Source of the DNA: Candidatus Forterrea multitransposorum CG_2015-17_Forterrea_25_41
GTDB lineage: Archaea; Iainarchaeota; Iainarchaeia; Iainarchaeales; CSSED10-239
Length of the DNA: 64,000 nt
NCBI GenBank assembly: GCA_009392915.1
Contig: CP045477.1
Coordinates: forward strand, 96,001-160,000
Direction of reading: 5' to 3'
The notes below the pieces were generated by a model, which was given only the letters and a program-made list of their open reading frames with translations, had not been told where the DNA came from and ran no database searches. Both the position numbers and the translations under genes were made by a program. This document shows positions 1-64,000 of the stretch, piece after piece. Positions within the stretch are counted from its first letter, which is position 1. Every line of letters begins with the position of its first letter.

Positions 1-78
1 TATGAAATATTTAACTTTAGAAGAAATTTCAAAAAGATTAGGTGCAAAATATTCAAATTAAGAGTAATGTGATAGATT

Positions 79-486
79 ATGGTAAAAAATTATATGGTTA
101 AAGCAACTAGAAAAAATGCAGTTGCAAGAGCTTCAATTAAACCTGGGAAAGGAGAAATAAGAGTTAATAAAATGTCTCTTGATGCTATTTATCCTACAGG
201 TTATAAAAAAGCAATTGTTTTAGAACCTACAAAAATTGCTTCTGAAGAATTTTCTAAATTTAATTATAATGTTAATGTTATTGGTGGAGGATCTTCTTCA
301 CAAGTCCAAGCAGTTAGAAGTTGTATTGCTAAGGGAATTGTACTTGCTAATGGTAATAAAAAAGCATTAAAAGATAAATTCTTAGAATATGATAGACATC
401 TTTTAATTGATGATGCTAGAAATAAAGAACCAAAGAAAGAACTTGGTGTTGGTGCTAGAAAGAAGAAACAAAAATCTAAGAGGTGA
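79..486 (+). CDS. rps9: 30S ribosomal protein uS9 (S16e)
   Basis: 135 aa; the C-terminal GGGxxxQxxAxR...ARKKKQKSKR tail and overall sequence are typical of archaeal S9; followed by rpoN and S2 as in the conserved archaeal cluster. Confidence 0.85.
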   Translation: MVKNYMVKATRKNAVARASIKPGKGEIRVNKMSLDAIYPTGYKKAIVLEPTKIASEEFSKFNYNVNVIGGGSSSQVQAVRSCIAKGIVLANGNKKALKDKFLEYDRHLLIDDARNKEPKKELGVGARKKKQKSKR

Positions 487-493
487 ATAATTA

Positions 494-688
494 ATGATTA
501 TTCCAGTTCGTTGTTTTTCTTGTGGGCAAGTAGTTGCTCACAACTATGAAGAATTTTTAAAAGAAATTAAAGATAAAAAATTAAAACCTACAGATGTTTT
601 AGATAACTTAGGTGTAAAAAAATATTGTTGTAGAAGAATGTATATTTCAAATGTTGAAGTAATTGATGAAATTATGAAATATAATTAA
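494..688 (+). CDS. rpoN: DNA-directed RNA polymerase subunit N (Rpb10 homolog)
   Basis: 64 aa; MIIPVRCFSCG...KYCCRRM zinc-binding motif is diagnostic of RpoN/Rpb10; SD AGAGGTGA lies upstream. Confidence 0.85.
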   Translation: MIIPVRCFSCGQVVAHNYEEFLKEIKDKKLKPTDVLDNLGVKKYCCRRMYISNVEVIDEIMKYN

Positions 689-714
689 ATATTGAAAAAA
701 AAGTGTGAAAAAAA

Positions 715-1452
715 ATGAATAAAAGTACAGAAAATAAAGCTATTGAAAATAATCCTTCTGAGAAAAGAACTCCAAATAATAGATTTCAAAAAACATTAGT
801 AAATATTGATCTTTATTTAAAAAATGGTATCCATATTGGAACTAAATATAAAAATGGAGCTATGAGAAGATTTATCTTTAAATCAAGAAGTGATAAATTA
901 AATGTAATGGATGTTCAGATAATTGATCAAAGAATAAAAACTTCAATTGAATTTTTATCAAAATTTAATCCTGAAGATGTTGTTTTTGTTTCAAGAAAAA
1001 AATATGCTTTATTTGGTTTAACTTTACTTGAAAAAACTTTTGGTTATAAAATAAAGGTTGGAAGATTTATTCCTGGTACTTTTACAAATCCAGATTCAGA
1101 ACACTTTATGGAACCAAAACTTGTTTTTGTAGTTGATCCTAATATAGATAGACAAGCTATTTTAGAAGCAACTAAAATTAGAGTACCTATAGTTGCTCTT
1201 GCAACAACTTCTAGTAATGTGAGAAATATTGATCTTTTAGTTCCTTTTAACAATAAAGGACGTAAATCTATTGCTCTTTATTTTTGGCTTTTAAACAGAG
1301 AGCTTCAATTAAAGAATGGTTTTATCAAGTCTGAAAAAGAATATAATTACAAAGTAGATGATTTTGTAATAACTAATGATGATAAAAAAGATGATGAAAC
1401 TAGAGATAGAAAACCAAGACCTAGATTTGTTAAGAAACCTTTTAGAAAATAA
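715..1452 (+). CDS. rps2: 30S ribosomal protein uS2 (SA)
   Basis: 245 aa; GIHIGT...VVDPNIDRQAILEATKIRVPIVALATTSSN matches the uS2 core; C-terminal basic/acidic extension. Confidence 0.8.
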   Translation: MNKSTENKAIENNPSEKRTPNNRFQKTLVNIDLYLKNGIHIGTKYKNGAMRRFIFKSRSDKLNVMDVQIIDQRIKTSIEFLSKFNPEDVVFVSRKKYALFGLTLLEKTFGYKIKVGRFIPGTFTNPDSEHFMEPKLVFVVDPNIDRQAILEATKIRVPIVALATTSSNVRNIDLLVPFNNKGRKSIALYFWLLNRELQLKNGFIKSEKEYNYKVDDFVITNDDKKDDETRDRKPRPRFVKKPFRK

Positions 1453-1579
1453 AAGGTTTTTAAATTTTTAAATAAGCTTTTAAATGTTACTATACATCTT
1501 ATATATAGTAATTAATTAATCTAAAAAGGTTAATATTGTTAACAATTATAAAAAAACGTAAAAAAGAGTGTGAAAAATC

Positions 1580-2305
1580 ATGAAAGATAATTATTTAGTT
1601 TCACTTTTAAAAGAACTTAATTTAACTGAATATGAAGCAAAAGCTCTTGTTACGTTATTTAAATTTTCAGAATCTGATGCTCCAACTATTAGTAGAAATT
1701 CTGAAATTCCAAAAACTAGAATTTATGATGTTTTAGATAGACTTAAAGATAAAGGTTTTGTTTTAGAAGTTTATAAAAGTCCTAAAACCTATAAAATAGT
1801 TAATCCTGAAGAAATTTTTAAAGGACTTTTAGATTTAAAACAAAATGAACTTTTAAATCTTTCAAAAAAAGTAGATGATGTTATTTTAAACTCAACATGG
1901 TCTTCTTATGCAAATAGTAATCCTGAAAAAGTATTACAAGTAAACAATATTAAAGATTATAATAAATTTTTATCACAAGAATTTGAAACTGCAGAAAAAG
2001 AAATACATGGTTTTACAAATCTTGATGAAAGAATTGATTCTTTAAAATCTGTTTTTACAAATAAAAATTTATCAATTAATATTTTAACAAATCCAGTTAC
2101 AAAAATACATGAAATTCCAAAACATGTAACTATTCAAGAAACTAACCATTCAATGGATGCTTTTGTTTTAGATAAAAAGAAAGTTATTATGGCTTTAAAT
2201 GATTTATCTTCTCCTAAAAAAGCATATAATTTAACTGTTCTTGAAAATAATCCTACCCTTGCAAATGCACTCTTATCTCATTTTAAGGATTACTGGAAAA
2301 AATAG
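1580..2305 (+). CDS. TrmB-family transcriptional regulator
   Basis: 241 aa; the N-terminal LTEYEAKALVTLFKF...ISRNSEIPKTRIYDVLDRLKDKGFV winged-HTH is typical of TrmB; C-terminal sensor-like domain. Confidence 0.55.
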   Translation: MKDNYLVSLLKELNLTEYEAKALVTLFKFSESDAPTISRNSEIPKTRIYDVLDRLKDKGFVLEVYKSPKTYKIVNPEEIFKGLLDLKQNELLNLSKKVDDVILNSTWSSYANSNPEKVLQVNNIKDYNKFLSQEFETAEKEIHGFTNLDERIDSLKSVFTNKNLSINILTNPVTKIHEIPKHVTIQETNHSMDAFVLDKKKVIMALNDLSSPKKAYNLTVLENNPTLANALLSHFKDYWKK

Positions 2306-2396
2306 TTTTTTTTAATATATTGAATACTTTTTTAAAGTTAACTATCTTTATAAATATATATAAGGGTATATTAACTTTTAAGAGGTAATAAATTAT

Positions 2397-4484
2397 ATGC
2401 AGTTAAAGAAACTAACTTTAGTTTTATTATTTTTATTTATTTTTTCCATACCAGTTTTTTCTTCTTCTATAACTCTTTATGTTTCCTCTCCTTTTTCCTC
2501 TTCATCTTCAAATTTTAGTATTTCTCCTTCACTTTCTTTTGACAAGTTATCTTTAGTTTCAGAAGATAATTTATCTTTATTAAGAGAGCAAAATATTATT
2601 GTTAAAGAAGAAATTATTAAAGAAAAAGAATCTTCTTTAGAAGATAATTCTCTGTTAGAAGAAATAAATTCTCCAAATCATATTTATGAAACTTATTTTC
2701 AAGATTCTGTAATGATTGGAGATGTTTATTTTCCAGAAGGTATAATTGATTCTTCTCAAGTAAGAGAAAGAAGAAATATTAACTCTCAGTCTACAGTTGA
2801 TAATATTTGGGGTACCACTCCATTAACTGGAGAATATCATATTCCTGTTTTTTTAGTTGATTTTTCAGATGTTCCACATACTCTTTCTAAAGAAGTTTTT
2901 GAAGAACAATTTAATTCTCCTCTTTACTTGGACGGTAATGGTACAAGTGTAAGTCAGTATTACAAGAAACAATCCTATGGTGAACTTGATATTACTTTTG
3001 ATGTTTATGATTGGAGAGAAATGCCTGAAACTTATGAATATTATAGTACAAGATTAGGTGTTTTTGGAGCTCAAACAATAGATCTTTTTGGAACTGGTCC
3101 AAATGCAATTGATTTAACTCAATATGATTCTGATAATGATGGTAGGATAGATGGTTTTGTAATTGTTCACGCTGGTTTTTCTTTACAGAACGCTGGTACT
3201 GGTCATATTAAGACATCTACTTTATTAATGTATTCTGATGAAATTTTAACCATTCAAGGTTTGCATTATGGTAATATAGCTGTTACTTCTGAGAGATATC
3301 CTAGTTGTTCTTCTGGTTTTAATGAAAATTTAATTCCATATCCAGATGATTGTAGAATTGGTGTTTTAGATCAAACACATGAGTTTGGTCATATTTTAGG
3401 TCTTCCAGACTTTTATGGTATTGATCCAAATACTGGTGGTCAATCTCCTGGTCTTCAAAACCTAACTATGATGATGATGTATGATGACATTCCTCAAAAA
3501 CCAATTAATTTAGATGCTTGGGCAAGATATTTTTTAGGTTGGATACAACCAACTGTAATTGAAGAGGGCATGGAAGGTGTTTATCCAGTTTATTCAATTG
3601 ACACCAATCCAGATGGTGCTTTTATTTTACAAGATCTAACTGAGATGGATGAACGTGAATTTTTTATAATTGAAAATAGATTTATGCAAAACTCCCCTTA
3701 TAATCAAGATACTTTTCTTTTAAACACTTCTCAACTAAATTGGGATTATTTAAATGGTCATTTTGGTGGAATTGCAGTTTATCATGTTGATGAGCAATAC
3801 ATTGAAGATAATTATCCAACTAACAGTATCATGTGGGATCCTGATGGAGATTTTTATGATGATACTATAGGGCATCCTGGAATCGTTTTTGAAGAAAATA
3901 TAAAATTTTCAGAAAATAATTGGGATTATTCATTAGGAGATTTATATTCTAGTGAACGTAATGCTGGTTTTGGAGATAATACTTTTGGTAATTTTGATAG
4001 ATACCAAAGATTTTATCCAGAATATAATATGTTATGGGATTATCACAATAAAGCCTATAATGGTAATTTAACTGGTGTTACTGTTGGCACTTTAAGTGGT
4101 AGTGGATCTATAGTTTATGCTTATCTTCAAAGTTATCAAGAAACTTTTAATGCTTTAATCTCTTCTCCAAAAAATAACAGATGGTATAAGTATACTAATA
4201 ATTTAAATTTCATTTCAAGTTATTATAATAATTTAGGAGATGTAAGTTGTGTTTGGGAAGATTCCAGTAATAATATTCTATCTCAAGATTGTGAATTTTC
4301 TGCAACTCCAGAAGATTTAGGTTTACCAATCAGTGAATGTTCTGAGAAAATCACTCTAACTTTAGAAATAACAGATCAAGAAACTGGTGATACAATTATT
4401 GATACTGTTGATATAAAGATTTATGAAACCATAAGAGATATTTGTGAGACTGCTCATAACAACACCCAAGCAGCCACAAAATAA
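2397..4484 (+). CDS. secreted zinc metalloprotease, M6 (immune inhibitor A)-like
   Basis: 695 aa; Sec-type signal peptide MQLKKLTLVLLFLFIFSIPVFSS; HEFGHILGLPDFYG zinc-binding motif (HExxHxxGxxD) of the M6/InhA family. Confidence 0.55.
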   Translation: MQLKKLTLVLLFLFIFSIPVFSSSITLYVSSPFSSSSSNFSISPSLSFDKLSLVSEDNLSLLREQNIIVKEEIIKEKESSLEDNSLLEEINSPNHIYETYFQDSVMIGDVYFPEGIIDSSQVRERRNINSQSTVDNIWGTTPLTGEYHIPVFLVDFSDVPHTLSKEVFEEQFNSPLYLDGNGTSVSQYYKKQSYGELDITFDVYDWREMPETYEYYSTRLGVFGAQTIDLFGTGPNAIDLTQYDSDNDGRIDGFVIVHAGFSLQNAGTGHIKTSTLLMYSDEILTIQGLHYGNIAVTSERYPSCSSGFNENLIPYPDDCRIGVLDQTHEFGHILGLPDFYGIDPNTGGQSPGLQNLTMMMMYDDIPQKPINLDAWARYFLGWIQPTVIEEGMEGVYPVYSIDTNPDGAFILQDLTEMDEREFFIIENRFMQNSPYNQDTFLLNTSQLNWDYLNGHFGGIAVYHVDEQYIEDNYPTNSIMWDPDGDFYDDTIGHPGIVFEENIKFSENNWDYSLGDLYSSERNAGFGDNTFGNFDRYQRFYPEYNMLWDYHNKAYNGNLTGVTVGTLSGSGSIVYAYLQSYQETFNALISSPKNNRWYKYTNNLNFISSYYNNLGDVSCVWEDSSNNILSQDCEFSATPEDLGLPISECSEKITLTLEITDQETGDTIIDTVDIKIYETIRDICETAHNNTQAATK

Positions 4485-4561
4485 AAAAATAAGTAAACCA
4501 TTTATATACTTTATGTTATATAATTTATAATATAATTATTTAAAATAAAAAATAAATTAAG

Positions 4562-7531
4562 GTGAATATTTTGATAAAAATAAAAAAAGGACAAATTTCT
4601 TTAGAAGCAATTATTATAATTGGTGTTATTGTTTTAGCAAGTATTATATTTGCGACATTCTATATTTCTAATGTTAATAAAAAAATAGATACTGCAAGTA
4701 ATCTAGATCCTAATTTTTCTGGAATGATTGGATCTGATGAAATGGGGTCAACTGATCCTATAACTATTGGTGAAGAACCAGGTCCAGGCCCAGGTCCAGG
4801 AGGAAGTACTTGTGGTGATAATATTATTGAAGGTACAGAAGATTGTGATGGTACTAATTTAGGTGGTGCTACATGTGAGTCTGAAGGTCAAGGTACAGGA
4901 GATTTATCTTGTAATTCAAATTGTACTTTTGATTATTCTGGTTGTTCTAGTCCAACAGCAAGTTATACAATAACTTCAAGTCATGGATCAAATGGAACTA
5001 TTTTTCCTTTAGGAGCTGTAACAGTTTTAGAAGGGGCAAGTAAAAAATTTAATTTGTATCCAAATGCAGGTTATGATGTAGATACTGTTTCAATTGATGG
5101 TGCAGAAGTTTCTCTTAGTGAAAGAAGAAGTTATACTTTTAATAATGTTACTTCCGGTCATACTATTCATGTAACTTTTAAACCTTATGCTTCAAATGAA
5201 CATATTATTTTTGCAAGTAGTGGTTCTCATGGAACCATAGATCCTGCAAGAAATAATACAGTTATAGAAGGAGATGATATTACTTTTACATTTAATCCAG
5301 ATACAGGATATCGTGTAGGTAATGTCTATATTGATGATACTACTGTTGGTTCAGAACAAATAGAGATTATTAATGATTTTTCTTCAAAAGATTCTGAAAA
5401 TAATAATTTATATTTTTCAGAAGAAGATGTTTTATATTTTGCATCTGATACAGGGACAGGTACTTCTTCAAATTTAGTTTATACTTTTGAAGATGTAGAT
5501 GATAGTCATACTATTCATGTAACTTTTATATCAAACACAACTCCTACATATACTTTAGAATATATTGCTGGAGCAAATGGTAGTATTTCTGGTCCAAATC
5601 CTCAAACTGTAAGTCAAGGAGAAGATGGTACAGAAGTATGTGCTGTTGCAGATGAAGGTTATGAATTTTTTAAATGGGATGATGATTATTATTCTGAATG
5701 TAGAACTGAAACAAATGTAACAAGTAATCAAACATATACTGTTATCTTTAATGAAAATGCAGGTCAAACAATGGCTATGAATTTAGAAGGTGTTGAATCA
5801 ACTCCAATAAATCAAAACTTTGATGTTGTTGTTAATACTTCTGAAACTCCAGGAACTGTAAGTTATGGTTTAGTTGCAGGATTATTAATTTATAATGATG
5901 TTGCAGGAGATTATTTGCCAACAAACAATTGTTCTTATAACGGAACTTTTGCTTCAAATCATACACTTGAAACAAATCAATCTCCAGGTATTGAAAATTA
6001 TACTTTTACATGTAATACTTCTGGAAACTATAAATTTACATTTACAGCAACAGATACAACTAACTCAACAAATGATGTTTCAAGAGATAAATTAATTACT
6101 GTTGTAAATAACCAAACAGCAGCACCAACATTTTCAATTGATGGAGGTACTTATTTTAATGATCAAACATTAACTTTAAGTTCAACAACTCCTAGTGCAA
6201 CTATAAAATACACAACTAATGGTACTATCCCAACTTGTACTACAGGAACAACTTATTCTCCTGCAAGTCCAATTCAAATTAATCAAATTTTAACAGTAAA
6301 AGCAATTGCTTGTAAATCTGGATATATTGATAGTCAAGTTGTTACAGAAATTTATAATTTAAAAGTTGGATATCCAGAACCAAGTGTTAATCCTGGTGTA
6401 TATTCTCAAGCACAGACAATTACTCTTTCAACAGAAACAATTGGTGCAACTTTGTATTATTCAACAGATGGTTCTGATGCTTTTGATGGAAGTGTTTACG
6501 TTCCAGGAGAAGAAATTATAATTTCAAAACCATATACTGAATTAAGAGTGGCAGGAGAAAAATCAAATTATAATGATAGTTCAGAATTTGATGAATATTA
6601 TTATATAAATGGTTATGAATCTCCAACTCCAAGTATGGTTTTTACAAATTATTATGGAGATGCATATAATCTTGTAGGTGCTGCAAATTTAACTCACTCA
6701 GATGTTTTCTTTGAAGATGAAGAAAATAATTTAGTAAGATTTGTTAATCCTAAATTAAATGGAGATTATTTTAACGGAAGTAATGCTTCAGGAGCTACAT
6801 TAATAGATTGTGAGGCATTTTGTTCTGAAAAGTATCTTGGAGGAACTTGTGATTCTTTTGATAAAACTAATTATTCTGGAAATGCAAATAATTTGATATA
6901 TTATAGAAATATGATTCCTGGTTCTGGTGGTGCAAATGATGTTTTCCCTTACACAATTGGGGGTGAGTTATCTAATTCTCCTCAATGGGCTTATGCTTCT
7001 GGAGCTATTGGTGGACCAGATAGAGTAGGATACTTCACTTGTGATTTTTCACACACCTCCAGTCCAGAAGATGCAGACTTTGGATTTATTGATTTATATA
7101 CTGAAGATTTATTATTAAATTATGGTGATCCATTTGATGGTACAGAATTCTATTATGATTCTTCAAGAGTAACTTTTGATAATGTTACAAAGTCTGGTTC
7201 AGAATATACTTATTCAGGTTTAAATGTTGTAGGTAATTTTGACACACCAGGCGCAACTGCTCCAACAGGAACAGTTTATATACTTTCAGATGATTTTTCA
7301 CAAGCTTGTGATGCTGTATGTGATGCTTTATATCAAGAAAGTTCTTGTGAAAATTATGATACAACAGATGTATATACTGCTAAAGGAGTTTCATATAATT
7401 ATTATCCTCCTGAATATGCAACAATATTTAATCCTAATTTAAGTACAGGTTATTATTGGACATCTGGAAGTCAACTTTTCTATGATGTTTGGTCAGAAGC
7501 TGTTCTTTCAGAAGTTACTTGTTCAAAGTAA
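4562..7531 (+). CDS. giant surface protein with archaeal class III (type IV pilin-like) signal peptide
   Basis: 989 aa; the N-terminus (M)IKIKKGQISLEAIIIIGVIVLASIIF has the KG/Q...E(+5) prepilin-peptidase motif plus a hydrophobic helix; a Cys-rich CGDNIIEGTEDCDGTN...C repeat (Myxococcus-type cysteine-rich repeat) follows; Thr/Ser/Asn-rich beta-domain body; the start may instead be the TTG at 4571, which sits 5 nt after SD AAGGTGA. Confidence 0.5.
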   Translation: MNILIKIKKGQISLEAIIIIGVIVLASIIFATFYISNVNKKIDTASNLDPNFSGMIGSDEMGSTDPITIGEEPGPGPGPGGSTCGDNIIEGTEDCDGTNLGGATCESEGQGTGDLSCNSNCTFDYSGCSSPTASYTITSSHGSNGTIFPLGAVTVLEGASKKFNLYPNAGYDVDTVSIDGAEVSLSERRSYTFNNVTSGHTIHVTFKPYASNEHIIFASSGSHGTIDPARNNTVIEGDDITFTFNPDTGYRVGNVYIDDTTVGSEQIEIINDFSSKDSENNNLYFSEEDVLYFASDTGTGTSSNLVYTFEDVDDSHTIHVTFISNTTPTYTLEYIAGANGSISGPNPQTVSQGEDGTEVCAVADEGYEFFKWDDDYYSECRTETNVTSNQTYTVIFNENAGQTMAMNLEGVESTPINQNFDVVVNTSETPGTVSYGLVAGLLIYNDVAGDYLPTNNCSYNGTFASNHTLETNQSPGIENYTFTCNTSGNYKFTFTATDTTNSTNDVSRDKLITVVNNQTAAPTFSIDGGTYFNDQTLTLSSTTPSATIKYTTNGTIPTCTTGTTYSPASPIQINQILTVKAIACKSGYIDSQVVTEIYNLKVGYPEPSVNPGVYSQAQTITLSTETIGATLYYSTDGSDAFDGSVYVPGEEIIISKPYTELRVAGEKSNYNDSSEFDEYYYINGYESPTPSMVFTNYYGDAYNLVGAANLTHSDVFFEDEENNLVRFVNPKLNGDYFNGSNASGATLIDCEAFCSEKYLGGTCDSFDKTNYSGNANNLIYYRNMIPGSGGANDVFPYTIGGELSNSPQWAYASGAIGGPDRVGYFTCDFSHTSSPEDADFGFIDLYTEDLLLNYGDPFDGTEFYYDSSRVTFDNVTKSGSEYTYSGLNVVGNFDTPGATAPTGTVYILSDDFSQACDAVCDALYQESSCENYDTTDVYTAKGVSYNYYPPEYATIFNPNLSTGYYWTSGSQLFYDVWSEAVLSEVTCSK

Positions 7532-7550
7532 TTTTAAAACAATTACTTTT

Positions 7551-7590
7551 AAAAAAGCTTAATTTCTTTTAAGCTTTTCTTTTTTTTTTC
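7551..7590 (+). terminator. hairpin plus T-tract terminator after the giant surface-protein gene
   Basis: AAAAGCTTAA-tttc-TTTTAAGCTTTT is a 10-bp perfect inverted repeat, followed by a T10 tract. Confidence 0.5.
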
Positions 7591-7715
7591 TTTTTATATA
7601 GCTTTTTTTAAATAATTATATTTAAAAACATTCCTCCATATATAATATTTATATATATAGTTCTTTTTTTTAAAAAAACTAAAAAACCAATGACACTATA
7701 AGGAGGTTGTTTGTC

Positions 7716-8255
7716 ATGTCTGAATTTATAAAATTCTCTGTACCTGAAGATTTAAGAGTTTTACAAGATGAAACTATTAAAAAATTATCAAAATCAGGTA
7801 AAATAAAAATAGGTATAAACGAAGTTACAAAAACAATTGAAAGAGGAAATGCAAAATTTGTTATTATTGCTGAAGATGTATCTCCTGCTGAAATTGTAAT
7901 GCATATACCAATAATCTCAAAAGAGAAAAAAATCCCTTTTTCTTATGCAAAAACTAAAGAAGATTTAGGTAAAATGGTTGGTATCTCTGCAAAAGCAAGT
8001 TGTGTTGCTATAACAGATGCTGGTTCAATGCAAAAAGAATTAACAACATTAATTGATAAGATTGAAGAAGTTTCTGGTGGTAAAAAAGCAGCTGTAAAAA
8101 CAGAAGATGTTAAAAAAGAAAAACCTTCTCCTAAAAAAGAAGAAGTAAAAAAAGAAGCTCCTTCTCCTAAAAAAGAAGAAGAAGTAAAAAAAGAAACACC
8201 TAAAGAAGAAAAACCAGAAAATAAAGAAGAAGTTAAAAAAGAAAACAAAGAATGA
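7716..8255 (+). CDS. rpl7ae: 50S ribosomal protein L7Ae with Lys/Glu-rich C-terminal extension
   Basis: GINEVTKTIERGNAKFVIIAEDVSPAEIVMHIPIISKEKKIPFSYAKTKEDLG matches the L7Ae/L30e fold; the likely start is the ATG at 7716, 9 nt after SD AGGAGG (track ORF begins at the TTG at 7707); the tail carries KPSPKKEEVKKE-type repeats. Confidence 0.8.
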   Translation: MSEFIKFSVPEDLRVLQDETIKKLSKSGKIKIGINEVTKTIERGNAKFVIIAEDVSPAEIVMHIPIISKEKKIPFSYAKTKEDLGKMVGISAKASCVAITDAGSMQKELTTLIDKIEEVSGGKKAAVKTEDVKKEKPSPKKEEVKKEAPSPKKEEEVKKETPKEEKPENKEEVKKENKE

Positions 8256-8267
8256 GGTGAATAATTT

Positions 8268-8480
8268 ATGGCTGATGAAGGAATACCTGCAGAAGTAGTA
8301 GAAGTTGTAGGTAGAACTGGTTCTCGTGGAGAAGCTACCCAAGTTCTTTGTAGAGTTATTGATGGTTATGAGAAAGGTAGAATTAAAAAAAGAAATGTCA
8401 AAGGTAATGTTAAGAAAGGAGACATTCTATTATTAATGAATCCAGAAACAGAAGCAAAGGACATTAAGGCACGTAGGTGA
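8268..8480 (+). CDS. rps28e: 30S ribosomal protein S28e
   Basis: 70 aa; AEVVEVVGRTGSRGEATQVLCRVIDG is the S28e signature; SD GAGGTGA. Confidence 0.85.
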   Translation: MADEGIPAEVVEVVGRTGSRGEATQVLCRVIDGYEKGRIKKRNVKGNVKKGDILLLMNPETEAKDIKARR

Positions 8481-8486
8481 TTTTTA

Positions 8487-8681
8487 ATGCAATGTACATT
8501 TTGCGGAAAAGAAGTTCCAAAAGGGACTGGTGTTTTATATGCAAAGAAAGATGGAACTACTTTTATATTTTGTTCAAGCAAATGTAAAATTAATGTTCTT
8601 GAAAAAAAATTCAAAGCACATAAAACCAAATGGACAAATAAATATCATGTAGAAAAAGAAAGACATTTAAAGAAAAAATAA
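8487..8681 (+). CDS. rpl24e: 50S ribosomal protein L24e
   Basis: 64 aa; the CTFCGKEVPKGTG...FCSSKC zinc ribbon is typical of L24e; the L7Ae-S28e-L24e order is the conserved archaeal cluster. Confidence 0.85.
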   Translation: MQCTFCGKEVPKGTGVLYAKKDGTTFIFCSSKCKINVLEKKFKAHKTKWTNKYHVEKERHLKKK

Positions 8682-8781
8682 TTTTTTTTTCTTTTTCTTT
8701 TTTCTTCAAATATTTCTAAATATAAATATTTTTTTTAATATAAATTAAATATTTAAAATAAAAATAAATAAAAGGTGGTTT

Positions 8782-10524
8782 TTGTTGTTTAGACAACCAA
8801 TAATTACAATAATGGGACACATTGATTCTGGAAAAACAACTTTTCTAGATAAGATCAAGGGTACCGGTATTGCAAAACTAGAAGCTGGTAAAATAACACA
8901 GCATATTGGTGCAACAGAGATATCTTTAGATGTTATTTTAAAAATTTGTTCTCATCTTTTAGAAAAATATAAATTTGAAGTAACTATTCCAGGTTTATTA
9001 TTTATTGATACTCCAGGACATAATGCTTTTGATAATTTAAGAGAGAGAGGTGGATCTTTAGCAGATTTAGTTGTTTTAGTTGTTGATATTAATAAAGGTC
9101 TTCAAGCACAAGATATTGAAACTTTAGAAATATTAAAAATGTATAAAGTTCCATTTATTATTGCTGCAAATAAAATAGATTTAGTTTCAGGATATTTTCA
9201 AGAAGGAAAAGATATCTCTCAAGCTTTAGAAAAACAATCAAAATCAACTGAAGATAAAATAGATGAATTAATCTACAAAATTGTTGGACAGCTTTATGAC
9301 AAAGGTTTTCAAGCTGAAAGGTTTGATAGAATCTCTGACTTTAAAAAACAAATTGCAATTATTCCAACCTCTTGTGAAAAAGAATATGGTTTAACAGAAG
9401 CAATTTTATTTTTATCAGTTCTTTCTCAAAAGTTTTTAGGTCCAAGAATAACACTTGATTCTTCTCAAAAACCACAAGCAACAATCTTAGAGGTTGGAGA
9501 AATAACTGGTATTGGAAAAACAGTTGATGCAATTGTTTATCAAGGAGTTTTAAAAGTAAAAGATAAAGTTTCTTTTCTTTCAAGAGAAGGAGTTATTGAA
9601 ACAAAAATAAAATCTCTTCTTAAATTAAATGTAATGAGTGCAATTAATAAAAAAAGAGATTATAAAAACGTAGATTTTGTATCAGCTGCAAGTGGAGTTA
9701 AAATAGTTGGTCCTGATCTTGATAAATGTATTCCAGGAAGTATTATTGTTTCTTCTGAAGATTTAGATGCTGTTGAAAGATTAAAAGAAAAAACATTAAA
9801 TAGTTTTGTATCATCAGATATTGATGGTGCTTTTCTAAAAACAGATACTTTAGGATCTTTAGAAGCATTAATTAAACTTCTTACAAAAAATAAAATTCCA
9901 ATTGCAAAAGCAGATATTGGTCCTATTACACAAAAAGATATTTTAGAGATAAAAGTTTTAAATCAAAGAGATAAGAAAAAAGGAGTTTTGTTTTTATTTA
10001 ATGCAAATATTTCAAAAGATTTTTTAGAAGATTTAAATAAAGAAAAAATTCCAGTTTTTAAAAATAATATAATCTATAAACTTATAGAAGAACATGCCGA
10101 TTGGCTTTTAAAAGAAAACAAAATTGAAAAAGATAGTTTACTTAAGGAAATTATTTTTCCTTGTGAAATTAAAGTTTTAAAAAACCATATATTCAGAACT
10201 AGTAAACCTGCAATTGTTGGAGTTAAAGTTGTTGCAGGAAAATTAACTCCTGGTTCAAGAGTATTATTAAATGATAAAGAAATTGGAGTTGTTGAAGGAA
10301 TTCAAGCTGAAGGAAAATCTTTAGATATTTTAGAAAGAGGTTCTGAAGCTGCAATTTCAATTAAACATGCAGTATATTTAAAAGATTTTAAAGAGGAAGA
10401 TGTTTTTTCAGTATATGTTCCTGATTCCTCTATTAAAAAACTTGAACAAATGATAGATGATCTTACAAATGAAGAACAAGAAATGTTATATAAAATTAAA
10501 TCAAAAAGAATTAATGTAAATTAA
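8782..10524 (+). CDS. infB: translation initiation factor aIF5B (IF2 homolog)
   Basis: 580 aa; GHIDSGKTTFLDKI G1 motif and DTPGH G3 motif, plus downstream beta-barrel domains; TTG start 3 nt after GGTGG. Confidence 0.8.
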   Translation: MLFRQPIITIMGHIDSGKTTFLDKIKGTGIAKLEAGKITQHIGATEISLDVILKICSHLLEKYKFEVTIPGLLFIDTPGHNAFDNLRERGGSLADLVVLVVDINKGLQAQDIETLEILKMYKVPFIIAANKIDLVSGYFQEGKDISQALEKQSKSTEDKIDELIYKIVGQLYDKGFQAERFDRISDFKKQIAIIPTSCEKEYGLTEAILFLSVLSQKFLGPRITLDSSQKPQATILEVGEITGIGKTVDAIVYQGVLKVKDKVSFLSREGVIETKIKSLLKLNVMSAINKKRDYKNVDFVSAASGVKIVGPDLDKCIPGSIIVSSEDLDAVERLKEKTLNSFVSSDIDGAFLKTDTLGSLEALIKLLTKNKIPIAKADIGPITQKDILEIKVLNQRDKKKGVLFLFNANISKDFLEDLNKEKIPVFKNNIIYKLIEEHADWLLKENKIEKDSLLKEIIFPCEIKVLKNHIFRTSKPAIVGVKVVAGKLTPGSRVLLNDKEIGVVEGIQAEGKSLDILERGSEAAISIKHAVYLKDFKEEDVFSVYVPDSSIKKLEQMIDDLTNEEQEMLYKIKSKRINVN

Positions 10525-10540
10525 AATAAACTGAGGTGTT

Positions 10541-10930
10541 TTGAAAATGAAATTAAATATTGCAGACCCAAAAAAAGCAAAAACATATTCCATAGAAGCA
10601 GATGAAAAAAATAGTCTTTACTTTGTTGGAAAAAAATTAAAAGATGAAGTTGATTTATCTTTCATTGCAGCAGGACTTAAAGGAGTAATTACTGGTGGTT
10701 CTGATAAAGATGGTTTTCCAATGCACGGAGCACTCGATTCAGAAAATAGAAAAAAATTATTATTATCTGGTGGAGTTGGATTTAAACCTACAAGAAAAGG
10801 TGAAAGAAGAAGAAAAAGAGTTGCTGGAAGAATAATTACAACACACATTCAACAAATAAATATTAAAGTAACTGCAGGAGATTCAGCAGTTTTAGAAGAA
10901 AAACATACAAAAAAAGATGAAAAAAAATAA
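10541..10930 (+). CDS. rps6e: 30S ribosomal protein S6e
   Basis: 129 aa; GFPMHGALDSENRKKLLLSGGVGFKPTRKGERRRK is characteristic of S6e. Confidence 0.8.
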   Translation: MKMKLNIADPKKAKTYSIEADEKNSLYFVGKKLKDEVDLSFIAAGLKGVITGGSDKDGFPMHGALDSENRKKLLLSGGVGFKPTRKGERRRKRVAGRIITTHIQQINIKVTAGDSAVLEEKHTKKDEKK

Positions 10931-10957
10931 AAGGATAAAATAAGTAGGTATTAATAT

Positions 10958-12163
10958 ATGAATAATGAAATTCAAGCAGAACTAAATATAGGGATTGTAG
11001 GACACGTTGATCACGGAAAAACAACATTAACTTCAAAGCTAACCGGTAAATGGACAGATAGACATTCTGAAGAAATAAAACAAGGAATTTCTATTAAATT
11101 AGGTTATGCAGACGCAGAGTTCTATATTGATCCATCAGTTTCTGGAATTTCAAGCTATACCTCTCAAAAAACACATCCTTTGACAGGAAATAAAACAGAG
11201 TTGGTTAGAAAAGTGTCATTTGTTGATGCTCCTGGCCACGAAACCTTAATGGCAGTTATGCTCTCTGGAGCTGCATTATTAAATGGTGCAATTTTAGTTG
11301 TTGCTGCAAATGAAGAATGTCCTCAACCAAGAACTATTGAACATCTTTTAGCACTTAAGATGCATGGTATTAAAAATTTAGTTGTTGCTCAAAATAAAAT
11401 AGATTTAGTTTCAAAAGAAGAAGCTCTTTTAAATTATAAAAAACTAAGAGAGTTTTTAGATTCTGAAGGTTATAAGGATTCTCCAATTATTCCAACTTCT
11501 GCTCATTTTGATACAAATATCGATGCTTTAATTTATGCAATTGTAAACACTATTGAAAAACCTTCAATTGAAAAATTATCCTCTAAACCTTTAAAGATGC
11601 AGATTGTAAGATCTTTTGATATTAATAAACCTTCAACAAAATTAAAAGAACTTAAAGGTGGAGTTTTAGGTGGAGCTATTTTAGAAGGTAAAATCTCAGT
11701 TAATGAAAAATGTTTTATTTATCCTGGTTTTGAAAATGGTCCAATTGAGTTTAAAGTTAAATCTTTAAATTCTGAAAAGATTTCTCTTAAAGAAGCACAT
11801 TTAGGTGGACTTATAGCAATTGGAACTGATTTAGATCCTTTCTTTTGTTTTTCAGATAAAATGGTTGGTCAGATTGTTTGTGAAGAAAAATCAAAACCTA
11901 CTCTTTCAAATATTATTAAGATTGATTATAATAAAATAGAAAGATTAATTGAGCCAAATCAATCAGAATTTAAGATTGGAGAAAGAGTTGTTTTAGTTAT
12001 AGGATCTTCTGCTCAAGTAGGAGTTATTAAAAAAATAAATAAAAATAATGAATTTGAAATAATGCTTGCAAGAAATGCAGCTTTTTATCCAAAAAATAAA
12101 GTTGCAGTAAGCAGAAATGTTAATAGTAGATGGAGACTTGCAGGATATGGGGAGATTAAATAA
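10958..12163 (+). CDS. eif2g: translation initiation factor aIF2 gamma subunit
   Basis: 401 aa; NIGIVGHVDHGKTTL GTPase; zinc-knuckle region; the archaeal aIF2gamma-PIN-rpoE-spt4 gene order follows. Confidence 0.8.
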   Translation: MNNEIQAELNIGIVGHVDHGKTTLTSKLTGKWTDRHSEEIKQGISIKLGYADAEFYIDPSVSGISSYTSQKTHPLTGNKTELVRKVSFVDAPGHETLMAVMLSGAALLNGAILVVAANEECPQPRTIEHLLALKMHGIKNLVVAQNKIDLVSKEEALLNYKKLREFLDSEGYKDSPIIPTSAHFDTNIDALIYAIVNTIEKPSIEKLSSKPLKMQIVRSFDINKPSTKLKELKGGVLGGAILEGKISVNEKCFIYPGFENGPIEFKVKSLNSEKISLKEAHLGGLIAIGTDLDPFFCFSDKMVGQIVCEEKSKPTLSNIIKIDYNKIERLIEPNQSEFKIGERVVLVIGSSAQVGVIKKINKNNEFEIMLARNAAFYPKNKVAVSRNVNSRWRLAGYGEIK

Positions 12164-12554
12164 TGTTTTGATTGATACTAATGTATTAATCTATATGTAT
12201 GAAAACAAAAAAGATATCTTTGATTATGTTACAGTTTTAATCCCTGATCCTAAGTTTTTTATTTTAGATAAAGTTTTTGATGAACTTTCAAAAGTTTATA
12301 AAGCTAAACCAAATAAATTTTTAGGTATTAAAAGATATTTAGAAAAATTAAAAGAAATAAATAAGTTTGAAATTATTGAAGTTGGAGAAGATGTTTTAAG
12401 TCTTAGTGTTAAATTTACAAAAATAGATAACTTATTAATATATTACAGTAATAAATATTTAGTATATACAAATGATAAAATATTAAAAGATAAAATTAAA
12501 AAAAAAGGAAATAGAGTTTTAACTTTAAAAAATAATGGTGTTTTATTAATTTAA
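12147..12554 (+). CDS. PIN-domain protein of the conserved aIF2gamma-rpoE neighbourhood
   Basis: NVLIDTNVLIY is an N-terminal PIN signature; overlaps the aIF2gamma stop; the ATG at 12147 is chosen, though the track ORF starts at 12117. Confidence 0.6.
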   Translation: MGRLNNVLIDTNVLIYMYENKKDIFDYVTVLIPDPKFFILDKVFDELSKVYKAKPNKFLGIKRYLEKLKEINKFEIIEVGEDVLSLSVKFTKIDNLLIYYSNKYLVYTNDKILKDKIKKKGNRVLTLKNNGVLLI

Positions 12555-12583
12555 AAAAAAATATAAAAAGAGGAAGATTTTAT

Positions 12584-13213
12584 ATGGGTTATAAAAAATT
12601 TGATGTAGAAGGAATCGTTTCAGTATCTCCTTTAAATTTATCTGGAGAATTAAAAGATATTTTAAAAGAACAATTATCAATTAACTATGATGGTGTTATT
12701 GATAAAGACATAGGTCTTATAATTGCAATAACAGATGTTTTAGATCATAGTGAAGGAGAAATTATTCCTGGAGATTCAGATGTTTTCTTTAAAGTTAAAT
12801 TTAGAGTAATAAGTTTTCTTCCTAAATTACATGAAGTTATTAGAGGTAGAGTTACACAAGCAACTGATTTTGGTGCTTTCATAAATATTGGCCCTTTTGA
12901 AGGTTTATGTCACGTATCTCAAGTAATGCCAGATTTTAATTCTTATAACCCTGAACTTCCTGGTTTCTTTGCAAAAGAAAGTAAAAAAACATTAGTGGTT
13001 GAAGATAAAGTTTTAACTAGAATTTCAAACATTAGTTTTAAGAAAACAATTGCTGAAACAAAAATTGGTCTTACAATGAGACAAACAGGTCTTGGTAAAG
13101 AAGAATGGATTGCAATTGATGCAAAGGCTGAGAAGAAAACTACTAAAAAAACATCTAAAAAAGATGATACTAAAGAAAAAAAGACCACAACTAAAAAAGG
13201 TGGTAAAAAATGA
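12584..13213 (+). CDS. rpoE: DNA-directed RNA polymerase subunit E' (Rpo7) with Lys-rich tail
   Basis: 209 aa; N-terminal Rpo7 fold plus S1/OB domain (GRVTQATDFGAFINIGPFEGLCHVSQV); C-terminal KKTTKKTSKK extension. Confidence 0.75.
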   Translation: MGYKKFDVEGIVSVSPLNLSGELKDILKEQLSINYDGVIDKDIGLIIAITDVLDHSEGEIIPGDSDVFFKVKFRVISFLPKLHEVIRGRVTQATDFGAFINIGPFEGLCHVSQVMPDFNSYNPELPGFFAKESKKTLVVEDKVLTRISNISFKKTIAETKIGLTMRQTGLGKEEWIAIDAKAEKKTTKKTSKKDDTKEKKTTTKKGGKK

Positions 13214-13434
13214 ATAAAAAAGCATGTAGAAAGTGTAGAAAAATTATAGAAGAAGTTGAAGTTAATGAAAAAGGAAAAGAAGAATCTGTAAAGGTTTGTC
13301 CTGTATGTGAAAGTACAAATTTCACAACTTTTTGGAAAGGTTCTGCACTTGTTGTAAATCCTGAAAAATCAGAAATTGGTAAGGCAATGGATGTAACAGT
13401 TCCTGGAAAATATGCCTTAAGATTAAGTAGGTGA
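13210..13434 (+). CDS. spt4: transcription elongation factor Spt4 / RNAP subunit E''
   Basis: 74 aa; CRKCRK...CPVCES zinc ribbon; overlaps rpoE by 4 nt (translational coupling). Confidence 0.75.
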   Translation: MNKKACRKCRKIIEEVEVNEKGKEESVKVCPVCESTNFTTFWKGSALVVNPEKSEIGKAMDVTVPGKYALRLSR

Positions 13435-13437
13435 TTT

Positions 13438-13463
13438 ATAAGTATTATTATACTTATTTTTTA
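13438..13463 (+). terminator. hairpin plus T-tract after spt4
   Basis: ATAAGTAT-tatt-ATACTTAT is a perfect 8-bp stem, followed by TTTTTT. Confidence 0.45.
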
Positions 13464-13570
13464 AGAATGGATTTTACGAAAGTAAAGTCTTAAATTTTTC
13501 TTGAAAATTAGTTTTTTTAAGGAAAATAAAAATCTCTCTCAAAGATTTTAGAAATATAAGGTGAAAATTA

Positions 13571-13981
13571 ATGGAAATAGAATTTGAAAAATCAAGAAAT
13601 GAACTTTTAAATAGAACAAATGTTTTTGTAAAAATAAGAAGTGTTAAAACACCAAGTAAAAAAGAACTTCAAACAAAAGTTGCTTCTGTTCTTGCGTGTG
13701 ATCAAGCATTAGTTGTTGTTGATAAAATTTCTCAAGAATTTGGATCTAAAATTTCAAATGCATATGTTAAGGTTTATGATTCTTTAGAAGTTTTAAAAAA
13801 AATAGAACTTGAACATAATATTAGAGATCTTTTAAAAGAAGAAAAAGAAAAAGAAGATGCTCTTAAGGCTGAAAGAAAAGCAAAAAAAGAAGCTGCAAAA
13901 AAACCAGCTGAACCTGAAAAAGAAGAAGCTGAAAAAGAAGAAGCTGAAGAAAAGTCTCAGGAAGAAGTTAAAGAAGAGTAG
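13571..13981 (+). CDS. rps24e: 30S ribosomal protein S24e with Lys/Glu-rich C-terminal extension
   Basis: 136 aa; the S24e core occupies the first ~100 aa, followed by a KEEKEKE...KKEAAKK tail; SD AAGGTGA. Confidence 0.75.
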   Translation: MEIEFEKSRNELLNRTNVFVKIRSVKTPSKKELQTKVASVLACDQALVVVDKISQEFGSKISNAYVKVYDSLEVLKKIELEHNIRDLLKEEKEKEDALKAERKAKKEAAKKPAEPEKEEAEKEEAEEKSQEEVKEE

Positions 13982-14033
13982 TTTTTAAACAAAAACTAAT
14001 TTTTAAAAAATTGGAAAATTAAGGTGAAAAATT

Positions 14034-14261
14034 ATGGCTAAAAAGAAAGGAGCTAATTCAGTTAAGAAAGGTAAGAAAGCTCATAAGAAAACTGTAAGAG
14101 TTAAAGTGAATAAATTTTATGAAGTTTCTGGCGCAAGTGTTACAAGAAAAGGAAAAGATTGTCCTAAATGTGGTACTGGTGTAAAGATGGGTTCTCACAA
14201 AACAAAAGATGGTCAAGTAAGATATGCTTGCGGTAAATGTGGGACAACAGTTTGGGAATAG
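14034..14261 (+). CDS. rps27ae: 30S ribosomal protein S27ae
   Basis: 75 aa; CPKCG...CGKCG zinc ribbon; the S24e-S27ae pair is conserved in archaea; SD AAGGTGA. Confidence 0.8.
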   Translation: MAKKKGANSVKKGKKAHKKTVRVKVNKFYEVSGASVTRKGKDCPKCGTGVKMGSHKTKDGQVRYACGKCGTTVWE

Positions 14262-14375
14262 TTTTATTTTAAATAAATGTGATTTAATATTTTCTATATA
14301 TTAGATCTCTTTTTATTTTTATTTCCTATTTATTTTTTATTTTTTGAAAATAGAAAAATTAAATTTAAAGAGATT

Positions 14376-14816
14376 TTGTCTAATTTTGGTGTTAAAAAAA
14401 TCTCTTTTAAATATTTTATAAAACATACTTTTATTGTTTTTTTTATTTTGTTATTTATAAGTATGTTTATTAATCTAGTATTTATTTTATTTGGTTTTAC
14501 AGATTTAGGTCTTGTTACTGAAAAAATAAAAACTCTTTCTCCATTTTTTATAGTTTATTTATTAGTTATTAGAGTTTTTTTAGAAGAATGGTTTTTTAGA
14601 GGTTTTTTAGTTTATAAAACAGGTATTTTATTTTCTGCATTTCTATTTGCTGCAGGACATTATGGGTATGGGTCTATTGTTGAAGTAGTGGGTGCTTTTA
14701 TATTAGGTTTAGTTTTAGCTTTCTATTATAAAAAAATAAATAATATTTATCCTCTTTATGCTGCGCATTTTCTATATAACTTAATGGTTATTTTAGTTAC
14801 TTTTTTTACAATTTAA
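14376..14816 (+). CDS. CPBP-family intramembrane metalloprotease (CAAX protease-like)
   Basis: EEWFFRGFL (motif 1 EExxxR), FAAGHYGYG (FxxxH) and AAHFLYN (HxxxN) on a polytopic membrane protein; start uncertain (TTG). Confidence 0.55.
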   Translation: MSNFGVKKISFKYFIKHTFIVFFILLFISMFINLVFILFGFTDLGLVTEKIKTLSPFFIVYLLVIRVFLEEWFFRGFLVYKTGILFSAFLFAAGHYGYGSIVEVVGAFILGLVLAFYYKKINNIYPLYAAHFLYNLMVILVTFFTI

Positions 14817-15261
14817 TTTTAATTAACAATAGTTAATTAATTATATTTTTTAAAAATTAATTTAAAGAAAAGAATAGTGGTATAGTTTAATTTATTAATG
14901 TGTAATATTTTGTATATCTATTTTAGTATTATATATATATAGTTTATGTTCTATTCTTATATTGGATTGAAAAAGCTATTCTTTATAGAGATGATAGAAG
15001 AGCTTTTGTGAGTATTATGAGTATGACAATACAACACAAATCCGATAGTTAGGAGGAGCTAAACTCAACGTGTTTAAACGGAAAAAAAATTAAGGTGTGC
15101 TCCCCTATCTTTAACATTTACTATTTTTATTATTTTCTAATATTATTTTTTCAAATTCTATTTTTTTAAGTAAATCGTAATTTATAAATAATTTTTTAAT
15201 AAGTAACCTAAGTAACAATGTTACATAGGTTTATATTCTTTTTGTTATATGTATTCTTATA

Positions 15262-15624
15262 ATGGTTACAATAAAAAATATGGCTGATAATCCTGAAAAG
15301 ATATGGTTGCAATTTCTTATATTGAGATTGATTTATGAAAATCCAACTTATGGTTATAAGTTAATTAAAGATATTAATAAAATAAGTAATGGAAAATATA
15401 TTGTTAAATCAGGTACTATGTATACTACACTTAGACGAATGGAAAAAAATAAATTACTAAATTCTATTTGGGAAAAAAATGAGTCTGGTCCTAGTAGTAG
15501 AATTTATAATCTAACTATAAAAGGTAAAATGAAACTTAAAAATTTACTTAAAATGGTTGTTGAAAGAAAAAAAATAATAGATCAGTTAATTAAATTTTAT
15601 GAAAAAGAATTTAAAGAACAATAA
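15262..15624 (+). CDS. PadR-family transcriptional regulator
   Basis: 120 aa; LQFLILRLIYENPTYGYKLIKDI...GTMYTTLRRMEKNKLL is a PadR winged helix. Confidence 0.7.
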   Translation: MVTIKNMADNPEKIWLQFLILRLIYENPTYGYKLIKDINKISNGKYIVKSGTMYTTLRRMEKNKLLNSIWEKNESGPSSRIYNLTIKGKMKLKNLLKMVVERKKIIDQLIKFYEKEFKEQ

Positions 15625-15648
15625 ATATAATGTAAATTAAGATTATTT

Positions 15649-15873
15649 ATGAAAATAAAATTACATCAAATATTACTTTGGATTACAATAATTTCTTTAA
15701 TAGTTTTAGTTATATCTACTGTGCCTTTATTAGTTAGTTATTTAAAAAATCTAGATGTTAAATTTCCAATGTTTGTAACTATTCATGTTTGGTCTGGTAT
15801 TATACTATTAGTGGTTGTATTATTAAGAGTTTTTATTAATCGTAAAAAATTAAAGATAATGCTTACTAATTAG
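15649..15873 (+). CDS. small 2-TM membrane protein (PadR operon partner)
   Basis: 74 aa with two hydrophobic helices; sits between PadR and the CARDB gene. Confidence 0.4.
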   Translation: MKIKLHQILLWITIISLIVLVISTVPLLVSYLKNLDVKFPMFVTIHVWSGIILLVVVLLRVFINRKKLKIMLTN

Positions 15874-15897
15874 TTATTTTAAAAATTAAGGAGTTAA

Positions 15898-17103
15898 TTG
15901 ATTAATATGTTTTCAAAAAAAATTATTTTAGTATCTGTTTTATTTTTACTTACATCTTTATTTTCGGGGTTGATTTTCTCTGAAAGATATATAGATAGTT
16001 CTTATGTTCAAGTTATTGCTCAAGAAGTAAGTCCTGAACCAGTAGAGCCTGGTCAAGATTTTTTACTAAAAGTTAGAGTTCATAATTTTGGAACAGTGGA
16101 TGCTAAAAATGTAAAAATTAATCTTGATTTAAATTATCCTTTTTATTTAAAAAATACAAGTGAGTCTTATATTGACTTTAATTCGATTTGTTCTAATTGT
16201 TCTGCAGAAAATACATATTATTTTACAGTTTCAAGTTCTGCAGTTTCAGGGATATATCCAATACATTTTAATATATCTGAAATAAATAATGAAACTGTTT
16301 CTTTTAAACCTCAAATAATAGATATTTCCATATTAGGTAAACCTGATTTAGTTTTAGAAACCATAAAAGTAGATCAAAATATTTCTGCCGGAGATATATT
16401 TAATATTAAATTTTTATTAAGGAATATAGGTACTGGGAATTCTAGAAATATAAAAATAATTCCTAATTCTGATGATTTTATGCTTATTGGGACAAATACT
16501 AAATGGTTTGAAGAATTAGGTCCCAATAAAGAAATTATTTTTGATTTAAATTTTATTTCAAACAAAGATTTAATTTCAAATAGTTATATTTTTCCTATAG
16601 ATCTTGAATTTTTAGGAGAAAAACAAAATTTTTATACCTCTTCATATAATATTGGAATTAATCTTTTAGGAAAAGCAGATTTATCTTTACAAAATTTAAA
16701 AATTACTCCTTTAAACCCTTCTTTAAAAGATTTAATTAATTTTGAAGGAATTATTGAAAATATAGGAAATGGAAAAGCAAATAATGTTTCTTTAGAATTA
16801 TTTGTTTCAAATGATGAGAATTATAAATATTATATTGGTCAATTAAATAAAGATGATGATGCTCCTTTTTATTTTAATGAAATTAAATTTAATTCTGTTG
16901 GAAATAATAAAGTAAATTTGATTGTAAATTATGATGATGATTACGGTAATTATAAAATAGAAATTCCTTTAAATCAAAATATAAATAAATCTAATAATTT
17001 ATCTTTATTTTTTATAGTTTTATTTTTATTTTTGGTTTTATTTTTTAGTTTGTATTTATTAAAAAATAATAAACACAATAAAAATAAAAAAATAAAGAAT
17101 TGA
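15898..17103 (+). CDS. secreted CARDB-domain repeat protein with C-terminal TM anchor
   Basis: signal peptide; at least 3 repeats of a VEPGQDF...NFGTVDAKNVKIN / NIGTGNSRNIKII / NIGNGKANNVSLEL beta-sandwich (CARDB-like); C-terminal hydrophobic helix plus KNNKHNKNKK. Confidence 0.55.
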   Translation: MINMFSKKIILVSVLFLLTSLFSGLIFSERYIDSSYVQVIAQEVSPEPVEPGQDFLLKVRVHNFGTVDAKNVKINLDLNYPFYLKNTSESYIDFNSICSNCSAENTYYFTVSSSAVSGIYPIHFNISEINNETVSFKPQIIDISILGKPDLVLETIKVDQNISAGDIFNIKFLLRNIGTGNSRNIKIIPNSDDFMLIGTNTKWFEELGPNKEIIFDLNFISNKDLISNSYIFPIDLEFLGEKQNFYTSSYNIGINLLGKADLSLQNLKITPLNPSLKDLINFEGIIENIGNGKANNVSLELFVSNDENYKYYIGQLNKDDDAPFYFNEIKFNSVGNNKVNLIVNYDDDYGNYKIEIPLNQNINKSNNLSLFFIVLFLFLVLFFSLYLLKNNKHNKNKKIKN

Positions 17104-17114
17104 TTTAGATTTAT

Positions 17115-18314
17115 ATGAATAAAAAAGATATTAAGCTAATGTTTTTTTTAGCTTATAAAAATATAATTAAAAGTAAATCTACTTTTATTGTAATTGTAGC
17201 TGTAATGGCTATGAGTTTTTTGTCAATAACTTTTTTTTCTGCAATTATTGATGGGTTAAGTTATGAATTTGAAGAGTCGATGATTGATGGTCAAACAGGG
17301 CATTTAATGATCGAACCATCTAATGAAGAAAGTTTTATATTTAATTCTGATAGATTAGAAAAAAATATTTCTAAAATTCCAGGAGTAATTGGTGTTTCTT
17401 CAAGATTAGAATCAAATATTTTAATTACTTATAAAAATGAAGAGCTAGGGGCACCTGTTTTCTTTATTGATCCTATTGATGAACAAAAAGTATCTAATTT
17501 TCATGAAAGTTTAATAGAAGGTAGTTTTCTTTCATATAAAGATACATCTGAAATTATTATTGGTTCTGATTTACTAGAACAGTATGCGCCTATAGATGAT
17601 ACTAAGAAAAGGTTTAATCTTAGAATAGGGGATAATATTATTTTAACTTTTAATAATGGTTATAAAAAAGAATATAAAATCAAAGGTATTTTTAAAACAG
17701 GTTCTAAGTTTAATGATGATAAAATTTTAATTAATAAAGAAGAATATTTTTCAATATTTAATAAAGAAGATATTTCTCATAAAATACTTGTTAAACTTCC
17801 TTCAAGAGGTCTTGAAAAAGAATATATTCAAAAGATAGAAGCTTTAGGAATAATTGAACAGATTAACCCTTGGGAAACTAAGATTGGTATGATTAAACAA
17901 TTTGTAGGAAGTCTTCAAATTACAAATCAGATAACTGGTTTTATAGGTTTATTAACTGCATTTGCAACAATTTACATAATTATTTTTATAAATGTAACTA
18001 ATAAAAGAAAGCAGATAGGTATATTAAAAGCTATAGGTATAAAAAAAAAAATTATTCTTGGATCATATATTATTCAATCTTTTATTTATGGTTTTGTAGG
18101 TGTTATTTTTGGAAATATTATTATGCAAATTTTGTTGGCTTTACTTGCAAGTTATCCATTATCTATGCCTATTGGGGATGTAGTTCCATTACTAACAATA
18201 GGTAAATTATTAACTACCTCTTTTATTTTAATTTTAGCCTCTATTGTTGCAGGTTTTTTCCCTTCTAGAAAAGCTTCTAATGATAATATCTTAGATGCTA
18301 TATTTGGAGGATAG
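17115..18314 (+). CDS. ABC transporter permease, FtsX/MacB-like
   Basis: 399 aa; N-terminal TM, large extracytoplasmic domain, then 3 C-terminal TMs typical of the FtsX-like permease (DUF214). Confidence 0.65.
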   Translation: MNKKDIKLMFFLAYKNIIKSKSTFIVIVAVMAMSFLSITFFSAIIDGLSYEFEESMIDGQTGHLMIEPSNEESFIFNSDRLEKNISKIPGVIGVSSRLESNILITYKNEELGAPVFFIDPIDEQKVSNFHESLIEGSFLSYKDTSEIIIGSDLLEQYAPIDDTKKRFNLRIGDNIILTFNNGYKKEYKIKGIFKTGSKFNDDKILINKEEYFSIFNKEDISHKILVKLPSRGLEKEYIQKIEALGIIEQINPWETKIGMIKQFVGSLQITNQITGFIGLLTAFATIYIIIFINVTNKRKQIGILKAIGIKKKIILGSYIIQSFIYGFVGVIFGNIIMQILLALLASYPLSMPIGDVVPLLTIGKLLTTSFILILASIVAGFFPSRKASNDNILDAIFGG

Positions 18315-18317
18315 ATT

Positions 18318-19007
18318 ATGATTAAAAATATTATTGAAGTAAATAAACTTGAAAGAATATATTCTAATGGAATTGTTAAAACTTATGCCTTAAAAGACGT
18401 TTCTTTAAGTATAAAACCTGGTGAATTTGTTGCAATTATGGGGCCTAGTGGTTCTGGAAAAAGCACTTTACTTCATCAGTTAGGACTGTTAGATACTCCA
18501 ACTAATGGAAGTATTATTATTGATAATGAAGATGTATCGAAATTAACTGATAAACAAAAAACTACCTTTAGATTAGAAAAATTAGGTTATGTTTTTCAGT
18601 CATATAATTTATTACCAGAACTTAATGTTATTGAAAATGTTTTTTTAACCTCTATGGCTAAAGGTTTAGATCCTAAAGAATATAATTTGAGAGCAAAAGA
18701 TATTCTTGAAAAAGTAGGTTTAAAAGATAGATTGTATTATTATCCTTCTGAACTTTCTGGAGGTCAACAACAAAGAGTTTCTATTGCAAGAGCATTAGTT
18801 AATAAACCTAAAATTTTATTTGCAGATGAACCAACTGCAAATCTTGATTCTGATTCTTCTCAAGATATAATTGATTTATTTAAAAAATTAAATAAAGAAA
18901 TTAATCAAACTATTGTTATGGTAACACATGAATTAGAAGAAGGTAAAAAAGCAGATAGGATAATTTGGATTAAAGATGGTATTCTAGATAAGTCTGTAAA
19001 AGTTTAA
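18318..19007 (+). CDS. ABC transporter ATP-binding protein (MacB/LolD type)
   Basis: GPSGSGKST Walker A, LSGGQQQRVSIARAL signature, ILFADEPT Walker B. Confidence 0.85.
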   Translation: MIKNIIEVNKLERIYSNGIVKTYALKDVSLSIKPGEFVAIMGPSGSGKSTLLHQLGLLDTPTNGSIIIDNEDVSKLTDKQKTTFRLEKLGYVFQSYNLLPELNVIENVFLTSMAKGLDPKEYNLRAKDILEKVGLKDRLYYYPSELSGGQQQRVSIARALVNKPKILFADEPTANLDSDSSQDIIDLFKKLNKEINQTIVMVTHELEEGKKADRIIWIKDGILDKSVKV

Positions 19008-19108
19008 CTATTTATAAATAAAATATTTAATATTTTTATTATAACTATATTTTAAATAAAATTTAGATCTATAGATATTTTTATATATTTTATTAATATA
19101 GTTTATTT

Positions 19109-19618
19109 ATGAAGTCAAGATATATTTTATTAGTTTTAATATTGTTAATTATAATTATAGGTTTTATTATATTTTATAATAAATCAAATTCTAATTATTT
19201 TTTAAAAAATAATATTTTGGATAATAATTTATCTGTAGAAGAAATAAATGCTTTAAACGCAACTTTAAATGATGAATATAAAGCAGAAGCTATCTATCAA
19301 AAAGTTATTAATAAATTTGGAAATGTTCCACCTTTTGTAAATATTATGTCTGCTGAACAAAAACATAGTTCTTCTTTAATTATGTTATATAATAAATATA
19401 ATTTAACTATTCCAGAAAATGATTGGTATAATGAAGTTCCAGAATATGAAAGTGTTCAAGAAGCTTGTAAAGCAGGAGTTAATGCTGAAATTGAGAATGC
19501 TGCTTTATATGATGAAATGATGAAAAATATAACTCATGAAGATATAATTCAAGTTTTTAATTCCTTAAAAAATGCTTCTTTAGAAAAACATCTTCCTGCT
19601 TTTGAAAGATGTTCTTAA
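19109..19618 (+). CDS. DUF2202 ferritin-like domain protein, membrane-anchored
   Basis: N-terminal TM; LNDEYKAEAIYQKV...MSAEQKHSSSL...NAALYDEM...LEKHLPAF matches the DUF2202 ferritin-like pattern. Confidence 0.5.
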   Translation: MKSRYILLVLILLIIIIGFIIFYNKSNSNYFLKNNILDNNLSVEEINALNATLNDEYKAEAIYQKVINKFGNVPPFVNIMSAEQKHSSSLIMLYNKYNLTIPENDWYNEVPEYESVQEACKAGVNAEIENAALYDEMMKNITHEDIIQVFNSLKNASLEKHLPAFERCS

Positions 19619-19799
19619 TTAGTTGTATTAAATTTCATTTTTCTTTGAGGTTCAATTTCCGCCAGAAGCTTTGCTTTTTAATTTATGTTATTTTAATTTA
19701 TTTTTTATTACTTTTAGAAATAAATCTATTTAAATAGTTTATTTTTATATATATGTATTATTCGCGAATAATGTTGGACAAAAATTTTGAGGTGGTTGT

Positions 19800-20474
19800 G
19801 TGTTTGATATCGCAGATTTTCCAAAATTAGAATCTCCCTTTATAAGAAAAACTATTAATGAAAAATATATAGTAACTTTTGAGATTAATCCTAAATATAA
19901 ATGGATTTTTAATAGAAACATTGTTTTAGCTTCAGAAAAGATAGATGGAACTAATGTTTCAATAATTATAAATAAAGGAAAAATAATTGATATATACAAT
20001 AGAAAAAATAAAATTGAAATATTAGCAAATAAAAAATATTTTAGATTTATAGATGGTATCAACTATGCCTTATATAAAGAATTATTTAGAACAAATAAAT
20101 CTATGCAAATATTTGGAGAATTAATTGGGCCAACAGTTAATGGAAATCCCTATAATGAAGTAAGAAACATATGGGTGCCTTTTTCTTACTTAAAAGAAAA
20201 ATGTGAATTTAAATTTTGGAATAAATTTTTAGAAGAAGAAATTGACGGTAAAGATTTAAGCGAAAAAGAAATATTTGAAAAAACATCAAATATTTTTAAA
20301 AATCTTTGGAGTCTTTATTATAGAAGAAAAACAGGCGAAAAGATATTTGCTGAAGGAATTGTATTTTATAATAAAGAAACTGGAGAGATGTGTAAACTAA
20401 GAAGAGATATGTTTGATTGGTATGAAGGAATTAGTCATGATTTTTTTAAAGCTAAAGCAAAAAAAGATCTATAA
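19800..20474 (+). CDS. stand-alone Rnl2-like ATP-dependent RNA ligase adenylyltransferase domain
   Basis: 224 aa; motif I EKIDGTN (KxDGxN), FGELIG (motif III-like), AEGIVFY (motif IV EGxV), CKLRRD (motif V Lys); GTG start 6 nt after SD GAGGTGG. Confidence 0.5.
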   Translation: MFDIADFPKLESPFIRKTINEKYIVTFEINPKYKWIFNRNIVLASEKIDGTNVSIIINKGKIIDIYNRKNKIEILANKKYFRFIDGINYALYKELFRTNKSMQIFGELIGPTVNGNPYNEVRNIWVPFSYLKEKCEFKFWNKFLEEEIDGKDLSEKEIFEKTSNIFKNLWSLYYRRKTGEKIFAEGIVFYNKETGEMCKLRRDMFDWYEGISHDFFKAKAKKDL

Positions 20475-20560
20475 AATGTAATTTTTATAAACATATTTTA
20501 TATTACTCACATCTGTGTATTACTCACAATCTTTTTAAATGTTTTGAGTAATACATATTT

Positions 20561-21496
20561 ATGAGTTATTTATCTAAACTTAAAAGAAATAATAAAACAT
20601 ATTATTATCTTGTAGAAAATATTCCTATATCTAAAGGTAGGCGAAAACAAATTAGAAAATATATAGGGACAATTAAACCTACAGATCAAAAATTATCTTT
20701 AGAACTATTAAAGTTTGAAAAAGAAATTACTTCTAAAAAAAAACAAATGCAAGGATTTACCTATTTAACTAAAGAAGAAATAAAAGAAGTAGATGAAATT
20801 AATTCAAATTTTTGGAAAAAATATAATAAATTATCAAAAACTGAGAGAGAAGAATTTTGGAATAATTTTATTGGAATTTTTGTTTTTAACACAAACTCAA
20901 TAGAAGGTTCAACTTTAACATTAAAGGAAGTTGAACTACTATTATCTGAAAATATATCTCCAAATAGACCTTTAGAAGATGTTTTAGAAGCAAAATCTGC
21001 AAAAAAAGCAATTAATTTTATTTTAAATTATAAATCTGATTTGTCAATAGATTTAATTACTAAAATTCATAAAATATATTTTAAAGAAAGCTTTCCAGAT
21101 ATAGCTGGTAAATTTAAAAGATTAAATAATAGAATAAAAGGATCAAAATTTGATACTACTCCAAAAGAACTAGTTTTAACTGATTTAAAAATACTTATAG
21201 ATAATTATAAAAAATTTAAAAAAGAATTACATCCAATAGAATTATCTGCTTGGTTGCATTGGTCTTTTGTAAAAATTCATCCTTTTCAAGATGGAAATGG
21301 AAGAATTTCAAGATTACTTATGAATTTTATACTTTTTAAAAATAAATATGCTTTAATAGATATTAAAACAAAAGAAAAACAAACATATTTTAATTCTCTT
21401 GAAAAATGTAATTATTTGAATAATGGAAAACCATTAGCTCAAAGATTAGTTAGAAGATTTAAAAAACAGTATAAAAATATATTTTCAAATTTATAG
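20561..21496 (+). CDS. Fic/Doc family protein (class II, self-inhibited AMPylase-like)
   Basis: HPFQDGNGRISR is the canonical Fic motif HxFx(D/E)GNGRxxR; upstream TNSIEGS matches the inhibitory-helix motif (S/T)xxxE(G/N). Confidence 0.8.
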   Translation: MSYLSKLKRNNKTYYYLVENIPISKGRRKQIRKYIGTIKPTDQKLSLELLKFEKEITSKKKQMQGFTYLTKEEIKEVDEINSNFWKKYNKLSKTEREEFWNNFIGIFVFNTNSIEGSTLTLKEVELLLSENISPNRPLEDVLEAKSAKKAINFILNYKSDLSIDLITKIHKIYFKESFPDIAGKFKRLNNRIKGSKFDTTPKELVLTDLKILIDNYKKFKKELHPIELSAWLHWSFVKIHPFQDGNGRISRLLMNFILFKNKYALIDIKTKEKQTYFNSLEKCNYLNNGKPLAQRLVRRFKKQYKNIFSNL

Positions 21497-21525
21497 TTTT
21501 ATTAATTTTTTTTTAAAAGAAAAAA

Positions 21526-22272
21526 CTATTTATAACTTAAAAGCTTTTTAACATTTATATTCTCATTAAAAATCTCTTTTGACATTCCTTCAACATGTCC
21601 AGCACCAACAACAACCACAATGCTGTTAACATCTTCTTGTTGTAAGATCTGTCTAATACCATAAGCCATAAACTGATCTCTCTCATCAATCATTATTCTC
21701 TTTAAGGTCTTATGTCTTTTCATGAAAATTTCAAGAAGTTTATTTAGTTTGTCACCACTCTCTTCATCATCAACGCTTTTTAAAAGAACATTTACATCAA
21801 AGTCTTTACCAAGTTCTTTTCTTGTGTTAAATCCTCCAAAGAAAAGTCTAAATTTATCTCTAAAGGTTAAATTTTTTAAAAGTTTACTTAAAGTAAACTC
21901 TGCATCTCTATCCAGAAGTAAAAGCTTTGATTTATTCTCTTGAGCAGAAATAACTCCTTGCATCATTTCTTCTCCAGGAGTTGTATCAAATTTACTTGCA
22001 ATTTTTTTTTGAAATTTTTGTAAAACATAATATACTAAAAAAAGTCCAGGTTTTTTAGCTCTAAAAATATCTTTTAATCTAATCTCTCTTTTATTTTCTT
22101 TTGTCATCATGCTTTGAAATCTTTTTCTATCAAGCTCAATTCCAACAACATCAGGTTTTTCTAAATCAATAGTTTCTTTTACTTTTTCCTTGCTTTTTTT
22201 AGAAATATGTGCTGTTCCAACAATAATTATTTTTTTATTATTATAAAAAATAGTTTTAATCATAATTTTCAC
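21526..22272 (-). CDS. TraB/GumN family protein
   Basis: 248 aa; IIVGTAHISKKS...VVGIELD N-terminal pattern and a C-terminal GAGH motif typical of TraB/PrgY-like proteins. Confidence 0.55.
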   Translation of the reverse strand: MKIMIKTIFYNNKKIIIVGTAHISKKSKEKVKETIDLEKPDVVGIELDRKRFQSMMTKENKREIRLKDIFRAKKPGLFLVYYVLQKFQKKIASKFDTTPGEEMMQGVISAQENKSKLLLLDRDAEFTLSKLLKNLTFRDKFRLFFGGFNTRKELGKDFDVNVLLKSVDDEESGDKLNKLLEIFMKRHKTLKRIMIDERDQFMAYGIRQILQQEDVNSIVVVVGAGHVEGMSKEIFNENINVKKLLSYK

Positions 22273-22380
22273 TTAAAATAAACATTTAAATAGGTTTTTA
22301 ATATATTATATATTATAAATAATAGGAAACATTTTTAATATGTTTTTAAAATATTTAAATTAAGGAAAATCAAGATATAT

Positions 22381-25300
22381 ATGAAAAATAAGATACTAAT
22401 AATTTTTTTATTTACAATTTTACTTTCAACTTTTATTTTTTCAGATCCTGTTGTAAAGATAAATGATAATTTAACAACATATACAAACAGTGATTCTGAA
22501 AACTTCTATGTTGAAGTAAGTAATACTGGAGATAATTGTGAAGTTGAATCTGATTTTATAAGTATTAATTTAAGTTCAGATGCAGCAAGTTCTTTTCCAT
22601 ATTTAATATACTGTAATCTTGAAAGAAATTATAGTGGTTATTTTTCAGTAGATTTTTCAACAAACACACCAACACCTCCAATACCAAATGTTTTAGTTAA
22701 TAATGAAGATACTGTTATTGCAGACTATAATGGGTTTACTGCTAATTTAGTAGTTGACACAATAAATACTATAACAGGAACTTTTGATTTAAATTCTGTT
22801 GATTCAGTTGTAAATAATTACTATAAAGGAGATGTTGAAGTTACTTCTTTAAGTTCTTTTTCAGATGCACATTCTGGTTTAAAAGAATATTACATTTATA
22901 TTGTTGAAGTTGATTCAGTAAATGACTATAGAGATGATTATTATAAGAGATTAATTGTAGATGTTAATGAAACTTCTATTGATTTAGGTACATCTACAAC
23001 TGTTTCTGATGGAAATTATTTTGTTTTAGTTGAAGCTTTAGATTATGCTGAAAATCTTGCAATACCTTCTCAAGTAATTTTAAATAAAAAAAATATGTAT
23101 GTTGATAATACAGCACCTCAAGTAACTTCTTTTAGTTTAGGAAGTTTTTCAGAAGGTACAACTTATTATGTTCCTTCAACAACTACTACTTTGACTTTAT
23201 TAATTGAAGATGATGGTGTAGGGGTAAGGAATGAACCTCTATATACACAAATAGATAGAGATAGTGTAAAGTTAGCAGATTATAATTCTATATTAGGCGG
23301 TTTCTTTTTTGATTTTACAACAGTTGATTATGATATTGATGGTTCATATGAGCTTGCAGCAACAGATCTTTTAGGTAATTTAAATGAAAAAACATTTTCA
23401 ATAATGATAGATGAAACTTCTCCAACAACTCCAACAATTTCAACAGTTACAAGAGCTGTAGATAATAATGTTACAATTTCAAATTGGGGTACTTCAACTG
23501 ATTCTGGAAGTGGTTTAAAAGAATACAAAGTCTATAGGTCAACTTCTTCTTTTACAGAAGTTTCAAATCAAGATTTAATTTGTACAGTTTCTGCAGCTGC
23601 TTCAAAAACTTGTCTTGATTCAACTTCAAAATCAGATGATACAAGATATTATTATGGTGTTACTGCAGTTGATAATGCAGGAAATAATAGTCCAGTTGTA
23701 ACTGCAAGCATAAAAACAGGTCCTGAACTTGATATTTATATTGATTTAGAAGATTCTGATTTTGTAAATACTGTTACTCCAGAGATAACTTTAGAGTATG
23801 GTTCTGATGTTAATGCTGTTAGATTTAGTTGTAATGCTTCAACTTTTACATCATGGGTTGAAGTTTCGGGAACTTCTGAGGTTTATGAAAGTTTTAATGT
23901 AACTTCTGGAAATGGATGTAATACAGATCAAGGAGATAAAATAATTTATGTTGAAGCAAGAAGTGAAGACGATCCTTATCTTATTACTAGAGAATCTTTT
24001 GAGTTTGAACTTGATTCAAAAGCACCAACAATACCTAGTAACATAGAAGTTTTAGAACAAGCAAATGGTTCTTTAAATATTTCTTGGACAAGCTCAACAG
24101 ATGTAAATGGTAGTGGTCTTGAAGAATACAGGATTTATTATTCAGAATCTGAGTCAGTTTCTAAATCCTCACAATATATGACTTCTTCAGATGAAGAGTA
24201 TATTTTTAATCCTAATGAAGATAAAACATTTTATTTTAAAATATCTGCAATTGATGAAGCATTAAATGAATCTGATCTTTCATCTATTGCTTCTGGAACT
24301 GCAAAAAGATTTGGACCTTCTTTTACTTTTAATGCAAGCCCAAAAAATTTAATTGATGATGTTTATTATTTAAAAAAAGGAAATGTTTTATTTACTATTA
24401 CAAGTAGTGAAGAATTAAAACAAACACCTATTATTAGACTTAAAATTGGTAATTCACCTTATAAATCAATTTCTGCAATTTATAGTAATTTAATTACAAC
24501 TTTTAATTATTCTTTAGAAGAAAGTGGAGATTCAATTTTAGAAATTACAGGTACAAATAATAATAATGAAACAACAACTGATACTTTTAATTTTATAGTA
24601 GATGCAGAAGTTCCAACTTTTACTGCTGACTATAATTTCTTTGAAGATACTAAATTATATGAATTTAAAATAAGTGATTTTTCAGATGATGTTTTCAGAG
24701 TTCAATATTTATTTAATAATGTTGAAGAAGTTTGTTTTATTGAAGATTCAAATAACAATTATCTTTGTTCACTTGATTCTACTCTTTATAAAGATGGTAA
24801 TCATAAAATGTATGTTTTAGTTTATGATAGAGCATTAAATTATGAAACTGAAATTATTTCTTTTGAAATAGATAATGTTGATGAAGCTTTAATTTTAAAA
24901 GAAAATTTAGTTGCTGAAATTAATACAAATATTTTTACAATTGAAGATAGAATTTCTTTCCTTCAAGCAATCTCTTTAGAAGTTTCTCAAGATGTTTTAG
25001 ATAAATTTTCTGAAGCTAAAGAAAAAGTTGTTCTTGCAAAATCTCTAGAAGATTCAAATAATTTTTCAGAAGCTGTAAATACTTATACTTCTGTAAATAA
25101 TTCTTTACTTGAGATATTAGAAGTTTTACCTACAGAAAATGTTTTAAAAACAAAAACTATTGAAATTGATCTTTTAGATAATTCTTTTGATCTTAATACA
25201 GTTATTTTGGATCAAAATATATTAACTGATAATTTGTCTTTTTATGATGTTAATAATCAAGACCTAAATTTTATATCAGTTTCAAGAGAATTTAGTGTTT

Positions 25301-25959
25301 TTGAAGTATCTGGTCAAAACTTTTATTCTAGTAATTTAATTTTTGTAAATGACTCTAATGTAGATAAAGTAATTTCTTTTATTGAAGTAATACCTAAAGA
25401 ATTTGAAAAATCTTCAGATAATATTTATTTTGATAGAAATATTGTTGTAATTGATAAAGATCCAATAATTCTTTATAATTTAGTAATTCCTAAAAATTCT
25501 TCTCTTACAACAAAATATATTAGTCAAACAGCAATTACAAGTTTTGATATTTTAACTAAATTTGATGCAATTGTTTACAAGTCTCCTCTTCTTTTAACTG
25601 GATCTGTAAATTTAGAAGATTTAAATTTTGAAAAACCTTTAATTGATAGTAAATCTTTATTTATGATAGCAGTTGTTCTTTTAATAATAATTATCTTACT
25701 TTTAGTAATCTGGATGGTGGCTTCTGGTCGTAAGAAAAAAGAAGATGTCTTTAAAGAAATGGAACCTAAGGATGCTATGAATAAATATCTTGGAAATAAA
25801 CTAAATAGTAATTCTCAAGAAAAATCTTCAACTGATTCTTCTTCATCTAAAACTTTAGAAGAAAAAGAAGAAGAGCATAAAAGTGATCTTGAAAAGAAAA
25901 AGAAGTATGATAGTAATTATGAGTTTATTTTAGATGCTGTTAAAAGAAGTAATAAATAA
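22381..25959 (+). CDS. large secreted surface protein with C-terminal TM anchor (S-layer/adhesin-like)
   Basis: 1192 aa; Sec signal peptide; Thr/Ser/Asn-rich beta-rich body with Ig/FN3-like segments; C-terminal LFMIAVVLLIIIILLLVIWMVASGRKKK anchor plus a 70-aa charged tail. Confidence 0.5.
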   Translation: MKNKILIIFLFTILLSTFIFSDPVVKINDNLTTYTNSDSENFYVEVSNTGDNCEVESDFISINLSSDAASSFPYLIYCNLERNYSGYFSVDFSTNTPTPPIPNVLVNNEDTVIADYNGFTANLVVDTINTITGTFDLNSVDSVVNNYYKGDVEVTSLSSFSDAHSGLKEYYIYIVEVDSVNDYRDDYYKRLIVDVNETSIDLGTSTTVSDGNYFVLVEALDYAENLAIPSQVILNKKNMYVDNTAPQVTSFSLGSFSEGTTYYVPSTTTTLTLLIEDDGVGVRNEPLYTQIDRDSVKLADYNSILGGFFFDFTTVDYDIDGSYELAATDLLGNLNEKTFSIMIDETSPTTPTISTVTRAVDNNVTISNWGTSTDSGSGLKEYKVYRSTSSFTEVSNQDLICTVSAAASKTCLDSTSKSDDTRYYYGVTAVDNAGNNSPVVTASIKTGPELDIYIDLEDSDFVNTVTPEITLEYGSDVNAVRFSCNASTFTSWVEVSGTSEVYESFNVTSGNGCNTDQGDKIIYVEARSEDDPYLITRESFEFELDSKAPTIPSNIEVLEQANGSLNISWTSSTDVNGSGLEEYRIYYSESESVSKSSQYMTSSDEEYIFNPNEDKTFYFKISAIDEALNESDLSSIASGTAKRFGPSFTFNASPKNLIDDVYYLKKGNVLFTITSSEELKQTPIIRLKIGNSPYKSISAIYSNLITTFNYSLEESGDSILEITGTNNNNETTTDTFNFIVDAEVPTFTADYNFFEDTKLYEFKISDFSDDVFRVQYLFNNVEEVCFIEDSNNNYLCSLDSTLYKDGNHKMYVLVYDRALNYETEIISFEIDNVDEALILKENLVAEINTNIFTIEDRISFLQAISLEVSQDVLDKFSEAKEKVVLAKSLEDSNNFSEAVNTYTSVNNSLLEILEVLPTENVLKTKTIEIDLLDNSFDLNTVILDQNILTDNLSFYDVNNQDLNFISVSREFSVFEVSGQNFYSSNLIFVNDSNVDKVISFIEVIPKEFEKSSDNIYFDRNIVVIDKDPIILYNLVIPKNSSLTTKYISQTAITSFDILTKFDAIVYKSPLLLTGSVNLEDLNFEKPLIDSKSLFMIAVVLLIIIILLLVIWMVASGRKKKEDVFKEMEPKDAMNKYLGNKLNSNSQEKSSTDSSSSKTLEEKEEEHKSDLEKKKKYDSNYEFILDAVKRSNK

Positions 25960-25971
25960 TTTTGAAAAAAT

Positions 25972-27156
25972 ATGATTGAAGGTATAGATAAAAGAATAAT
26001 TATTGTTGGTGGTGGACCAACAGGACTTTATTGTGCTTATCTTTTAAAAAAATTAAATCCAAATATAATTATTACAGTCATAGAAGAACATAAAACTTGT
26101 GGTTCTCCAATGTGTTGTAGTGGTTTAATTGATGTTTCTGGTTATAATAGATTAAAGCTTAAAAATTTTTTAGTTTTAAAAGACTTTTTAATAAATAAAA
26201 TATATGGATCTCACATCTATGGTCCTTTAGAAGCAAAAATAGATGTTCTTTCAAAAGATGTTAAAGCATATGTTATTGATAGAGAAAAATTTGATAATAG
26301 TATAAAAGAATTAGCCTTAAGTTTTGATGTTGAACTTTTATCTGGAAAAAGAGTTGTTTCTATTGAAAATAATTTTGTAACTTTTAAAGATTTAGAAACT
26401 GATTCTGAAGAACAATTAAGATACGATTATTTAGTTGGAGCAGATGGTCCTAATTCTTTGGTGAGAAAAACTTTTTTCCCTGAAATTAAAAACTCAGAGT
26501 TTGTGCATACTTATCAAGTAACAGTTGAAGGAAATTTTGATAATAGAAATGTTTCTGTTTATTTAGGTGATTTTGCAAAAGGTTTATTTGCATGGATTGT
26601 TCCTGAATCATCAAGTGTTGCAAAAATTGGTTTAGGTGTTTCTTTAGGTAAAAATCCTAAAGATGCTTTTTTAAAATTTAAAGAAAAATATAAATTGACT
26701 TATCAAAGAGAGATTTATGAATGTTCAGGTATATTGCCTATCTCTAAACCATTAAAAAATTTAGTGCATGACAATGTTTTACTTGTTGGAGATGCTGCTT
26801 GTTTTGTAAAGTCTACAACTGGAGGAGGAGTGAATTTTGGACTTCTTTCTTCTGAAATGGCATCAAAAGCAATTAATGAAAGAATTAAAGAGTATAAGTC
26901 TCTTAAAAACTATAATACTTTATTAAAAAAATACCGTAAAGAATTAAATACTCATTATAAGATTAGGAATTATTTATTGTCTAAAAATTTTGTAGAACAA
27001 GATAAATTGCTTTTAAAGATTAAAGATTCAAATATTCATAAAATTTTAGAAGAATATGGCAACATGGATTATCCTAGTGAATTTTTATCAAAGATTTTTA
27101 CAAATAAAAATAGTTTTTTATTAATTCCTGAATTTTTTAAATTTATTATTAAATAG
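25972..27156 (+). CDS. geranylgeranyl reductase family FAD-dependent oxidoreductase
   Basis: IIIVGGGPTGL dinucleotide-binding motif, PMCCSG, LVGDAA...GGG; typical of archaeal lipid reductases. Confidence 0.6.
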   Translation: MIEGIDKRIIIVGGGPTGLYCAYLLKKLNPNIIITVIEEHKTCGSPMCCSGLIDVSGYNRLKLKNFLVLKDFLINKIYGSHIYGPLEAKIDVLSKDVKAYVIDREKFDNSIKELALSFDVELLSGKRVVSIENNFVTFKDLETDSEEQLRYDYLVGADGPNSLVRKTFFPEIKNSEFVHTYQVTVEGNFDNRNVSVYLGDFAKGLFAWIVPESSSVAKIGLGVSLGKNPKDAFLKFKEKYKLTYQREIYECSGILPISKPLKNLVHDNVLLVGDAACFVKSTTGGGVNFGLLSSEMASKAINERIKEYKSLKNYNTLLKKYRKELNTHYKIRNYLLSKNFVEQDKLLLKIKDSNIHKILEEYGNMDYPSEFLSKIFTNKNSFLLIPEFFKFIIK

Positions 27157-27769
27157 ATTTATTTTCTAATTTTTCAATTTCTCTTTCAAAATCTTTCCAA
27201 CTTTCAATTTTTTTAGTATTTTTAGGAAGTGGTCTTTTTTTATTCCATTTATATTGATTATTTTTATCAAATAAAAAAAGTTTTGTTTTTGAATTTTTTG
27301 AAGCTATGTCTTTTATTTCATCTAAATTATCTTCAATTACAACATCTATTTTAAATTTATTTACTAAATCTCCTTTAGTAAATATAGGTTCATTTTTATC
27401 TGTATTTTTATAATCAATAAATAATATTTCTTCAAATTTATTTTTATAATGTTTATCAATCCAAAGAATTGTTTGAAATTTAACTTTACTATTTCTTGCT
27501 GTAATTATATATATTTGATGTTTTAAACTTAATTTCTTAATAACTCTTGTAGAGCCTTTAATAGGTTTCATTGATAAATGTTTTTCTGTATTAAGAAATT
27601 CTTCCCAGTCATTATAAAAACTATTAAAATCAGAATGGAATAAATCATAGCCTGATGGTTTTTTTGAATGCACTTCTTTTTTTTTAAGAGAATATTTTTT
27701 ATTTAAATAGTTAATAATTGTTTTGAAAGTAGGTGCAATGGTATTATCAATATCTATTCCAATTTTCAT
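27149..27769 (-). CDS. HAD-superfamily hydrolase (5'(3')-deoxyribonucleotidase-like)
   Basis: N-terminal MKIGIDIDNTI (DxDxT HAD motif I); ~200 aa. Confidence 0.5.
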   Translation of the reverse strand: MKIGIDIDNTIAPTFKTIINYLNKKYSLKKKEVHSKKPSGYDLFHSDFNSFYNDWEEFLNTEKHLSMKPIKGSTRVIKKLSLKHQIYIITARNSKVKFQTILWIDKHYKNKFEEILFIDYKNTDKNEPIFTKGDLVNKFKIDVVIEDNLDEIKDIASKNSKTKLFLFDKNNQYKWNKKRPLPKNTKKIESWKDFEREIEKLENKSI

Positions 27770-27802
27770 AATTAATCATATTTTATTATATATATTAAAT
27801 AT

Positions 27803-27874
27803 AGCTCGGAGGAGATTCGAACTCCTGTCGTAAGATCCAGGGTCTTACATGCTTGGCCTCTACACTACCGAGCT
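27803..27874 (-). tRNA. tRNA-Gln (anticodon CUG), atypical C33
   Basis: manual fold of the minus-strand sequence AGCTCGG-TA-GTGT-AGAGGCCAA-GCAT-G-TAAGA-CCCTGGA-TCTTA-CGAC-AGGAG-TTCGAAT-CTCCT-CCGAGCT; 7-bp acceptor and GGAGTTCGAATCTCC T-arm; colinear with the tRNA-Gln(UUG) at 46239-46310; no CCA encoded. Confidence 0.7.
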
Positions 27875-27957
27875 TTTTTTGTTTTTAAATCTTTCTTTAT
27901 ATATAATATATTTATCATATAAAAATCTATTTAAAACAATTGTATTAATATATAATT

Positions 27958-29172
27958 ATGGATATTTTAAAAATTAGAGAAGATTTTAAAGTTTTAAAAG
28001 AAAATAAAATAATATATTTTGATAATGCAGCATCTTCTTTAAAACCAAAACAAGTTTTAGAAGGAATTAGTGAGTATTATTTAGACTTTCCTGTAAACAT
28101 TCATAGAGGTATACACAAATTATCAATGAGAGCATCTATAATCTATCAAGAAACAAGAGAAAAGCTTGCAAAGTTTATAGGATCTAAAGAAAATGAAGTT
28201 GTTTTTACAAACAATAGTACAGATGCAATCAATTTAGTGATGTATTCTCTTTATAATTCTGAATATTTAAAAAAAGATGATGAAATAATTCTTTCAATTC
28301 TAGAACATCATGCAAATTTAGTTCCTTGGCTTTTTTTATCTAAAAAAATAGGTGTTAAACTTAAGTTTGTTGAAATAAAAGATGATTTTACACTTGATAT
28401 GGAAGATTTTAAAAATAAACTTTCTTCTAAAACAAAGTTAGTTGCAATTACACATATTTCAAATACTACAGGAACTATTGTTCCAATTAAAGAAATTATT
28501 TCTTTATCTAAGAAATATGATTGTTTAACATTAATTGATGCTTCTCAATCAGCACCACATTTTAAAATAAACTTTAAAGAACTTGATTGTGATTTTCTTG
28601 TATTTACAGCTCATAAAATGTTAGGTCCTACAGGTTTAGGATTTTTAATTTCAAAAGAAAATAATTTAGAAAAGTTTATGCCATTTAAGTTTGGTGGGGA
28701 CATGATTAAAAATGTTTCAACAACTGATTTTAGTACTAATAGTGTTCCTTTTAAATTTGAAGCAGGAACTCCAAATATATCAGCAGTTTTTGGTTTTTCA
28801 AAAGCTATTGATTATTTATCTGATATTGGACTTGAAAATATTGAAAAACAAGATAAACTTTTATTAGAGTATGGTATTGAAAAATTAAAAGCTATTAAAA
28901 ATTTAGAATTTTTTAATCCTTTAGATAAAAATTTACAAAGTCCTATCTTTTTATTTAGACTTAAAGGTATTGATTGTAATGATCTTTCTGCAATTTTAGA
29001 TGATATGTCAAATATTGCAACTAGAGCGGGAGTTCATTGTGCAGAACCAATTGTTACAAGATTTGATAAAAATGGACTTTCAAGAGCTTCTCTTTATTTT
29101 TATAATACTTTTGAAGAAATTGATAAGTTTGTAGAGTCAATAAAGACAGTTGATGGTAAAATAAATGGATAG
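27958..29172 (+). CDS. cysteine desulfurase (SufS/NifS class V aminotransferase)
   Basis: 404 aa; FDNAASS...HANLVPW...SAHKMLGPTG (PLP lysine) ...RAGVHCA catalytic Cys region. Confidence 0.8.
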   Translation: MDILKIREDFKVLKENKIIYFDNAASSLKPKQVLEGISEYYLDFPVNIHRGIHKLSMRASIIYQETREKLAKFIGSKENEVVFTNNSTDAINLVMYSLYNSEYLKKDDEIILSILEHHANLVPWLFLSKKIGVKLKFVEIKDDFTLDMEDFKNKLSSKTKLVAITHISNTTGTIVPIKEIISLSKKYDCLTLIDASQSAPHFKINFKELDCDFLVFTAHKMLGPTGLGFLISKENNLEKFMPFKFGGDMIKNVSTTDFSTNSVPFKFEAGTPNISAVFGFSKAIDYLSDIGLENIEKQDKLLLEYGIEKLKAIKNLEFFNPLDKNLQSPIFLFRLKGIDCNDLSAILDDMSNIATRAGVHCAEPIVTRFDKNGLSRASLYFYNTFEEIDKFVESIKTVDGKING

Positions 29173-29271
29173 TTTTGTTTTTTGTATAATAATTAATATT
29201 TTAAATACTTTCTATTCATAATATTAATATAAAATGTACATATACAATTCCGATATAAAAGGGGGAAAAAT

Positions 29272-29562
29272 ATGACTAGCGAAAATGGATCTGTTGAAAC
29301 AAATATAATATATATTGGTAAAAAAGTAACAATGTCTTATGTTTTAGCAGTAATAACTCAATTTAACCAAGGTGCAGAAAGTGTTGTTATTAAAGCAAGA
29401 GGTAAAACAATATCAAAAGCAGTTGATGTTTCTGAGATTGTGAAAAATAAATTTGTAAATACTTTAAGAGTTGAAAAAATAAATATTTCTACAGAAGAGA
29501 TAACAACTGAAAACAATACCCCTATGAAAGTTTCTGCAATTGAAATTATACTTGCAAAGTAA
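29272..29562 (+). CDS. albA: DNA/RNA-binding protein Alba
   Basis: 96 aa; IGKKVTMSYVLAVITQF...VVIKARGKTISKAVDVSEIVKNKF is the Alba signature. Confidence 0.85.
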   Translation: MTSENGSVETNIIYIGKKVTMSYVLAVITQFNQGAESVVIKARGKTISKAVDVSEIVKNKFVNTLRVEKINISTEEITTENNTPMKVSAIEIILAK

Positions 29563-29566
29563 ATTT

Positions 29567-31015
29567 CTAATTAACTATTAGTTTTGGTATTGGTAAGTTT
29601 AATTGAGGAAAATAATTATTTATTTTCTCAATAATTTTTTTTTCTTTTACAATTACTTTTTCTTTGTCTATTAAATATTTATTTTCATTTACATCTATTT
29701 TCTTAATGGTTTCAAGCTTCAAATATTTTATTGATTGAGCAAGTAAAGAATCATAAAACTTAGTATTTTTATGTTCTATAAACTTAGGTATCTCTTCAAT
29801 AAGGTCATTTATAAGTTTGTATTCTGTTAGATATTGTATAAACATAGGATTTTGTTCTAAATTGTTCTTGAAAGAATAATTATAGTTAAAAGAATTACTT
29901 AAATTTATAGAAGTTTCTAAATATTTTAATCTCTTTAAATATTCTTTTATTTTAATAGATAAGAAAGATTCTTTCTTTAAACAATACCATTTGATTTCAT
30001 CTAAGTTATCAATTATTTCAATTTCTTCTTCTGAAACTAAATTTACTGCATCTATTAAAGGAATACTTGCAAAATCTCCTTTGTAAAAAGGTCCTGTTGG
30101 CATTTCTTTTAAACCATTATTTTTTTTGAAATTAATTCTATTTTCTTTATTTATATTCTCTTGATGGAATTGTTCATATGCCCATTTTTGATCTTTTGAA
30201 ATAAAATAGAATCCTTGTTTTTTAAATCTTACTTTAACAATTGAATTTGATAAAACATTTATATCTAAATAGTTTTTTGGTTTACAACAATCACAATTTA
30301 AAGTATCATGCCCTATATTGTAAAAATCTTTTGTTAAAAGATATGGCCAGATATTTGAAAAATCCATTTTAATTCCTTGTCTTATGTTTTTTTCTTTTTC
30401 TAAGTATTCTATACTAATTTTATTGTTTAGCATCATTTTATTTTCAAAATATAAGTTTTCAAAGAAATTATTTAAAATTTCTTGATTATTAATATTTTTA
30501 ATTTTTATTTTTAATATGTTACTTAAAAGTAGTTTTTTAGTTAAGTTTTCAATTAACTTTAATTGCTCTTCTTTTAAGAAAGGATTTATATATTTTTTAA
30601 CAATTGAACTTATATTGTTATTTTCTATTTTTTTAATTCTTGTTTTTGAAACAATTATAAATAAATCATAATAACTCCATTCTTTCTCAATTAAATACTC
30701 TCTTTCAATATCTAAGATTAATATGTTTTTAGAAGTAGATATAGATAATATTTTATAAATCTTATTTAATGTTTCTTTATTTTTTGCAATTACTTTAATT
30801 TTATTTTTTTCAATTTTTTCTATATTTACTTCTCTTTTAAAATCAGATAATAGCTTTTGTACTACTTCTTTTGGAAGGTCAATATAAAAATAAGGGTTAA
30901 ATTTTTCCTTATAAACAAAATCATACTTATTGCTATAAGGATCTTTTGAAAAATAGCTTATAATTCTTTGTTTTTCTTCTTCATACACGCATTCTGTTAA
31001 ATATAGTTGTTCCAT
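29567..31015 (-). CDS. degenerate family-B DNA polymerase homolog (PolB-like, likely catalytically inactive)
   Basis: 482 aa; the N-terminus LYLTECVYEEEKQRIISYF...KFNPYFYI is colinear with the PolB N-terminal domain (ILDVDYITEEGKPVIRLF...FRPYIYAL); ILILDIE matches Exo I (FDIET); the Exo II NGDxFD is absent; DFAS-IPLI (motif A lacking LYPS), LSNSFNYNY (motif B-like) and FYDSLL (motif C lacking DTD) occur in the canonical order. Confidence 0.45.
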   Translation of the reverse strand: MEQLYLTECVYEEEKQRIISYFSKDPYSNKYDFVYKEKFNPYFYIDLPKEVVQKLLSDFKREVNIEKIEKNKIKVIAKNKETLNKIYKILSISTSKNILILDIEREYLIEKEWSYYDLFIIVSKTRIKKIENNNISSIVKKYINPFLKEEQLKLIENLTKKLLLSNILKIKIKNINNQEILNNFFENLYFENKMMLNNKISIEYLEKEKNIRQGIKMDFSNIWPYLLTKDFYNIGHDTLNCDCCKPKNYLDINVLSNSIVKVRFKKQGFYFISKDQKWAYEQFHQENINKENRINFKKNNGLKEMPTGPFYKGDFASIPLIDAVNLVSEEEIEIIDNLDEIKWYCLKKESFLSIKIKEYLKRLKYLETSINLSNSFNYNYSFKNNLEQNPMFIQYLTEYKLINDLIEEIPKFIEHKNTKFYDSLLAQSIKYLKLETIKKIDVNENKYLIDKEKVIVKEKKIIEKINNYFPQLNLPIPKLIVN

Positions 31016-31196
31016 AATCTATTCACTTAATTTTCACAAATATTATAAATAATCTAAAAAGTTGGCAGTTCTTTTTAGGTTATCTTTAAAGGCAATATAT
31101 AATTAGATTGTATAAAATATATCTCTTTTCAAGGGGGGTACTTGGCCGAGAAAGATAATCTTTTAGTTTAAAAATAGTTCTCTCCATTATTTCTAT

Positions 31197-32831
31197 ATGG
31201 CAATTAAAAAAAATATTTTAACTTTAGAGCTCAAATTATTAATATTTTCTCTAATTTCTTTATTTGTCCTTAAAATATTTTATATTAAACAATTAGATAT
31301 AATCTTAATTACAACTTTTTTTGATATTTTAATTTTTACATTTATTTTTTCAATTTTTATTTTATTTAAAAATATTTTTTCAAAAGTTTTATTTCATATT
31401 ATTTATGTTTTAAATTTTATTCTTTTTTCTTTTTTCTACATTTTCTATTATGATGTATCTCAAAGAGGGCTTTTCATTTCTAAAATAAAATTAGATGCAA
31501 TTACTTTTGTTTTAAAAAATATTATTTCTTTTAAATTAATATTAATTGTATTTCTTGCTTTATTTTTTATCTATTTTTTATCTTTTTTTATTTTAAAATA
31601 TAAAAAGTTTTTATTAAATTCATTTACTTTAAAATTAGTTTCTGTGATTTCTCTTTTAATATTTTTATTTCTAGTATTATTATTTAATCTAAATTATAAT
31701 CCTTATGCTGATGTTGTTTTAAATTTTAAAAATAGTTTTAGTTATATTCCTTTAGAAGATAATTCTAAAGATTTATCTATTTTTCCAGTAAACAATACAT
31801 TATATCCTGAAAATGAATTAGATATTAAATATAAAAAAATAATTCTGCTTATTGGTGAAGAATGGATGTTTTCTAGCTTTTTGAAAGATAGTAATTCTTT
31901 AGATAATAGTTTTTTTAAAAAAACTGAAAATAATACTCATTTTTATTCAAATTATTACACCACAAATCAAGATAGTAGAACTGCTATTTACACTTTACTT
32001 ACAAGTCAATTTATTCCTTTTGAAGCATATTTAGATTCTACTTATTCAATATATCTTGAAAAGATTAAAACAGTTCCAAGTCTTGTAGATTATTTTAATG
32101 ATAATAATTATTCTTCTTTCTTTGTAGTTTCTTCAATTGAACAACCAGATATTGCAACTCCTTTTAATTGGACTGAAATTGTAACTTTAAAAGAAGATGT
32201 TTATAATAGTAATAATTATTATTGTTCTTCACTTTTTACATATGAAACTTCTTGTGAAGATCTTTCTATTTTAGATGATGTGAAAAAAAAATTAATTTCT
32301 GATGAAAATATATTTTTAGTTCAAGAGTTTATTTATGGTCATAGCTACAAACATATTATAGATACTAAAAAATCAAGAACTCAATATTATAATAATTATT
32401 TTAATTCATTATATGATTTTTTAGAAAAAGAATCCTTGTTAAAAGATACTTTAATAATCATTACTTCAGATCATGGTTCTAGAGCTTACAATGAAATGGT
32501 TTCTCCTGAAGGATATCATATTCCTTTTTTAGTAATTTCAAACAATTTAGATTATAAAGATGATGATTCTCTTTTATCTCATTTAAATTTTAAAGATATT
32601 CTTTATAAATATATCTTAGGTATAGATTATATACCAAACAATAAATCTATAATGTTTACTGGTGGAACAAACAGTGATCTTTTAGGTTTTATTACAAATA
32701 AAAATGATTTTGGAATAATTAATTCTTCTAAATCATTATTAATAAATTATAATAAAGAAGATTTATCTATTAAAGAGAAATCTCAAAATCATTATAGTTA
32801 TTATAATTTTTTAAAAAATAATTTTAAATAA
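31197..32831 (+). CDS. membrane-anchored sulfatase/LtaS-family (alkaline phosphatase superfamily) transferase
   Basis: N-terminal ~5 TM helices followed by an extracytoplasmic domain with the IITSDHGSR motif typical of sulfatase/LtaS/phosphoglycerol transferases. Confidence 0.55.
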   Translation: MAIKKNILTLELKLLIFSLISLFVLKIFYIKQLDIILITTFFDILIFTFIFSIFILFKNIFSKVLFHIIYVLNFILFSFFYIFYYDVSQRGLFISKIKLDAITFVLKNIISFKLILIVFLALFFIYFLSFFILKYKKFLLNSFTLKLVSVISLLIFLFLVLLFNLNYNPYADVVLNFKNSFSYIPLEDNSKDLSIFPVNNTLYPENELDIKYKKIILLIGEEWMFSSFLKDSNSLDNSFFKKTENNTHFYSNYYTTNQDSRTAIYTLLTSQFIPFEAYLDSTYSIYLEKIKTVPSLVDYFNDNNYSSFFVVSSIEQPDIATPFNWTEIVTLKEDVYNSNNYYCSSLFTYETSCEDLSILDDVKKKLISDENIFLVQEFIYGHSYKHIIDTKKSRTQYYNNYFNSLYDFLEKESLLKDTLIIITSDHGSRAYNEMVSPEGYHIPFLVISNNLDYKDDDSLLSHLNFKDILYKYILGIDYIPNNKSIMFTGGTNSDLLGFITNKNDFGIINSSKSLLINYNKEDLSIKEKSQNHYSYYNFLKNNFK

Positions 32832-32838
32832 ATTTATC

Positions 32839-34143
32839 ATGGCCTTTAAATTATCAAAAAGAATGTTTTTTTTTATAATCTTTCTATTTATCTTTATTTT
32901 TTATTATATTTCTATTAAAGGAAGTTTTGTAGTTTTTTTAATAATGTCTTTTATTTTTTTATATTTAATAGTTTTAATAATTATTTTATATGTTCTTTAT
33001 CCAAATATTGCAAAAGAGAGGGCTTTTCCTAAAAAAGCACCAACTGTTGCAGTAGTAACTTATGCTTTTAATAATTTTCAACCTGTAAAAAGAACTATTG
33101 AAGCTTTATTAAAATTAGAGTATCCTATCCCTTTTAAGGTTTATGTAATAACTGACGGAACTTGTATTTTTTTAAAAAACTTAAAAGGTGTAAAACAAAT
33201 TGTAATTGATAAAAAATATTTTAAAAAATCAAAAAATACTAAATCTATTGTGATGAATGAAGGTTTAAAATATATTAAAGATGAAAATATTTTTTGTGTT
33301 GATGGAGATACTATAGTTGATAGTAAGGCTTTAAAAAGAATGACTGGTTTTTTAGATGAAAAACAAGTAGTTGCTGTAAATGGAATTTTAGTTCCTGAAA
33401 ATAGAAGTAGTTTTTGGGAAAAAGTTCAAGTTATAGAATATAGTCTTAATTGGGGTATTTATCAAAGAATTTTATCTGCAATGGATTCTATTAATATTCC
33501 TATTGGTGCAATGTTTCTAATGAAAAAGAAAGTATTTGATCAATTAGGAGGCTATTCTACAAACAATTTTGTTGAAGATAAAGAATTAGGTTATAGAATT
33601 ATTAAAGCTGGTTATAAGATAAGATGTTGTGAAGTTGCATATGGTTTTACAGAAACTCCTAAAACATTAAATGGCTGGTATAAACAAAGGAAAAGATGGT
33701 CTAGAGGAGAGCTTGCAACTATATATGAGCATAGAGATGTTTTATTTAATTTTAAATATAGTGTATTTGGAATGTTTGTTTTACCTTTTACTTTTTTTGT
33801 TCAAACTGTAGGTGTTGCTTTTATTTTTACATATATTTTTATTTATTTAAGAAGATTTATTATTTTTATTTATTTTTTAATTTCTGAATTTTTAAAAAAC
33901 TCTATTTTATTATATCCTAATTTTAGTAGTATTGTGCTTCCATCTACAATTTATGTTATTTTCTTATCTTTAATAATTTTCTTGATATATGCTTTATTTG
34001 CATTTAAAATAACAAAATTTAACTTAAATTACAAATATATTCTTCCTTTTGCATTTTTTATATTTATATATACCTATTTATTAATTTCTGTATATTTAAT
34101 ATCTATAATACAAGAGTTTTTAGGTTTTGAAAACAAATGGTAG
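32839..34143 (+). CDS. processive family-2 glycosyltransferase (synthase-like) with TM domains
   Basis: AVVTYAFNN (GT-A start), DGD, and QRKRWSRG (the QxxRW motif of processive GT2 synthases); N- and C-terminal TM bundles. Confidence 0.7.
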   Translation: MAFKLSKRMFFFIIFLFIFIFYYISIKGSFVVFLIMSFIFLYLIVLIIILYVLYPNIAKERAFPKKAPTVAVVTYAFNNFQPVKRTIEALLKLEYPIPFKVYVITDGTCIFLKNLKGVKQIVIDKKYFKKSKNTKSIVMNEGLKYIKDENIFCVDGDTIVDSKALKRMTGFLDEKQVVAVNGILVPENRSSFWEKVQVIEYSLNWGIYQRILSAMDSINIPIGAMFLMKKKVFDQLGGYSTNNFVEDKELGYRIIKAGYKIRCCEVAYGFTETPKTLNGWYKQRKRWSRGELATIYEHRDVLFNFKYSVFGMFVLPFTFFVQTVGVAFIFTYIFIYLRRFIIFIYFLISEFLKNSILLYPNFSSIVLPSTIYVIFLSLIIFLIYALFAFKITKFNLNYKYILPFAFFIFIYTYLLISVYLISIIQEFLGFENKW

Positions 34144-34153
34144 TTGAAATGAT

Positions 34154-34852
34154 ATGAATAAAAAAGATAAAAAATTTATTAAAAATAAAACTTTTAACAA
34201 TAATGTATTATTATTTGCATTCTTAATAATTGTGGTGTTATTTATTATTGTCTTTTCTGCAATTAATTTTTATGATAGTCATAAAAGAAAAGTAATTGAA
34301 GACGATTATAATATTTTACAACAACAGATTATTTTAAATGATCTTTATAAAAAATATTTAGATGAAACTAATTCTGAAAAATGTACTGTTTTAAAAAATC
34401 AATTAGATTCTTATCTTAATATTAATAGTGAACTTTACTTAAGACTTAAAAAAATAAATAGAAATGCAATTGTTGAATCAGATGATAGAACTAAACTTTT
34501 ATTTGTTTTAACAAATATTAATCTTTGGCTTCATTATAACTCTATTGAAAAAGAGTGTGGATATAATAAAGAAAGAGCAATTTTATATTTTTATCCTGAG
34601 TTTCAAGATTTTAGTGTCGAAAAAGCAGAATCTGATGCTAGAACTTTATTTTTTGCAGAAAAATTAGAAAGATTAACTAAAGAGTGTAATTTAAATTCAA
34701 TTGCTCTTCCTTATGTTGATTATATTCCTATTTTAAATCAAATAATTTCTGATTATAATATTAATTCATCTCCATCAGTATATATTAATGGAAAAGTATA
34801 TTATGATGTAAATTTAGATGAATCTTTCTTAAAAGAGATTGGATGTAGATAA
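34154..34852 (+). CDS. hypothetical membrane-anchored protein (thioredoxin-like C-terminus?)
   Basis: N-terminal TM; the C-terminal PSVYINGKVYYD resembles the DsbA-type PTFVINGK, but no CxxC is present; function unknown. Confidence 0.3.
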   Translation: MNKKDKKFIKNKTFNNNVLLFAFLIIVVLFIIVFSAINFYDSHKRKVIEDDYNILQQQIILNDLYKKYLDETNSEKCTVLKNQLDSYLNINSELYLRLKKINRNAIVESDDRTKLLFVLTNINLWLHYNSIEKECGYNKERAILYFYPEFQDFSVEKAESDARTLFFAEKLERLTKECNLNSIALPYVDYIPILNQIISDYNINSSPSVYINGKVYYDVNLDESFLKEIGCR

Positions 34853-34864
34853 AAGGGATAACTT

Positions 34865-35605
34865 TTGGCTTTACAGCAAACACATGTTATTTTTTTAAAA
34901 GAAATTATAGAGCTACATCCTAATCTTTTAAAAAACTATAATAAAAAATCGCTTTATTATGGAGCTGTTTATCCAGATATTTTTTATATTAGGCTACTTA
35001 AAACTAGACCTAATTTTTCACTTTATCTTCATGAAAATAAAAATATTATAAAAATAGGTGAAGAACTTTATAATAATTCATCTAATATTTCTGAAAGATC
35101 TTTTTCAATTGGTTTTTTATCTCATTTTTTTCTAGATAAAAGAATACATGGTTATTTAGAGAAAATTGGATTTATAGATGGCCCTGAACATTTATCTCTT
35201 GAGTTTTATTTATATATGTTTTTAGATAAAAAAACAAAAGTTAGTGTTTCTAAAAATCCAAACAAATTATTAAAAAAAATATTTAAATTTTATTTTAATA
35301 AACAAAATTATTTTTTTATTCCAAACATATTAATTAAAAGATTATTTTTGTTTGTTTGTAATTATATAATTAAAGAGACTATTGATATTAAGTATAAAAA
35401 AATAAAAAAAGGTAATTTTTTTAAAAATAATTTACTTAAAATCTCTTATTATTTTGCTTTTAATTCTTATGGTTACAGTGTATCTAAATTATTTAATCCA
35501 GATTTTAAATTTTTAGAAAAACATTTGCCTTTTCTTTTAAAAGAATATAATCTGGCAAAAAAAGATTTTATTGATTTTTTAAATAATGGTAATTTTTATG
35601 GTTAA
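34865..35605 (+). CDS. hypothetical protein, zinc-dependent phospholipase C-like?
   Basis: N-terminal QTHVIFLKEII and GAVYPD/SHFFLD patterns loosely recall the PF00882 family; weak. Confidence 0.25.
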   Translation: MALQQTHVIFLKEIIELHPNLLKNYNKKSLYYGAVYPDIFYIRLLKTRPNFSLYLHENKNIIKIGEELYNNSSNISERSFSIGFLSHFFLDKRIHGYLEKIGFIDGPEHLSLEFYLYMFLDKKTKVSVSKNPNKLLKKIFKFYFNKQNYFFIPNILIKRLFLFVCNYIIKETIDIKYKKIKKGNFFKNNLLKISYYFAFNSYGYSVSKLFNPDFKFLEKHLPFLLKEYNLAKKDFIDFLNNGNFYG

Positions 35606-36077
35606 AATATTATTTGTTTGTAGTGGGAATGTTTTTAGAAGTATGTGTGCTAAATATTGTTTAGAATATTTTTTAGCTAAAAATAATATTAAAAATATTT
35701 CTGTAGATTCTGCAGGTATTTCTGTAACTTCTAAAAAACCACAAAATATTGCTTTAGAAGTTAAAGAGTTACTTTTTAAAAAAGGAATAGATGTTTCAAA
35801 GCATTTATCTAAGAATGTTTCAAAAGTTGATTTAAAATCTTTTGATTTAGTAATCTCTATGGGTTATAATCATAAAAAATATTTAAAAGAAAAATATGGT
35901 ATTTCTTCTGTTTTATTTAATAAAGTGTGTTACGGTGTTAATTATCCTGTTTATGATAATAATGAAATTTTAAAAGAATATAAAGGTTTTAGAGGTAAGA
36001 TTTATAATATAGAAGTTGTTAAAAAAATTTATTCAGATATTAAATTTTTTCACAAAAATTATAAAAAATTCATTTAA
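35598..36077 (+). CDS. low-molecular-weight protein tyrosine phosphatase / arsenate reductase fold
   Basis: KILFVCSGNVFRS P-loop (CxGNxxRS) and a DSAG-containing segment; the ATG at 35598 is chosen (the track ORF from 35586 overlaps the upstream gene). Confidence 0.75.
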   Translation: MVKILFVCSGNVFRSMCAKYCLEYFLAKNNIKNISVDSAGISVTSKKPQNIALEVKELLFKKGIDVSKHLSKNVSKVDLKSFDLVISMGYNHKKYLKEKYGISSVLFNKVCYGVNYPVYDNNEILKEYKGFRGKIYNIEVVKKIYSDIKFFHKNYKKFI

Positions 36078-36705
36078 TTTTTTTTAAACAAATTTTGTTT
36101 ATTGGGCATTTTTCACAATTAGGATTTCTTGGAAAACAAATGTTTTGTCCTAAGATAACAAATAAATAGTTTGTATCTATCCAAAATTTTTTAGGAAGTT
36201 TATTTCTTAAAACCATTTCTGTTTCTAAAGGGTTTTTTGTTTCAATATAGCCTATTCTATTAAATATTCTGTGTACATGTGTATCTACACAAATAGCTGG
36301 TATTTTATATGATACTGCAATTACTAGATTTGCAGTTTTTCTTCCTACACCTGGAAGAGTAATTAATTCTTCTATGGTTCTTGGTACTTTATTATTAAAA
36401 TCTTCTTTTAATTTTTTTGCAAGTAACTTTAAGTTTTTAGCTTTAGTTTTATAAAATCCAACAGGATATAATAATTGTTCTAATTTTTCAATTTTAATTT
36501 TTATTAAGTCATCTGTATTCTTTATTTCTTTAAATAAATTATCACAAACTTTTGCAGTAATTTGATCTTTTGTTCTTGCTGAAAGCATTGTTCCAATTAA
36601 TACATAAAAAGAATTTTTACTTTTAATATCTATTTGTTCTGCAAGAGGAATTGTGTACTCTTTTAACTCTTTTTCAAGAATTTTATATATTTTTTCAATA
36701 TCCAT
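36070..36705 (-). CDS. nth: endonuclease III (DNA glycosylase/AP lyase)
   Basis: HhH-GPD fold (LPGVGRKTANLV), catalytic region, and a C-terminal 4Fe-4S cluster loop CFPRNPNCEKCPINKIC. Confidence 0.85.
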   Translation of the reverse strand: MDIEKIYKILEKELKEYTIPLAEQIDIKSKNSFYVLIGTMLSARTKDQITAKVCDNLFKEIKNTDDLIKIKIEKLEQLLYPVGFYKTKAKNLKLLAKKLKEDFNNKVPRTIEELITLPGVGRKTANLVIAVSYKIPAICVDTHVHRIFNRIGYIETKNPLETEMVLRNKLPKKFWIDTNYLFVILGQNICFPRNPNCEKCPINKICLKKIK

Positions 36706-36791
36706 ATTAATTATTTTTGTTAAGAAAACATTTAAAAAGACATCTATAATATATATTAATATTTTAAATATATTTTAAAGAGATTATTAAT

Positions 36792-38186
36792 ATGAACAAA
36801 AATTTAACAAAATTATTTTTCTGGATATTTGGTATAATATTCAGTGGAATTTTTTATTTTTTCTCAAAAACATCTACTTCTTTATCATATATTAATGAAA
36901 TTAAGTTTCTTCCATACGTAATAATGTTAATAATTATTTTGTTATTTTTCTTAATTGGTATTTTATTTTCGAAAATACCTTTTTTTTGGTATTCAAAATT
37001 TAGAAAATCCAATCTTAATGAAGTTTTATCTGAAGTTGATGTAAAAAAAACTGAAGAAAATATTGATCAATTAATTGATAAATTAAAAGATGCTATAAAA
37101 AATATTAGTAAAAGTAATTATTCTCAAATATCTATAAATTATTTAATAAAGAATGTAGGTATTTCAAAAGAAAGTGCAGATGGAATTATTAAAAATATAA
37201 AGAGATTAAAAAGATTAAAAACTTTATCAATAGCTTTAGGAATTATAATTTCTTTAGGTTTATATTTTTTTGTAAGTAGTTTACCAGTATTTAATATTAT
37301 TCCAAATTATGTGTTTATAATATCTGCAGTAATTATTTTTCTTTTATTTGTTTTAGAAGGTTATTTAATTACAAGAATGCCTGATTCATTTTATTTAAAT
37401 TTAATTAATATAAATAAAGAAAAAATATTAGAAGTTAAAAGAGAATCTTTAGAAAAAGAAGAAAAGTTAAATAATTATAATCAAAAACAAAAAGGTTTGT
37501 TAGATAATATTCAAAAAGCAACTAAATTTCTTTTATCTCAAGATGTAAGTAAAGAAGCAATTTCTAATTTCTTTAGTAAATATGATGTTGATCAGTCTAC
37601 AATTTCAAAATTTATTGAACTTTCAGAAAAAGAATTAAATATTGAAAAGAATAATTCTGGAAAAGTTTTATTTAATGCAAAATCAGATTCTGCAATAAGA
37701 TTAACTCTTTCTAAAATACACGATAGTTTTGAACAAATTAATCAAATATATAATGAAGTTTCAAAACTTCAAAAAGAAGTAAGTGATATTTCTCAAAGAC
37801 AAGAAAAACTTGAAAAAATGTCAACTATTAGTGTTTCAAAAGAAGTTAAAAAACTTAAAAAAGAACCAATAATGTCAAACAAGTATAAGGATTTAAAAAA
37901 AGCAGATCCTAAAGAAATTAAAGAATTGTTAGATAAAAGAAATGAAGAATATGATAAACTTATAAGTTATTTATATCACTTGTTCTTACCATCTGTTGAA
38001 ACTTCTTCTCAAAATGATGTTTTTTCTACATTAGTTTATTATGGTTATCCTTATGAGATTGTAGAAGATGTTTTACAAAAGTTTAAAGATAAAAAAATTA
38101 ATTTCGGGAAAGATAAAAAAGTATCTTTCTCTGAAAAATTAGTAAATAAAATTAATGGTTTTTATGAATTATTTGCCTCTAAATAA
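36792..38186 (+). CDS. polytopic membrane protein with long coiled-coil (paralog A of unknown family)
   Basis: 464 aa; two TM hairpins (res ~5-60 and ~145-190) flank a soluble insert, followed by ~200 aa of predicted coiled-coil and a conserved C-terminal domain (VYYGYPYEIVEDVLQKF); paralogous to 49583-50956. Confidence 0.5.
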   Translation: MNKNLTKLFFWIFGIIFSGIFYFFSKTSTSLSYINEIKFLPYVIMLIIILLFFLIGILFSKIPFFWYSKFRKSNLNEVLSEVDVKKTEENIDQLIDKLKDAIKNISKSNYSQISINYLIKNVGISKESADGIIKNIKRLKRLKTLSIALGIIISLGLYFFVSSLPVFNIIPNYVFIISAVIIFLLFVLEGYLITRMPDSFYLNLININKEKILEVKRESLEKEEKLNNYNQKQKGLLDNIQKATKFLLSQDVSKEAISNFFSKYDVDQSTISKFIELSEKELNIEKNNSGKVLFNAKSDSAIRLTLSKIHDSFEQINQIYNEVSKLQKEVSDISQRQEKLEKMSTISVSKEVKKLKKEPIMSNKYKDLKKADPKEIKELLDKRNEEYDKLISYLYHLFLPSVETSSQNDVFSTLVYYGYPYEIVEDVLQKFKDKKINFGKDKKVSFSEKLVNKINGFYELFASK

Positions 38187-38189
38187 AAA

Positions 38190-39479
38190 CTATATTAATT
38201 TTACTTTTTGTATTTTTGAAAAACTATAAAGTGAGCTTCCAAAGAACTTTTGTTCTTTTGAAAATTCTATTTCTTTAAATAGTTCTTTTAAATTACCTGT
38301 TAAATTTAAGTTTGTAATAGTTTCCTTAAAATTACCATCTTTAATAACCTTTCCAGAAGATATTGTTAATGAAAAGTCACCAGTTGTTATTTTGTTTGTG
38401 TGAAACCCTAAAATCTCATAAACTAAGATTCCTTTTTTAGTTTTTGATATCATATCTTCTATTTTTTTAGTACCTGCTTCTTGTATTAAGTTTGTATATT
38501 CTGGATTAAATCCATTTTCAAGGAATGCATTTCCAGTTGGTTTTTTATTATATTTTATACTTTCATAAAGATTATAGATTGGTTTTCTAAAAATACCTTT
38601 ATTAATTATATTTTTCTTAGAAGTCTTAAATCCTTCATCATCTATTCTTGAAGAATTTAAAAAATAATCAATAGTTGGATCTTCTTTTAGATTTATGTTT
38701 TCAGAAAATATTTTTTTTCCTAAAGAATCGTGTAAAAAACTATTTTTCTTTTCAATAGCTTCTCCTTTTGTTCCTGAAAGAATAAATTCAAAAAATTCTC
38801 TTGTAATTTCTGGAGTAAATATTAAAGTGTATTCTCCTTTTTCACCATTTACAGGATCCATTAAAGTATATGCATTATGTTTTGCTTGCATAAATGTTTG
38901 ATTAATGTCAATATCTTCTTTTTTTGTAAATATTGAAGAAAAATCACCAGATGATTTTTTTTTATTTTTTGTAATTACTAGAGATGATAGTGAAATAAAA
39001 TCAATTTTATTTTCTTTACTAAGATAAGGATTTATAAAAAAACTTTCTATATGGTTTTTTGAAACACCTCCAAGATATCCTTGAATATATTTATCTTTAG
39101 TTAAGTTTTCTTTAATTTTTTCTAAAGTTTTTGAAAAATCTATTTTTTCTATTTCTGAATCATATTTTATTTTCTTATTATTAATATCTTTTCCAAAATT
39201 TTCAAACTTAACTTCTGATTTTTTATTTCTGGCAATATCTTTTGCTTTCTTAACACCTTTTTCAATTTTTTCTTTTGTAATTCCTTGTATGCTGTAGGAA
39301 CCTATTTTTCCTTTATCTATAACTCTTATAAATAATCTATCTATGTTATTCATTCTATAATTTTCAATTGAGAAATTTCTAAATTCTCCTTTTTCACTTT
39401 CATTTTTTATATATTTAAAAGTAACTTCTTCTTTTTTACTTATTTTTTCACAATAATTAAATATTTCTTCTTTATTCAT
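38190..39479 (-). CDS. PmbA/TldE family metalloprotease partner
   Basis: 429 aa; TldD/PmbA-fold C-terminal domain; lacks HExxxH; overlaps the upstream tldD-like gene by 8 nt. Confidence 0.65.
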   Translation of the reverse strand: MNKEEIFNYCEKISKKEEVTFKYIKNESEKGEFRNFSIENYRMNNIDRLFIRVIDKGKIGSYSIQGITKEKIEKGVKKAKDIARNKKSEVKFENFGKDINNKKIKYDSEIEKIDFSKTLEKIKENLTKDKYIQGYLGGVSKNHIESFFINPYLSKENKIDFISLSSLVITKNKKKSSGDFSSIFTKKEDIDINQTFMQAKHNAYTLMDPVNGEKGEYTLIFTPEITREFFEFILSGTKGEAIEKKNSFLHDSLGKKIFSENINLKEDPTIDYFLNSSRIDDEGFKTSKKNIINKGIFRKPIYNLYESIKYNKKPTGNAFLENGFNPEYTNLIQEAGTKKIEDMISKTKKGILVYEILGFHTNKITTGDFSLTISSGKVIKDGNFKETITNLNLTGNLKELFKEIEFSKEQKFFGSSLYSFSKIQKVKLI

Positions 39480-40860
39480 GTTTTGTACCCCCTACAATAA
39501 CATTTTCTATTTTAATTAAGGGGCTACTTCCACTTACAAAAGCTGTTTGCCCATTTTTTCCACAATACCCAAATTCAAAATTTCCAACCTTGTTTGAAAT
39601 TTCTGTTATTTTATTTAAATATTTTAAAATATCTCCAGATATTGATGCTTGTTTATATTTATTTATAATTTCTCCATGTTTATATTCATAAGCTTGTCTA
39701 ATTCCAAACATAAATGTTCCAATATTTGTATCTACTTCTCCACCTGAAAATCCTTTAAGTAAAAATCCAGTGTAATCTGATAACATATCTTTTACTTTAG
39801 TTGTTCCTTCTTTAAAATATGTGTTGCTCATTCTAACTATAGGAAGATAATTATAGTTTTCACTTCTTGCAGAACCATTTGAAACTTCATTTAATTTTGT
39901 TGCAGTTGTAATATCTGTCATAAACTCATTTACAACTCCATTTTTAATAAGATCTACTTTTTTTGATTTAATTCCTTCATCATCATATTTAAAATATCCA
40001 AAATCTTTTTTCTCTGGATTATCTATAATATTTACTTCTTTGTTATTTGAAACTTTTAATCCTTTTTTAAGAACTGTTGTTTTATCTATTAAAAAATCTC
40101 CTTCACAAGCATGACCTATTGCTTCATGTGCTAAAAGTTCACCAACATCTGGACTTAAAATAATATCTGTTGTAATTGCAGGACATGGTTTTGATTCTAA
40201 TAATTCTTGAAGTGTTCTTCTATTTTCAAGAACCGTTTTCATTTTATCTTCTTTGTTAAATATTTCAAGACCACCTAGATTTCCAAGTCTATCTACATTA
40301 GTTTCTATTTGGTTATTTCTTTTTCCTGTTATTTTTGAATAAAACACAGTATATGGTCTTTTTTGATGTATTTCTGAATCGTTTGTTAAAAAGTATTTTT
40401 CAATTTCTGTTTCTTTATAAATTATTTCTGAATTTAGTATGTTTATATCTCTATTACTTGTTTTTAATATTTCTTTATTAATTTCATTAAATTCTTTTAT
40501 TTTTTGAGAATTTGAAATACTTTCAAAATCTTTATATTTTAAAATATCTTTTCCTTTATTTGTGGAATAATTCTTAAATTCTGTTTTTTTATTTATTTTT
40601 TTTGTATTTTCAATAACTCTATCTATTTTTTCTTTATATTTTGAAAATTCATTTAATGCTAAGAAACCTACTTTTTTATCTACAATTATTCTAATTCCAA
40701 TTCCTTCAGTTTCTTTTTCAATAAGTTCTTTTGTAGAAGTATTTTCAACATCTATTATTCTATTTTTATGTTTTTCAAACCTTACTTCAAAATAATCAAG
40801 GTTTTTTGTATTTAGATATTTTTTAATATCATAAAGCATAGGTATTATTTTTTTATCCAT
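39472..40860 (-). CDS. tldD: TldD family zinc metalloprotease
   Basis: 462 aa; LAHEAIGHACEGD carries the TldD HExxxH zinc site. Confidence 0.75.
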   Translation of the reverse strand: MDKKIIPMLYDIKKYLNTKNLDYFEVRFEKHKNRIIDVENTSTKELIEKETEGIGIRIIVDKKVGFLALNEFSKYKEKIDRVIENTKKINKKTEFKNYSTNKGKDILKYKDFESISNSQKIKEFNEINKEILKTSNRDINILNSEIIYKETEIEKYFLTNDSEIHQKRPYTVFYSKITGKRNNQIETNVDRLGNLGGLEIFNKEDKMKTVLENRRTLQELLESKPCPAITTDIILSPDVGELLAHEAIGHACEGDFLIDKTTVLKKGLKVSNNKEVNIIDNPEKKDFGYFKYDDEGIKSKKVDLIKNGVVNEFMTDITTATKLNEVSNGSARSENYNYLPIVRMSNTYFKEGTTKVKDMLSDYTGFLLKGFSGGEVDTNIGTFMFGIRQAYEYKHGEIINKYKQASISGDILKYLNKITEISNKVGNFEFGYCGKNGQTAFVSGSSPLIKIENVIVGGTKHE

Positions 40861-40934
40861 GTAATATTAGTGTATAGTTACTTTTTTAAAACAATATTTA
40901 GTATAATTATTTATATACAGTAATTTAAATTATA

Positions 40935-41489
40935 GTGTTATATGATACAAACATGAAACAAACAAAGCTATCTGACTTTAAGCTTAAAAAACCTAGTTTT
41001 TTTAATAGTTTAATAGTTTATAAGAAAACTTCTTTTATCTATAAAATCTATTATTGGTTAATGGACTTTAAGTTGTTCTATAAAAATAAAAAAACTCTTA
41101 AATATCTAGTCATAGGTCTTTCAGGAGAAATTATTGATTTTTCATTTTTACTTTTATTTACAGAAGTTTTTAATATTTTTTATCTATTATCAGCTGTTAT
41201 TGCATATTTTTTTGCTATAATAAATAATTTCTTTTTAAATGTGATATTTACTTTTAAATATAAACCTTTAAATAAATCTGAATTAATTGGTGCTTTATTT
41301 AATTATTTTCTAGTCTCTTTATTTGGTTTTATATTAAGTGTTTTATTGATATTTGTTTTTGTTGAAGTCTTAAATATTTATTATTTAATTGGTAAAGTCT
41401 TTTCTTCAATAATTGTTTTTATTATGATATATACTGGTCATAATTTTGTGTTTTCAAGAAAAAAATTATCAATTTGTAAATTCAATTAA
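40935..41489 (+). CDS. GtrA-like small membrane protein
   Basis: 184 aa; 4 TM helices with the GtrA-family pattern (LKYLVIGLSGEIIDFSFLLLF...). Confidence 0.45.
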   Translation: MLYDTNMKQTKLSDFKLKKPSFFNSLIVYKKTSFIYKIYYWLMDFKLFYKNKKTLKYLVIGLSGEIIDFSFLLLFTEVFNIFYLLSAVIAYFFAIINNFFLNVIFTFKYKPLNKSELIGALFNYFLVSLFGFILSVLLIFVFVEVLNIYYLIGKVFSSIIVFIMIYTGHNFVFSRKKLSICKFN

Positions 41490-41538
41490 AAAGAACAATT
41501 ATATTTGTTTTGTTATAATATAATATATGTGATATATA

Positions 41539-42879
41539 ATGAAAAACTTAACAACTGACGATATTGGTAAAATCATAGAAATCAAAAGAAAAGTAAATAA
41601 TCAAGAGATAACTCATAAAGGTTATTTAGTTGAAATCTTAAATGATTCTTTAAAAGTTAAGCTTTTAGATAATGGTTATAATATAAGTATTTTTTCAAAA
41701 GAAATTTCTTCTTTTTCTTTAGATGAGTCTAAAGTTTCTTTAGGAAAAGTTAATTCTAAAGACTTTAAAGAAAATTCTTCTCTTCCAAATATTGTATATA
41801 TTGGAACAGGTGGAACTATTGGAACACATGTTGATTATGTTACTGGTGGAGTTACAATGTCAAGAACTCCTCAAGAAATAATTTCTACAACACCTGAACT
41901 TGAAAATATAATTAATATTAAAAAAATAGAATCTCCTTTTAGAAAAGCATCAGAAGACATTTATTATAAAGATTGGCTTGTTTTATCTGAAGTTGTTTTT
42001 AAATATTTAAATGATCCTTCAATTGACGGAATAATTATAACTCATGGAACAGATACTTTATCTTTTACAGGGAGTGCACTTTCTTTTTTAATTGAAAACA
42101 TAAATAAACCTGTTCTTTTAGTTGGTGCTCAAAGATCTCCTGATAGAGCAAGTTTTGATGGATCTTTAAATCTTATTTGTGCAGCTCGTTTTGTAAAGGA
42201 AAAAATACCTGGTGTTTTTACTGTTATGCATGGTTCTATTAATGATGATTTTTGTTCAGTTATTAAAGCTGTTAAATCTAGAAAAATGCATACTTCTAGA
42301 AGAGATGCTTTTATTCCAGTAAATGATATTGTTTATGCAAAAGTTTTTTCTGATGGTAAAATAGATTTTTTAAAAAAAGAAATTTTTTCAAAAGATAAAA
42401 TTCCTTTATTAAATAAAGAATATGAAGAAAAAGTAGCACTTATAAAAATACATCCAAATATTGATCCTTCAATAATTGATTGGTATATTGAAAAAGGTTA
42501 TAAAGGAATTATTTTTGAAGGAACTGGTTTAGGTCATGTTCCAACTGCAGAAAATAATGATTCTATTCTTCCTTTAAAATATCAGTTTATACCTTATATT
42601 AAAAAAGCAATTGAATCTAAATTAATTGTAGTTATGTCTTCCCAATGTCTTTTTGGAAGAGTAAATAATAAAGTTTATTCTAACCTTAGATATCTTTCTC
42701 AAGCAGGTGTTGAATATTTAGATTCTCATGACATTTTACCAGAAGTTTTACAAATAAAACTTTCAGTTGCTTTAAAAAAATTTAAACCAAAAGAAGAAAT
42801 AATTAAATATCTTAAGACCAATATTTCTGGCGAAATAACTTCTAAAGAAGTTCCTTCTTTTTATGATGAAGTTTTATAA
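41539..42879 (+). CDS. gatD: glutamyl-tRNA(Gln) amidotransferase subunit D
   Basis: 446 aa; asparaginase-like domain IVYIGTGGTIGT...HGTDT; followed directly by gatE. Confidence 0.85.
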   Translation: MKNLTTDDIGKIIEIKRKVNNQEITHKGYLVEILNDSLKVKLLDNGYNISIFSKEISSFSLDESKVSLGKVNSKDFKENSSLPNIVYIGTGGTIGTHVDYVTGGVTMSRTPQEIISTTPELENIINIKKIESPFRKASEDIYYKDWLVLSEVVFKYLNDPSIDGIIITHGTDTLSFTGSALSFLIENINKPVLLVGAQRSPDRASFDGSLNLICAARFVKEKIPGVFTVMHGSINDDFCSVIKAVKSRKMHTSRRDAFIPVNDIVYAKVFSDGKIDFLKKEIFSKDKIPLLNKEYEEKVALIKIHPNIDPSIIDWYIEKGYKGIIFEGTGLGHVPTAENNDSILPLKYQFIPYIKKAIESKLIVVMSSQCLFGRVNNKVYSNLRYLSQAGVEYLDSHDILPEVLQIKLSVALKKFKPKEEIIKYLKTNISGEITSKEVPSFYDEVL

Positions 42880-42900
42880 TGTTTATTAATATGATTTATT

Positions 42901-44823
42901 ATGATTAAAATTGATATAAATAATTTAGATTATGAAAAACTAGGCCTTATGTGTGGTCTTGAATTACATCAACAGTTAAACACAAATAAACTTTTTTGTA
43001 ATTGTCCTTCAAAATTAATTAATGATGATTTAAAGCCAGATAAAGTAATCCATAGACAATTAAGAGCAGTTTCTTCAGAGACTGGAGATTTAGATGTTAC
43101 TGCAAAAGAAGAACAAGATAAAAATAAAATTTTTAAATATCTTTTTTATAATTCTTGTAATTGTTTAGTTGAAACAGATTCACAACCTCCTTTAAATATT
43201 AATAAAGATGCTTTAAATATTGCTTTAGTTGTTTCTTTTTTAACAAATTCAGTTGTTGTAAATACTTCTCATGTTATGAGAAAACAAGTAATTAATGGTT
43301 CTAATGTTTCTGGTTTTCAGAGAACTACAATGATTTCAACTGATGGTTATCTTGATTTTAGTTTTGGAAAAGTAAGAATTGATAAAATTCTTTTAGAAGA
43401 AGATGCTGCTAGAACAATTGAAAAAACTGATTCTATTGTAACTTATTCTTTAGATAGGCTTGGTATTCCTTTAATAGAATTAGTTGCATGGCATGATATG
43501 CACACTCCTGAACAAGTTAAAGAAGTTGCATTATATCTTGGACAAATGTTTCGAAGTACTGGTAAAACTAAAAGAGGTTTAGGTTCAATCAGACAAGACA
43601 TTAATATTTCTATTAAAGATGGTTCTAGAGTAGAGATTAAAGGTTGTCAAGATCTTGATTTAATTCCAGAGATTGTTAATAGAGAGATTGTTCGTCAATT
43701 AAATTTAATAGATATTAAAAAAGAAGTTATTGAAAAAAATCTTACTTCATTTTCTTTAAAACCTATTATGATTAATGATTATTTTAAGCAAACTGATTCT
43801 AAAGTTGTTTTAAAATCTTTTTCAGAAAATAAAAATGCTTATTTATTTTTACTTCCTGGATTTAAGGGTTTTTTAGGTAGAGAAATTCAACCAAACAGAA
43901 GACTTGGAACTGAAATTGCAAGTGTTTTAAAAATGAGAACTACTCTAAAAGGTCTTTTCCATTTAGATGAACTTCCAAATTATGGTATTACAGAAAAAGA
44001 AGTTAATTTAATTAAAAAAGATTTTTCTGTTAAAGAAAATGATTCCTTTATAATTATTTTTTCTTCTGAAAATGAAATTTCTTCAGTTAAAAATGTAATT
44101 GAAGATAGACTTAATAAACTTAAAGACGGGGTTTTAAAAGAAACTAGAGCTTCAACTGTTGAAGGAAATACAGAATATCAAAGACCTCTTTCAACTTCTT
44201 CAAGAATGTATCCTGAAACTGATCTTTCACCAATTGTTTTTAATGAAGAATTATTAGCTTTAGCTAAAAAAGAAGTTCCTTTATCTTTAGAAGATAGAAA
44301 AAAATTATATGTTGATACTTTTAAACTAAGTTCACAACTTGCAGATAAAATGAAACTTAATAATTTTGCACCAATTTTTGAAAAAATAGTTTCTGAATAT
44401 AAAATTAATCCTACAACTCTTTCAGTATTTTTACTTGAAGATTTAATTAAAGCTTCAAGAGAAGGAGTTTTAGATCTTGATGATGTTAATGATTCTTTAT
44501 TAATTAATTTTTTTAAAACAAAAGATTTGTTTAACAGAATTAATAAAAATAAACTTTTAGATGTCTTTATTGAATTTTTAAAAAATCCTCTTGATTTAGA
44601 AAGAATTATTCAAGAAAATAAAAAAGAGGATTTATCTTTTGATGTATTAACTAATATTATTGATCAAGTAATAGATGAAAATAAAGATTTTATTTTAAAA
44701 CAAAAAGAAAGATCTTTAGGTTTATTGATGGGAAGAGTAATGTCTAAAACTGAAAATAAATATGATGGGAAAATTATTTCTCAAACAATTAAAGAAAGAT
44801 TAAATCTTTTTTTAAAAAATTAA
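42901..44823 (+). CDS. gatE: glutamyl-tRNA(Gln) amidotransferase subunit E
   Basis: 640 aa; the GatB/GatE N-terminal LHQQLNT...CNC pattern and a C-terminal GatB/YqeY-like domain. Confidence 0.85.
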   Translation: MIKIDINNLDYEKLGLMCGLELHQQLNTNKLFCNCPSKLINDDLKPDKVIHRQLRAVSSETGDLDVTAKEEQDKNKIFKYLFYNSCNCLVETDSQPPLNINKDALNIALVVSFLTNSVVVNTSHVMRKQVINGSNVSGFQRTTMISTDGYLDFSFGKVRIDKILLEEDAARTIEKTDSIVTYSLDRLGIPLIELVAWHDMHTPEQVKEVALYLGQMFRSTGKTKRGLGSIRQDINISIKDGSRVEIKGCQDLDLIPEIVNREIVRQLNLIDIKKEVIEKNLTSFSLKPIMINDYFKQTDSKVVLKSFSENKNAYLFLLPGFKGFLGREIQPNRRLGTEIASVLKMRTTLKGLFHLDELPNYGITEKEVNLIKKDFSVKENDSFIIIFSSENEISSVKNVIEDRLNKLKDGVLKETRASTVEGNTEYQRPLSTSSRMYPETDLSPIVFNEELLALAKKEVPLSLEDRKKLYVDTFKLSSQLADKMKLNNFAPIFEKIVSEYKINPTTLSVFLLEDLIKASREGVLDLDDVNDSLLINFFKTKDLFNRINKNKLLDVFIEFLKNPLDLERIIQENKKEDLSFDVLTNIIDQVIDENKDFILKQKERSLGLLMGRVMSKTENKYDGKIISQTIKERLNLFLKN

Positions 44824-44838
44824 AAATGTGAATTATTT

Positions 44839-45348
44839 ATGGCTAAACATGATATTCTTTATGCTCCTTGGAGAAAAAAATATGTAACTTCAAATACTAA
44901 AAAAGAAAGTAAAAATCCTAAAACTTGTATTTTTTGTAAAGCTCCAAAAGAAGAGGTAATATTTTCAAGTAAAAAAATATTTCTTCAAGCAAATAAATAT
45001 CCTTATGGGGAAGGTCATCTTTTAGTAATTCCAAAAAGACATGTAAATCAAGTTATAGATCTAACTTCTAAAGAAAGAGAAGAATTATTTAATATGATTG
45101 ATCTTTCAGTTTATGCTTTAAATATTTTTATGAAACCTGAAGGTTATAATATTGGTTGTAGTATAGGTGATGTTGCTGGAGAAAGTATTAAACATTTGCA
45201 TTTTCATATCTTACCAAGATATAAAGGAGATGTTGCATGGTCAAGACTTTGTGATTTTGAAGTTGTTTCATTATCTCCAAATGAATTAGCTATTAGTCTT
45301 AAAGAAATTATTGAAAAAAATAAACTTGCAAAAAAATTTAATCTTTAA
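44839..45348 (+). CDS. HIT (HINT-like) family nucleotide hydrolase
   Basis: N-terminal CIFC, HLLVIPKRH, and the histidine triad HLHFHILPR. Confidence 0.75.
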   Translation: MAKHDILYAPWRKKYVTSNTKKESKNPKTCIFCKAPKEEVIFSSKKIFLQANKYPYGEGHLLVIPKRHVNQVIDLTSKEREELFNMIDLSVYALNIFMKPEGYNIGCSIGDVAGESIKHLHFHILPRYKGDVAWSRLCDFEVVSLSPNELAISLKEIIEKNKLAKKFNL

Positions 45349-45475
45349 GTAAAATAGTTTGTTTTTTTATCTTTTTTTAAGTTTTTCTAAGGTTTATATG
45401 TAACCATTAGTTTTTAAATATATTTATACATTATATATATAAATTTTATATTTATGCTTTTTTGGTGATTAAGAT

Positions 45476-45961
45476 ATGTTTAAACTATTTAAGAAGACAA
45501 GAGTTACAGAAGTTGTTGAAATTGATGAGTCTACTATTTCTGAAATTAAAAGACCTAAAGTTGTTCAAGTAGAACAAAAGAACTATAGAGTTAAATCTAT
45601 TGATTGGTTAGAACAACATTATATAGTTGTTTCAGAAGTTGCATCTGGTAAAAAAACTGGTGCAAGACAACAAGGAAAATTTACTTTTGAAGGAAGACAG
45701 ATCTATAAGGATGATGTTACAAGAAAACTTTATAGTGATCTTTTAGATAATTATAGTTATTATGCTATGACTGTTAAAAGATATATTGTTGTTAGAAAAG
45801 AACTTGAGATTATTGATAAACAAAAAGATGAAGAATACTTAATTGCAGGTAGAGCGAAAGAATTTAATTTAGAAGCTTCAAGACTTGAGAATGCATTAAA
45901 TGTTTATCTAACAAATATTAATGTTATTAAAAATAAGATTAAGGATTATTTATATTCTTAA
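45476..45961 (+). CDS. hypothetical protein
   Basis: 161 aa soluble ORF, no recognisable motif, good coding periodicity. Confidence 0.4.
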   Translation: MFKLFKKTRVTEVVEIDESTISEIKRPKVVQVEQKNYRVKSIDWLEQHYIVVSEVASGKKTGARQQGKFTFEGRQIYKDDVTRKLYSDLLDNYSYYAMTVKRYIVVRKELEIIDKQKDEEYLIAGRAKEFNLEASRLENALNVYLTNINVIKNKIKDYLYS

Positions 45962-46008
45962 ATCTTTTTTCTATTTTCTTATAAAATTAGTTTTTTTTAA
46001 AAAATATT

Positions 46009-46203
46009 TTAAATCATTCCTTTTGCCATACCTTTGGTTGATCTTAAACATTTTTTATGCCAATACTGTCCACCCCATTTTTTATCACAACCTTTTTGGT
46101 TGCAAAGGGCGCATGTTTCATCAGGATATTTAGATTTTGAGAAATCTATTCTTTTTTCATTATCTTCTTTATTTTCTTTTTTTTTAAATAATCCAAATAC
46201 CAT
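46009..46203 (-). CDS. small Cys/His-rich (zinc-binding?) basic protein
   Basis: 64 aa; CALCNQKGCDKKW...HKKC; chosen over two overlapping low-complexity plus-strand ORFs; no clear SD. Confidence 0.3.
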   Translation of the reverse strand: MVFGLFKKKENKEDNEKRIDFSKSKYPDETCALCNQKGCDKKWGGQYWHKKCLRSTKGMAKGMI

Positions 46204-46238
46204 TTTTTTTCACAATTAGTTTTTTTTTAAAAAATTAT

Positions 46239-46310
46239 AGTCCGGAGGAGATTCGAACTCCTGTCGCCAGGTTCAAAGCCTGACATGCTTGGCCACTACA
46301 CTACCGGACT
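46239..46310 (-). tRNA. tRNA-Gln (anticodon UUG)
   Basis: minus strand AGTCCGG-TA-GTGT-AGTGGCCAA-GCAT-G-TCAGG-CTTTGAA-CCTGG-CGAC-AGGAG-TTCGAAT-CTCCT-CCGGACT; clean cloverleaf; no CCA encoded. Confidence 0.85.
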
Positions 46311-46443
46311 ATTTTATTTAGCAAAGAAATATTTTCTTTTCTATTAATATCTAAAAAAGGAAGGGTTTTTATTTCTTTATTAAGTTAAATATTTAATAAT
46401 AGAAATATTTTTATATACTATTCTTTATAAATTAATATATAAA

Positions 46444-46518
46444 GGGAGTGTAGCTTAGTCTGGTTGGAGCACTCGACTGATAATCGAGAGGCCGCAGGTT
46501 CGAATCCTGCCATTCCCA
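46444..46518 (+). tRNA. tRNA-Ile (anticodon GAU)
   Basis: GGGAGTG-TA-GCTT-AGTCTGGTTG-GAGC-A-CTCGA-CTGATAA-TCGAG-AGGCC-GCAGG-TTCGAAT-CCTGC-CATTCCC-A; no CCA encoded. Confidence 0.85.
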
Positions 46519-46559
46519 CTTTCTATTTTTATATAGATTTTAAAAAAAGAGGATAATTT

Positions 46560-46733
46560 ATGAGAAATATACAAGATGTATTAAAATCAGATTCCGATTA
46601 TGATTTTTCTGAATTTGATTATGATGAAGATCCTAAAAAGAAAAAACAAGACCAATTAGATTCACAAGAAGAAGAAATTCGTGTTGATGATGAATGGGAT
46701 GATGAGTCAGATGATAGTGATTCTGACTATTAA
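46560..46733 (+). CDS. small highly acidic protein (57 aa)
   Basis: not in the ORF track (under 60 aa); ATG 8 nt after AGAGGA; sequence MRNIQDVLKSDSDYDFSEFDYDEDPKKKKQDQLDSQEEEIRVDDEWDDESDDSDSDY; sits directly upstream of the histone-fold gene. Confidence 0.35.
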   Translation: MRNIQDVLKSDSDYDFSEFDYDEDPKKKKQDQLDSQEEEIRVDDEWDDESDDSDSDY

Positions 46734-46853
46734 TTTTTTTTATTTTTTTACTTAATTTTAGTGCTATTTTTTAGTTAATAATAATCTATTTAAATACTTT
46801 GTACCATATATTATTATAGTGTTTTTAATAATTAATGAAAGGGGTATTTAAAT

Positions 46854-47267
46854 ATGAGTGAAGTTGAAAAACAAATAAATGATCAAGAAGTTTTAGAAAA
46901 AAAAGAAGAAGCTTTAGTTGATGATGAAGATGAAGCTTTAGAAGAAGATGATGAAAAACTTCCTTTCCCTAATGCTAGAGTTGTAAGACTTATGAGAGAA
47001 AGTTTAGATCAAAATAAACAAATCAAATCTGTTGTTAAAAAAGAAATGAATATTTTCTTAGGAAGAATAGTTGAAACTATTTGTAAGAAAATGAACGAAT
47101 TTGATTATAGTTATGTTGATTATGGTATGTTTAAGCAAGCAATAGAAACTTTTGAAAATATTCAAACAATTGAACTTGAAAAAATAAGAATCATAAAAGC
47201 TTTAGAAAAAATAAAAGCAGATTGTGATGTCTTAGTAAATGATGTTGAAAGAAAATTCCATGAATAG
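46854..47267 (+). CDS. histone-fold protein (CBF/NF-Y / archaeal histone superfamily) with acidic N-terminal tail
   Basis: 137 aa; acidic N-terminal 35 residues, then LPFPNARVVRLMRES...IKSVVKKEMNIFLGRIVETICKK, which resembles the alpha1-L1-alpha2 of NF-YC/NC2-type histone folds (LPLARIKKIMK...). Confidence 0.5.
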   Translation: MSEVEKQINDQEVLEKKEEALVDDEDEALEEDDEKLPFPNARVVRLMRESLDQNKQIKSVVKKEMNIFLGRIVETICKKMNEFDYSYVDYGMFKQAIETFENIQTIELEKIRIIKALEKIKADCDVLVNDVERKFHE

Positions 47268-47348
47268 ATGGAATTTTTTATTTTTATTTTTTTTAAAATA
47301 TTTTTTTTTTAACTTTAAAAAAAAACAAAAAACCTATTTAAAAAGAAG

Positions 47349-48980
47349 GTGATTTTTATGACTGATTCTCAAACACAAAATAACGCCATGTTTGGTGAAG
47401 GAACTAGACGTGAGAGGGGCAAAGATGCTCAAAAAATAAACATACTTGTTGCAAAAGCAGTTGCTAATGCGGTAAAGTCTACTTTAGGTCCAAGAGGGAT
47501 GGACAAGATGCTTGTTGATGAACTTGGAGATGTAACTATTAGTAATGATGGTGCTACAATTTTAAAAGAAATGTCAATAGAACACCCTATAGGTAAGATG
47601 TTTGTTGAACTTGCAAAAACACAAGATGATGAAGTTGGAGATGGTACTACTTCAAGTGTTATTATTGCAGGTGAGTTAGTTTCTAAAGCTGAAAACTTAC
47701 TTGATGAAAATATACATTCTTCAATAATTATTAGAGGATATAAAATGGCTTCTGAGAAAGCAATTTCTTTTTATCAAGAAATTTCAGAAGATATTTCTTT
47801 AAGTGATAAAGATCTTTTATTAAATATTGCAAAAACTTCAATGACAGGAAAAGCTTCAGACTATAGTGATTATCTTTCAAAAGCTGTTGTTGATTCTATA
47901 TTGATGATTTTAAATGAAACAAATTATAAAGAAATTGATAGAGATAAAATAAGACTTGAAAAAAAGATTGGATCTTCAATTTCTGAAACAAAAATAATTG
48001 ATGGTATTGTTCTTGATAAAGAGATTGTGCATCCTGAAATGCCAAAATCTTTAGAAAATTGTAAAGTTGCAATTTTAAATACTGCTCTTGAGATTAGAGA
48101 ACCTGAAAATGATACTAAAATACAAATCAATTCTCCTGAACAACTTCAAATGTTTATTGAACAAGAAGAAAGTCAATTAAGAAAAATGGTTGATAAATTA
48201 ATTGAAACTAAAACAAATATTGTTTTTTGTCAAAAAGGAATTGATGATCTTGCAGAACATTATCTTTCAAAAGCTGGTATTTCTGCAATTAAAAGAGTTA
48301 AACAATCAGATATTGAAATTTTAGCAAAATCTTCAGGCGCAAAGATTATTACAAGAATAAATGATATGTCACAAGAAGATTTAGGTTTCTTTGGAAAAGT
48401 TTATGAAAAGAGAATTTCTGGAGAAAATATGTTGTTTATTGAAAATCCTAAACAAAAAGGAATTGTTACAATTCTTTTAAGAGGTTCTTCAGAACAAGTT
48501 TTATCTGAAACAGAAAGAACAATTACAGATGCTATTGGTGCTGTACTTTCTTCACTTAGATCAGGAAAATATGTTTCTGGTGGGGGTTCTTGTGAAATTG
48601 AAGTTTCTTTAAGACTTAAAAACTATGCTAAAACAATTGGAGGAAGAGAACAACTTGCAATTGAAGCATTTGCAGATGTTTTAGAATCTATTCCTAAAAT
48701 TTTAGCTGAAAGTTCTGGACTTGATGCAATTGATACTTTAGTTTCTTTAAGAAGTATACATCAAGATATAAATAATAAAAGTTATGGGGTAGATGTAATT
48801 AATAGTAAAATAGAAGATATGAAAAAATTACATGTTATTGAACCATTAAACCTTAAAACCCAAATTATTAATTCTTCTTTTGAAGTAGTTGAAATGATTC
48901 TTAGAATAGATGATATTATTGCAGCTTCTTCAAAGAATAAAGGGCAAGGTTTTCAAGGAATGCCAAATAATTTAATGTAG
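47349..48980 (+). CDS. ths: thermosome subunit (group II chaperonin)
   Basis: 543 aa; [21 protein letters not shown] and the equatorial/apical domain pattern; SD AAGGTGA; coordinates taken from the ORF track. Confidence 0.85.
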
Positions 48981-49011
48981 ATTTTAAAAAAGAAAAATAT
49001 ATAAACTCTTA

Positions 49012-49031
49012 CCTTCTATAAATATTTATAA
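49012..49031 (+). promoter_or_regulatory. candidate BRE/TATA promoter (CCTTCTATAAATATTTATAA)
   Basis: shares the CCTT-TATAAATATTT core with the elements at 52416 and 55744; lies ~55 nt upstream of the OB-fold gene. Confidence 0.35.
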
Positions 49032-49076
49032 CTTGTAAATTTTAACAAGTTATTATTTTATAAATTTGATAAATAT

Positions 49077-49415
49077 ATGAAAGTAAAAGATATAAAACCT
49101 TTCCAAAAAAAAATAAGTCTTTTATGTAAAGTAATTTCAAAGACTGAAATAAGAAAAGTAGTTTCAAGATTAGATGAAATTGAACATAAAGTTTGTGAAG
49201 CTTTAATTGGTGATGATACTGGTGTTGTTTATCTTACTTTATGGGATTTATCTATAGAAAATTTACAAGAAGGTAAGGTTTATTCTTTTGAAAATCTTTA
49301 TTCTTCAGAGTTTAAAAAATCTTTAAGACTTAATCTTGGAAGATTTGGAGAATTTAAAGAAGTTTCTCAAGAAATTGAAGTAAACAAAGAAAATAATCTT
49401 TCAAAAGAAGTTTAA
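49077..49415 (+). CDS. single OB-fold ssDNA-binding (RPA/SSB-like) protein
   Basis: 112 aa; KISLLCKVIS...ALIGDDTGVVYLTLWD matches the RPA-type OB-fold signature (IGDETGxIRLTLW). Confidence 0.55.
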   Translation: MKVKDIKPFQKKISLLCKVISKTEIRKVVSRLDEIEHKVCEALIGDDTGVVYLTLWDLSIENLQEGKVYSFENLYSSEFKKSLRLNLGRFGEFKEVSQEIEVNKENNLSKEV

Positions 49416-49450
49416 TTTTTTTCTTTTTAAAAAAGTATTATTATTATTTT

Positions 49451-49525
49451 GGAAGTGTAGCTTAGTCTGGTTAGAGCATTGGTCTTATACACCAAAGGTC
49501 GCAGGTTCGAATCCTGCCATTTCCA
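49451..49525 (+). tRNA. tRNA-Ile (anticodon UAU)
   Basis: GGAAGTG-TA-GCTT-AGTCTGGTTA-GAGC-A-TTGGT-CTTATAC-ACCAA-AGGTC-GCAGG-TTCGAAT-CCTGC-CATTTCC-A; the anticodon loop reads C-U-U-A-U-A-C; near-identical backbone to tRNA-Ile(GAU). Confidence 0.75.
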
Positions 49526-49582
49526 CTTTTTTTTAAAAATAAAGCTTTATAAATCTAATTAACTACTATATATTAGATAATT

Positions 49583-50956
49583 ATGGGTTATTCTTTTAAA
49601 AAAGAAAGTAGATTATTTTTTTGGATATTAAGTATTTTACTTTCTTCATTAATATTTTCTATATTATATTTCTTCCAAGTGTTTGGAAGTTCTCAAAATA
49701 ATTCTCTTTCATTTATCTTTTCATTAATTATTTTAATTGTTTTATTTATTGTTGGTATGTTTAATTATAAACTTACAACAAAGCTATATGGTTTTATTTC
49801 TTCACAAAGAGATTTATCTAAACTTATAAGTAGAATTAATCTAGATGATTCTGAAGAAAATATTCAAAAAATGATTAGTAGATTTAAAGAAGTTTTTTAT
49901 AATCTTGATCTTTCAGATAAAGAAGGTTCAATTTTAATTATTAGAAAAACTGTTGGCTTAGATTCTGATGCTGCTTTCAAAGTATATAAGATTCTAAAAA
50001 ATATTAGTTTTACAAAAAATGTTTTAACTATTTCTGGTTTTTTAATATCTGTAATTGTTTATTTTATAATTACAAAAATTAATTTTTTTAATATTATTAC
50101 TGAAACTAAGTTTTTCCCACTTGCAATTTCTTTATTATTATTTTTTATATTTTTATTTGAAAGTAGATTGTCTTCTAAAATACCTTCTAGTTTTTATATT
50201 AACCTTGTAATTATTAATAAAAAAGCATTAACAAATAGTAAAAAGGATGTAATTGATAGTGAAAATCAATTAAATAATATTTTTAAAAAAAGAGATGAAA
50301 TTAGAGAAAAAATAAAAGATATTGTTTTTAATTTAACAAAACAAGGTTTTAAAAAAAAAGATGTTGTTGAAATAATTAATTCTAGAAAAAAAGATTCTTA
50401 TGGTCTAAAAGATTTAATTATGCAATCAAATGAAGATTTTAATTCAGAAGCAAAAAAAGCTTCTTTTAAAGATGTTTCTTTAGATATTGAGAATATTTTA
50501 AAATTTTATGAAGATGTTAAAAATAAAGAAAAAGAAGTGCTTTCTTTAAAAGAGAAAATAAACCAAATTAGAGAAATTCAAGAAACTGTTGAAAAAATAA
50601 ATTCTAATGATTGGGATTATTATAAAAATATTAAATTTAATTTAAATAAATCTAAAGAATTTGAAAGAAACATAACTGATGAAATTTCAAGTAAATTACA
50701 TCATAGATCTGAACTTAAGGAAGATAAAGAAGTTATAATTAAAAATTTATATAATTTATTCATAAATTATAAAGACTCAATTACAAAAGATCAAGTTTAT
50801 TCTTTTTTAATTTCTAAAGGTTATTGTTATGAAACTATTATGGATCTTTTTGATGAATTTAAGAAAAATAATATTGATTTAACTAAAAATAAAAAAACTT
50901 TTCAAGACAAAATTATTTCAAAGATTAATAATGTTTATGAAAGTTTTAAAGATTAG
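49583..50956 (+). CDS. polytopic membrane protein with long coiled-coil (paralog B)
   Basis: 457 aa; same architecture as 36792-38186 (2 TM, insert, 2 TM, PSSFYINLVIINKK, coiled-coil, C-terminal VYSFLISKGYCYETIMDLFDEF). Confidence 0.5.
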   Translation: MGYSFKKESRLFFWILSILLSSLIFSILYFFQVFGSSQNNSLSFIFSLIILIVLFIVGMFNYKLTTKLYGFISSQRDLSKLISRINLDDSEENIQKMISRFKEVFYNLDLSDKEGSILIIRKTVGLDSDAAFKVYKILKNISFTKNVLTISGFLISVIVYFIITKINFFNIITETKFFPLAISLLLFFIFLFESRLSSKIPSSFYINLVIINKKALTNSKKDVIDSENQLNNIFKKRDEIREKIKDIVFNLTKQGFKKKDVVEIINSRKKDSYGLKDLIMQSNEDFNSEAKKASFKDVSLDIENILKFYEDVKNKEKEVLSLKEKINQIREIQETVEKINSNDWDYYKNIKFNLNKSKEFERNITDEISSKLHHRSELKEDKEVIIKNLYNLFINYKDSITKDQVYSFLISKGYCYETIMDLFDEFKKNNIDLTKNKKTFQDKIISKINNVYESFKD

Positions 50957-51061
50957 TTTTTAGATAAATTTAAAAATCTGTTTATAAATATAATAAATAA
51001 AAGAGATATATTTAAATTTAAAAGAGATAATAAAAATAGATAATAAAAGAGATAATAAAAC

Positions 51062-52408
51062 ATGATTGAACCAAACACATTTTTTTTAATATTTTCAGCA
51101 ATTTTTTTAATTGCTTTTTTTGGAAATCTTTTTTTTAAAAAGACAAGATTTTCAGATATTTCTATTCTTTTAATCATCGGTTTTTTAATTGGTTCTGTGT
51201 TTAACATTATTACCAATTCTCAACTTGAAATTTTAAAAAGTATGTCTTCTTTATTTGGTTCTTTAGCTTTAATTATTATTCTTTTTGAAGGTGGACTTCA
51301 TCTTAATTTTTATAAAGTTTTAAGAGAGATTGGAAAAGCTACAATGTTTACAATTGCAGTTTTCTTTTTTACAGTTCTTTTCTCTGGAGTTTTACTTCAT
51401 TATATTTTTTCAATACCTGCAATTTATGCACTTTTAATTGGTTCTGCAATTGGAGGTGTAAGTTCTGCTGTGGTAATTCCTTTAGTTATGAACTCTAAAT
51501 CTAAAGAAGAAACTAAAACTTTAATTACTTTAGAGTCTGCAATTACTGATGTTTTGTGTATTATTGTCTTTATAACTCTTTTTGAAATAATTGTGACTCA
51601 AAAATCAAGTATTCAGTTTGTTACTCAAAATATAATTTCTGCATTTGCAATTGCAACTGTTATAGGTGCAGTTTCAGGAATTGTTTGGACAAAGGTTTTA
51701 AGAGATTTTAATGTTATTAGAAAATTTAATTATCTTTTAACTCTTTCTTTTTTATTTTTAATTTATGTTTTAATTGAATATGCAAAAGGAAATGGAGCTT
51801 TTGGAGTTTTAATCTTTGGTTTAGTTTTAGGTAATTCTAATGAAATTTTAAAAATATTTAAAATGAAAACTTTAAGTCTTGATAATGTTGTTAGTTTAAA
51901 TGAAGTTTATAAGTTTCAAGCAGAAATTAGTTTATTTATTAAAGCATTTTTCTTTATTTATTTAGGACTTATAATTGATCTTTCTTCTGTAACTTTAAAT
52001 ATTATTTTAATTTCTGCAGTTTTAATTTTTGTATCAATTGCTTCTAGGTATTTATCCATTTATATATTTTCTGGAGATAAGACAATTAAGCAAGATACAA
52101 GATATATTTTATCTCTTCATGCAAGAGGACTTGCTGCTGCTGTTTTAGGTACTTATCCAATTGCTATGGGTCTTGTAAACAATTATACTTTAATCCTTTT
52201 ACCAATAACTTTCCTTGTAATCTTTTTAACAAATATTACAACTACTTTTATGTTTTTCTTTACAGAAAGAAATAAACTTAAGGAAGAGTCTTTAAATGAA
52301 GAATCTTCAGAAAAAGATTCTTCTCAGGAAGAAGAAACTAATCCTTATAGTTTAATTAAAAAATCTAATAAAAATAAAGATTCTAAAGAAAAAATAGATG
52401 ATAATTAA
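51062..52408 (+). CDS. cation:proton antiporter (NhaP/CPA1-type Na+/H+ exchanger)
   Basis: 448 aa; ~12 TM helices; LFEGGLHL and IGGVSSAVVIP segments typical of CPA1; acidic C-terminal tail. Confidence 0.6.
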   Translation: MIEPNTFFLIFSAIFLIAFFGNLFFKKTRFSDISILLIIGFLIGSVFNIITNSQLEILKSMSSLFGSLALIIILFEGGLHLNFYKVLREIGKATMFTIAVFFFTVLFSGVLLHYIFSIPAIYALLIGSAIGGVSSAVVIPLVMNSKSKEETKTLITLESAITDVLCIIVFITLFEIIVTQKSSIQFVTQNIISAFAIATVIGAVSGIVWTKVLRDFNVIRKFNYLLTLSFLFLIYVLIEYAKGNGAFGVLIFGLVLGNSNEILKIFKMKTLSLDNVVSLNEVYKFQAEISLFIKAFFFIYLGLIIDLSSVTLNIILISAVLIFVSIASRYLSIYIFSGDKTIKQDTRYILSLHARGLAAAVLGTYPIAMGLVNNYTLILLPITFLVIFLTNITTTFMFFFTERNKLKEESLNEESSEKDSSQEEETNPYSLIKKSNKNKDSKEKIDDN

Positions 52409-52415
52409 AAATCTA

Positions 52416-52434
52416 TTCCTTTATAAATATTTTG
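52416..52434 (+). promoter_or_regulatory. candidate promoter TTCCTTTATAAATATTTTG upstream of ileS
   Basis: 19-nt element identical to 55744-55762; contains the TATA-like TTTATAAATA; followed at +24 by the shared AATATTTATG box. Confidence 0.4.
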
Positions 52435-52602
52435 TATCTATAAAATATTTATGACTTACAATAATACTTTAAGTTTTTATAAAGATAACTTAATTTCTAT
52501 AATTATAAGTATTATTATATATTGATAGGCAAAGATTAACCTTCATTCTAATTTTAATCTTTTGCCAAAATTTTAAGCTTTAAAGGTAGGTGGGCAAAAA
52601 TT

Positions 52603-55443
52603 ATGTTTTCAAATCAAAATGAAAAAGAAATAAAAGAGTTTTGGGAAAAAAATAATATTCCTAAAAAAGTAAGAGAAAAAGAGTCTGATAAACATTATTA
52701 TTTTATAGACGGACCTCCATATGCAACAGGTTCTATTCATTTAGGAACTGCAATGAACAGGATCTTAAAAGATATTCTTTATAGGTTTAAAAGACAAGAA
52801 GGTTTTAAGGTTTTAGACATTCCTGGTTTTGATACTCATGGTGTGCCAATAGAACGTAAGGTGCAAAAAAAATATGATTTAAAATCAAAAGAAGATATTG
52901 AAGCTTTTGGTATTGAAAAATTTTCAAAAGAATGTCATGCATTTGCAACTAAACACATCTCTGAAATGTCAAAAGATATTTATGATTTAGGACAATGGAT
53001 GGATTGGGAAAATCCATATAGAACTTTAGATCAAACCTATATGCAATCTGCTTGGTGGACTTTTAAAAAAGCTTTTGATAAAGGTCTTTTATTTCATGAC
53101 AAATATCCTATCCATGTCTGTCCTGATTGTGAAACTTCAGTTTCTTTTAATGAAATTGAATATCAAGATTTAACTGATCTTTCAATTTTTGTTTCCTTAC
53201 AATCAAAAGAAGATTCTTCTCTTTTCTTTGTTATTTGGACAACAACTCCATGGACTCTACCTGCAAACATGGCAATCATGGTTCACCCTAAATATACATA
53301 TGTTGAGCTTATCTCAAACAATAAAAAATATATTGTTGCAAAAGATTTATCTGAAAAATTAATAAAAGAATTTAATTTTGAAAACTATACTTTAGGTAAA
53401 GAATATTTAGGAGAAGAACTTGTAGGTAAAGAATATCTTCCTGTTCTAGGAGAATGGTTAAATCTTCCTGAAGATTATACAAAAAATGCATATAAAATAA
53501 TCTCTTCAGCAAGACATGTAAACCTAGAAGACGGTTCTGGTTTAGTTCATTGTGCTCCAGGACATGGTAAAGAAGATTATCAAGTTGGAAGAGAATTTAA
53601 TATTCCTATATTTTCTCCGGTTACAATGTCAGGTGAGTATGATGATTCTGTTTCTTTTGGAAAAGGAAAAAAAGTTAAAGAACTTGATTTAGATATAATG
53701 AAATATTTACATGAAAAAGAATGTATCTTAGCTAAAAGAAAAGTAAAACATAGTTACCCTACATGTTGGAGATGTCATAATCCTTTAATAATGGTATCTT
53801 TACCTCAGTGGTTTTTAAGAATTGAAGATTTAAAACCAAGACTTGTAGAACTTAATGAAAGTGAAGTTTCTTGGCATCCTTCTTGGGGAAAAGATAGATT
53901 TTCAAACTGGCTTAAAAATTTATCTGATTGGCCAATTTCAAGAGCAAGATATTGGGGAACTCCTGTTCCTATTTGGAAATGTGATAACTGTGAAAAAATA
54001 CATGTCTTTGAGTCTTTAGAAGATTTAAAGAAAAAAGCTCCTGAAGTAGATTTAAATATGGATATTCATAAACCATTTATTGACAAAATAGAAATTACTT
54101 GTGATTGTGGAACAAAGGTGAAAAGAATTCCAGAAGTATTTGATGTTTGGTTTGATTCTGGTGTTGCATCATGGGCATCTTTAGGTTATCCTTTCAAAAA
54201 AGAATTATTTGATAAATATTGGCCAGCAGATGCTAATTTAGAAGGTCCTGATCAAATAAGAGGTTGGTGGAATTCTCAAATAATTGCTTCTGTAATTGCT
54301 TTTGATAAAGTTCCATTTAAACAAATTTCTATGCATGGTATGGTTCTTGCTGGAGATAAAAGAAAGCTTTCTAAATCTGAAGGAAATGATATTCCTTTAA
54401 TTGAAAGATTTTCACAAACTTCAATTGATTACTATAGATATTATTTTGCAAAAGAATTTTCAGGAGAAGACATTGTTTTAGATTCTAAAAAATTTGATGA
54501 AGTTAGAAGAACTTTAAATCTTTTAGAAAATCTTTATAATTTCATTTCTCTTTATGATGAAAAACAAACATTTGTAACTTCTTTAGATGTTTCAAAAGAA
54601 ACTTTACTTGTTGAAGATAAATGGATTCTTTCAAGATTTAATAATCTTTTAAAAAATAGTTATGCAAACTTTTCAACAACTAACTATTCAAAAGTTATAA
54701 ATGATTTTGAAAAATTTTTGCTTGAAGATTTTAGTAGAATATATGTTAAACTTTTAAGAAAAAGAAAAGATGAAAATCATGTTCTTTCATATGTCTTTTC
54801 CTCAAGTTTAATATTGATCTCACCAATAGTTCCTCATTTTACAGAATTCATGTATCAAAAGTTTTCTGTAAAAGAAAAAGAATCTGTGCATTTCTACCAT
54901 AATCCTTTAATCAATGAAAGTTTAATTGATTTAGATCTTGAAAAGAACTTTGACCTTTCTCAAGAAGTTGTAAAAACAGCTCTTTCTTTAAGAGAGGACT
55001 TAAAGAAAAGATTAAGATGGATCTTACCTGAAATGCATGTTGTTTTAAAAGACTTTGAAAAAATATCTATCTTTAAGGAAATTATAGAAGATATGGCAAA
55101 TATTGAAAATGTAAGTTTTTCAAATAATGCTCCTGATAACATGCCTTCAAAAGAAGTTTTAAAAGATGTTTTTGTATACATTAATGAAAACATTGATTCT
55201 TCTTATAAAGAAGTTTGGGAAGTATCAGAGCTTACAAGGCTTATACAGTCTGAGAGAAAGAAACAAAAGTTAAATCCAAATGATAAAGTTTCTTTGAAGA
55301 TATCTTGTAGTGAAAAAGATTTCCTTGTAAAAAATAAACCTAAAATTGAAGATGCAACAAACACTATTCTTGATATCTTGGACGATTTAAGTGAAGACAA
55401 TAAACAAAAGTTAATAGAGAGAGAAGTTTCTTTCTCTTTTTAA
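52603..55443 (+). CDS. ileS: isoleucyl-tRNA synthetase (compact, 946 aa)
   Basis: PPYATGSIHLGTAMN (HIGH region), GFDTHGVPIE, KLSKSEGN (KMSKS); CP1 editing and zinc-binding CxxC pairs; IleRS-like rather than ValRS by the xDTHGxPIE motif. Confidence 0.7.
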   Translation: MFSNQNEKEIKEFWEKNNIPKKVREKESDKHYYFIDGPPYATGSIHLGTAMNRILKDILYRFKRQEGFKVLDIPGFDTHGVPIERKVQKKYDLKSKEDIEAFGIEKFSKECHAFATKHISEMSKDIYDLGQWMDWENPYRTLDQTYMQSAWWTFKKAFDKGLLFHDKYPIHVCPDCETSVSFNEIEYQDLTDLSIFVSLQSKEDSSLFFVIWTTTPWTLPANMAIMVHPKYTYVELISNNKKYIVAKDLSEKLIKEFNFENYTLGKEYLGEELVGKEYLPVLGEWLNLPEDYTKNAYKIISSARHVNLEDGSGLVHCAPGHGKEDYQVGREFNIPIFSPVTMSGEYDDSVSFGKGKKVKELDLDIMKYLHEKECILAKRKVKHSYPTCWRCHNPLIMVSLPQWFLRIEDLKPRLVELNESEVSWHPSWGKDRFSNWLKNLSDWPISRARYWGTPVPIWKCDNCEKIHVFESLEDLKKKAPEVDLNMDIHKPFIDKIEITCDCGTKVKRIPEVFDVWFDSGVASWASLGYPFKKELFDKYWPADANLEGPDQIRGWWNSQIIASVIAFDKVPFKQISMHGMVLAGDKRKLSKSEGNDIPLIERFSQTSIDYYRYYFAKEFSGEDIVLDSKKFDEVRRTLNLLENLYNFISLYDEKQTFVTSLDVSKETLLVEDKWILSRFNNLLKNSYANFSTTNYSKVINDFEKFLLEDFSRIYVKLLRKRKDENHVLSYVFSSSLILISPIVPHFTEFMYQKFSVKEKESVHFYHNPLINESLIDLDLEKNFDLSQEVVKTALSLREDLKKRLRWILPEMHVVLKDFEKISIFKEIIEDMANIENVSFSNNAPDNMPSKEVLKDVFVYINENIDSSYKEVWEVSELTRLIQSERKKQKLNPNDKVSLKISCSEKDFLVKNKPKIEDATNTILDILDDLSEDNKQKLIEREVSFSF

Positions 55444-55461
55444 TTTTTTAAGTGATATTTT

Positions 55462-55647
55462 ATGAAATTAATTATAGATTCTAAATTAGATATATCTTTA
55501 AAAGAATGGTCTGAAGGAAAAAAATCTTTAGGAGATGTTTCTAAAGAAAATAATTTATCTATATGTCAAACAATGGAAGAAGCTAAAAAAAGAGGTCTTT
55601 CTTCAAGCATATCTTTAGAAGATATAAAAGATGATTTCAACTTATAA
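55462..55647 (+). CDS. small hypothetical protein
   Basis: 61 aa ORF directly after ileS; no SD; weak. Confidence 0.2.
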   Translation: MKLIIDSKLDISLKEWSEGKKSLGDVSKENNLSICQTMEEAKKRGLSSSISLEDIKDDFNL

Positions 55648-55743
55648 AGGTTATTTATAGTTTTTTCTTATATTTTATTTTTAATAATCTTTTTTTAAAT
55701 TAATTTTTATAATTAATAAATATCTTTAAAAGGTTATTTTCAA

Positions 55744-55762
55744 TTCCTTTATAAATATTTTG
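55744..55762 (+). promoter_or_regulatory. candidate promoter TTCCTTTATAAATATTTTG upstream of asnS
   Basis: identical 19-mer to 52416-52434, with the same downstream AATATTTATG (+24) and AATACTTT (+42) boxes. Confidence 0.4.
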
Positions 55763-55982
55763 CTTCTTATTAATATTTATGTATTTCAAAATACTTTTAT
55801 CAAAAACAAGATTTTTACAAATCTACTTATTTTCTGTAGTTAACTTTAATCTCCTTTAGAGGGAGAGAATTTAATATTTATCGGTTTATATAATATTTAT
55901 AGTACTTTATTAAAATAAAGTCTAAACATATTTATAGTAATTTTTAAAAAAAATATATTTATAAAAAAGGAGTTAATAATTT

Positions 55983-57287
55983 ATGGAAAAAAAATATTTA
56001 TCAATAAAAGAAGTTTTAGAAAAGAAAGAAGGAGAGGTATCTTTAAGAGGATGGGTACACAGGTTTAGAGACCAAAAGACAACAATCTTTATAACCTTAA
56101 GAGATGTTACAGGGGTAATACAACTTGTGTGTGATCAAGATAAAGTATCTCCAGAGCTTTTTGAAAAAATAAAACAAACAACTATAGAATCATCAATAGT
56201 TGTTTCTGGAACTGTAAGAAAAGAAGAAAGATCTCCTCAAGGTTATGAAATTGATATAAAAGATTATGAGATTGCAGGTCTTGCAGAAACTTATCCAATA
56301 TCAAAAGATTTTTCTGAAGAATTTCTTTTAGATGTAAGACACTTATGGTTAAGATCAAGAAAAATGCAAGCAATCTTAAAAATAAGATCAACTGTCTTTA
56401 GAGCTATTCATGATTATTTTAGAAGTCAAGATTATTATGAATATCAATCTCCAGTTCTTCAGTCAGTTCAATGTGAAGGAGGATCAAGTTTATTTAAGGT
56501 TGATTACTTTGAAAAGAAAGGTGTCTTTTTAGCACAGACATGGCAATTGTATGCAGAGCCAGCTATCTTTTCTTTAGAAAGAATATATACAATCTCTCCA
56601 TCTTTTAGAGCGGAAAAGTCAAAGACAACAAGACATTTAGCTGAATATTGGCATGCAGAGATGGAAGGAGCTTGGGTTTCTTTTGAAGAGTTACAAGAGC
56701 ATGCAGAAGGTTTAATAAAAAAAGTAATCTCTGATGTTTTAAAACACCATAGAGATGATCTTGAAACTTTAAAGAGAGATGTTAAAGTTTTAGAAACTGC
56801 AATTTCAAAACCTTTTGTAAAAATGACATACACCGAAGCTTTAGAGATTTTAAAAAAAGAGCATGACATGCATGTTGAATGGGGAAAAGACCTAAGAACT
56901 GTTGAAGAGGATCTTTTATCTAAAATGTATGATACTTTTATTATTATTACAAGATATCCAAAAGAAGTAAAAGCTTTTTATATGAAAGAAGATCCACAAG
57001 ACCCTAGAGTAGTTTTAGGTTTTGATTGTATCGGTCCTGAAGGTTATGGTGAGATTATAGGTGCAAGTGAAAGAGAGGATGATATTAAAAAAATAGTTGA
57101 AAGACTTGAAAAAGACGGAGAAGATGTCTCACAATATGATTTCTATCTTGACACTAGAAAATATGGTTCTGTCCCTCATTCTGGTTTTGGAATGGGTGTT
57201 GAAAGAATAATCTCTTATATCATAAAAGCTGATACAATAAAGGATGCTATTGCTTTCCCTAGAACAATGGTAAGGTATAGACCTTAA
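55983..57287 (+). CDS. asnS: asparaginyl-tRNA synthetase (class IIb)
   Basis: 434 aa; N-terminal OB anticodon-binding domain; FRAEKSKTTRHLAEYWHAEMEGAW (motif 2), GFGMGVERI (motif 3); the C-terminal FPRT matches AsnRS rather than AspRS (FPRD). Confidence 0.6.
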   Translation: MEKKYLSIKEVLEKKEGEVSLRGWVHRFRDQKTTIFITLRDVTGVIQLVCDQDKVSPELFEKIKQTTIESSIVVSGTVRKEERSPQGYEIDIKDYEIAGLAETYPISKDFSEEFLLDVRHLWLRSRKMQAILKIRSTVFRAIHDYFRSQDYYEYQSPVLQSVQCEGGSSLFKVDYFEKKGVFLAQTWQLYAEPAIFSLERIYTISPSFRAEKSKTTRHLAEYWHAEMEGAWVSFEELQEHAEGLIKKVISDVLKHHRDDLETLKRDVKVLETAISKPFVKMTYTEALEILKKEHDMHVEWGKDLRTVEEDLLSKMYDTFIIITRYPKEVKAFYMKEDPQDPRVVLGFDCIGPEGYGEIIGASEREDDIKKIVERLEKDGEDVSQYDFYLDTRKYGSVPHSGFGMGVERIISYIIKADTIKDAIAFPRTMVRYRP

Positions 57288-57595
57288 TTTTTTAAAAGAT
57301 AAAAGTATTATACTTTTTATAATACTTTTTCTTATATTATTTTAGATAATTTTATTTTGGGAATATATGATTAAAAATAAATCTAAGATTGTTTTAGAAG
57401 TAATTAAAGAAGTTGAAAAATTAAAAAAACAAAAGATTAAACCAATGTCAAAGAATGATTTAAATGATTTCTTTGAAAATGCTAAAAATTAATTTTTTAT
57501 ATTTAAATATTTTTTATATTCAATTTATTTGTCTAATTTTGTTTTTGTAATACAAATAGATTGTTTTTTAAACTTTTTGTATTACATAAATATAT

Positions 57596-58099
57596 ATGTT
57601 AAATAATAAAGTTAATGCTGTAATTGACTCTTCATTTTGGATAAACTTGAGTAGAGTTGATCTTACAAAATATTTATTAGATTATTTTACTATTTATTCT
57701 ACCATAAAAGTAAAAGAAGAACTTTTTGATTTTTACGAAAGAAGAGGTTATTTTTCAAAAGATTCTTATCTTTTTAAGTTATATTTAGAAGCAGATTTTA
57801 TTATTTTAAAAGACCTTAAAGAAATTACTTTAAAAATAAAGCAAGAATTGTCAAAAGATTCTGGAGAGTTATATTCTGCTGCTCTTTTAAAGGAAATTGG
57901 AGGTGTTTTTTTAACAGATGATAAGGGGGCACTTAATTTTTGCAAAAATAATAATCTTTTTGCAATTACTTCTGTTTATTTAATAGTTAGACTTTATAAG
58001 GATAATTTAATATCAAAAGAAAAAGCTAAATTTTCAATTATGCGATTAAAAGGAAAAATAAGTAATATACATATACAATCTGCTTTAAAGGATTTATAG
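57596..58099 (+). CDS. PIN-like nuclease domain protein (DUF3368-like toxin candidate)
   Basis: 167 aa; N-terminal AVIDSSFWINL acidic PIN start; internal TDDKGAL. Confidence 0.4.
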   Translation: MLNNKVNAVIDSSFWINLSRVDLTKYLLDYFTIYSTIKVKEELFDFYERRGYFSKDSYLFKLYLEADFIILKDLKEITLKIKQELSKDSGELYSAALLKEIGGVFLTDDKGALNFCKNNNLFAITSVYLIVRLYKDNLISKEKAKFSIMRLKGKISNIHIQSALKDL

Positions 58100-58119
58100 T
58101 ATAAAAGGAGGTTTTTAAC

Positions 58120-58476
58120 ATGGTTAAAAAAGATTATAAATTGAAATCTTATAGATTATCTGATAGTTCCTTAAAATTAATATATAATGTTTCTAAAGAA
58201 AAAGATTTGAGTGAATCTGAAGCTTTAAGAATGTTAGTTGACAAAGGGCTTTATGAATATAAGTTAGAGTCAGCAATAAAAACATATTATGATAAAAATT
58301 TAGATTTAACTGCTGGAGCAAAACTTGCTGGTATTTCCAAAAGAGAGTTTATGGAAGAACTTTCAAGAAAAGGGGAAGGTATTAATCTTTCAAAAGAAGA
58401 TTATGATTATTCTAAAAAATCTTTTGAAAAATTATTTGGAAAAACAAAAAAGAAAACTACTCAAAAGCCCAAGTAG
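58120..58476 (+). CDS. UPF0175-like HTH antitoxin candidate
   Basis: 118 aa; LDLTAGAKLAGISKREFMEELSRKG resembles the UPF0175 HTH (ISLGKAAELAGMSRWEF...); SD AAGGAGG. Confidence 0.45.
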   Translation: MVKKDYKLKSYRLSDSSLKLIYNVSKEKDLSESEALRMLVDKGLYEYKLESAIKTYYDKNLDLTAGAKLAGISKREFMEELSRKGEGINLSKEDYDYSKKSFEKLFGKTKKKTTQKPK

Positions 58477-59905
58477 TTTTTTCTTTAGAATCAAAAAGAA
58501 TAACTCCTTTTTTCTTAAGGTTTATTCTTATGATGTCTGCTTCTTCCCATTTCTTAGAATCTCTTAATTCTTGTCTTTTTAAAATTAATTTTTCAATTTC
58601 TTCAACAGGCATTTTATTTTTTGCTTTATTTTCACTATTACTTTCAAAATTTAAAACTTTAAAAACAAGATTTACTTTTTTCAAAAATTCTAAAATCTGT
58701 GATGCTTCTTCTCTGGTTAATTTTTCTTGATCCATTAGTTTGTTTGTTTCTTTTACAAGGAAAAAGATTTGCGCCCATGCATTTGGTGTGTTAAGATCAT
58801 CATCCATGGCTTTTTCAAAATTAAAGATTGATGTTTCAATAATTTCTTTTGCATAAAACATTTCTTTTTCTTGTTTAACTTCTTGAAGTCTTCTTATATA
58901 GTTGTTTAGGTTTTGTAAAGTTTTTTTAGCATCTAAAATAGATTGTTCTGTATAGTTTTGTGGTTTTCTATAATGTCCTGTTGAGAAAACATATCTAAGT
59001 TCTTCAGCTGTATTTTTCTTTAAAAAGTCTTCAATGGTTATAAAGTTTCCTAAGGATTTTCCCATTTTCTTTCCATCAATTGAAAGCATTGCTGTATGTA
59101 CCCAGTAGTTTACCATCTTATGATTTAAACAACCAAAGTTTTGTGCAATTTCATTTTCATGATGAGGGAAAACATGTTCTATTCCTCCGCCATGAATATC
59201 AAAATTATCTCCAAGATATTTATTACCCATAACTGAACATTCCATGTGCCAACCAGGATAGCCAAGACCCCATGGAGAATTCCATTTCAAGATATGCTCT
59301 GATTTTGCTTTTATCCAAACTGCAAAGTCTGCTGGGTTTTTCTTTTCTTCATCATTTTTAAATCTTGTATCTTTTAAAAGATCTTCAATCTTTCTGTTTG
59401 AAAAAGAACCATATTCTGAATATTTTGAAACATCAAAATAAATTCCATTTTTAGTTTCATATGCAAAACCATTTTCAAGAAGTTTTTTAACCCATTCTAT
59501 TATTTCTGGAACATGTGCTGAGGCTTGTGGTTCTATGTTTGGTCTTGATATTTTTAAATCATCAAAAGCTTTCCACATTCTATGTGAATATTTATAAGCA
59601 AGTTCCATTGGGTGTACTTTTCTTTCTTTTGCTCTTTTTGTCATTTTGTCTTCTCCAGAATCTCCTAAGCCATCATCTGTTAGATGACCAACATCTGTAA
59701 TGTTTCTAACATAGAAAATCTGGTAGTTATGAAAAATTTTAAAATAATTGATTAAAAGATCATAGTAGATATATGACATTGCATGCCCTAAATGAACATC
59801 ATCATAAACAGTTACTCCACACACATATATTTTAAGTAAACCTTTTTCAACAGGTTTAAAGGCTTCTTTTTTTCTTGTAAGTGTGTTGTAGAGTTTTATT
59901 GTCAT
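58457..59905 (-). CDS. cysS: cysteinyl-tRNA synthetase
   Basis: 482 aa; CGVTVYDDVHLGHA (HIGH), zinc-binding Cys, KMGKSLGN (KMSKS); SD GGTGA. Confidence 0.85.
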   Translation of the reverse strand: MTIKLYNTLTRKKEAFKPVEKGLLKIYVCGVTVYDDVHLGHAMSYIYYDLLINYFKIFHNYQIFYVRNITDVGHLTDDGLGDSGEDKMTKRAKERKVHPMELAYKYSHRMWKAFDDLKISRPNIEPQASAHVPEIIEWVKKLLENGFAYETKNGIYFDVSKYSEYGSFSNRKIEDLLKDTRFKNDEEKKNPADFAVWIKAKSEHILKWNSPWGLGYPGWHMECSVMGNKYLGDNFDIHGGGIEHVFPHHENEIAQNFGCLNHKMVNYWVHTAMLSIDGKKMGKSLGNFITIEDFLKKNTAEELRYVFSTGHYRKPQNYTEQSILDAKKTLQNLNNYIRRLQEVKQEKEMFYAKEIIETSIFNFEKAMDDDLNTPNAWAQIFFLVKETNKLMDQEKLTREEASQILEFLKKVNLVFKVLNFESNSENKAKNKMPVEEIEKLILKRQELRDSKKWEEADIIRINLKKKGVILFDSKEKTTWAFE

Positions 59906-60141
59906 ATATTTTTCACCTTTTTATAATATATTTATAATTAATATTATAGTATAAAAAGTTTATAAAATGCTTCTTTTGTTTTATTTTTGTAATTTTTAAT
60001 ATTTTAAGAATATATATAAATATATTGTTTCTTATATAATATATAGTTTAGATAGTTATTGTTAACTTAAAAACTATATTTAATTAATTTAAATTTATGA
60101 AATAATAATTATGGAACATTTATAAAAGAGGTTTTATTAAT

Positions 60142-62544
60142 ATGCAAAAGAGATTAGGTATTTTAGGTATTTTTTTAATAGTTTTAATGTTTGTTTTTTC
60201 ATCAGGCTTTGTTTTTGCTGAAAATTCATTTGTAAGTTATAGTTCTACTTCAAAAGTAGGTTGGGAAATAACTTCTGCTGAAATTACAAATGATAATATT
60301 GAAATTAATTACATGAATAATCTTGAAGCAAGAGATTCTTGTAAAACAAATGAAAGAACTTTTATGTGGGTTCCTTTTGCAACAGAATATAGAGGTTTGT
60401 TTTTAGTAACTCTTTTTGTTCCTAATAATTTTAATAATGAATCTGGATTTGATTCATTTTTGTATGATAATTTGTCTGACAGAGGAAAAAGTGAAAATGA
60501 AACAGAAGATACTCTTAAAAAATATGAACGATATTTAAAAAGTAATGATCCTACTTTTATGAATTATTTAAATAGTTATGTTAGTGAAGATAAATATTTT
60601 TATATAGTTAAAATTGAAGATGATTTTAAACAAAATAAAAATTATACTCATAATATTGATTTAAGTATGATTAATGAATTAGATAAATTTGGAAAAGTTT
60701 ATATTTATTTATATGATCATTGTGGAAGTTTATCTTCATTTTATCATAATGACTATAAAATTTCTAAAAATCTTGCGAAAGCAGTTTATAATTTTAGTGA
60801 TGGTCAAGAAGAAACTTCTAAAAAAGAAAATGCTACTTCAATAAAATTATCTTCTTCTATTGAAGATAATAAAATAAAATTAGATTCAAATGTTACTGAT
60901 AATGTTAATATTTATTATACATTAGATGATTTTAATTTAGAAAACCATTTTAAATCAAAATTTGTTGAATTTAATTATAATAAAGAAAAAATAAATACTT
61001 ATCTTAAAAGTAATTCTTGGAATATTAATCAATTTGGGGTAAATTTTAAAGTGACTAAATATACTGCACCTGTATCTTTATCTTCTGGACAAAAACTAAA
61101 TGCAATTGCAGTTAATTATGATAATTTTACTTTAAGTAATTATCTTGAAGGAATTACTCTTTCATCTTCTGAAAATTATTCTTCATCTTCTCAAAGCAAT
61201 AATTTTTCAATTAACTTTAAAGAAGATAAAAAAACAGATAATGTGATTTGTGAAAAGGAAACAAAAATTTGTTATGTTAAATTTAATCAAAACATTGATT
61301 TAGATTTAATTGCAAATAAAGTAAATGATGGAAATGTTTATTTTTATATTAATGATATAGAAGGAGATATTGAAAATATTGTAAAAAGCTTATCTTCTCC
61401 TCTTTTAAATATTACACCACCTGCTAAATTAAATGATAATAAACTAAGTTTAGGAAGTAATTTATTCAAATATTCAGATTTAGAAAATTATACTCTAAAT
61501 CTTAATCAAAATGAATCAAAGTTTTTTACTATTAGTGCTTTCCAATTAAATACAAATGTTGATAAGTTATATTTTGTATTTTTACCTGACGAAAACTTTG
61601 AAGATTTAGTAAAATATAAAACTTTACAAAAAATAATAAATTCTGTATATTGTGATGGTTGTAAAATTCCAGATTGGATGCCAAATGGATTAATAATTGA
61701 TAATCAAAATTTATCTACTAGTGATCCTGATCCTTCTACTAGTGATCCTGATCCTTCTACTAGTGATCCAAATTGTAAATATACTGGTGATTTTGAAATT
61801 TTATGTGATTTTCATATCTTTAATTTAGATAAAGATATTGGAAGTAGTTCTATTGATAGTTCAGCAGGAACATTTAGCCCTAAAGAAACATATTATTTAG
61901 AAATTGAATATTTTTATAATGATAAAAAAAATAATTTTAATAAAAATTTAGAAGCTTATAAATTATTTGAATCTGAAAAAAATAATTTTAATCTTACTGA
62001 AAATGAAATTACAATATTTTTTTCAATAATTGGAGGAGAATCCTCTTTTTTAAATGATCAAGCTGGTGATCAAGGAGAATCTATAGGTTTAACTCAAATA
62101 AATAAACCTATATGGAGAACAGAAAGTGGTTTTAATGATCTAAAAGTATATCTTCCAAGTGAAGTTAATACAGTTGAAAAATATTATAAATATTTTGATG
62201 ATTCTAAAAATGATTTAAATAAATCTTTATATTTAGGTCTTGCAGTTTTTAAATATAATTTAAATTATGCTAAAAATAATATTTCTAACTTTAATTCAAA
62301 GTATTCAGATATTGATAGAGCATTTATAATGTTTTACGCACACCAGTTTAATATAAGAGATACAAAAACATTCTTTAATACTGTAAATATTCCTACAGAT
62401 AAAGAAAATGTAATTATTAATTGTGCAGGAACTGGTAATGATTTATTCCAAAATTCTTCTTTAAAGAAACTTGGTTGTGTTGCGACTGTAGGTTCTGTAA
62501 GAAAAATTGGATGGTATCTTAATTACATAAATAATTTAAATTAA
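60142..62544 (+). CDS. secreted protein with C-terminal lytic transglycosylase (SLT/lysozyme-like) domain
   Basis: 800 aa; signal peptide MQKRLGILGIFLIVLMFVFSSGFVFA; STSDPDP x3 linker; C-terminal IIGGESSFLNDQAGDQGESIGLTQI matches the SLT motif ES.F...A.S..GA.GLMQ. Confidence 0.45.
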   Translation: MQKRLGILGIFLIVLMFVFSSGFVFAENSFVSYSSTSKVGWEITSAEITNDNIEINYMNNLEARDSCKTNERTFMWVPFATEYRGLFLVTLFVPNNFNNESGFDSFLYDNLSDRGKSENETEDTLKKYERYLKSNDPTFMNYLNSYVSEDKYFYIVKIEDDFKQNKNYTHNIDLSMINELDKFGKVYIYLYDHCGSLSSFYHNDYKISKNLAKAVYNFSDGQEETSKKENATSIKLSSSIEDNKIKLDSNVTDNVNIYYTLDDFNLENHFKSKFVEFNYNKEKINTYLKSNSWNINQFGVNFKVTKYTAPVSLSSGQKLNAIAVNYDNFTLSNYLEGITLSSSENYSSSSQSNNFSINFKEDKKTDNVICEKETKICYVKFNQNIDLDLIANKVNDGNVYFYINDIEGDIENIVKSLSSPLLNITPPAKLNDNKLSLGSNLFKYSDLENYTLNLNQNESKFFTISAFQLNTNVDKLYFVFLPDENFEDLVKYKTLQKIINSVYCDGCKIPDWMPNGLIIDNQNLSTSDPDPSTSDPDPSTSDPNCKYTGDFEILCDFHIFNLDKDIGSSSIDSSAGTFSPKETYYLEIEYFYNDKKNNFNKNLEAYKLFESEKNNFNLTENEITIFFSIIGGESSFLNDQAGDQGESIGLTQINKPIWRTESGFNDLKVYLPSEVNTVEKYYKYFDDSKNDLNKSLYLGLAVFKYNLNYAKNNISNFNSKYSDIDRAFIMFYAHQFNIRDTKTFFNTVNIPTDKENVIINCAGTGNDLFQNSSLKKLGCVATVGSVRKIGWYLNYINNLN
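61717..61770 (+). repeat. 21-nt tandem repeat (2.6 copies) encoding STSDPDP linker
   Basis: ACTAGTGATCCTGATCCTTCT x2 plus the partial ACTAGTGATCCA. Confidence 0.8.
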
Positions 62545-62610
62545 ATATTTTTACTTTAATTAAAAGAGAAACAATTCTCTTTTTATTTCTTTATTTACTA
62601 TATATTATAT

Positions 62611-64000
62611 ATGAGTAAAAGATATTTTACAATAATTTTCTTTATATTTCTAATAATAGGTTTATCTGTTCCTATTTTTTCTGCAGAAATAAACCTAAAT
62701 CCTTCTAAAACTTATTACTACAACCAAGAAATTAATCTAGGAACAACTTCTCTTCCAGAAGAAACTTTCTATGTAAACCTAAAAATAACTTCTGAAAACA
62801 GAACTTTATTTGAAAGAGATTTTTTAAAAGAAGAAGCTTTTAACATCCCTTTTATCTTTCAAGACTTCTACCCTTCTTCTTTAACTTTAACTTATAATTA
62901 TTTTTCAGTTTCTAAAGATTTACTTGAAACAAAAGAAGCTAATTTACTTTTAACAAAACTAAACCAAGAGATTGAATATTTTTTCTGTAATGAAATTGAA
63001 TGTGAAAAAGAACTTTTTGATGTTATTGAAGAAAATAAAGATTTCTATCTTTCCTCTTCTCTAAAAAACATGTCTTTTACAGTAAAGATAACTTCACAAG
63101 ATTATTTAAAAGACTACAAAGAAGTATCTTTACCTTTAAAACTTAATTTAAAAGAAGGAGTTTATTCTTTAGAGATTTCAACACTTCTTGATGATTCAAT
63201 ATTTTCAAAGACTTTAGATATTATTGTAGTCTCACAAGATCAGATTTCTTCTCCTGAAAACAATCCTTCAGGTCTTGAAGGTTTAGGTTCTGGTGTTCAA
63301 GGTGTTCCTTCTCAAAATATTTTTCAAAAAATAAAAAGTAACAGCTTACAAGATAATTTAAGAAGCTATTGGTATATTCTTTTAATAATTATTATTTTAT
63401 TATTTTTAATATTTAAAAAAAGAAAAAAAGAACCTATGCAAGAAAATATTAAAAAAGAAAGTTCTCTTTCAAGAAGAGAAGCAAGAAAAATACATTTATT
63501 TATATTATTAATAATTATTTCTTTATTTTCACAAATTACTTTTGCAAACTTTGTTGATAAAGAATACGAGTTTAGTTACTTTACAGATGATTATAAACTT
63601 TTAGAAAAAAACTTTCCTCAAGAAAACGAAATTTCTTTATATCTTACAAATTTAAAGCAAACTAATTCTTATTTTTTACCTTTAATAAACCATACAAACC
63701 AATCTTTAGTTTATTCTCAGAAAAAAGAACTTTATCAAGGAACACTAGAATACATTCCAATATATTCTTTATTTGCAATTGATATAAATAAATCACAAGG
63801 AAATTATGCTCCTTTCTTGCCAAATGAACAATATTCTCAATATTGTAAACCAGTTTTAGATTATTTTAAAAATCATCCTGTTAGTACAAAAGTAGATTTA
63901 ATAAACAGAAATAAATTTTATTTAACAAATTATATTGGTTTTTCAAAAGAATGTATAGATGAGCTTATCTCTAAAAGATGGCTTCAAGAAAAATATGTTT
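62611..64000 (+). CDS. secreted/anchored surface protein, 3' partial (runs off the window)
   Basis: open frame from the ATG at 62611 to the window end with no stop (checked codon by codon); signal peptide MSKRYFTIIFFIFLIIGLSVPIFSA; internal YWYILLIIIILLFLIFKKRKK anchor, then a second signal-like hydrophobic segment. Confidence 0.45.
   Translation, partial: MSKRYFTIIFFIFLIIGLSVPIFSAEINLNPSKTYYYNQEINLGTTSLPEETFYVNLKITSENRTLFERDFLKEEAFNIPFIFQDFYPSSLTLTYNYFSVSKDLLETKEANLLLTKLNQEIEYFFCNEIECEKELFDVIEENKDFYLSSSLKNMSFTVKITSQDYLKDYKEVSLPLKLNLKEGVYSLEISTLLDDSIFSKTLDIIVVSQDQISSPENNPSGLEGLGSGVQGVPSQNIFQKIKSNSLQDNLRSYWYILLIIIILLFLIFKKRKKEPMQENIKKESSLSRREARKIHLFILLIIISLFSQITFANFVDKEYEFSYFTDDYKLLEKNFPQENEISLYLTNLKQTNSYFLPLINHTNQSLVYSQKKELYQGTLEYIPIYSLFAIDINKSQGNYAPFLPNEQYSQYCKPVLDYFKNHPVSTKVDLINRNKFYLTNYIGFSKECIDELISKRWLQEKYV

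Follow-up and report, generated by a model that had tools for sequence, protein, structure and literature searches.

The genes at 36792..38186 (paralog A) and 49583..50956 (paralog B) encode members of an unclassified protein family that, by sequence searches, is narrow and restricted to one lineage of DPANN archaea. In these proteins, a unit of about 145 amino acids, consisting of a transmembrane (TM) hairpin and a small three-helix module, occurs twice in tandem and is followed by a coiled coil, a third three-helix module and a terminal helix. All large soluble parts are predicted to face the cytoplasm. We propose, tentatively and with a rough probability of 0.4, that A and B may act as membrane-anchored cytoplasmic scaffolds or tethers for a cytoplasmic partner. 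Both genes lie in the window, that is, the whole 64,000-nucleotide stretch of DNA that was analysed, which is archaeal by gene content (thermosome, GatD/GatE, several aminoacyl-tRNA synthetases, aIF2-gamma and aIF5B-like GTPases). Their features are as follows (window coordinates, strand, residues).

36792..38186, plus strand: paralog A gene, a monocistronic unit encoding 464 aa
36813..36968, plus strand: A, TM hairpin 1, aa 8-59 (TM1 8-26, TM2 40-59), from hydropathy and AF2 helices
A, aa 60-67: SKIPFFWY, directly after hairpin 1
37014..37220, plus strand: A, predicted cytoplasmic insert, aa 75-143, a linker helix and three-helix module 1 (aa 90-142)
37221..37370, plus strand: A, TM hairpin 2, aa 144-193 (TM3 144-162, TM4 175-193), with conserved G150, F186 and E189
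37374..37403, plus strand: A, juxtamembrane motif RMPDSFYLNL, aa 195-204, with invariant P197 and Y201
37383..37538, plus strand: A, predicted cytoplasmic helix of 52 residues, aa 198-249, from AF2, with weak heptads
37485..37661, plus strand: A, three-helix module 2, aa 232-290, with AF2 helices 254-262 and 268-289
37686..37823, plus strand: A, coiled-coil helix, aa 299-344, 46 residues of unbroken a/d heptads, from AF2
37824..37943, plus strand: A, variable, indel-rich linker, aa 345-384, with alignment gaps and pLDDT down to 56-57
37944..38099, plus strand: A, three-helix module 3, aa 385-436, of RecX-repeat-like fold, with invariant D426 and near-invariant Y395, P400 and L414
38127..38177, plus strand: A, C-terminal amphipathic helix, aa 446-462, with conserved I454, N455 and Y458
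49583..50956, plus strand: paralog B gene, encoding 457 aa
49613..49765, plus strand: B, TM hairpin 1, aa 11-61, from hydropathy and alignment to A
49859..50014, plus strand: B, three-helix module 1, aa 93-144, from alignment
50018..50173, plus strand: B, TM hairpin 2, aa 146-197, from hydropathy and alignment
50177..50206, plus strand: B, juxtamembrane motif KIPSSFYINL, aa 199-208
50288..50446, plus strand: B, three-helix module 2, aa 236-288, from alignment
50465..50602, plus strand: B, coiled-coil helix, aa 295-340, from the heptad test and alignment
50720..50875, plus strand: B, three-helix module 3, aa 380-431
50900..50950, plus strand: B, C-terminal helix, aa 440-456, from alignment

The original prediction called two paralogous open reading frames (ORFs), and both are present at exactly these coordinates, on the plus strand and 11.4 kb apart. 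Their similarity is far above chance and persists on proper alignment. BLASTP with composition adjustment aligns A and B at 27% identity over 428 aa (E=5e-35). The Smith–Waterman score is 496, compared with 105 ± 19 for shuffles in which the composition of the TM and soluble regions was preserved separately (z=20); for the soluble tails taken by themselves, z is 15.8. The dN/dS ratio is 0.065 for A and 0.14 for B, measured against orthologs from related MAGs that are 97% and 92% identical, respectively. Purifying selection acts on both genes, which are real, constrained and true paralogs rather than a compositional artefact.

The AF2 model of A is all-helical (mean pLDDT 74.5, pTM 0.41). Two TM hairpins separated by a soluble insert of about 80 aa had been predicted, and this architecture is borne out by hydropathy, with four hydrophobic segments in A (8-26, 40-59, 144-162 and 175-193). 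Within the insert, the model places helices at residues 75-107, 111-122 and 126-163, the last of which runs straight into TM3. The (M/I)PxSFY(L/I)NL motif said to end the second hairpin is likewise present in both proteins; the juxtamembrane stretch past TM4, an amphipathic PxSFYLNLxxINK, is the best-conserved segment of the family. Four residues are invariant across 28 members: G123 (module 1 turn), P197 and Y201 (after TM4) and D426 (module 3). A further seven (G56, G150, F186, L247, Y395, L414 and N455) are kept in at least 26 of the 28, and E189 (in TM4) and P400 in 25.

The claim of about 200 aa of heptad-rich coiled coil holds only for the 46-residue helix 299-344, whose heptads are clean: hydrophobicity at a/d positions is 0.71 versus 0.25 elsewhere, family-wide, a value matched by 1 of 500 shuffles. 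The rest of that region comprises a weak-heptad helix (198-249, for which 22 of 500 shuffles attain the observed value), a three-helix module and a poorly conserved linker. The C-terminal part of helix 198-249 is helix A of module 2. By contrast, the C-terminal domain singled out in the original prediction is indeed conserved, and it folds confidently (pLDDT >93 over its first 60 residues): when the C-terminal 82 residues are modelled from a 27-sequence alignment, they form a three-helix bundle with pLDDT 93-97.

A feature absent from the original prediction is that the N-terminal ~290 residues of A are an internal tandem duplication. Profile–profile comparison with hhalign aligns residues 1-143 with residues 138-292 over 135 columns, with 99.5% probability (E=7.4e-23). 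Each repeated ~145-aa unit opens with a TM hairpin, continues through a (K/R)-h-P-x-x-aromatic-Y juxtamembrane motif and a linker helix, and closes with a small three-helix module; in the alignment of the two units, SKIPFFWY after hairpin 1 pairs with TRMPDSFY after hairpin 2. The parts also match separately, hairpin 1 with hairpin 2 (98.9%, E=1.8e-17) and module 1 with module 2 (94%, E=1.3e-7). A third copy of the module lies near the C-terminus; it aligns with module 2 at E=1.2e-5 and with module 1 only at E=0.004. Taken together, these profile comparisons strongly support homology of all three modules, an origin of the protein by tandem duplication of the hairpin-plus-module unit, and the addition of the coiled coil, the third bundle and the terminal helix after the duplicated units. 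The best matches in the PDB for a stacked profile of the three modules are idealised de novo helical designs, indicating that the motif is generic. An invariant 'VGIS...A' stretch in module 1 was considered as a helix-hairpin-helix DNA-binding motif and dropped: the same glycine turn occurs in all three modules, where it is the turn between helix B and helix C.

The orientation of the protein in the membrane can be predicted from its charges. The family median net charge (28 members) is +2 at the N-terminus, 0 in each inter-helix loop of about 13 residues, +7 in module 1 and +2 after TM4. Because this distribution follows the positive-inside rule across the family, an N-in/C-in topology is strongly supported, in which the insert and the ~270-aa tail would be cytoplasmic and only the two ~13-residue loops would lie outside. 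In the model, helix C of module 1 is continuous with TM3 (helix 126-163), and therefore the basic module should sit on the inner surface of the membrane. A cytoplasmic location for all large soluble parts argues against a role in cell contact and fits a cytoplasm-facing scaffold or tether. Of the two functions originally suggested, membrane tethering or cell contact, tethering is thus plausible on the cytoplasmic side only, and cell contact is unsupported.

The family is small. An exhaustive HMMER search of 1.84 billion cluster representatives returned only 27 proteins at E<=0.001, 22 of them at E<1e-30. The full-length members, of 420-495 aa and the same architecture, fall into 22 homolog clusters. 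They are annotated throughout as 'hypothetical protein', the source being given as 'archaeon' or 'Candidatus ainarchaeum sp.', and the named sources (Candidatus Iainarchaeum, Candidatus ainarchaeum sp. and Candidatus Diapherotrites MAGs; Iainarchaeota, DPANN/Nanobdellati) are all of Iainarchaeota/Diapherotrites type, in keeping with the proposed lineage specificity. In a word-indexed homology search A had 14 relatives and B had 3; a further such search with the 28-member profile added no members, and no relatives were found on viral contigs in IMG/VR. Unannotated lineage-specific membrane proteins are frequent in DPANN genomes.

That A and B belong to no recognisable family also held: searches of Pfam, NCBIfam, PADLOC (anti-phage models), PDB sequences and Foldseek gave no significant match for either. 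The PDB sequence search with a single protein likewise gave nothing significant, and no curated cut-off was reached in a Pfam scan of the 28 members. An SMC-like or methyl-accepting origin, raised at the outset as a possible known home, finds no SMC_N, SMC hinge, MCPsignal or HAMP match in Pfam or NCBIfam. Below threshold, the N-terminal domain of ComEC, DUF4131 (PF13567), matches 10 of the 28 members (best 23.2 bits, E=6.3e-5, against a cut-off of 31.6); these matches end at about profile position 58, which is the TM hairpin, except in P0031 (to 86), and one lies on hairpin 2. No Competence or Lactamase_B domain was found in the Pfam scans of A, B and the 28 members. MnhE/MrpE (PF01899) matches the N-terminal hairpin only, in five members (best E=0.0069, 16.6 bits, cut-off 27), and no mrp genes lie near A or B. 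The sub-threshold DUF4131, MNHE, Tetraspanin, Saf_2TM and PrgI matches were set aside as probable TM-composition matches, nearly all being confined to a hydrophobic hairpin. Literature searches on Iainarchaeum membrane proteins and DPANN coiled-coil membrane proteins turned up no account of the family or of its duplicated build. Although the family is unclassified, its elements (TM hairpins, a coiled coil and an HTH-like three-helix bundle) are familiar.

The three-helix bundle has its closest resemblance in RecX, a bacterial RecA regulator (Pfam RecX_HTH1/2/3, PF02631; PDB 3e3v, 3d5l, 3dfg and 3c1d). In Pfam, RecX_HTH3 matches 3 of the 28 members (best E=0.0024) and RecX_HTH1 matches 2 (E=0.049), at about 14-15 bits against a cut-off of 26 and hence sub-threshold; those that were located fall on module 3. 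A profile of the C-terminal domain also ranks RecX first in the PDB, but not significantly (3e3v, E=0.11; 3c1d, E=0.37). The likeness is confined to the fold of the single repeat. RecX is a soluble protein in which three tandem HTH-like three-helix bundles of about 50 aa are contiguous and stack into one curved, elongated rod, with a basic face that binds the RecA filament and DNA (PMC2500204), whereas the modules of the present family are dispersed (aa 90-142, 232-290 and 385-436) by a TM hairpin and long helices within a four-TM protein. Moreover, RecX is bacterial and this family is archaeal, with no recA/radA gene adjoining A or B in the window or in related loci. Pex14, of the peroxisomal docking machinery, is more remote: it is eukaryotic, has its bundle at the N-terminus and a single TM segment, and lacks sequence similarity to the family, so that the resemblance probably reflects a shared common small fold.

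CdpA (HVO_0739) is the nearest functional analogy. It is a haloarchaeal division-ring anchor, shown to hold cytoplasmic filaments at the membrane and to organise them there, and some genomes carry paralogous 'CdpA-like' copies (PMC12126565). Like A and B, CdpA is archaeal; its N-terminal part contains four TM segments, from which a long cytoplasmic connector leads to a small conserved domain at the C-terminus. In CdpA, however, a compact TM domain occupies aa 17-149, the hairpins follow each other without an 80-aa insert, and a disordered linker takes the place of helices or a coiled coil; three-helix modules are not described for it (PMC12126565). No sequence similarity to CdpA came to light, the exhaustive profile search having recovered nothing beyond the 27 members of the family.

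The genomic surroundings of the two paralogs differ (window coordinates).

36070-36705, minus strand: nth (endonuclease III), divergent neighbour of A
38190-39479, minus strand: tldD/pmbA, convergent neighbour of A
49077-49415: Ssb-like OB-fold gene, upstream of B
49451-49526: tRNA-Ile(TAT), upstream of B
51062-52408: CPA-type Na+/H+ exchanger gene, downstream of B

Paralog A stands alone between the divergent nth and convergent tldD/pmbA pair. It is B that, as first noted for one of the copies, follows the OB-fold gene and tRNA-Ile. Between B and the exchanger gene lie a T5 tract past the B stop codon and then a 106 bp AT-rich spacer; IleRS is found beyond the exchanger. Other large ORFs of the window do carry surface-type (adhesin) domains (Ig, CARDB and fibronectin).

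In the window's own clade (at least 47% identity to A), the A-type gene is always located between nth and tldD. More distant members with enough flanking sequence (P0019/P0041, P0022, P0025, P0031, P0032, P0034 and locus L021) are found at the locus of B, in the order thermosome-SSB-[X]-(Na/H exchanger)-IleRS; P0029 shares only the downstream exchanger, its upstream neighbour being an ABC-type ATPase and not SSB. Despite this B-type locus, the distant members are nearer in sequence to A (24-39%) than to B (19-27%). The simplest reading is that the SSB/IleRS locus would be ancestral and that a duplication within the window's clade put a copy beside nth. On the same reading, A, in its new position between nth and tldD, retained the ancestral type of sequence, and B at the ancestral locus diverged about twice as fast, consistent with the higher dN/dS of B. 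The history would then be an example of asymmetric divergence, the positional ortholog having diverged faster than the relocated copy. The family gene keeps 25-35% identity where the flanking thermosome, SSB, exchanger and IleRS genes keep 55-73%, and thus evolves quickly.

How might such a protein work? In the scaffold or tether that we propose, the two hairpins would form a compact membrane anchor, aided by small-xxx-small motifs in TM1 and TM3 and by the conserved glutamate near the cytoplasmic end of TM4. The coiled coil 299-344 would drive homo-dimerisation, or hetero-dimerisation of A with B. The three RecX-type, HTH-like modules may serve for docking, keeping a cytoplasmic partner at the inner membrane surface, the strongly basic module 1 being rigidly joined to TM3 and modules 2 and 3 being borne on long helices. 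The logic would be comparable to that of CdpA, ZipA or EzrA-type anchors. Our best guess is that the partner is a polyanionic polymer: DNA, nucleoprotein or a cytoskeletal filament. We see no evidence of a new kind of mechanism; the family fits a membrane-anchored helical scaffold.

Other functions have to be weighed against this proposal. Reticulon and REEP (DP1/Yop1) proteins have two hydrophobic hairpins with a hydrophilic loop between them and a conserved amphipathic helix after them. A and B share this layout, though in architecture only: two homologous hairpins, a hydrophilic insert of about 80 aa and the conserved amphipathic PxSFYLNLxxINK just after TM4 match the textbook reticulon-homology architecture. 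The hairpins and the amphipathic helix might accordingly wedge into the membrane and make or stabilise curvature, with the coiled coil at hand for oligomerisation. We nevertheless consider a membrane shaper of this type unlikely. Reticulon (PF02453) and TB2_DP1_HVA22 (PF03134) are not listed even at E<=1 for A or B, nor do they appear among the families shown for the 28-member scan. In addition, the TM segments, of 17-20 residues each and with 13-residue loops between them, have the length needed to cross the whole bilayer, and a large structured cytoplasmic tail of 270 aa, with its coiled coil, and three conserved globular modules would be superfluous for wedging.

A second alternative takes its cue from the exchanger gene. 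B and most outgroup members lie directly upstream of a Na_H_Exchanger gene, in one case with a gap of only 7 bp, E189 in TM4 is widely conserved, and five of the 28 members show weak MNHE (MrpE) matches over the N-terminal hairpin; the protein could then assist or regulate the neighbouring CPA-type Na+/H+ (K+/H+) exchanger as one of its subunits, or be an ion-related membrane protein that uses the TM4 glutamate. However, IleRS comes immediately after the family gene in P0031 and P0032. The missing exchanger in these two lineages indicates that the adjacency is synteny and not an obligatory functional link, as does the collinearity of the whole thermosome-SSB-X-NHE-IleRS block across the lineage; on both counts, a functional operon of the two genes does not hold in general. 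No transporter gene adjoins paralog A, B is parted from the exchanger gene in the window by the T5 tract and the spacer, and the MNHE matches (at most 16.6 bits) are sub-threshold and involve the hydrophobic hairpin only. An exchanger- or ion-related role is, on balance, quite unlikely.

A further and more novel reading, which we regard as distinctly improbable, is that the family is a DPANN-specific membrane-anchored protein that handles DNA or nucleoprotein, its modules binding DNA, or a filament coated by RadA or SSB, on the inner side of the membrane and A and B forming a heterodimer. Such a protein might, for example, tether the nucleoid or receive imported DNA. The leads are weak and mutually independent: the RecX-like modules, with a basic module 1; the sub-threshold ComEC-N (DUF4131) matches on the hairpins; the Ssb-like OB-fold gene that immediately precedes the putative ancestral locus in almost all lineages examined; and the divergent arrangement of A with endonuclease III.

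Many DPANN archaea are episymbionts (PMC11291902), and a lineage-specific family that evolves faster than its neighbours could in principle serve as an extracellular cell-contact or adhesion protein for attachment to the host. This is highly improbable, as the positive-inside charges of the 28 members put the insert and the tail in the cytoplasm, leaving two ~13-aa external loops, and no adhesin-type domain (Ig, CARDB or fibronectin) matches A or B. Finally, although the window has a G+C content of only ~20-29% and such genomes yield long ORFs rich in lysine, asparagine and isoleucine, the reading that there is no real family, and that the similarity stems from low-complexity K/N/I-rich composition, is refuted by the composition-adjusted BLASTP and shuffle results, the dN/dS values well under 1, the invariant residues in 22 full-length homolog clusters and the confident AF2 C-terminal domain.

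A membrane-anchored cytoplasmic scaffold or tether is our preferred reading of A and B. DPANN archaea have tiny genomes with a large share of uncharacterised genes, and conserved lineage-specific membrane proteins are prime candidates for unusual cell biology. The present family is under purifying selection in a reduced genome (the contigs of relatives are only ~0.67 Mb), and two copies have been retained in one clade. Its modular build offers defined soluble fragments, together with residues G123, P197, Y201, D426 and E189, for testing. If the proteins are not tethers, this will be one more well-described 'hypothetical' family; if they truly tether a filament or DNA, they would constitute a new archaeal anchoring system beside CdpA and SepF.

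The two paralogs, both four-transmembrane-segment membrane proteins of a lineage-specific archaeal family, have diverged asymmetrically, as seen with the related loci L014, L018, L021, L025, L026 and L027. Paralog B (49583-50956), which occupies the positionally ancestral SSB/IleRS locus, is the sequence-divergent one, with a dN/dS of 0.14, whereas the relocated copy (paralog A, 36792-38186) has a dN/dS of 0.065 and is nearer to the outgroup proteins than paralog B is. Beside paralog A, two TldD/PmbA-family metallopeptidase genes (38190-40860, minus strand) lie in tandem with an overlap of 8 nt, and all close relatives keep this pair at the side of paralog A. On one related metagenome contig, the Ssb-like gene is separated from the family gene by an inserted 462-residue ORF (L021 3681-5069), which has no counterpart in the window or at the other loci.

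Paralog B adjoins one of two isoleucine tRNA genes:

49451-49526, tRNA-Ile, anticodon TAT (UAU), the gene adjacent to paralog B
46444-46519, tRNA-Ile, anticodon GAT

AUA is decoded in most archaea by a CAU tRNA carrying an agmatidine modification. A true UAU tRNA-Ile has been reported from few lineages only, for example Nanoarchaeum and Korarchaeum. Its presence here may reflect strongly AT-rich codon usage. Downstream of paralog B, three of the five copies of AAAGAGATA in the whole window are clustered at 51000-51054, with spacings of 21 and 25 nt, and the 62 nt ahead of the Na+/H+-exchanger start codon (51062) contain all three. The triplet may serve in regulation, or may have arisen by chance in AT-rich sequence.

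Two large ORFs without any Pfam match are additional lineage-specific unknowns:

60142-62544, plus strand, 800-residue ORF
29567-31015, minus strand, 482-residue ORF

At the position corresponding to the latter, two related loci (L010 633-2078 and L011 1-1435) carry a minus-strand, Pfam-less gene for about 481-482 residues upstream of the sulfatase gene, which is probably its counterpart. Elsewhere, a UPF0175 (antitoxin-like) gene (58120-58476) is preceded by a 167-residue ORF for which no Pfam match was found. Because a relative has a DUF3368 gene and a 97-residue ORF at the corresponding position (L002 14974-15757), the whole pair (57596-58476) is probably a small toxin–antitoxin-type pair.

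Surface-type domains are found in three large proteins encoded in the window:

4562-7531, 989-residue protein that combines CHB_HEX_C and InlB B-repeat domains with a pilin-type (archaeal class III) signal peptide
15898-17103, CARDB protein
22381-25959, 1192-residue protein with a Big_13 Ig-like domain

For roles at the cell surface or in cell contact, these three proteins are better candidates than paralogs A and B.

Follow-up and report, generated by a model that had tools for sequence, protein, structure and literature searches.

A tailed coiled-coil (HMfC-type) histone in an Iainarchaeota genome and its neighbour, a clade-specific acidic mini-protein gene

The coiled-coil (CC) histones combine a histone fold with a long C-terminal helix (Schwab et al., Nat Commun 2024, PMC11390915). 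They are predicted to be tetramers in which two dimers face opposite ways, and 'highly negatively charged tails', N- and/or C-terminal, are described as 'a common feature' of the class (PMC11390915). One member, HMfC of Methanothermus fervidus, has been found to bridge DNA in vitro (PMC11390915). The phyla in which CC histones have been reported are the Iainarchaeota, Altiarchaeota, Aenigmatarchaeota, Undinarchaeota, Nanoarchaeota, Methanobacteriota(_B), and others (PMC11390915), and in a 2026 preprint the 'HMfC histone (coiled-coil histone)' is already a standard class of chromatin protein. The MJ1647 histones of the Methanococcales and the RdgC histones are likewise made of a fold followed by a C-terminal oligomerisation element, forming back-to-back dimers that bridge DNA (PMC11390915). 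How DNA binding is regulated in tailed prokaryotic histones is a question that was left open by Schwab et al.

The DNA analysed here, referred to as the window, is a 64-kb stretch of a DPANN genome from the Iainarchaeota. It has a G+C content of 24% and its archaeal genes include those for GatE, a thermosome, and an OB-fold Ssb-like protein. Both of the open reading frames given in the original prediction are present, on the forward strand, with the coordinates and the tail string that had been quoted: a hyper-acidic mini-ORF of 57 aa (family 'A'; 46560..46733; protein MRNIQDVLKSDSDYDFSEFDYDEDPKKKKQDQLDSQEEEIRVDDEWDDESDDSDSDY) and a 137-aa histone ORF (46854-47267), in which LPFPNARVVRLMRE begins at residue 36. 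The larger protein consists of a disordered acidic N-terminal tail (residues 1-35, 46854..46958), a histone fold (residues 36-101, 46959..47156), and, at the C-terminus, a long helix with a heptad pattern. The helix is the coiled-coil element known from CC histones and, together with the stop codon, occupies 47157..47267 (residues 102-137). The fold is identified from the AF2 model, from Foldseek, and from PF00808 matches in homologues.

The neighbourhood is syntenic in the clade and runs through HIT, orf161, a Zn-protein, tRNA-Gln, tRNA-Ile, the mini-ORF, the histone, the thermosome, the OB protein, and a second tRNA-Ile. The order CC histone, thermosome, OB-fold Ssb-like protein, and tRNA-Ile(UAU), at 46854-49526 (+), is kept clade-wide, even where the upstream flank differs. 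Further upstream, the 161-aa ORF at 45476-45961 is also conserved and has no Pfam or NCBIfam family. Adjoining tRNA-Gln is a gene for a small Cys-rich protein of 64 aa (CALCNQKGCDKKWGGQYWHKKC; 46009-46203, reverse strand), which has a weak PHD-like zinc-finger match that is under the cut-off (PF13771, E 0.01) and is 67-94% identical in those relatives that have the upstream gene order of the window. Neither the histone nor the mini-ORF matches any NCBIfam family, and the same is true of two neighbouring ORFs.

The tRNA-Ile gene at the end of this order has the anticodon UAU (49451-49526, +; ARAGORN) and is found at the same position, 3' of the OB-fold gene, in most relatives (L001, L003-L007, L011, L012, L016, L018-L021, L024, and L082). 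In most archaea AUA is read by an agmatidine-modified CAU tRNA and the UAU isoacceptor is uncommon. Its presence may be linked to the 24% G+C content.

The evidence for a histone fold in the 137-aa protein is marginal when judged by sequence. The PF00808 score is 19.2 bits against a cut-off of 21.4, and it is because of this low score that the gene carries the NCBI label 'hypothetical protein'. Weak PF00808 matches were obtained for 28 of 32 homologues, with a best E of 4e-5, and a search of PDB sequences with the single protein returned only noise (homing endonucleases and phosphoglycerate mutase, E >0.6). At the structural level the fold is clear in the AF2 model, which has a pLDDT of 82 overall and of 90-96 in the core. 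The fold helices are predicted at residues 40-50 (alpha1), 59-80 (alpha2), and 90-101 (alpha3), with pLDDT 90-95 in this part; L1 lies between alpha1 and alpha2, and L2 between alpha2 and alpha3. Residues 103-135 are modelled as one long helix (pLDDT 90-96), for which the best heptad register places I, I, K, I, L, I, C, L, V, and K at the a/d positions. This helix is conserved across phyla, for example as LEKIKADCD. The top Foldseek matches against the PDB are histone folds throughout, with NF-YB first (E 6.6e-4), and the Asgard histone HHoB superposes on the model with an rmsd of 1.4 A over 67 columns.

The 137-aa protein belongs to the already described CC (HMfC-type) class of archaeal histones, a placement that goes through a Methanobrevibacter homologue, the primer-encoded termini of HMfC, architecture, and taxonomy. 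The fold, the C-terminal helix, a sequence relationship, an acidic tail, and the phylum distribution were all found. A profile of the Methanobacteriales-like branch recovers Methanobrevibacter proteins of ~141-146 aa. One of these, of 141 aa, has the same layout as the window histone and is 52% identical to it over 104 aa, covering fold and helix (E 9e-38). A further protein, P0102, matches the window histone with a phmmer E of 1.1e-23, and its close relatives (74-99% identical) include proteins named by NCBI as Methanobrevibacter sp. The sequence MEEKLPFA, encoded by the HMfC cloning primers, fits the family motif EKLPF[PA].

The histone family comprises 97 clusters at the 50% identity level. 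A scan of the genome collection with alignment A1 gave matches in the Iainarchaeota, Methanofastidiosum, Undinarchaeota, Aenigmatarchaeota, Altiarchaeota, and Woesearchaeota, all of them archaeal, and this phylum spread is that of the groups given for CC histones in PMC11390915. The best 120 matches of the A2 profile search are DPANN relatives only. The relatives include one that is 96% identical and bears the name 'Candidatus ainarchaeum sp.', along with others recorded as Iainarchaeum or Diapherotrites.

The acidic N-terminal tail of 35 aa reported in the original prediction is real. Residues 1-35 contain 17 D/E and 4 K/R (net -13) with no aromatic residues, and residues 1-30 have a pLDDT of 47-60 in the AF2 model. 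A tail charge of -5 or below is found in 91 of 91 close homologues, in 118 of 118 Methanobrevibacter-like homologues, and in 63% of the 50%-cluster representatives. The tail sequence varies among homologues and is always acidic; aromatic residues make up ~0.2% of the histone tails. Since such tails are a published hallmark of CC histones and one is present in all 91 close homologues, the tail of the window histone is to be expected. What had been taken for an anomaly is thus present across the family and is the norm for a class described in 2024 (PMC11390915). The histones of this clade are without an acidic C-terminal tail, unlike the Methanobrevibacter members.

By analogy with HMfC, the likely function of the protein is homo-oligomeric bridging of DNA. 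Homology suggests that two chains would form a canonical handshake dimer and that two such dimers would then join back to back, as a tetramer held together by a coiled-coil bundle of the C-terminal helices. The basic alpha1/L1 faces would be turned outward and bind two DNA duplexes, bridging rather than wrapping them. According to a published hypothesis, the acidic tail probably folds onto the basic face that contacts DNA, where it would tune or auto-inhibit binding (PMC11390915).

Binding of DNA by the full-length protein is not assured, because it is acidic as a whole, with a pI of 4.7 and a net charge of -12; that of the core is only +1. An overall charge of -12 would suit a scaffold with a histone fold and no DNA binding in vivo, acting as a protein-protein interaction module or a decoy. 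An hhalign alignment of the family to the single HMfB sequence, weak (probability 2.5%) and used for residue mapping only, is in register with HMfB residues 3-67 and puts YSYVDY at the L2 RKT DNA-contact motif and Q56 at the position of R19, so the canonical L2 contacts appear to be absent. There is also precedent in some minor prokaryotic histone classes that have lost DNA-binding residues (Schwab et al.). Nonetheless, the alpha1-L1-alpha2N face is basic (net +4, pI 10.4), R45, K55, K58, and K62 are conserved or nearly invariant, and binding and bridging of DNA in vitro are known from the close structural class (PMC11390915). A scaffold of this kind is considered quite unlikely.

CC histones also exist naturally as tandem doublets. 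Four metagenomic proteins of 239-286 aa (P0097, P0193, P0194, and P0195) each have two complete fold-plus-helix units in one chain, in addition to an acidic N-terminal tail. The doublet P0193 is modelled as an intramolecular handshake pseudodimer with L1/L2 beta-bridges, and the model matches single-chain H2B-H2A dimers and the doublet histone of M. kandleri, 1F1E. As a model, it offers indirect support for the handshake-dimer step and for that step only. One doublet histone is entered at JGI as 'menaquinone-dependent protoporphyrinogen IX oxidase', apparently a mis-annotation.

The fold had been predicted to be of the NF-Y/NC2 type. The structure model and Foldseek bear out the fold itself, and membership of the NF-Y/NC2 group is not borne out by sequence (E 0.09). 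If the protein were an NF-YB/NC2-beta-like cofactor subunit with a histone-fold partner, in a module with the mini-ORF, the NF-YB chains at the top of the Foldseek matches would be explained, as would NF-YB being the top, though non-significant, match among PDB sequences. The resemblance to NF-YB is due to the shared helix after alpha3, which is also found in H2B. The family profile matches NF-YB among the PDB sequences with E values of 0.09-0.8 only, the relatives are all archaeal, and the natural doublets are made of two copies of the same family rather than of two families. Further, the published class is modelled as homotetramers and one member bridges DNA (PMC11390915). The 64-kb window contains no second histone-fold ORF: searches of it for a dimerisation partner with HMfA, HMfB, and the family profile found no NF-YC/NC2-alpha-like gene and no second histone gene. 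Taken together, a cofactor subunit of this type is very improbable.

Turning to the mini-ORF, its product has 24 D/E in 57 aa, which makes it hyper-acidic as had been predicted, at 42% rather than ~45% Asp/Glu. The net charge is -17 and six residues (10.5%) are aromatic. The Shine-Dalgarno sequence that had been noted is present as a GAGG motif ~7-10 nt 5' of the ATG. Of 258 ORFs that reach 30 aa in the 64-kb window, no other has a D+E content of 35% or more. The protein carries the motif DYDFSEFDYDEDP, has W46 as a second aromatic residue, and shows DSDSDY at its C-terminus. The motif, in the form DYDxx[DE][FY]DYD[EG][DP], is common to 17 sequences, which also share the second conserved aromatic residue and an acidic-aromatic C-terminus; Y14, D20, Y21, D22, and D54 are invariant among them.

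Comparison with L004 and L005 gives a dN/dS of 0.06-0.09 at a dS of 0.8-1.2 (Nei-Gojobori). The mini-ORF is therefore a real coding gene under purifying selection, and its conservation in relatives, one of the checks proposed with the original prediction, extends through one clade of the Iainarchaeota. The possibility that it is a chance ORF of an AT-rich genome is ruled out by this dN/dS and by the conserved aromatic positions. Nor is it a split-off histone tail, as the DYD motif occurs in the tails of 0 of 366 family proteins and the aromatic content of 10.5% far exceeds that of the histone tails.

No Pfam or NCBIfam match was obtained for the mini-ORF. The exact 57-aa product is absent from a collection of 15 billion proteins in which the neighbouring histone is recorded on 43 contigs, which makes it evident that gene callers skipped the gene in this lineage. 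Versions in the sister clade are called, as 'hypothetical protein'. The product is a small acidic protein specific to one Iainarchaeota clade and, given its composition, is probably disordered. It is at most a candidate binder of basic proteins, and a role related to the histone is speculative.

The ATG of the mini-ORF lies 40 nt after the 3' end of tRNA-Ile(GAU) (46444-46560, +), a spacing that is kept in relatives sharing the upstream gene order of the window. The mini-ORF may be co-transcribed with this tRNA, or it may have a very short leader starting from the TATA-like TTTATATA at ~-30.

Among 81 related loci, hyper-acidic small ORFs are confined to the close clade, where they always lie upstream of the histone. 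In close relatives, where the histone is 67-96% identical, one or two of them are present upstream on the same strand; those of L018 and L020 are less acidic, with the motif still present. There is no mini-ORF upstream of the CC histone in L022, L023, or any of the 57 loci L025-L081, which represent more distant Iainarchaeota and other phyla. A second and different family of hyper-acidic mini-ORFs also exists, for example at 3710-3868 (+) of L001, with others in L010-L013, L015-L017, L019, and L014. These begin with MYVINND..GQVYK, followed by a tail of 53-63% Asp/Glu, and in the sister clade they form a tandem with the family-A mini-ORF, on the side facing the CC histone.

One possible reading is that the small protein works as a partner dedicated to the CC histone, binding its basic face in trans and serving as chaperone, antagonist, or DNA mimic. 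Wherever a close relative has enough sequence 5' of the histone, a mini-ORF is present upstream within ~1.2 kb and in the same orientation. When metagenomes were searched with the mini-ORF alignment, five loci came up, and the CC histone is downstream in all four of those that have enough downstream sequence. The mini-ORF also stays with the histone where a block containing RsmB parts it from tRNA-Ile. The strong purifying selection, the three conserved acidic-aromatic positions, and the lack in the clade histones of the Methanobrevibacter members' acidic C-terminal tail would all be consistent with such a partner. Against this, the mini-ORF is limited to one clade and is absent from the more distant loci listed above, and because the whole neighbourhood is syntenic in the clade its adjacency to the histone may be simply inherited. 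In L008/L083 and L011/L017, moreover, insertions of unrelated genes separate the mini-ORF from the histone.

The sequence between the two genes bears on the same point. Directly 3' of the mini-ORF stop codon is a T-rich tract (T8-A-T7, 46734..46749, +), a possible archaeal oligo-T terminator, and each of the five aligned relatives also has a T-rich tract after this stop codon. It is followed by a 28-nt block, TAATAATAATCTATTTAAATACTTTGTA (46776..46803, +), with a TATA-like box ~60 nt 5' of the histone ATG, which is likely to be the histone promoter. Across the window, L003, L004, L005, and L006, 27 of the 28 positions in this block are identical, and the intergenic sequence on either side of it is divergent and contains indels. 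The T-run and the conserved promoter-like block suggest that the mini-ORF and the histone are transcribed separately and, like the insertions, count against a dedicated partner, which is considered rather unlikely. A single operon of mini-ORF and histone is likewise unlikely, given the T-run, the promoter-like block, and the insertions in four loci.

A histone-directed role for the mini-ORF, argued from conserved proximity and composition only, is improbable. The same applies to the proposal that the mini-ORF protein and its paralogue-like tandem neighbour in sister lineages act in trans as a regulator or chaperone of the CC histone, on its basic DNA-binding face; this too is unlikely. The eukaryote-like chromatin or transcription-cofactor module that was originally envisaged is not upheld, in view of the archaeal relatives, the lack of a partner gene in the window, the restriction of the mini-ORF to one clade, and the signals for separate transcription. 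Most probably, the locus consists of a bridging histone of the CC (HMfC) type and a lineage-specific acidic mini-protein that is best regarded as its neighbour.

The interest that remains lies in the mini-protein, which has been missed by gene callers in this genome, is under strong purifying selection, and is always encoded just upstream of the CC histone in one clade of the Iainarchaeota. If it does bind the histone, the two would make a tractable pair for studying how DNA binding by tailed prokaryotic histones is regulated. As a regulator or chaperone of that histone, it would be a prokaryotic counterpart to the acidic histone chaperones of eukaryotes, one that arose independently in a DPANN lineage with a CC histone that is without a C-terminal acidic tail.

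Of the systems described to date, the window protein is most like HMfC (Mfer_0945, UniProt E3GZL0) of Methanothermus fervidus, where a histone fold is likewise followed by a long C-terminal helix and where the EKLPF motif is found at the N-terminus, as it is at the start of the fold in the window protein. HMfC itself is without tails, whereas the window protein has an N-terminal one. Acidic disordered tails, and a phylum distribution that includes the Iainarchaeota, are shared with the CC histones, although the window protein has an N-terminal tail only and the Methanobrevibacter members have tails at both ends. For HMfC bridging has been seen in vitro; for the window protein a tetramer and bridging are expected by homology.

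The alpha1-L1-alpha2-L2-alpha3 fold is common to the window protein, HMfA/HMfB, and HHoB. Nucleosomal histones are ~65-70 aa, consist of the fold only, and have a C-terminal tetramer interface of alpha3/alpha2, whereas the window protein is twice as long, its fold being joined by an acidic tail and one more C-terminal helix. YSYVDY and Q56 take the place of the L2 RKT and R19 contacts of the HMf type in the weak alignment by hhalign. With 137 aa, the extra helix and tail, and a PF00808 score of 19.2 bits where 21.4 are needed, it falls outside the HMf type. Nucleosomal histones wrap DNA, while the window protein, by analogy, is expected to bridge it.

NF-YB, NC2-beta, and Dpb4 are the best matches among solved structures and also have a helix after alpha3, but the heptad C-terminal helix of the window protein is much longer. 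These three differ further in that there is no significant sequence similarity, in that no heterodimer partner was found in the window, and in that the window family is archaeal only. The MJ1647 and RdgC histones have little sequence similarity and different C-terminal domains, and the RdgC histones share an operon with two further proteins, one RdgC-like and one transmembrane (PMC11390915). The locus in the window does not have this arrangement.

For the mini-ORF, the nearest likeness is to motifs rather than to a family. Acidic-aromatic motifs are found in eukaryotic histone chaperones, among them Swc5 with its DEF/Y motif, YL1, Chz1, and Anp32e. In the mini-ORF protein, likewise short and very acidic, conserved aromatic residues are similarly set among Asp/Glu (EFDYDED, DDEWDD, and DSDSDY), a likeness to the Swc5-type motifs that is drawn in part from PDB titles. 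There is no homology to the eukaryotic chaperones, and the mini-ORF protein is a free-standing protein of 57 aa. Its hypothetical target would be an archaeal CC histone, whereas that of the Swc5-type chaperone motifs is H2A-H2B.

Follow-up and report, generated by a model that had tools for sequence, protein, structure and literature searches.

The tRNA-Ile(UAU) gene

A tRNA-Ile gene with the genomic anticodon TAT (UAU) lies at positions 49451-49525 (75 nt, + strand) of the window, the whole 64-kb stretch of DNA that was analysed. It was detected both by ARAGORN (tRNA-Ile(tat) at 49451-49526, + strand) and by Rfam (RF00005 against 49451-49525: 75.5 bits, E = 9.7e-15, model positions 1-71 of 71; the gathering score of the family is 29). 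The two programs thereby agree with the first-pass annotation, which had placed a tRNA-Ile with a UAU anticodon here, alongside a tRNA-Ile(GAU). ARAGORN found four tRNA genes in the window, among which tRNA-Ile(UAU) has the highest Rfam score. The others are tRNA-Ile(GAU) (46444-46518, + strand; to 46519 in ARAGORN; 72.9 bits in Rfam), tRNA-Gln(CTG) (27802-27874, - strand) and tRNA-Gln(TTG) (46237-46311, - strand). A permissive Rfam scan of the window retrieved no tRNA-like match beyond these four.

All 21 stem pairs of tRNA-Ile(UAU), as read from the sequence, are standard (7 in the acceptor stem, 4 in the D stem, 5 in the anticodon stem and 5 in the T stem), with G5-U68 and U13-G22 counted among them. 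The loop of the anticodon arm has 7 nt, C32 U33 U34 A35 U36 A37 C38 (CUUAUAC). The gene ends with the discriminator, A73, and no CCA is encoded at its 3' end. The 75-nt match to the tRNA model is continuous, and there is no intron in the gene, at position 37/38 or elsewhere. Position 34 is T in the window and in the relative L071 (a GTDB representative, Candidatus Iainarchaeum sp.), and not the C that is the substrate of TiaS. A motif made from the tRNA had a single match in the window, and 100 shuffles gave none. The thermodynamic fold missed the exact D arm of the cloverleaf, and the base composition around the gene was as in the remaining window.

A run of eight T (T8; 49527-49534, + strand), one base past the 3' end of the tRNA and kept in L071, is likely to be its archaeal transcription stop signal. 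About 16-27 nt upstream of the gene, the A/T-rich stretch TTTTTAAAAAAG (49424-49435, + strand) might conceivably be a TATA-like promoter element, and it looks like background at 24% GC.

The host and its AUA codons

The GC content of the window ranges from 21 to 29% and is ~24% overall. The window encodes the archaeal markers GatD, GatE, a thermosome subunit and the ribosomal proteins S6e, S24e and L7Ae, together with aIF2-gamma, aIF5B and an Rpb7-like RNA polymerase subunit. Three aminoacyl-tRNA synthetases (IleRS, AsnRS and CysRS) are also encoded. Iainarchaeota, formerly Diapherotrites, is a DPANN lineage. The first-pass annotation had called the genome very AT-rich, and this holds: the host belongs to the DPANN archaea, and its genome is small, with ~24% GC. 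It is probably Candidatus Forterrea multitransposorum from Crystal Geyser or a very close relative, which a chitobiase-like gene and the one-directional GC skew fit; the main text of the paper on that archaeon contains no discussion of isoleucine decoding (PMC5905446).

ATA was counted 549 times in 51 non-overlapping ORFs of the window (54.5 kb), that is, 30.3 per 1000 codons and 31.5% of the Ile codons, and about twice as often as ATG in the same ORFs. It made up 27% of the Ile codons in 13 translation, chaperone and synthetase genes. AUA usage, a check that the first-pass annotation had proposed, shows a major codon at ~24% GC. Between the window and L071, 231 of the 1855 compared codons differed. 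ATA was involved in 18 of these differences, of which 16 were exchanges with ATT or ATC, one was with TTA and one with GTT; there was no ATA-ATG exchange among the 1855 codons. AUA thus behaves as an ordinary frequent Ile codon, one for which an efficient reader is needed. Reassignment of AUA was considered and rejected on the same exchanges.

Comparison with tRNA-Ile(GAU) and with counterparts in other genomes

The tRNA-Ile(GAU) gene, the partner that reads AUU and AUC, lies 2.9 kb upstream of tRNA-Ile(UAU). Aligned over 76 positions, the two tRNAs agree at 64. Outside the anticodon arm the identity reaches 54 of 58 positions, including the discriminator A73, so the earlier description of a backbone nearly identical to that of tRNA-Ile(GAU) was correct; within the anticodon arm it is 9 of 17. 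Outside the arm, the differences consist of one compensatory pair (3:70), one D-loop base and one variable-loop base. Those within it comprise the wobble base, position 38 and four anticodon-stem pairs, which are changed with pairing kept.

The tRNA-Ile(UAU) is identical in L071 at all 75 positions, as are two further tRNAs (75/75 each), while nearby intergenic DNA is 80-95% identical and the window and L071 share 94.9% identity over 7 kb. The gene thus appears to be under selection.

GTDB was scanned with a pattern made of the D arm, the CTTATA loop and the T arm, which proved less archaea-specific than intended. At least 120 loci matched (L002-L121, for example L021, L047, L067, L069 and L083), at least 14 of archaeal type and at least 106 bacterial; these counts are lower bounds and not frequencies. 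Four of the archaeal-type loci listed are Iainarchaeum, and ARAGORN called tRNA-Ile(tat) in all 14 archaeal loci listed. The bacterial matches listed (at least 106) belong mostly to Saccharibacteria and other Patescibacteria/CPR, with high-GC Chloroflexia in addition. About half of the bacterial tRNA(UAU) loci listed carry C38. One archaeal-type locus, L063 (DAOWAC010000059.1, 1427-4604), is labelled Chloroflexota but is probably a mis-binned DPANN contig: its GC content is 35%, its tRNA-Ile(UAU) is of archaeal style, and its IleRS shares 43% identity with that of the window.

The 14 archaeal UAU tRNAs were aligned together with both Ile tRNAs of the window. In this alignment 98.7% of the cells are standard pairs and 11 of the 21 pairs have changed on both sides. 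The covariation score was reached by none of 500 shuffles, and pairing dropped to 28-46% when the partner columns were slid. A pseudogene, which the first-pass annotation had named as one of the findings that would undo its proposal, is ruled out by these compensatory changes and by the pairing in the counterparts; the score of 75.5 bits and the intact stems agree.

U31 is present in all 14 archaeal UAU genes listed and C38 in 11 of them. We can only speculate that the U31/C32/C38 context limits pairing of U34 with G. The anticodon arm of the window tRNA matches those of other DPANN UAU tRNAs at 13-17 of 17 positions in 9 of 13 loci (17 in L034 and L063) and at 9-12 of 17 in the remaining four (L009, L061, L087 and L106). 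For the rest of the tRNA the identity to these counterparts is 41-47 of 58, against the 54 of 58 (and 9 of 17 in the arm) found for tRNA-Ile(GAU) of its own genome. The window tRNA is a mosaic, with an anticodon arm resembling that of the clade and a body resembling that of the GAU tRNA.

Gene order around tRNA-Ile(UAU)

Directly upstream of tRNA-Ile(UAU) lies a gene for a small OB-fold single-stranded-DNA-binding protein (SSB; 49077-49415, + strand; Pfam OB_Ssb-like), whose matches to the NCBIfam families SSB and RPA fell short of the cut-offs; an SSB gene has the same place in L034 and L038. It is preceded by a gene named 'thermosome subunit' in the source (47358-48980, + strand; Pfam Cpn60_TCP1), and a thermosome gene adjoins the UAU tRNA in L034, L057, L061, L087 and L100. 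Downstream, at 52603-55443 (+ strand), an intact ileS encodes an isoleucyl-tRNA synthetase of 946 aa, which scored 763.7 bits against NCBIfam TIGR00392 (cut-off 621.4) and also matched IleRS entries in the PDB. This IleRS is expected to charge both Ile tRNAs.

Two genes (49583-52408, + strand) separate the tRNA from ileS in the window and in L071: one encodes a 457-aa protein (49583-50956) with no Pfam or NCBIfam family match, and the other a Na+/H+ exchanger (Pfam Na_H_Exchanger). Both are absent from the tRNA-ileS gaps of L034, L038, L044, L048, L063, L081 and L100. When the window proteins were compared with the archaeal loci by tblastn, 8 of the 14 loci listed (L034, L038, L044, L048, L057, L063, L081 and L100) had ileS as the next gene after the UAU tRNA and on its strand, with gaps of ~20 to 860 nt and with IleRS proteins 32-53% identical to that of the window. 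The link was seen in none of the 106 bacterial loci listed. The block thermosome-SSB-tRNA-Ile(UAU)-ileS is conserved across divergent DPANN genomes.

The mosaic tRNA and the gene order common to distant genomes argue that the UAU gene is old in the clade and did not arise recently by copying of tRNA-Ile(GAU). Its likeness to tRNA-Ile(GAU) is no evidence of a recent local origin, because the anticodon arm and the position beside ileS are common to distant DPANN genomes. The likeness is better explained if the bodies of both Ile tRNAs evolve together within each genome.

Searches for tiaS and tRNA-Ile2(CAU)

The TiaS of A. fulgidus, used as the query, agrees with PDB 4RVZ chain Z at every one of 420 residues. 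In the 64-kb window tblastn returned nothing below E = 5. The TiaS Pfam domains (PF08489, PF22641 and PF23783) were detected neither in the ~50 window ORFs scanned nor among the Pfam labels of the 10-kb flanks on either side, and no CAU tRNA was present in the window or in these flanks. These searches cover ~84 kb of the ~840-kb genome (~10%).

JGI metagenomes were scanned for a CAU tRNA with the D and T arms of tRNA-Ile(UAU). The 15 matches all came from high-GC archaea (loci of 42-69% GC) and none from an AT-rich genome or from the source sample; the scan could not pick up a CAU tRNA whose body differs. As the matches were confined to high-GC archaea, the scan is a weak negative. Against a protein database, the best 120 of the 6639 matches to A. 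fulgidus TiaS were all from Archaeoglobi, which is uninformative on this genome. A literature search returned nothing relevant on DPANN archaea with TiaS, nor on CPR bacteria with tilS.

Proposed role of tRNA-Ile(UAU) and alternative explanations

Reading AUA as isoleucine without reading AUG is among the classic problems of the genetic code, one that the domains of life have solved in different ways. We consider it probable that the gene described here is an old one that encodes a functional AUA-reading Ile tRNA of an Iainarchaeota DPANN archaeon, most likely replacing tRNA-Ile2(CAU) and TiaS. The replacement itself is likely, with ~10% of the genome checked. The tRNA would be transcribed independently, with transcription stopping at the T8 run. 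No splicing is required, the intron being absent, and CCA would be added after transcription, as none is encoded. Charging would fall to the IleRS encoded 3 kb downstream, since tRNA-Ile(UAU) nearly equals tRNA-Ile(GAU) in acceptor stem, D arm, T arm and discriminator, and since its gene is linked to ileS in relatives. Judging from the anticodon, U34 would pair with the A of AUA, leaving AUU and AUC to tRNA-Ile(GAU). Position 37 of the Ile tRNAs presumably carries t6A, and a Kae1/TsaD gene lies nearby. In this way tRNA-Ile(UAU) would take the place of tRNA-Ile2(CAU) and of TiaS, the agmatidine synthetase, as described for Nanoarchaeum, Korarchaeum and ARMAN. Misreading of AUG might be avoided through U34 itself, whether modified or left unmodified, through the U31/C32/C38 context of the arm, through the ribosome or through competition from Met-tRNA.

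This strategy is already known, also within DPANN, from several precedents. N. equitans and K. cryptofilum have tRNA-Ile(UAU) and no tRNA-Ile2(CAU) (PMC6000648, PMC8450103), and tRNAscan-SE 2.0 names their UAU tRNAs tRNA-Ile3(UAU) (PMC8450103). As in these two archaea, the window gene carries a genomic UAU on an Ile-type body, which most likely stands in for tRNA-Ile2(CAU) and TiaS here as it does there; like the UAU tRNA of Korarchaeum, it has its closest relative in the GAU tRNA encoded by its own genome (PMC6000648). However, the UAU gene of Korarchaeum has an intron and the window gene has none. In Nanoarchaeum and Korarchaeum the absence of tiaS and the CAU tRNA comes from complete genomes, whereas here it comes from ~84 kb, and the present host is an AT-rich mesophilic member of Iainarchaeota in which AUA is a major codon. 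For ARMAN-2, -4 and -5, which are likewise small-genome DPANN archaea (Micrarchaeota, Parvarchaeota), a 2011 report describes tRNA-Ile(UAU) without tRNA-Ile(CAU) or TiaS homologues (PMC3239211). They differ from the present host in phylum, ARMAN-2 has a 25-nt intron at position 37/38 that the window gene lacks, and the account of these tRNAs mentions no linkage to ileS (PMC3239211). The statement in the first-pass annotation that a UAU anticodon is known only from a few archaea such as Nanoarchaeum and Korarchaeum is therefore outdated, given ARMAN in 2011 and at least 14 archaeal species in GTDB. The GTDB matches listed suggest that in ultrasmall archaea and bacteria the UAU solution is the common case rather than an exception. 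This locus leaves the present view of AUA decoding unchanged; it adds an AT-rich lineage with AUA as 3% of its codons to the small set of archaea that apparently use a plain UAU.

Mycoplasma mobile provides the best functional model, because it is the only such system with a mechanism worked out. Its tRNA-Ile2(UAU) reads AUA in an AT-rich reduced genome that lacks the C34-modifying enzyme; U34 is unmodified, IleRS is adapted via Arg865, and its own ribosome prevents misreading of AUG (PMC3575796). Its IleRS is, however, of bacterial type, and Arg865/Trp905 (in the Zn-binding domain) have no established counterpart in the archaeal/eukaryotic-type enzyme of the window. In eukaryotes a genomic UAU also reads AUA in the cytoplasm beside a second Ile tRNA, and the IleRS of the window resembles the eukaryotic/archaeal type, with cytoplasmic IleRS among its PDB matches. 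The eukaryotic tRNA-Ile(UAU) genes bear introns, unlike the window gene, and the tRNA has pseudouridine at positions 34 and 36 (PMC3895270). The canonical archaeal tRNA-Ile2(CAU) with agmatidine accomplishes the same task of reading AUA and not AUG, but it has C34 and depends on TiaS, whereas the window gene has T at 34 and no tiaS was found nearby.

Were tiaS and tRNA-Ile2(CAU) encoded elsewhere in the genome, tRNA-Ile(UAU) would be a redundant reader that adds capacity for the frequent AUA codon. Such redundancy can exist, since tilS coexists with a tRNA-Ile(UAU) gene in some bacteria (PMC3575796), and the portion searched here amounts to ~10% of the genome. It is nevertheless quite improbable in this host: the archaea with tRNA-Ile(UAU) described in PMC6000648, PMC8450103 and PMC3239211 have neither TiaS nor tRNA-Ile(CAU), the ~84 kb contain no tiaS and no CAU tRNA, the JGI metagenome scan revealed no CAU sibling with this backbone, and the host genome is strongly reduced (PMC5905446). 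It is unlikely, too, that the U34 tRNA reads AUU or AUG to a meaningful extent besides AUA, with some misincorporation of Ile for Met being tolerated and no specific fidelity mechanism. That idea draws on haloarchaea, in which IleRS charges U34 mutants poorly and the mutants, carrying cnm5U, bind AUA > AUG > AUU (PMC3895270), and on the misreading of AUG by the M. mobile tRNA-Ile(UAU) on E. coli ribosomes (PMC3575796). Because of the poor charging and the binding to AUG, efficient and accurate use of UAU needs adaptations. The M. mobile tRNA reads only AUA on its own ribosome (PMC3575796), and the conservation of U31, C32 and C38 in the archaeal genes hints at tuning. The 1855 compared codons contain no ATA-ATG exchange; like the arm context, this is no direct test of decoding.

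As to the origin of the gene, a recent duplication of tRNA-Ile(GAU), which lies 2.9 kb upstream, followed by a change of G34 to U as proposed for the UAU tRNA of K. cryptofilum (PMC6000648), would account for the 54 of 58 identical positions outside the anticodon arm and for the closeness of the two genes. We give this origin little credence. Compensatory stem changes set the anticodon arm apart from that of the GAU tRNA, with 8 of 17 positions differing. The arm is identical (17/17) to those of the UAU tRNAs of L034 and L063, two genomes in which IleRS shares no more than 43-49% identity with that of the window. The place beside SSB, thermosome and ileS is common to those distant genomes, and the likeness of the bodies is better explained by both Ile tRNAs evolving together in one genome. 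There is practically no chance that the gene is a pseudogene, or the cargo of a mobile element or virus without a role in host translation. Nothing specific favours this beyond the many transposons reported for the host genome (PMC5905446). The gene has the top tRNA score of the window and perfect stems, is 100% conserved amid diverged flanks, shows compensatory changes in its counterparts, and sits inside a conserved housekeeping block with a base composition like that of the window; on its score, its conservation in L071, the covariation and the block, both the pseudogene and the mobile-element readings were rejected.

A functional tRNA-Ile(UAU) in place of tRNA-Ile2(CAU) and TiaS is thus the reading we prefer. 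The gene order is new here, and the linkage of the tRNA to ileS and the anticodon-arm signature (invariant U31, C32 and mostly C38) are modest new leads. Taken jointly, they tentatively raise the possibility, doubtful as it still is, that a broad DPANN clade has an ancient tRNA-Ile(UAU)-ileS module in which the synthetase and the anticodon arm coevolved for AUA reading independent of TiaS. With gaps down to ~20 nt, the tRNA and ileS may be co-transcribed in some genomes. If this were true, direct UAU decoding would be the ancestral state of the clade and not a scattered late loss, and the frequent C38 in CPR tRNA(UAU) genes would be a convergent structural solution. The adjacency of tRNA and ileS offers a concrete pair for biochemistry on the acceptance of U34 by IleRS and on fidelity against AUG.

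Other features of the window

GatD and GatE, the archaeal Glu-tRNA-Gln amidotransferase, adjoin tRNA-Gln(UUG) (41539-46311), and tRNA-Gln(CUG) lies 18 kb upstream. An AsnRS gene is present (55983-57287), and the indirect route is therefore apparently used for Gln alone. The IleRS, AsnRS and CysRS genes lie within 7.3 kb (52603-59905). Between AsnRS and CysRS, a DUF3368 (PIN-like)/UPF0175 pair (57596-58476) resembles a toxin-antitoxin module.

A gene of the Kae1/TsaD family (t6A37 synthesis; L138 16354-17343), which bears on A37 of both Ile tRNAs, lies ~2.5 kb past the 3' end of the window and is followed by genes for PTH2 (peptidyl-tRNA hydrolase) and the Hjc resolvase.

GC skew was positive in 15 of 16 bins of 4 kb and 44 of the 51 ORFs were on the + strand, which places the window on one replication arm and shows a strong bias of its genes towards one strand. 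The skew fits the bacterial-like, one-directional GC skew that PMC5905446 reports for Ca. Forterrea.

Two large proteins look extracellular. One (4724-7531) has chitobiase/hexosaminidase C-terminal and InlB B-repeat domains, and the other (22381-25959; 1192 aa) has an Ig-like domain. Both would fit the cell-surface proteins described for a presumed host-dependent lifestyle.

Besides the 457-aa ORF at 49583-50956, no Pfam family was matched by the ORFs at 60142-62544 (800 aa), 36792-38186 (464 aa), 29567-31015 (482 aa) and 46854-47267 (137 aa); the 800-, 457- and 137-aa ORFs had no NCBIfam family either. The N-terminal third of the 137-aa protein (46854-47267) is strongly acidic. Proteins of the window occur in dozens of JGI metagenome samples, including 3300007985.

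Follow-up and report, generated by a model that had tools for sequence, protein, structure and literature searches.

Results

A duplicated promoter places a small ORF ahead of ileS and asnS

What lies between promoter and gene when two aminoacyl-tRNA synthetase genes share a promoter module, and could it regulate them? The question is raised by ileS and asnS in a 64-kb stretch of DNA (64,000 nucleotides; the window), which has a G+C content of ~24% and is archaeal (DPANN) by its thermosome, GatD/GatE, aIF5B, and class III signal peptide markers. On the + strand, as are all features below, ileS (positions 52603 to 55443) encodes an isoleucine--tRNA ligase of 946 aa (TIGR00392, 763.7 bits versus a cutoff of 621). 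The product of asnS (55983 to 57287) is an asparagine--tRNA ligase of 434 aa (NF003037, 476.6 bits versus a cutoff of 414), for which AspRS models fall under their cutoffs. An earlier, sequence-only reading had proposed a duplicated promoter and initial-transcript module, followed at ileS by an untranslated leader acting as a translational switch. We compared relatives carrying the ileS leader (10 loci, IleRS identity of 61 to 97%) and the asnS leader (9 loci). The ileS loci were recognized by position and length, as KMSKS-motif labeling was unusable. A metagenome scan with IleRS newly retrieved a 97% strain, the L001/L003 copies, and an N-terminally cut 67% relative; the other matches were relatives at ~30 to 35%. 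The identical IleRS is also encoded on contig Ga0100381_1000002 (JGI 3300007985) and in GCA_009994275.1.

The 19-mer TTCCTTTATAAATATTTTG that defines the duplication is an exact match at 52416 to 52434 and 55744 to 55762, as originally described. Within the window alone, above-chance support for the duplicate is modest: three matches with ≤3 mismatches were found versus 0.7 expected, and 4 of 100 shuffles equaled this number. Across 1.45 Mb (the window plus fetched loci), the 15-nt core TTTAWAAAYATTTTG has 20 matches, 19 of which are ileS or asnS promoters from the window's strains and three further species (L001/L095, L087, and L085). The downstream parts of the module required some correction. 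AATATTTATG does occur in the same register in both copies, but at +28 (52444 and 55772) rather than +24, while AATACTTT, thought to sit in register at +42, was found at +47 (52463) and +46 (55790) and is thus one base out of register. In-register identity between the two copies is 42/62. The TTCC motif is unconstrained, reading TTAC in a strain with 97% identical IleRS.

Because the host is archaeal, the promoter element corresponds to a TATA box. The 19-mer contains the TATA box TTTATAAA (52420 to 52427 at ileS; 55748 to 55755 at asnS) together with a conserved ATTTTG. In both copies, an ATG lies 23 nt downstream of the TATA box, a spacing also present at real leaderless genes of the window, such as cysS; hence, the predicted transcript is leaderless and opens with a small upstream ORF (uORF). 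By this spacing, AATATTTATG is the predicted initiator region plus start codon of the leaderless small ORF. Relative to the uORF ATG, the start of the TATA 8-mer is at −31 in ileS and at −28 to −35 (mode, −31) in 18/19 leaders, and it is from this position that the leaderless start is predicted. A spacing scan of the 64 kb found the ileS and asnS uORFs as the sole intergenic ORFs of 20 to 30 codons. The promoter is therefore distant from the ileS start, as had been suggested, with ~152 nt (not ~145 nt) between the predicted transcription start and the ileS ATG. Most of what had been taken for untranslated RNA is instead a predicted leaderless small ORF.

The uORFs end in codons cognate to the downstream synthetase

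The ileS uORF, MTYNNTLSFYKDNLISIIISIIIY, spans 52451 to 52525 including its TGA stop. Seven of nine consecutive codons (I15 to I23; 52493 to 52519) specify Ile, and these are the proposed sensing codons. Orthologues with Ile-rich tails are present in 10 loci, their N termini being unalignable; Ile accounts for 61% of the final 10 codons versus 11% of the remainder of these peptides. All differences at Ile codons among relatives are synonymous (ATT/ATA/ATC), and an indel keeps the frame. Between the window and a strain with a 96.3% identical ileS coding sequence, the leader is identical at 186/186 positions (P = 0.0009). No ileS uORF is present in clade members L003/L098 and L091 to L093.

The asnS uORF, MYFKILLSKTRFLQIYLFSVVNFNLL, occupies 55779 to 55859 including its TAG stop and has orthologues in nine loci, all of which end in N-F-N-x-x-stop. 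The proposed sensing codons are Asn-Phe-Asn (AAC TTT AAT; 55842 to 55850), with a synonymous AAT in L001. Clade member L002 has no asnS uORF. The asnS leaders contain merely two to three Asn codons, and Asn codons are common in an A+T-rich genome.

The two tails are specific to their genes. Ile makes up 61% of the final 10 codons of ileS uORFs versus 8% of those of asnS uORFs, and Asn makes up 36% of the final five codons of asnS uORFs versus 2% in ileS uORFs. Among 852 control small ORFs, nearly all of those with III tails (n = 10) or N-x-N-x-x-stop ends (n = 8) were the real uORFs themselves, and the background frequency of such tails is ~0.1 to 0.3%. We also scanned ~1.4 Mb without bias toward either gene, seeking intergenic uORFs of the leaderless type in which ≥3 of the final six codons specify one and the same residue. 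Of 26 matches, 16 were Ile tailed (15 distinct), and 14 of the distinct sequences lie upstream of ileS. Comparable Ile-tailed leaderless uORFs precede ileS in Woesearchaeota-like and other DPANN contigs. The module is indeed shared by two synthetase genes, as previously noted, but the cognate codon content of each ORF suggests that each gene senses its own amino acid rather than being simply coregulated with the other.

These data bear on two simpler explanations. The small ORFs might be functional hydrophobic microproteins or chance by-products of A+T richness, unrelated to synthetase control; the tails are hydrophobic, and a G+C content of 24% makes codons for Ile, Asn, Lys, and Phe frequent. 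We regard this as highly improbable, given the rarity of such tails in the background, the fixed position directly upstream of the matching synthetase gene (14/15 distinct Ile-tailed uORFs), and the pattern of conservation. The N-terminal halves are unconserved and peptides of 23 to 31 residues occur; conservation is limited to the cognate tail and the position of the stop. The reading frame is also maintained despite the divergent N termini, and a length of 23 codons is attained by only 17% of the window's short ATG ORFs.

Alternatively, the uORFs could act generically, through repression, translational coupling, or reinitiation, and thereby tune the synthetase to overall translation capacity. 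The architecture of a short ORF followed by a Shine-Dalgarno (SD)-led gene would suit such a role, as would a hairpin that abuts the terminating ribosome. A generic uORF does not account for tails that are cognate specific at both genes and across lineages or for the 14/15 distinct Ile-tailed uORFs located upstream of ileS, and the gap of 66 to 156 nt between uORF stop and gene start looks long for termination-reinitiation. Generic action is thus unlikely. Comparison across loci instead shows leaderless-type spacing, a maintained reading frame, and cognate tails, features expected of predicted amino acid-specific leader peptides.

A hairpin is conserved in position and not in sequence

Directly 3′ of the ileS uORF stop is the inverted repeat GGCAAAGATTAA (52528 to 52539)/TTAATCTTTTGCC (52554 to 52566), exactly where the sequence-only reading had placed it. 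The resulting hairpin (52528 to 52566) has 12 bp and a single bulge, with a folding energy of −10.3 kcal/mol (z = −2.8). All 10 ileS leaders have a hairpin at the equivalent position, with four unrelated stem sequences (Fisher combined P = 1e−9, or 2.6e−5 when each stem family contributes a single locus). In the window, the stem base follows the first base of the last Ile codon by 11 nt, and the distance from the last Ile codon is 11 to 12 nt in 8/10 loci. Counted from the stop codon's first base, the distance to the stem differs among loci, between 3 and 9 nt. The loops measure 5 to 16 nt and share no conserved sequence or GAU/UAU triplet.

The asnS hairpin (55850 to 55866) is short and G+C rich (−7.3 kcal/mol), with the uORF stop UAG as its loop. 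The stop codon is enclosed in every locus, and all nine loci share this geometry with no fewer than four distinct stems (CUCCUU/AGGGAG, UUCCCC/GGGGAA, GCCCU/AGGGU, and GGCC/GGCC). The geometry differs between the two leaders: a ribosome on the Ile codons would leave the ileS hairpin intact, and the asnS hairpin would be melted by a ribosome paused at the second Asn codon.

Because a MAFFT alignment of six leaders did not bring the 3′ arms into register, RNAalifold returned zero consensus pairs. A small covariance model detected the orthologous hairpins of L084, L001, and L086, as well as their reverse strands; it found no second strong copy elsewhere, with only a few weak matches (E values of 0.06 to 0.5). 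As the covariance-model alignment at E ≤ 10 was too noisy for pair counts, compensatory changes were read from single-sequence folds, in which a G-C pair is replaced by A-U in L084, and a C-G pair by U-A in L086. A programmed frameshift at the Ile run was considered and rejected, as neither alternative frame is consistently open.

The resemblance of Ile codons (ATA/ATT) to TATA sequences means that the Ile cluster could also serve as an internal promoter. Under such a tandem-promoter arrangement, the cluster (TTTCTATAATTATAAG, 52495 to 52510) or the TATA-like hairpin stretch would be the real ileS promoter, the hairpin a 5′-end stabilizer, and the upstream ORF incidental or a separate tiny transcript. 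In agreement with this idea, TTCTATAAT is conserved at the nucleotide level in 7/10 leaders, 20 to 28 nt ahead of the first base of the hairpin, and in other DPANN archaea (L047/L128 and L145) ileS seems to have its own TATA at −31, 3′ of an Ile-tailed uORF. Internal promoters would nevertheless leave unexplained the ATG fixed 23 nt past a consensus TATA, a frame that stays open for 23 to 31 codons and stops just ahead of the hairpin in ten genomes, and Ile-codon changes that are solely synonymous alongside an in-frame indel. Furthermore, the Ser between Ile residues is encoded by TCT, TCC, TCA, AGC, or AGT; the conserved AACTTTAAT of asnS leaders is not TATA-like; and chance TATA-like 8-mers occur everywhere at 24% G+C. 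We consider tandem promoters very unlikely. TATA-like 8-mers are also visible by eye between the hairpin and the SD, as expected by chance at this composition, and might mark a proximal promoter.

The synthetase genes have SD sequences separate from the uORFs: GGTAGGTG at 52585 to 52592 for ileS (AGGTAGGTG, GGAG, or GGGGG in relatives) and AAGGAG at 55967 to 55972 for asnS, both read in the sequence. By comparison across loci, the predicted leader thus comprises a hairpin whose spacing from the final Ile codon is fixed and a separate SD for the synthetase.

The third arm pairs in a minority of loci

The sequence-only reading had further noted a third copy of the repeat, GGCAAAAATTAT, overlapping the ileS start region. 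This copy is present (52593 to 52604) and covers part of the ATG at 52603. The resulting proposal was that the long untranslated ileS leader is a three-arm RNA switch in which the middle arm pairs either upstream, leaving the ribosome binding site (RBS) free, or downstream, hiding the SD and start, with a trans factor (for example, tRNA-Ile or IleRS) determining the choice. All arms are present in the window, where pairing of GGCAAAAATTAT with the 3′ arm is strong (−8.1 kcal/mol versus a null mean of −3.1; empirical P = 0.006). Complementarity is also above background in L090 and L086; across the 10 loci, P is ~0.04 or lower in three and 0.09 in a fourth (combined P = 0.007). In the window and in L084, the start region is predicted to be less accessible when the 5′ arm is masked.

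Conservation sets the hairpin apart from the third arm. The former is found in 10/10 leaders, in support of that reading; the latter is found in 3 to 4 and missing from 6 to 7 of the 10 loci. Loops and stems differ by lineage, leaving no conserved ligand or protein site, and no Rfam match was obtained, T-box included. A three-arm switch also leaves out the conserved, predicted leaderless ORF, which takes up the first half of the leader. As an account of the leaders in general, it is therefore improbable. An RBS switch may operate in the window's strain, according to the folding predictions, and, judged by the ten loci, is not the conserved core of the element.

Discussion

Proposed ribosome-mediated attenuation

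The features described above are probably best explained by ribosome-mediated attenuation, in which the ileS and asnS leaders sense charged cognate tRNA. Each synthetase gene would be the second cistron of a transcript without a 5′ untranslated region, starting at the ATG of a mini-ORF of 23 to 31 codons that is driven by a consensus archaeal TATA promoter and followed by a hairpin. Ribosomes loading at the 5′ end would read the sensing codons. Under a shortage of charged tRNA-Ile (or tRNA-Asn), the ribosome would wait on these codons, which in ileS would place it just short of the hairpin, so that the hairpin would form and remain folded. When charged tRNA is plentiful, the ribosome would reach the stop codon, where it would abut or open the hairpin base (ileS) or would already have melted the hairpin (asnS). 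The two ribosome states would lead to different synthetase expression, with pausing giving more synthetase. The sensor part of this model is well supported by the comparison of leaders. We infer translation of the uORF, pausing, the direction of the response, and the output step.

Three outputs can be envisaged for the attenuation model. The first, a tentative preference, is that premature termination, or survival of the transcript, is regulated within the 70 to 150 nt separating uORF and gene. A second possibility, only slightly less favored and perhaps confined to some lineages, is that the freed 3′ arm governs accessibility of the SD and start. Other outputs, such as a stalled ribosome protecting the mRNA, rank third.

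Regarding termination, a terminator-like U-tract after the hairpin is not conserved: T4 to T5 occurs within 7 nt of the stem in ~6/10 ileS leaders, and a terminator scan did not pick up the leader hairpins. To our knowledge, hairpin-dependent termination by archaeal RNA polymerase is not established. The T-runs in the leaders were rejected as terminators, as their positions vary and their frequency is seemingly not above composition (a rough estimate). T-runs in the window's leaders reach at most 4 or 5, versus T5 to T10 at gene ends; the absence of T5 to T10 runs in leaders is consistent with read-through into the synthetase gene. A single hairpin is conserved across the 10 ileS loci, with no conserved antiterminator/terminator pair. 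Regarding accessibility, SD sequestration released by a stalled ribosome was set aside, because partition-function folding gave no consistent change in start-region accessibility across loci when the footprint of a ribosome was masked over the first Ile codon, the last Ile codon, or the stop.

Relation to known leader-peptide and RNA-based systems

Bacterial transcription attenuators include trpL, hisL, ilvL, and pheM, which lies upstream of the synthetase operon pheST. Their leader ORFs are SD led, the sensing codons lie in the first arm of alternative hairpins, and the output is an intrinsic terminator consisting of a hairpin and a U-tract. The leaders described here resemble them in having a short ORF enriched in the relevant codons with an RNA structure after it, and pheM/pheST is a direct precedent for a synthetase under a cognate-codon leader peptide. 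In contrast, the ORF here is predicted to be leaderless and is archaeal, the ileS sensing codons lie 11 to 12 nt ahead of a single conserved hairpin, and neither the mutually exclusive terminator/antiterminator pair nor the intrinsic terminator of the trp, his, and pheST type was found.

In Firmicutes and Actinobacteria, ileS and other synthetase genes are usually controlled by T-boxes, which bind uncharged tRNA independently of translation. The proposed device is similar in that leader RNA upstream of a synthetase gene would report charging of the cognate tRNA. A T-box (RF00230) was rejected, since neither the gathering score nor E ≤ 1 gave a match in the leaders; Rfam searches at the gathering score (window plus six relatives) and at E ≤ 1 (both leaders) returned tRNAs only. 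Mimicry of tRNA as in thrS was likewise discarded, as no anticodon-like loop is conserved among the hairpins.

At ermC, a stalled ribosome refolds hairpins to free or hide the SD; the stall site is in the first arm, and stalling is drug dependent. This is the same type of output as the three-arm switch discussed above, but the SD-hiding arm is not conserved here. Leader peptides can also gate factor-dependent termination, as at tnaC/tna, where TnaC senses free tryptophan via the nascent peptide and blocks Rho. The proposed leaders would be similar in that a ribosome at the end of the leader ORF would govern the fate of the transcript in a long spacer. The archaeal counterpart of the termination factor would be FttA/aCPSF1, which recognizes U-tracts (PMC8716108).

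Mycobacterial leaderless polycysteine small ORFs offer another parallel: ribosome stalling relieves attenuation of the downstream gene, the Cys-codon tract pairs with the downstream SD, and the targets are cysteine metabolism genes (Canestrari et al., bioRxiv 10.1101/834739). The leaders studied here would share a leaderless first cistron, as predicted from the TATA position, and consecutive codons for a single amino acid as the sensor, as we propose; the mycobacterial system is bacterial and acts on cysteine metabolism genes, whereas the present one is archaeal and precedes synthetase genes. Neither the Ile nor the Asn tract shows conserved pairing with the SD, AACUUU:GGAGUU being available in only some asnS leaders. 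In naked leaders the start region is not consistently sequestered, and masking the tract gives no consistent release.

Significance

In archaea, transcription and translation are coupled and leaderless mRNAs are frequent, which raises the testable question of whether the ribosome is exploited as a sensor. One 2021 paper describes ribosome-sensed attenuation as being without a known archaeal example, and our literature search found no report of archaeal leader-peptide control. The leaders would be an archaeal, leaderless new variant of leader-peptide attenuation, with an output step that may differ from bacterial hairpin-terminator logic. On balance, we lean toward the view that they are working archaeal ribosome-mediated attenuators, in which leaderless mini-ORFs gauge the charging of cognate tRNA and set synthetase production. 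The two leaders supply comparison-defined constructs, with the start codon, the Ile or Asn codons, and the hairpin as their elements. The device may extend beyond one clade and possibly to further synthetase genes; similar uORFs in other DPANN contigs suggest that it may represent a wider, unrecognized layer of archaeal gene control. It also suggests how genome-reduced DPANN archaea, reliant on imported amino acids, could set synthetase levels without dedicated regulators.

Archaeal setting and promoter module

The window has a G+C content of ~24% and encodes archaeal markers (a thermosome subunit, GatD/GatE, aIF5B, and a class III [archaeal pilin] signal peptide). An identical IleRS is also present on long metagenomic contigs and in GCA_009994275.1, and the closest named relatives of the window IleRS are labelled "Candidatus ainarchaeum sp.," "Candidatus Diapherotrites archaeon," or "archaeon." The gene set and these relatives identify the source as a DPANN archaeon; thus, its promoters are to be read as TATA-box type and not as sigma-70. 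Both ileS (52603-55443) and asnS (55983-57287) score above the curated profile cutoff. At the ileS end (55416-55452), TTTTTAATTTTTT follows a 9-bp hairpin, and the T-run encloses the stop codon. Beyond two stops (TAA and TGA) and in the same frame lies a 61-codon ORF (55462-55647), which matched no family and is missing from one relative (L001); at this position, other relatives have unrelated-looking ORFs of 68 to 89 codons. After asnS are two small genes, DUF3368 (PF11848; 57596-58099) and UPF0175 (PF03683; 58120-58476) by precomputed calls, which look like a toxin-antitoxin-type pair.

The sequence-only reading had described a promoter module duplicated in identical register upstream of the two synthetase genes, an observation that holds with small corrections. 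The 19-mer is exactly duplicated at 52416-52434 and 55744-55762. Downstream, AATATTTATG is present in both copies, at +28 and not at the +24 originally given, while AATACTTT, also in both, lies at +47 ahead of ileS and +46 ahead of asnS, one base off register and not at the +42 originally given. Many genes are preceded by CTTTATAAATA, the TATA consensus general to this genome. In both promoters, ATTTTG follows the TATA box directly (52420-52434 and 55748-55762, TATA box included); it was not found at other TATA promoters in the window and may be a shared promoter element or factor-binding site. In 1.45 Mb, 19/20 matches to the 15-mer TTTAWAAAYATTTTG lie at these two promoters.

A TATA 8-mer followed by 21 to 25 nt and ATG is the start signature of many annotated genes in the window, including cysS; leaderless mRNAs are therefore common in this genome. 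In both module copies, the conserved AATATTTATG sets an ATG 23 nt past the TATA box. Thus, each module is predicted to yield a leaderless transcript beginning with a small upstream ORF (uORF), encoding MTYNNTLSFYKDNLISIIISIIIY ahead of ileS (52451-52525) and MYFKILLSKTRFLQIYLFSVVNFNLL ahead of asnS (55779-55859). When the TATA-plus-spacing rule was applied to the full 64 kb, these two were the sole intergenic ORFs of 20 to 30 codons. Both synthetase genes retain a strong Shine-Dalgarno sequence (SD) of their own (GGTAGGTG for ileS and AAGGAG for asnS), as expected of downstream cistrons. The third synthetase gene of the window, cysS (58457-59905, minus strand), is leaderless, with TATA 23 nt ahead of its ATG and no mini-ORF upstream; therefore, the device is not on every synthetase gene. 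Two further leaderless small ORFs at TATA + 24 nt (46560-46733 and 14034-14261) fell below the 90-aa cutoff of the ORF list; one is 57 aa and very acidic, the other 75 aa and lysine-rich.

Conservation of cognate codons in the uORF tails

Relatives were gathered by a genome scan, a protein search, ten contig look-ups of its matches, and a metagenome scan. The order TATA, Ile-tailed uORF, hairpin, SD, and ileS was found in the window, and nine more distinct loci with IleRS identities of 61 to 81% share it. Their leader peptides are MVLYNYKQSLIKFLISIIITIIY (L001), MANNYIDGLFKKIIYIIIGIIYL (L084), MFKNNTFGLTKIPICLFISIIIQ (L085), MNKYFNFFKVYVSNFNYLIFLNINIIII (L086), MTIYNQISKNKFIYNLLISIIISIIIK (L087), MFKNIFKNLNLFNKNYFFVIIVLVSIIFIII (L002), MFNTNLNQFLKKYIISINIVLNSIIIGIIII (L088), MKQTNKSNLFLNKISVSTITSISIISIIII (L089), and MNKLNLKIKELSLNNKNNIYSSISISIIIQ (L090). 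The N-terminal halves are unalignable and lengths differ, with the frame and tail conserved. Among close relatives, Ile codons differ only at the third position (ATT/ATA/ATC), the one indel is a whole codon, and the Ser residues interspersed among the tail Ile residues use five different codons; thus, the constraint acts on codons and not merely on an A+T-rich DNA motif. The window peptide is unchanged in L094 and L096 (97%-identity strain). In a strain with 96.3% identity to the window across the ileS coding sequence, the leader from TATA to the ileS ATG matches that of the window at 186/186 positions (P = 0.0009). No uORF was found in L003/L098 or L091 to L093 (57 to 59% identity), where the intergenic regions are short.

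Upstream of asnS, a TATA-preceded uORF ending in Asn-Phe-Asn-x-x-stop was found in 9/10 loci with an available upstream region, L086 having the variant Ile-Phe-Asn; it is missing from L002. The two sense codons before the stop differ between loci (LL, FP, CP, GP, GL, and GQ).

Each tail is specific to its gene. Ile accounts for 61% of the last ten ileS-uORF codons, compared with 11% over the remainder of the same peptides and 8% in asnS uORFs, while Asn makes up 36% of the last five codons in asnS uORFs versus 2% in ileS uORFs. In a control set of 852 ATG ORFs (15 to 40 codons, all frames, ten loci), III near the end occurred in 10 and NxNxx-stop in 8, nearly all of them the real uORFs. We also scanned ~1.4 Mb without bias for intergenic, TATA-preceded ORFs of 8 to 40 codons, at most 260 nt upstream of an ORF of at least 150 aa, with at least three identical residues among the last six codons. 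Of 26 matches, 16 were Ile-tailed (15 distinct), 14 of these upstream of ileS; two of the remaining matches were asnS uORFs.

In 9/10 loci, the ileS uORF uses ATA for its final Ile, and ATA makes up 48% of Ile codons in the tails versus 31% in the ileS coding sequence. AUA is decoded in this genome by a tRNA-Ile(UAU) gene; the window tRNA-Ile genes have anticodons TAT (49451-49526) and GAT (46444-46519). A tRNA with anticodon TAT lies directly upstream of the ileS leader in L089 (1614-1688) and L090 (1652-1726). Farther upstream, L089 (1-1561) contains an RVT_1 reverse-transcriptase-domain gene, a HicB-like antitoxin gene, and an OB-fold Ssb-like gene. Synteny upstream of the leader is therefore not conserved, whereas the leader is.

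Among ~150 distant IleRS loci (~30 to 35% identity), four have an Ile-tailed uORF, itself preceded by TATA, immediately ahead of ileS, compared with 3/~690 other genes (P = 0.02). These four, from distant DPANN lineages (~31 to 33% IleRS identity), encode MKSLSQDITSIII (L047, a Woesearchaeota genome; 3902-3943), MILSSQIIISII (L128; 2383-2421), MAIRNSEILSIIAIII (L145; 2366-2416, with an 8-bp hairpin 2 nt past the stop), and MTVNLSEIII (L146; 2392-2424). For L047/L128 and L145, a separate TATA box appears to lie at -31 from ileS itself; thus, the wiring may differ there.

Hairpins positioned relative to the tails

The inverted repeat (52528-52566) and third copy (52593-52604) reported earlier in the ileS leader are present, and the window hairpin folds at -10.3 kcal/mol (z = -2.8). 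A hairpin occurs in every ileS leader (z = -0.9 to -5.3; combined P = 1e-9, or 2.6e-5 with one locus per family); it starts 3 to 9 nt from the stop codon, counted from that codon's first base. The four stem sequences are mutually unrelated: GGCAAAGATTAA/TTAATCTTTTGCC (the first family), GCTTTTCTTT/AAAGAAAAGC, GTAGCCATAATTCTT/AAGAATTATTTGCTAC, and TAGTGG..AATCAA/TTGATT..CCACTA. Two base pairs in the first family have changed on both sides in a compensatory manner (L084, G-C to A-U; L086, C-G to U-A), and the covariance model of this family recovered the orthologous site in L084, L001, and L086 without another strong copy elsewhere among these loci. The last Ile codon, counted from its first base, lies 11 to 12 nt from the stem base in 8/10 loci, although 0 to 2 residues follow the last Ile and the stop-to-stem distance is 3 to 9 nt. 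By standard footprint geometry, a last Ile codon in the A site would place the hairpin at the leading edge of the ribosome.

In asnS leaders, the final codons covary with the sequence after the stop, and a short G+C-rich hairpin whose loop contains the stop codon always forms. In the window (55851-55856), L001, and L087, the 5' arm of this hairpin is CUCCUU, exactly complementary to the SD AAGGAG (55967-55972 in the window), ~110 nt downstream. The minimum-energy fold of some leaders also pairs the Asn-Phe codons, AACUUU, with GGAGUU. Neither pairing was seen in the asnS leaders of the remaining lineages.

Proposed mechanism and relation to known systems

The sequence-only reading had proposed that the middle arm pairs alternatively with the ileS start, acting as a translational switch. 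In the window, the 3' arm (52554-52566) can indeed pair with the SD/start region (-8.1 kcal/mol; null mean, -3.1; P = 0.006), but the third arm is lineage-specific. That interpretation was right in part and missed the putatively translated sensor. Masking simulations gave no SD switch common to the loci. Neither a conserved U-tract after the ileS stem nor a bacterial-type terminator was found, the T5-T10 runs present at gene ends are absent from the leaders, and no frameshift ORF exists in the ileS leaders. T4-T6 runs occur in the loop or 3' arm of 8/10 ileS hairpins, a weak enrichment that asnS hairpins do not show. As aCPSF1/FttA recognizes U-tracts (PMC8716108), hairpin folding that hides a U-tract from this factor would fit the T-run placement, at ileS only and given that weak enrichment.

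Comparison across loci shows an ORF that resembles a sensor in carrying cognate codons, together with a structure positioned relative to those codons and a separate synthetase SD. The uORF would be translated, the ribosome would pause on the sensing codons, and pausing would raise synthetase expression, a direction suggested by homeostasis logic and bacterial precedents. We commit to ribosome-mediated attenuation as the mechanism class and, for the output, place premature termination or the fate of the transcript a little ahead of access to the SD.

The nearest systems in principle are bacterial leader-peptide attenuators, one of which, pheM-pheST, acts on a synthetase. Mycobacterial leaderless polycysteine small ORFs (10.1101/834739) come nearest in architecture. 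Neither the alternative hairpins and intrinsic terminator of a classical transcriptional attenuator nor the pairing of codon tract with SD of the mycobacterial type was found as a conserved feature of the ileS and asnS leaders; a T-box was excluded. A 2021 paper states that archaea have no known attenuation or antitermination (PMC8448881), and our literature searches found no later report of archaeal leader-peptide control. Comparative support for the element, found on two synthetase genes, is strong, and the description that suits it best is a candidate archaeal leader-peptide attenuator with a leaderless ORF and cognate codons.
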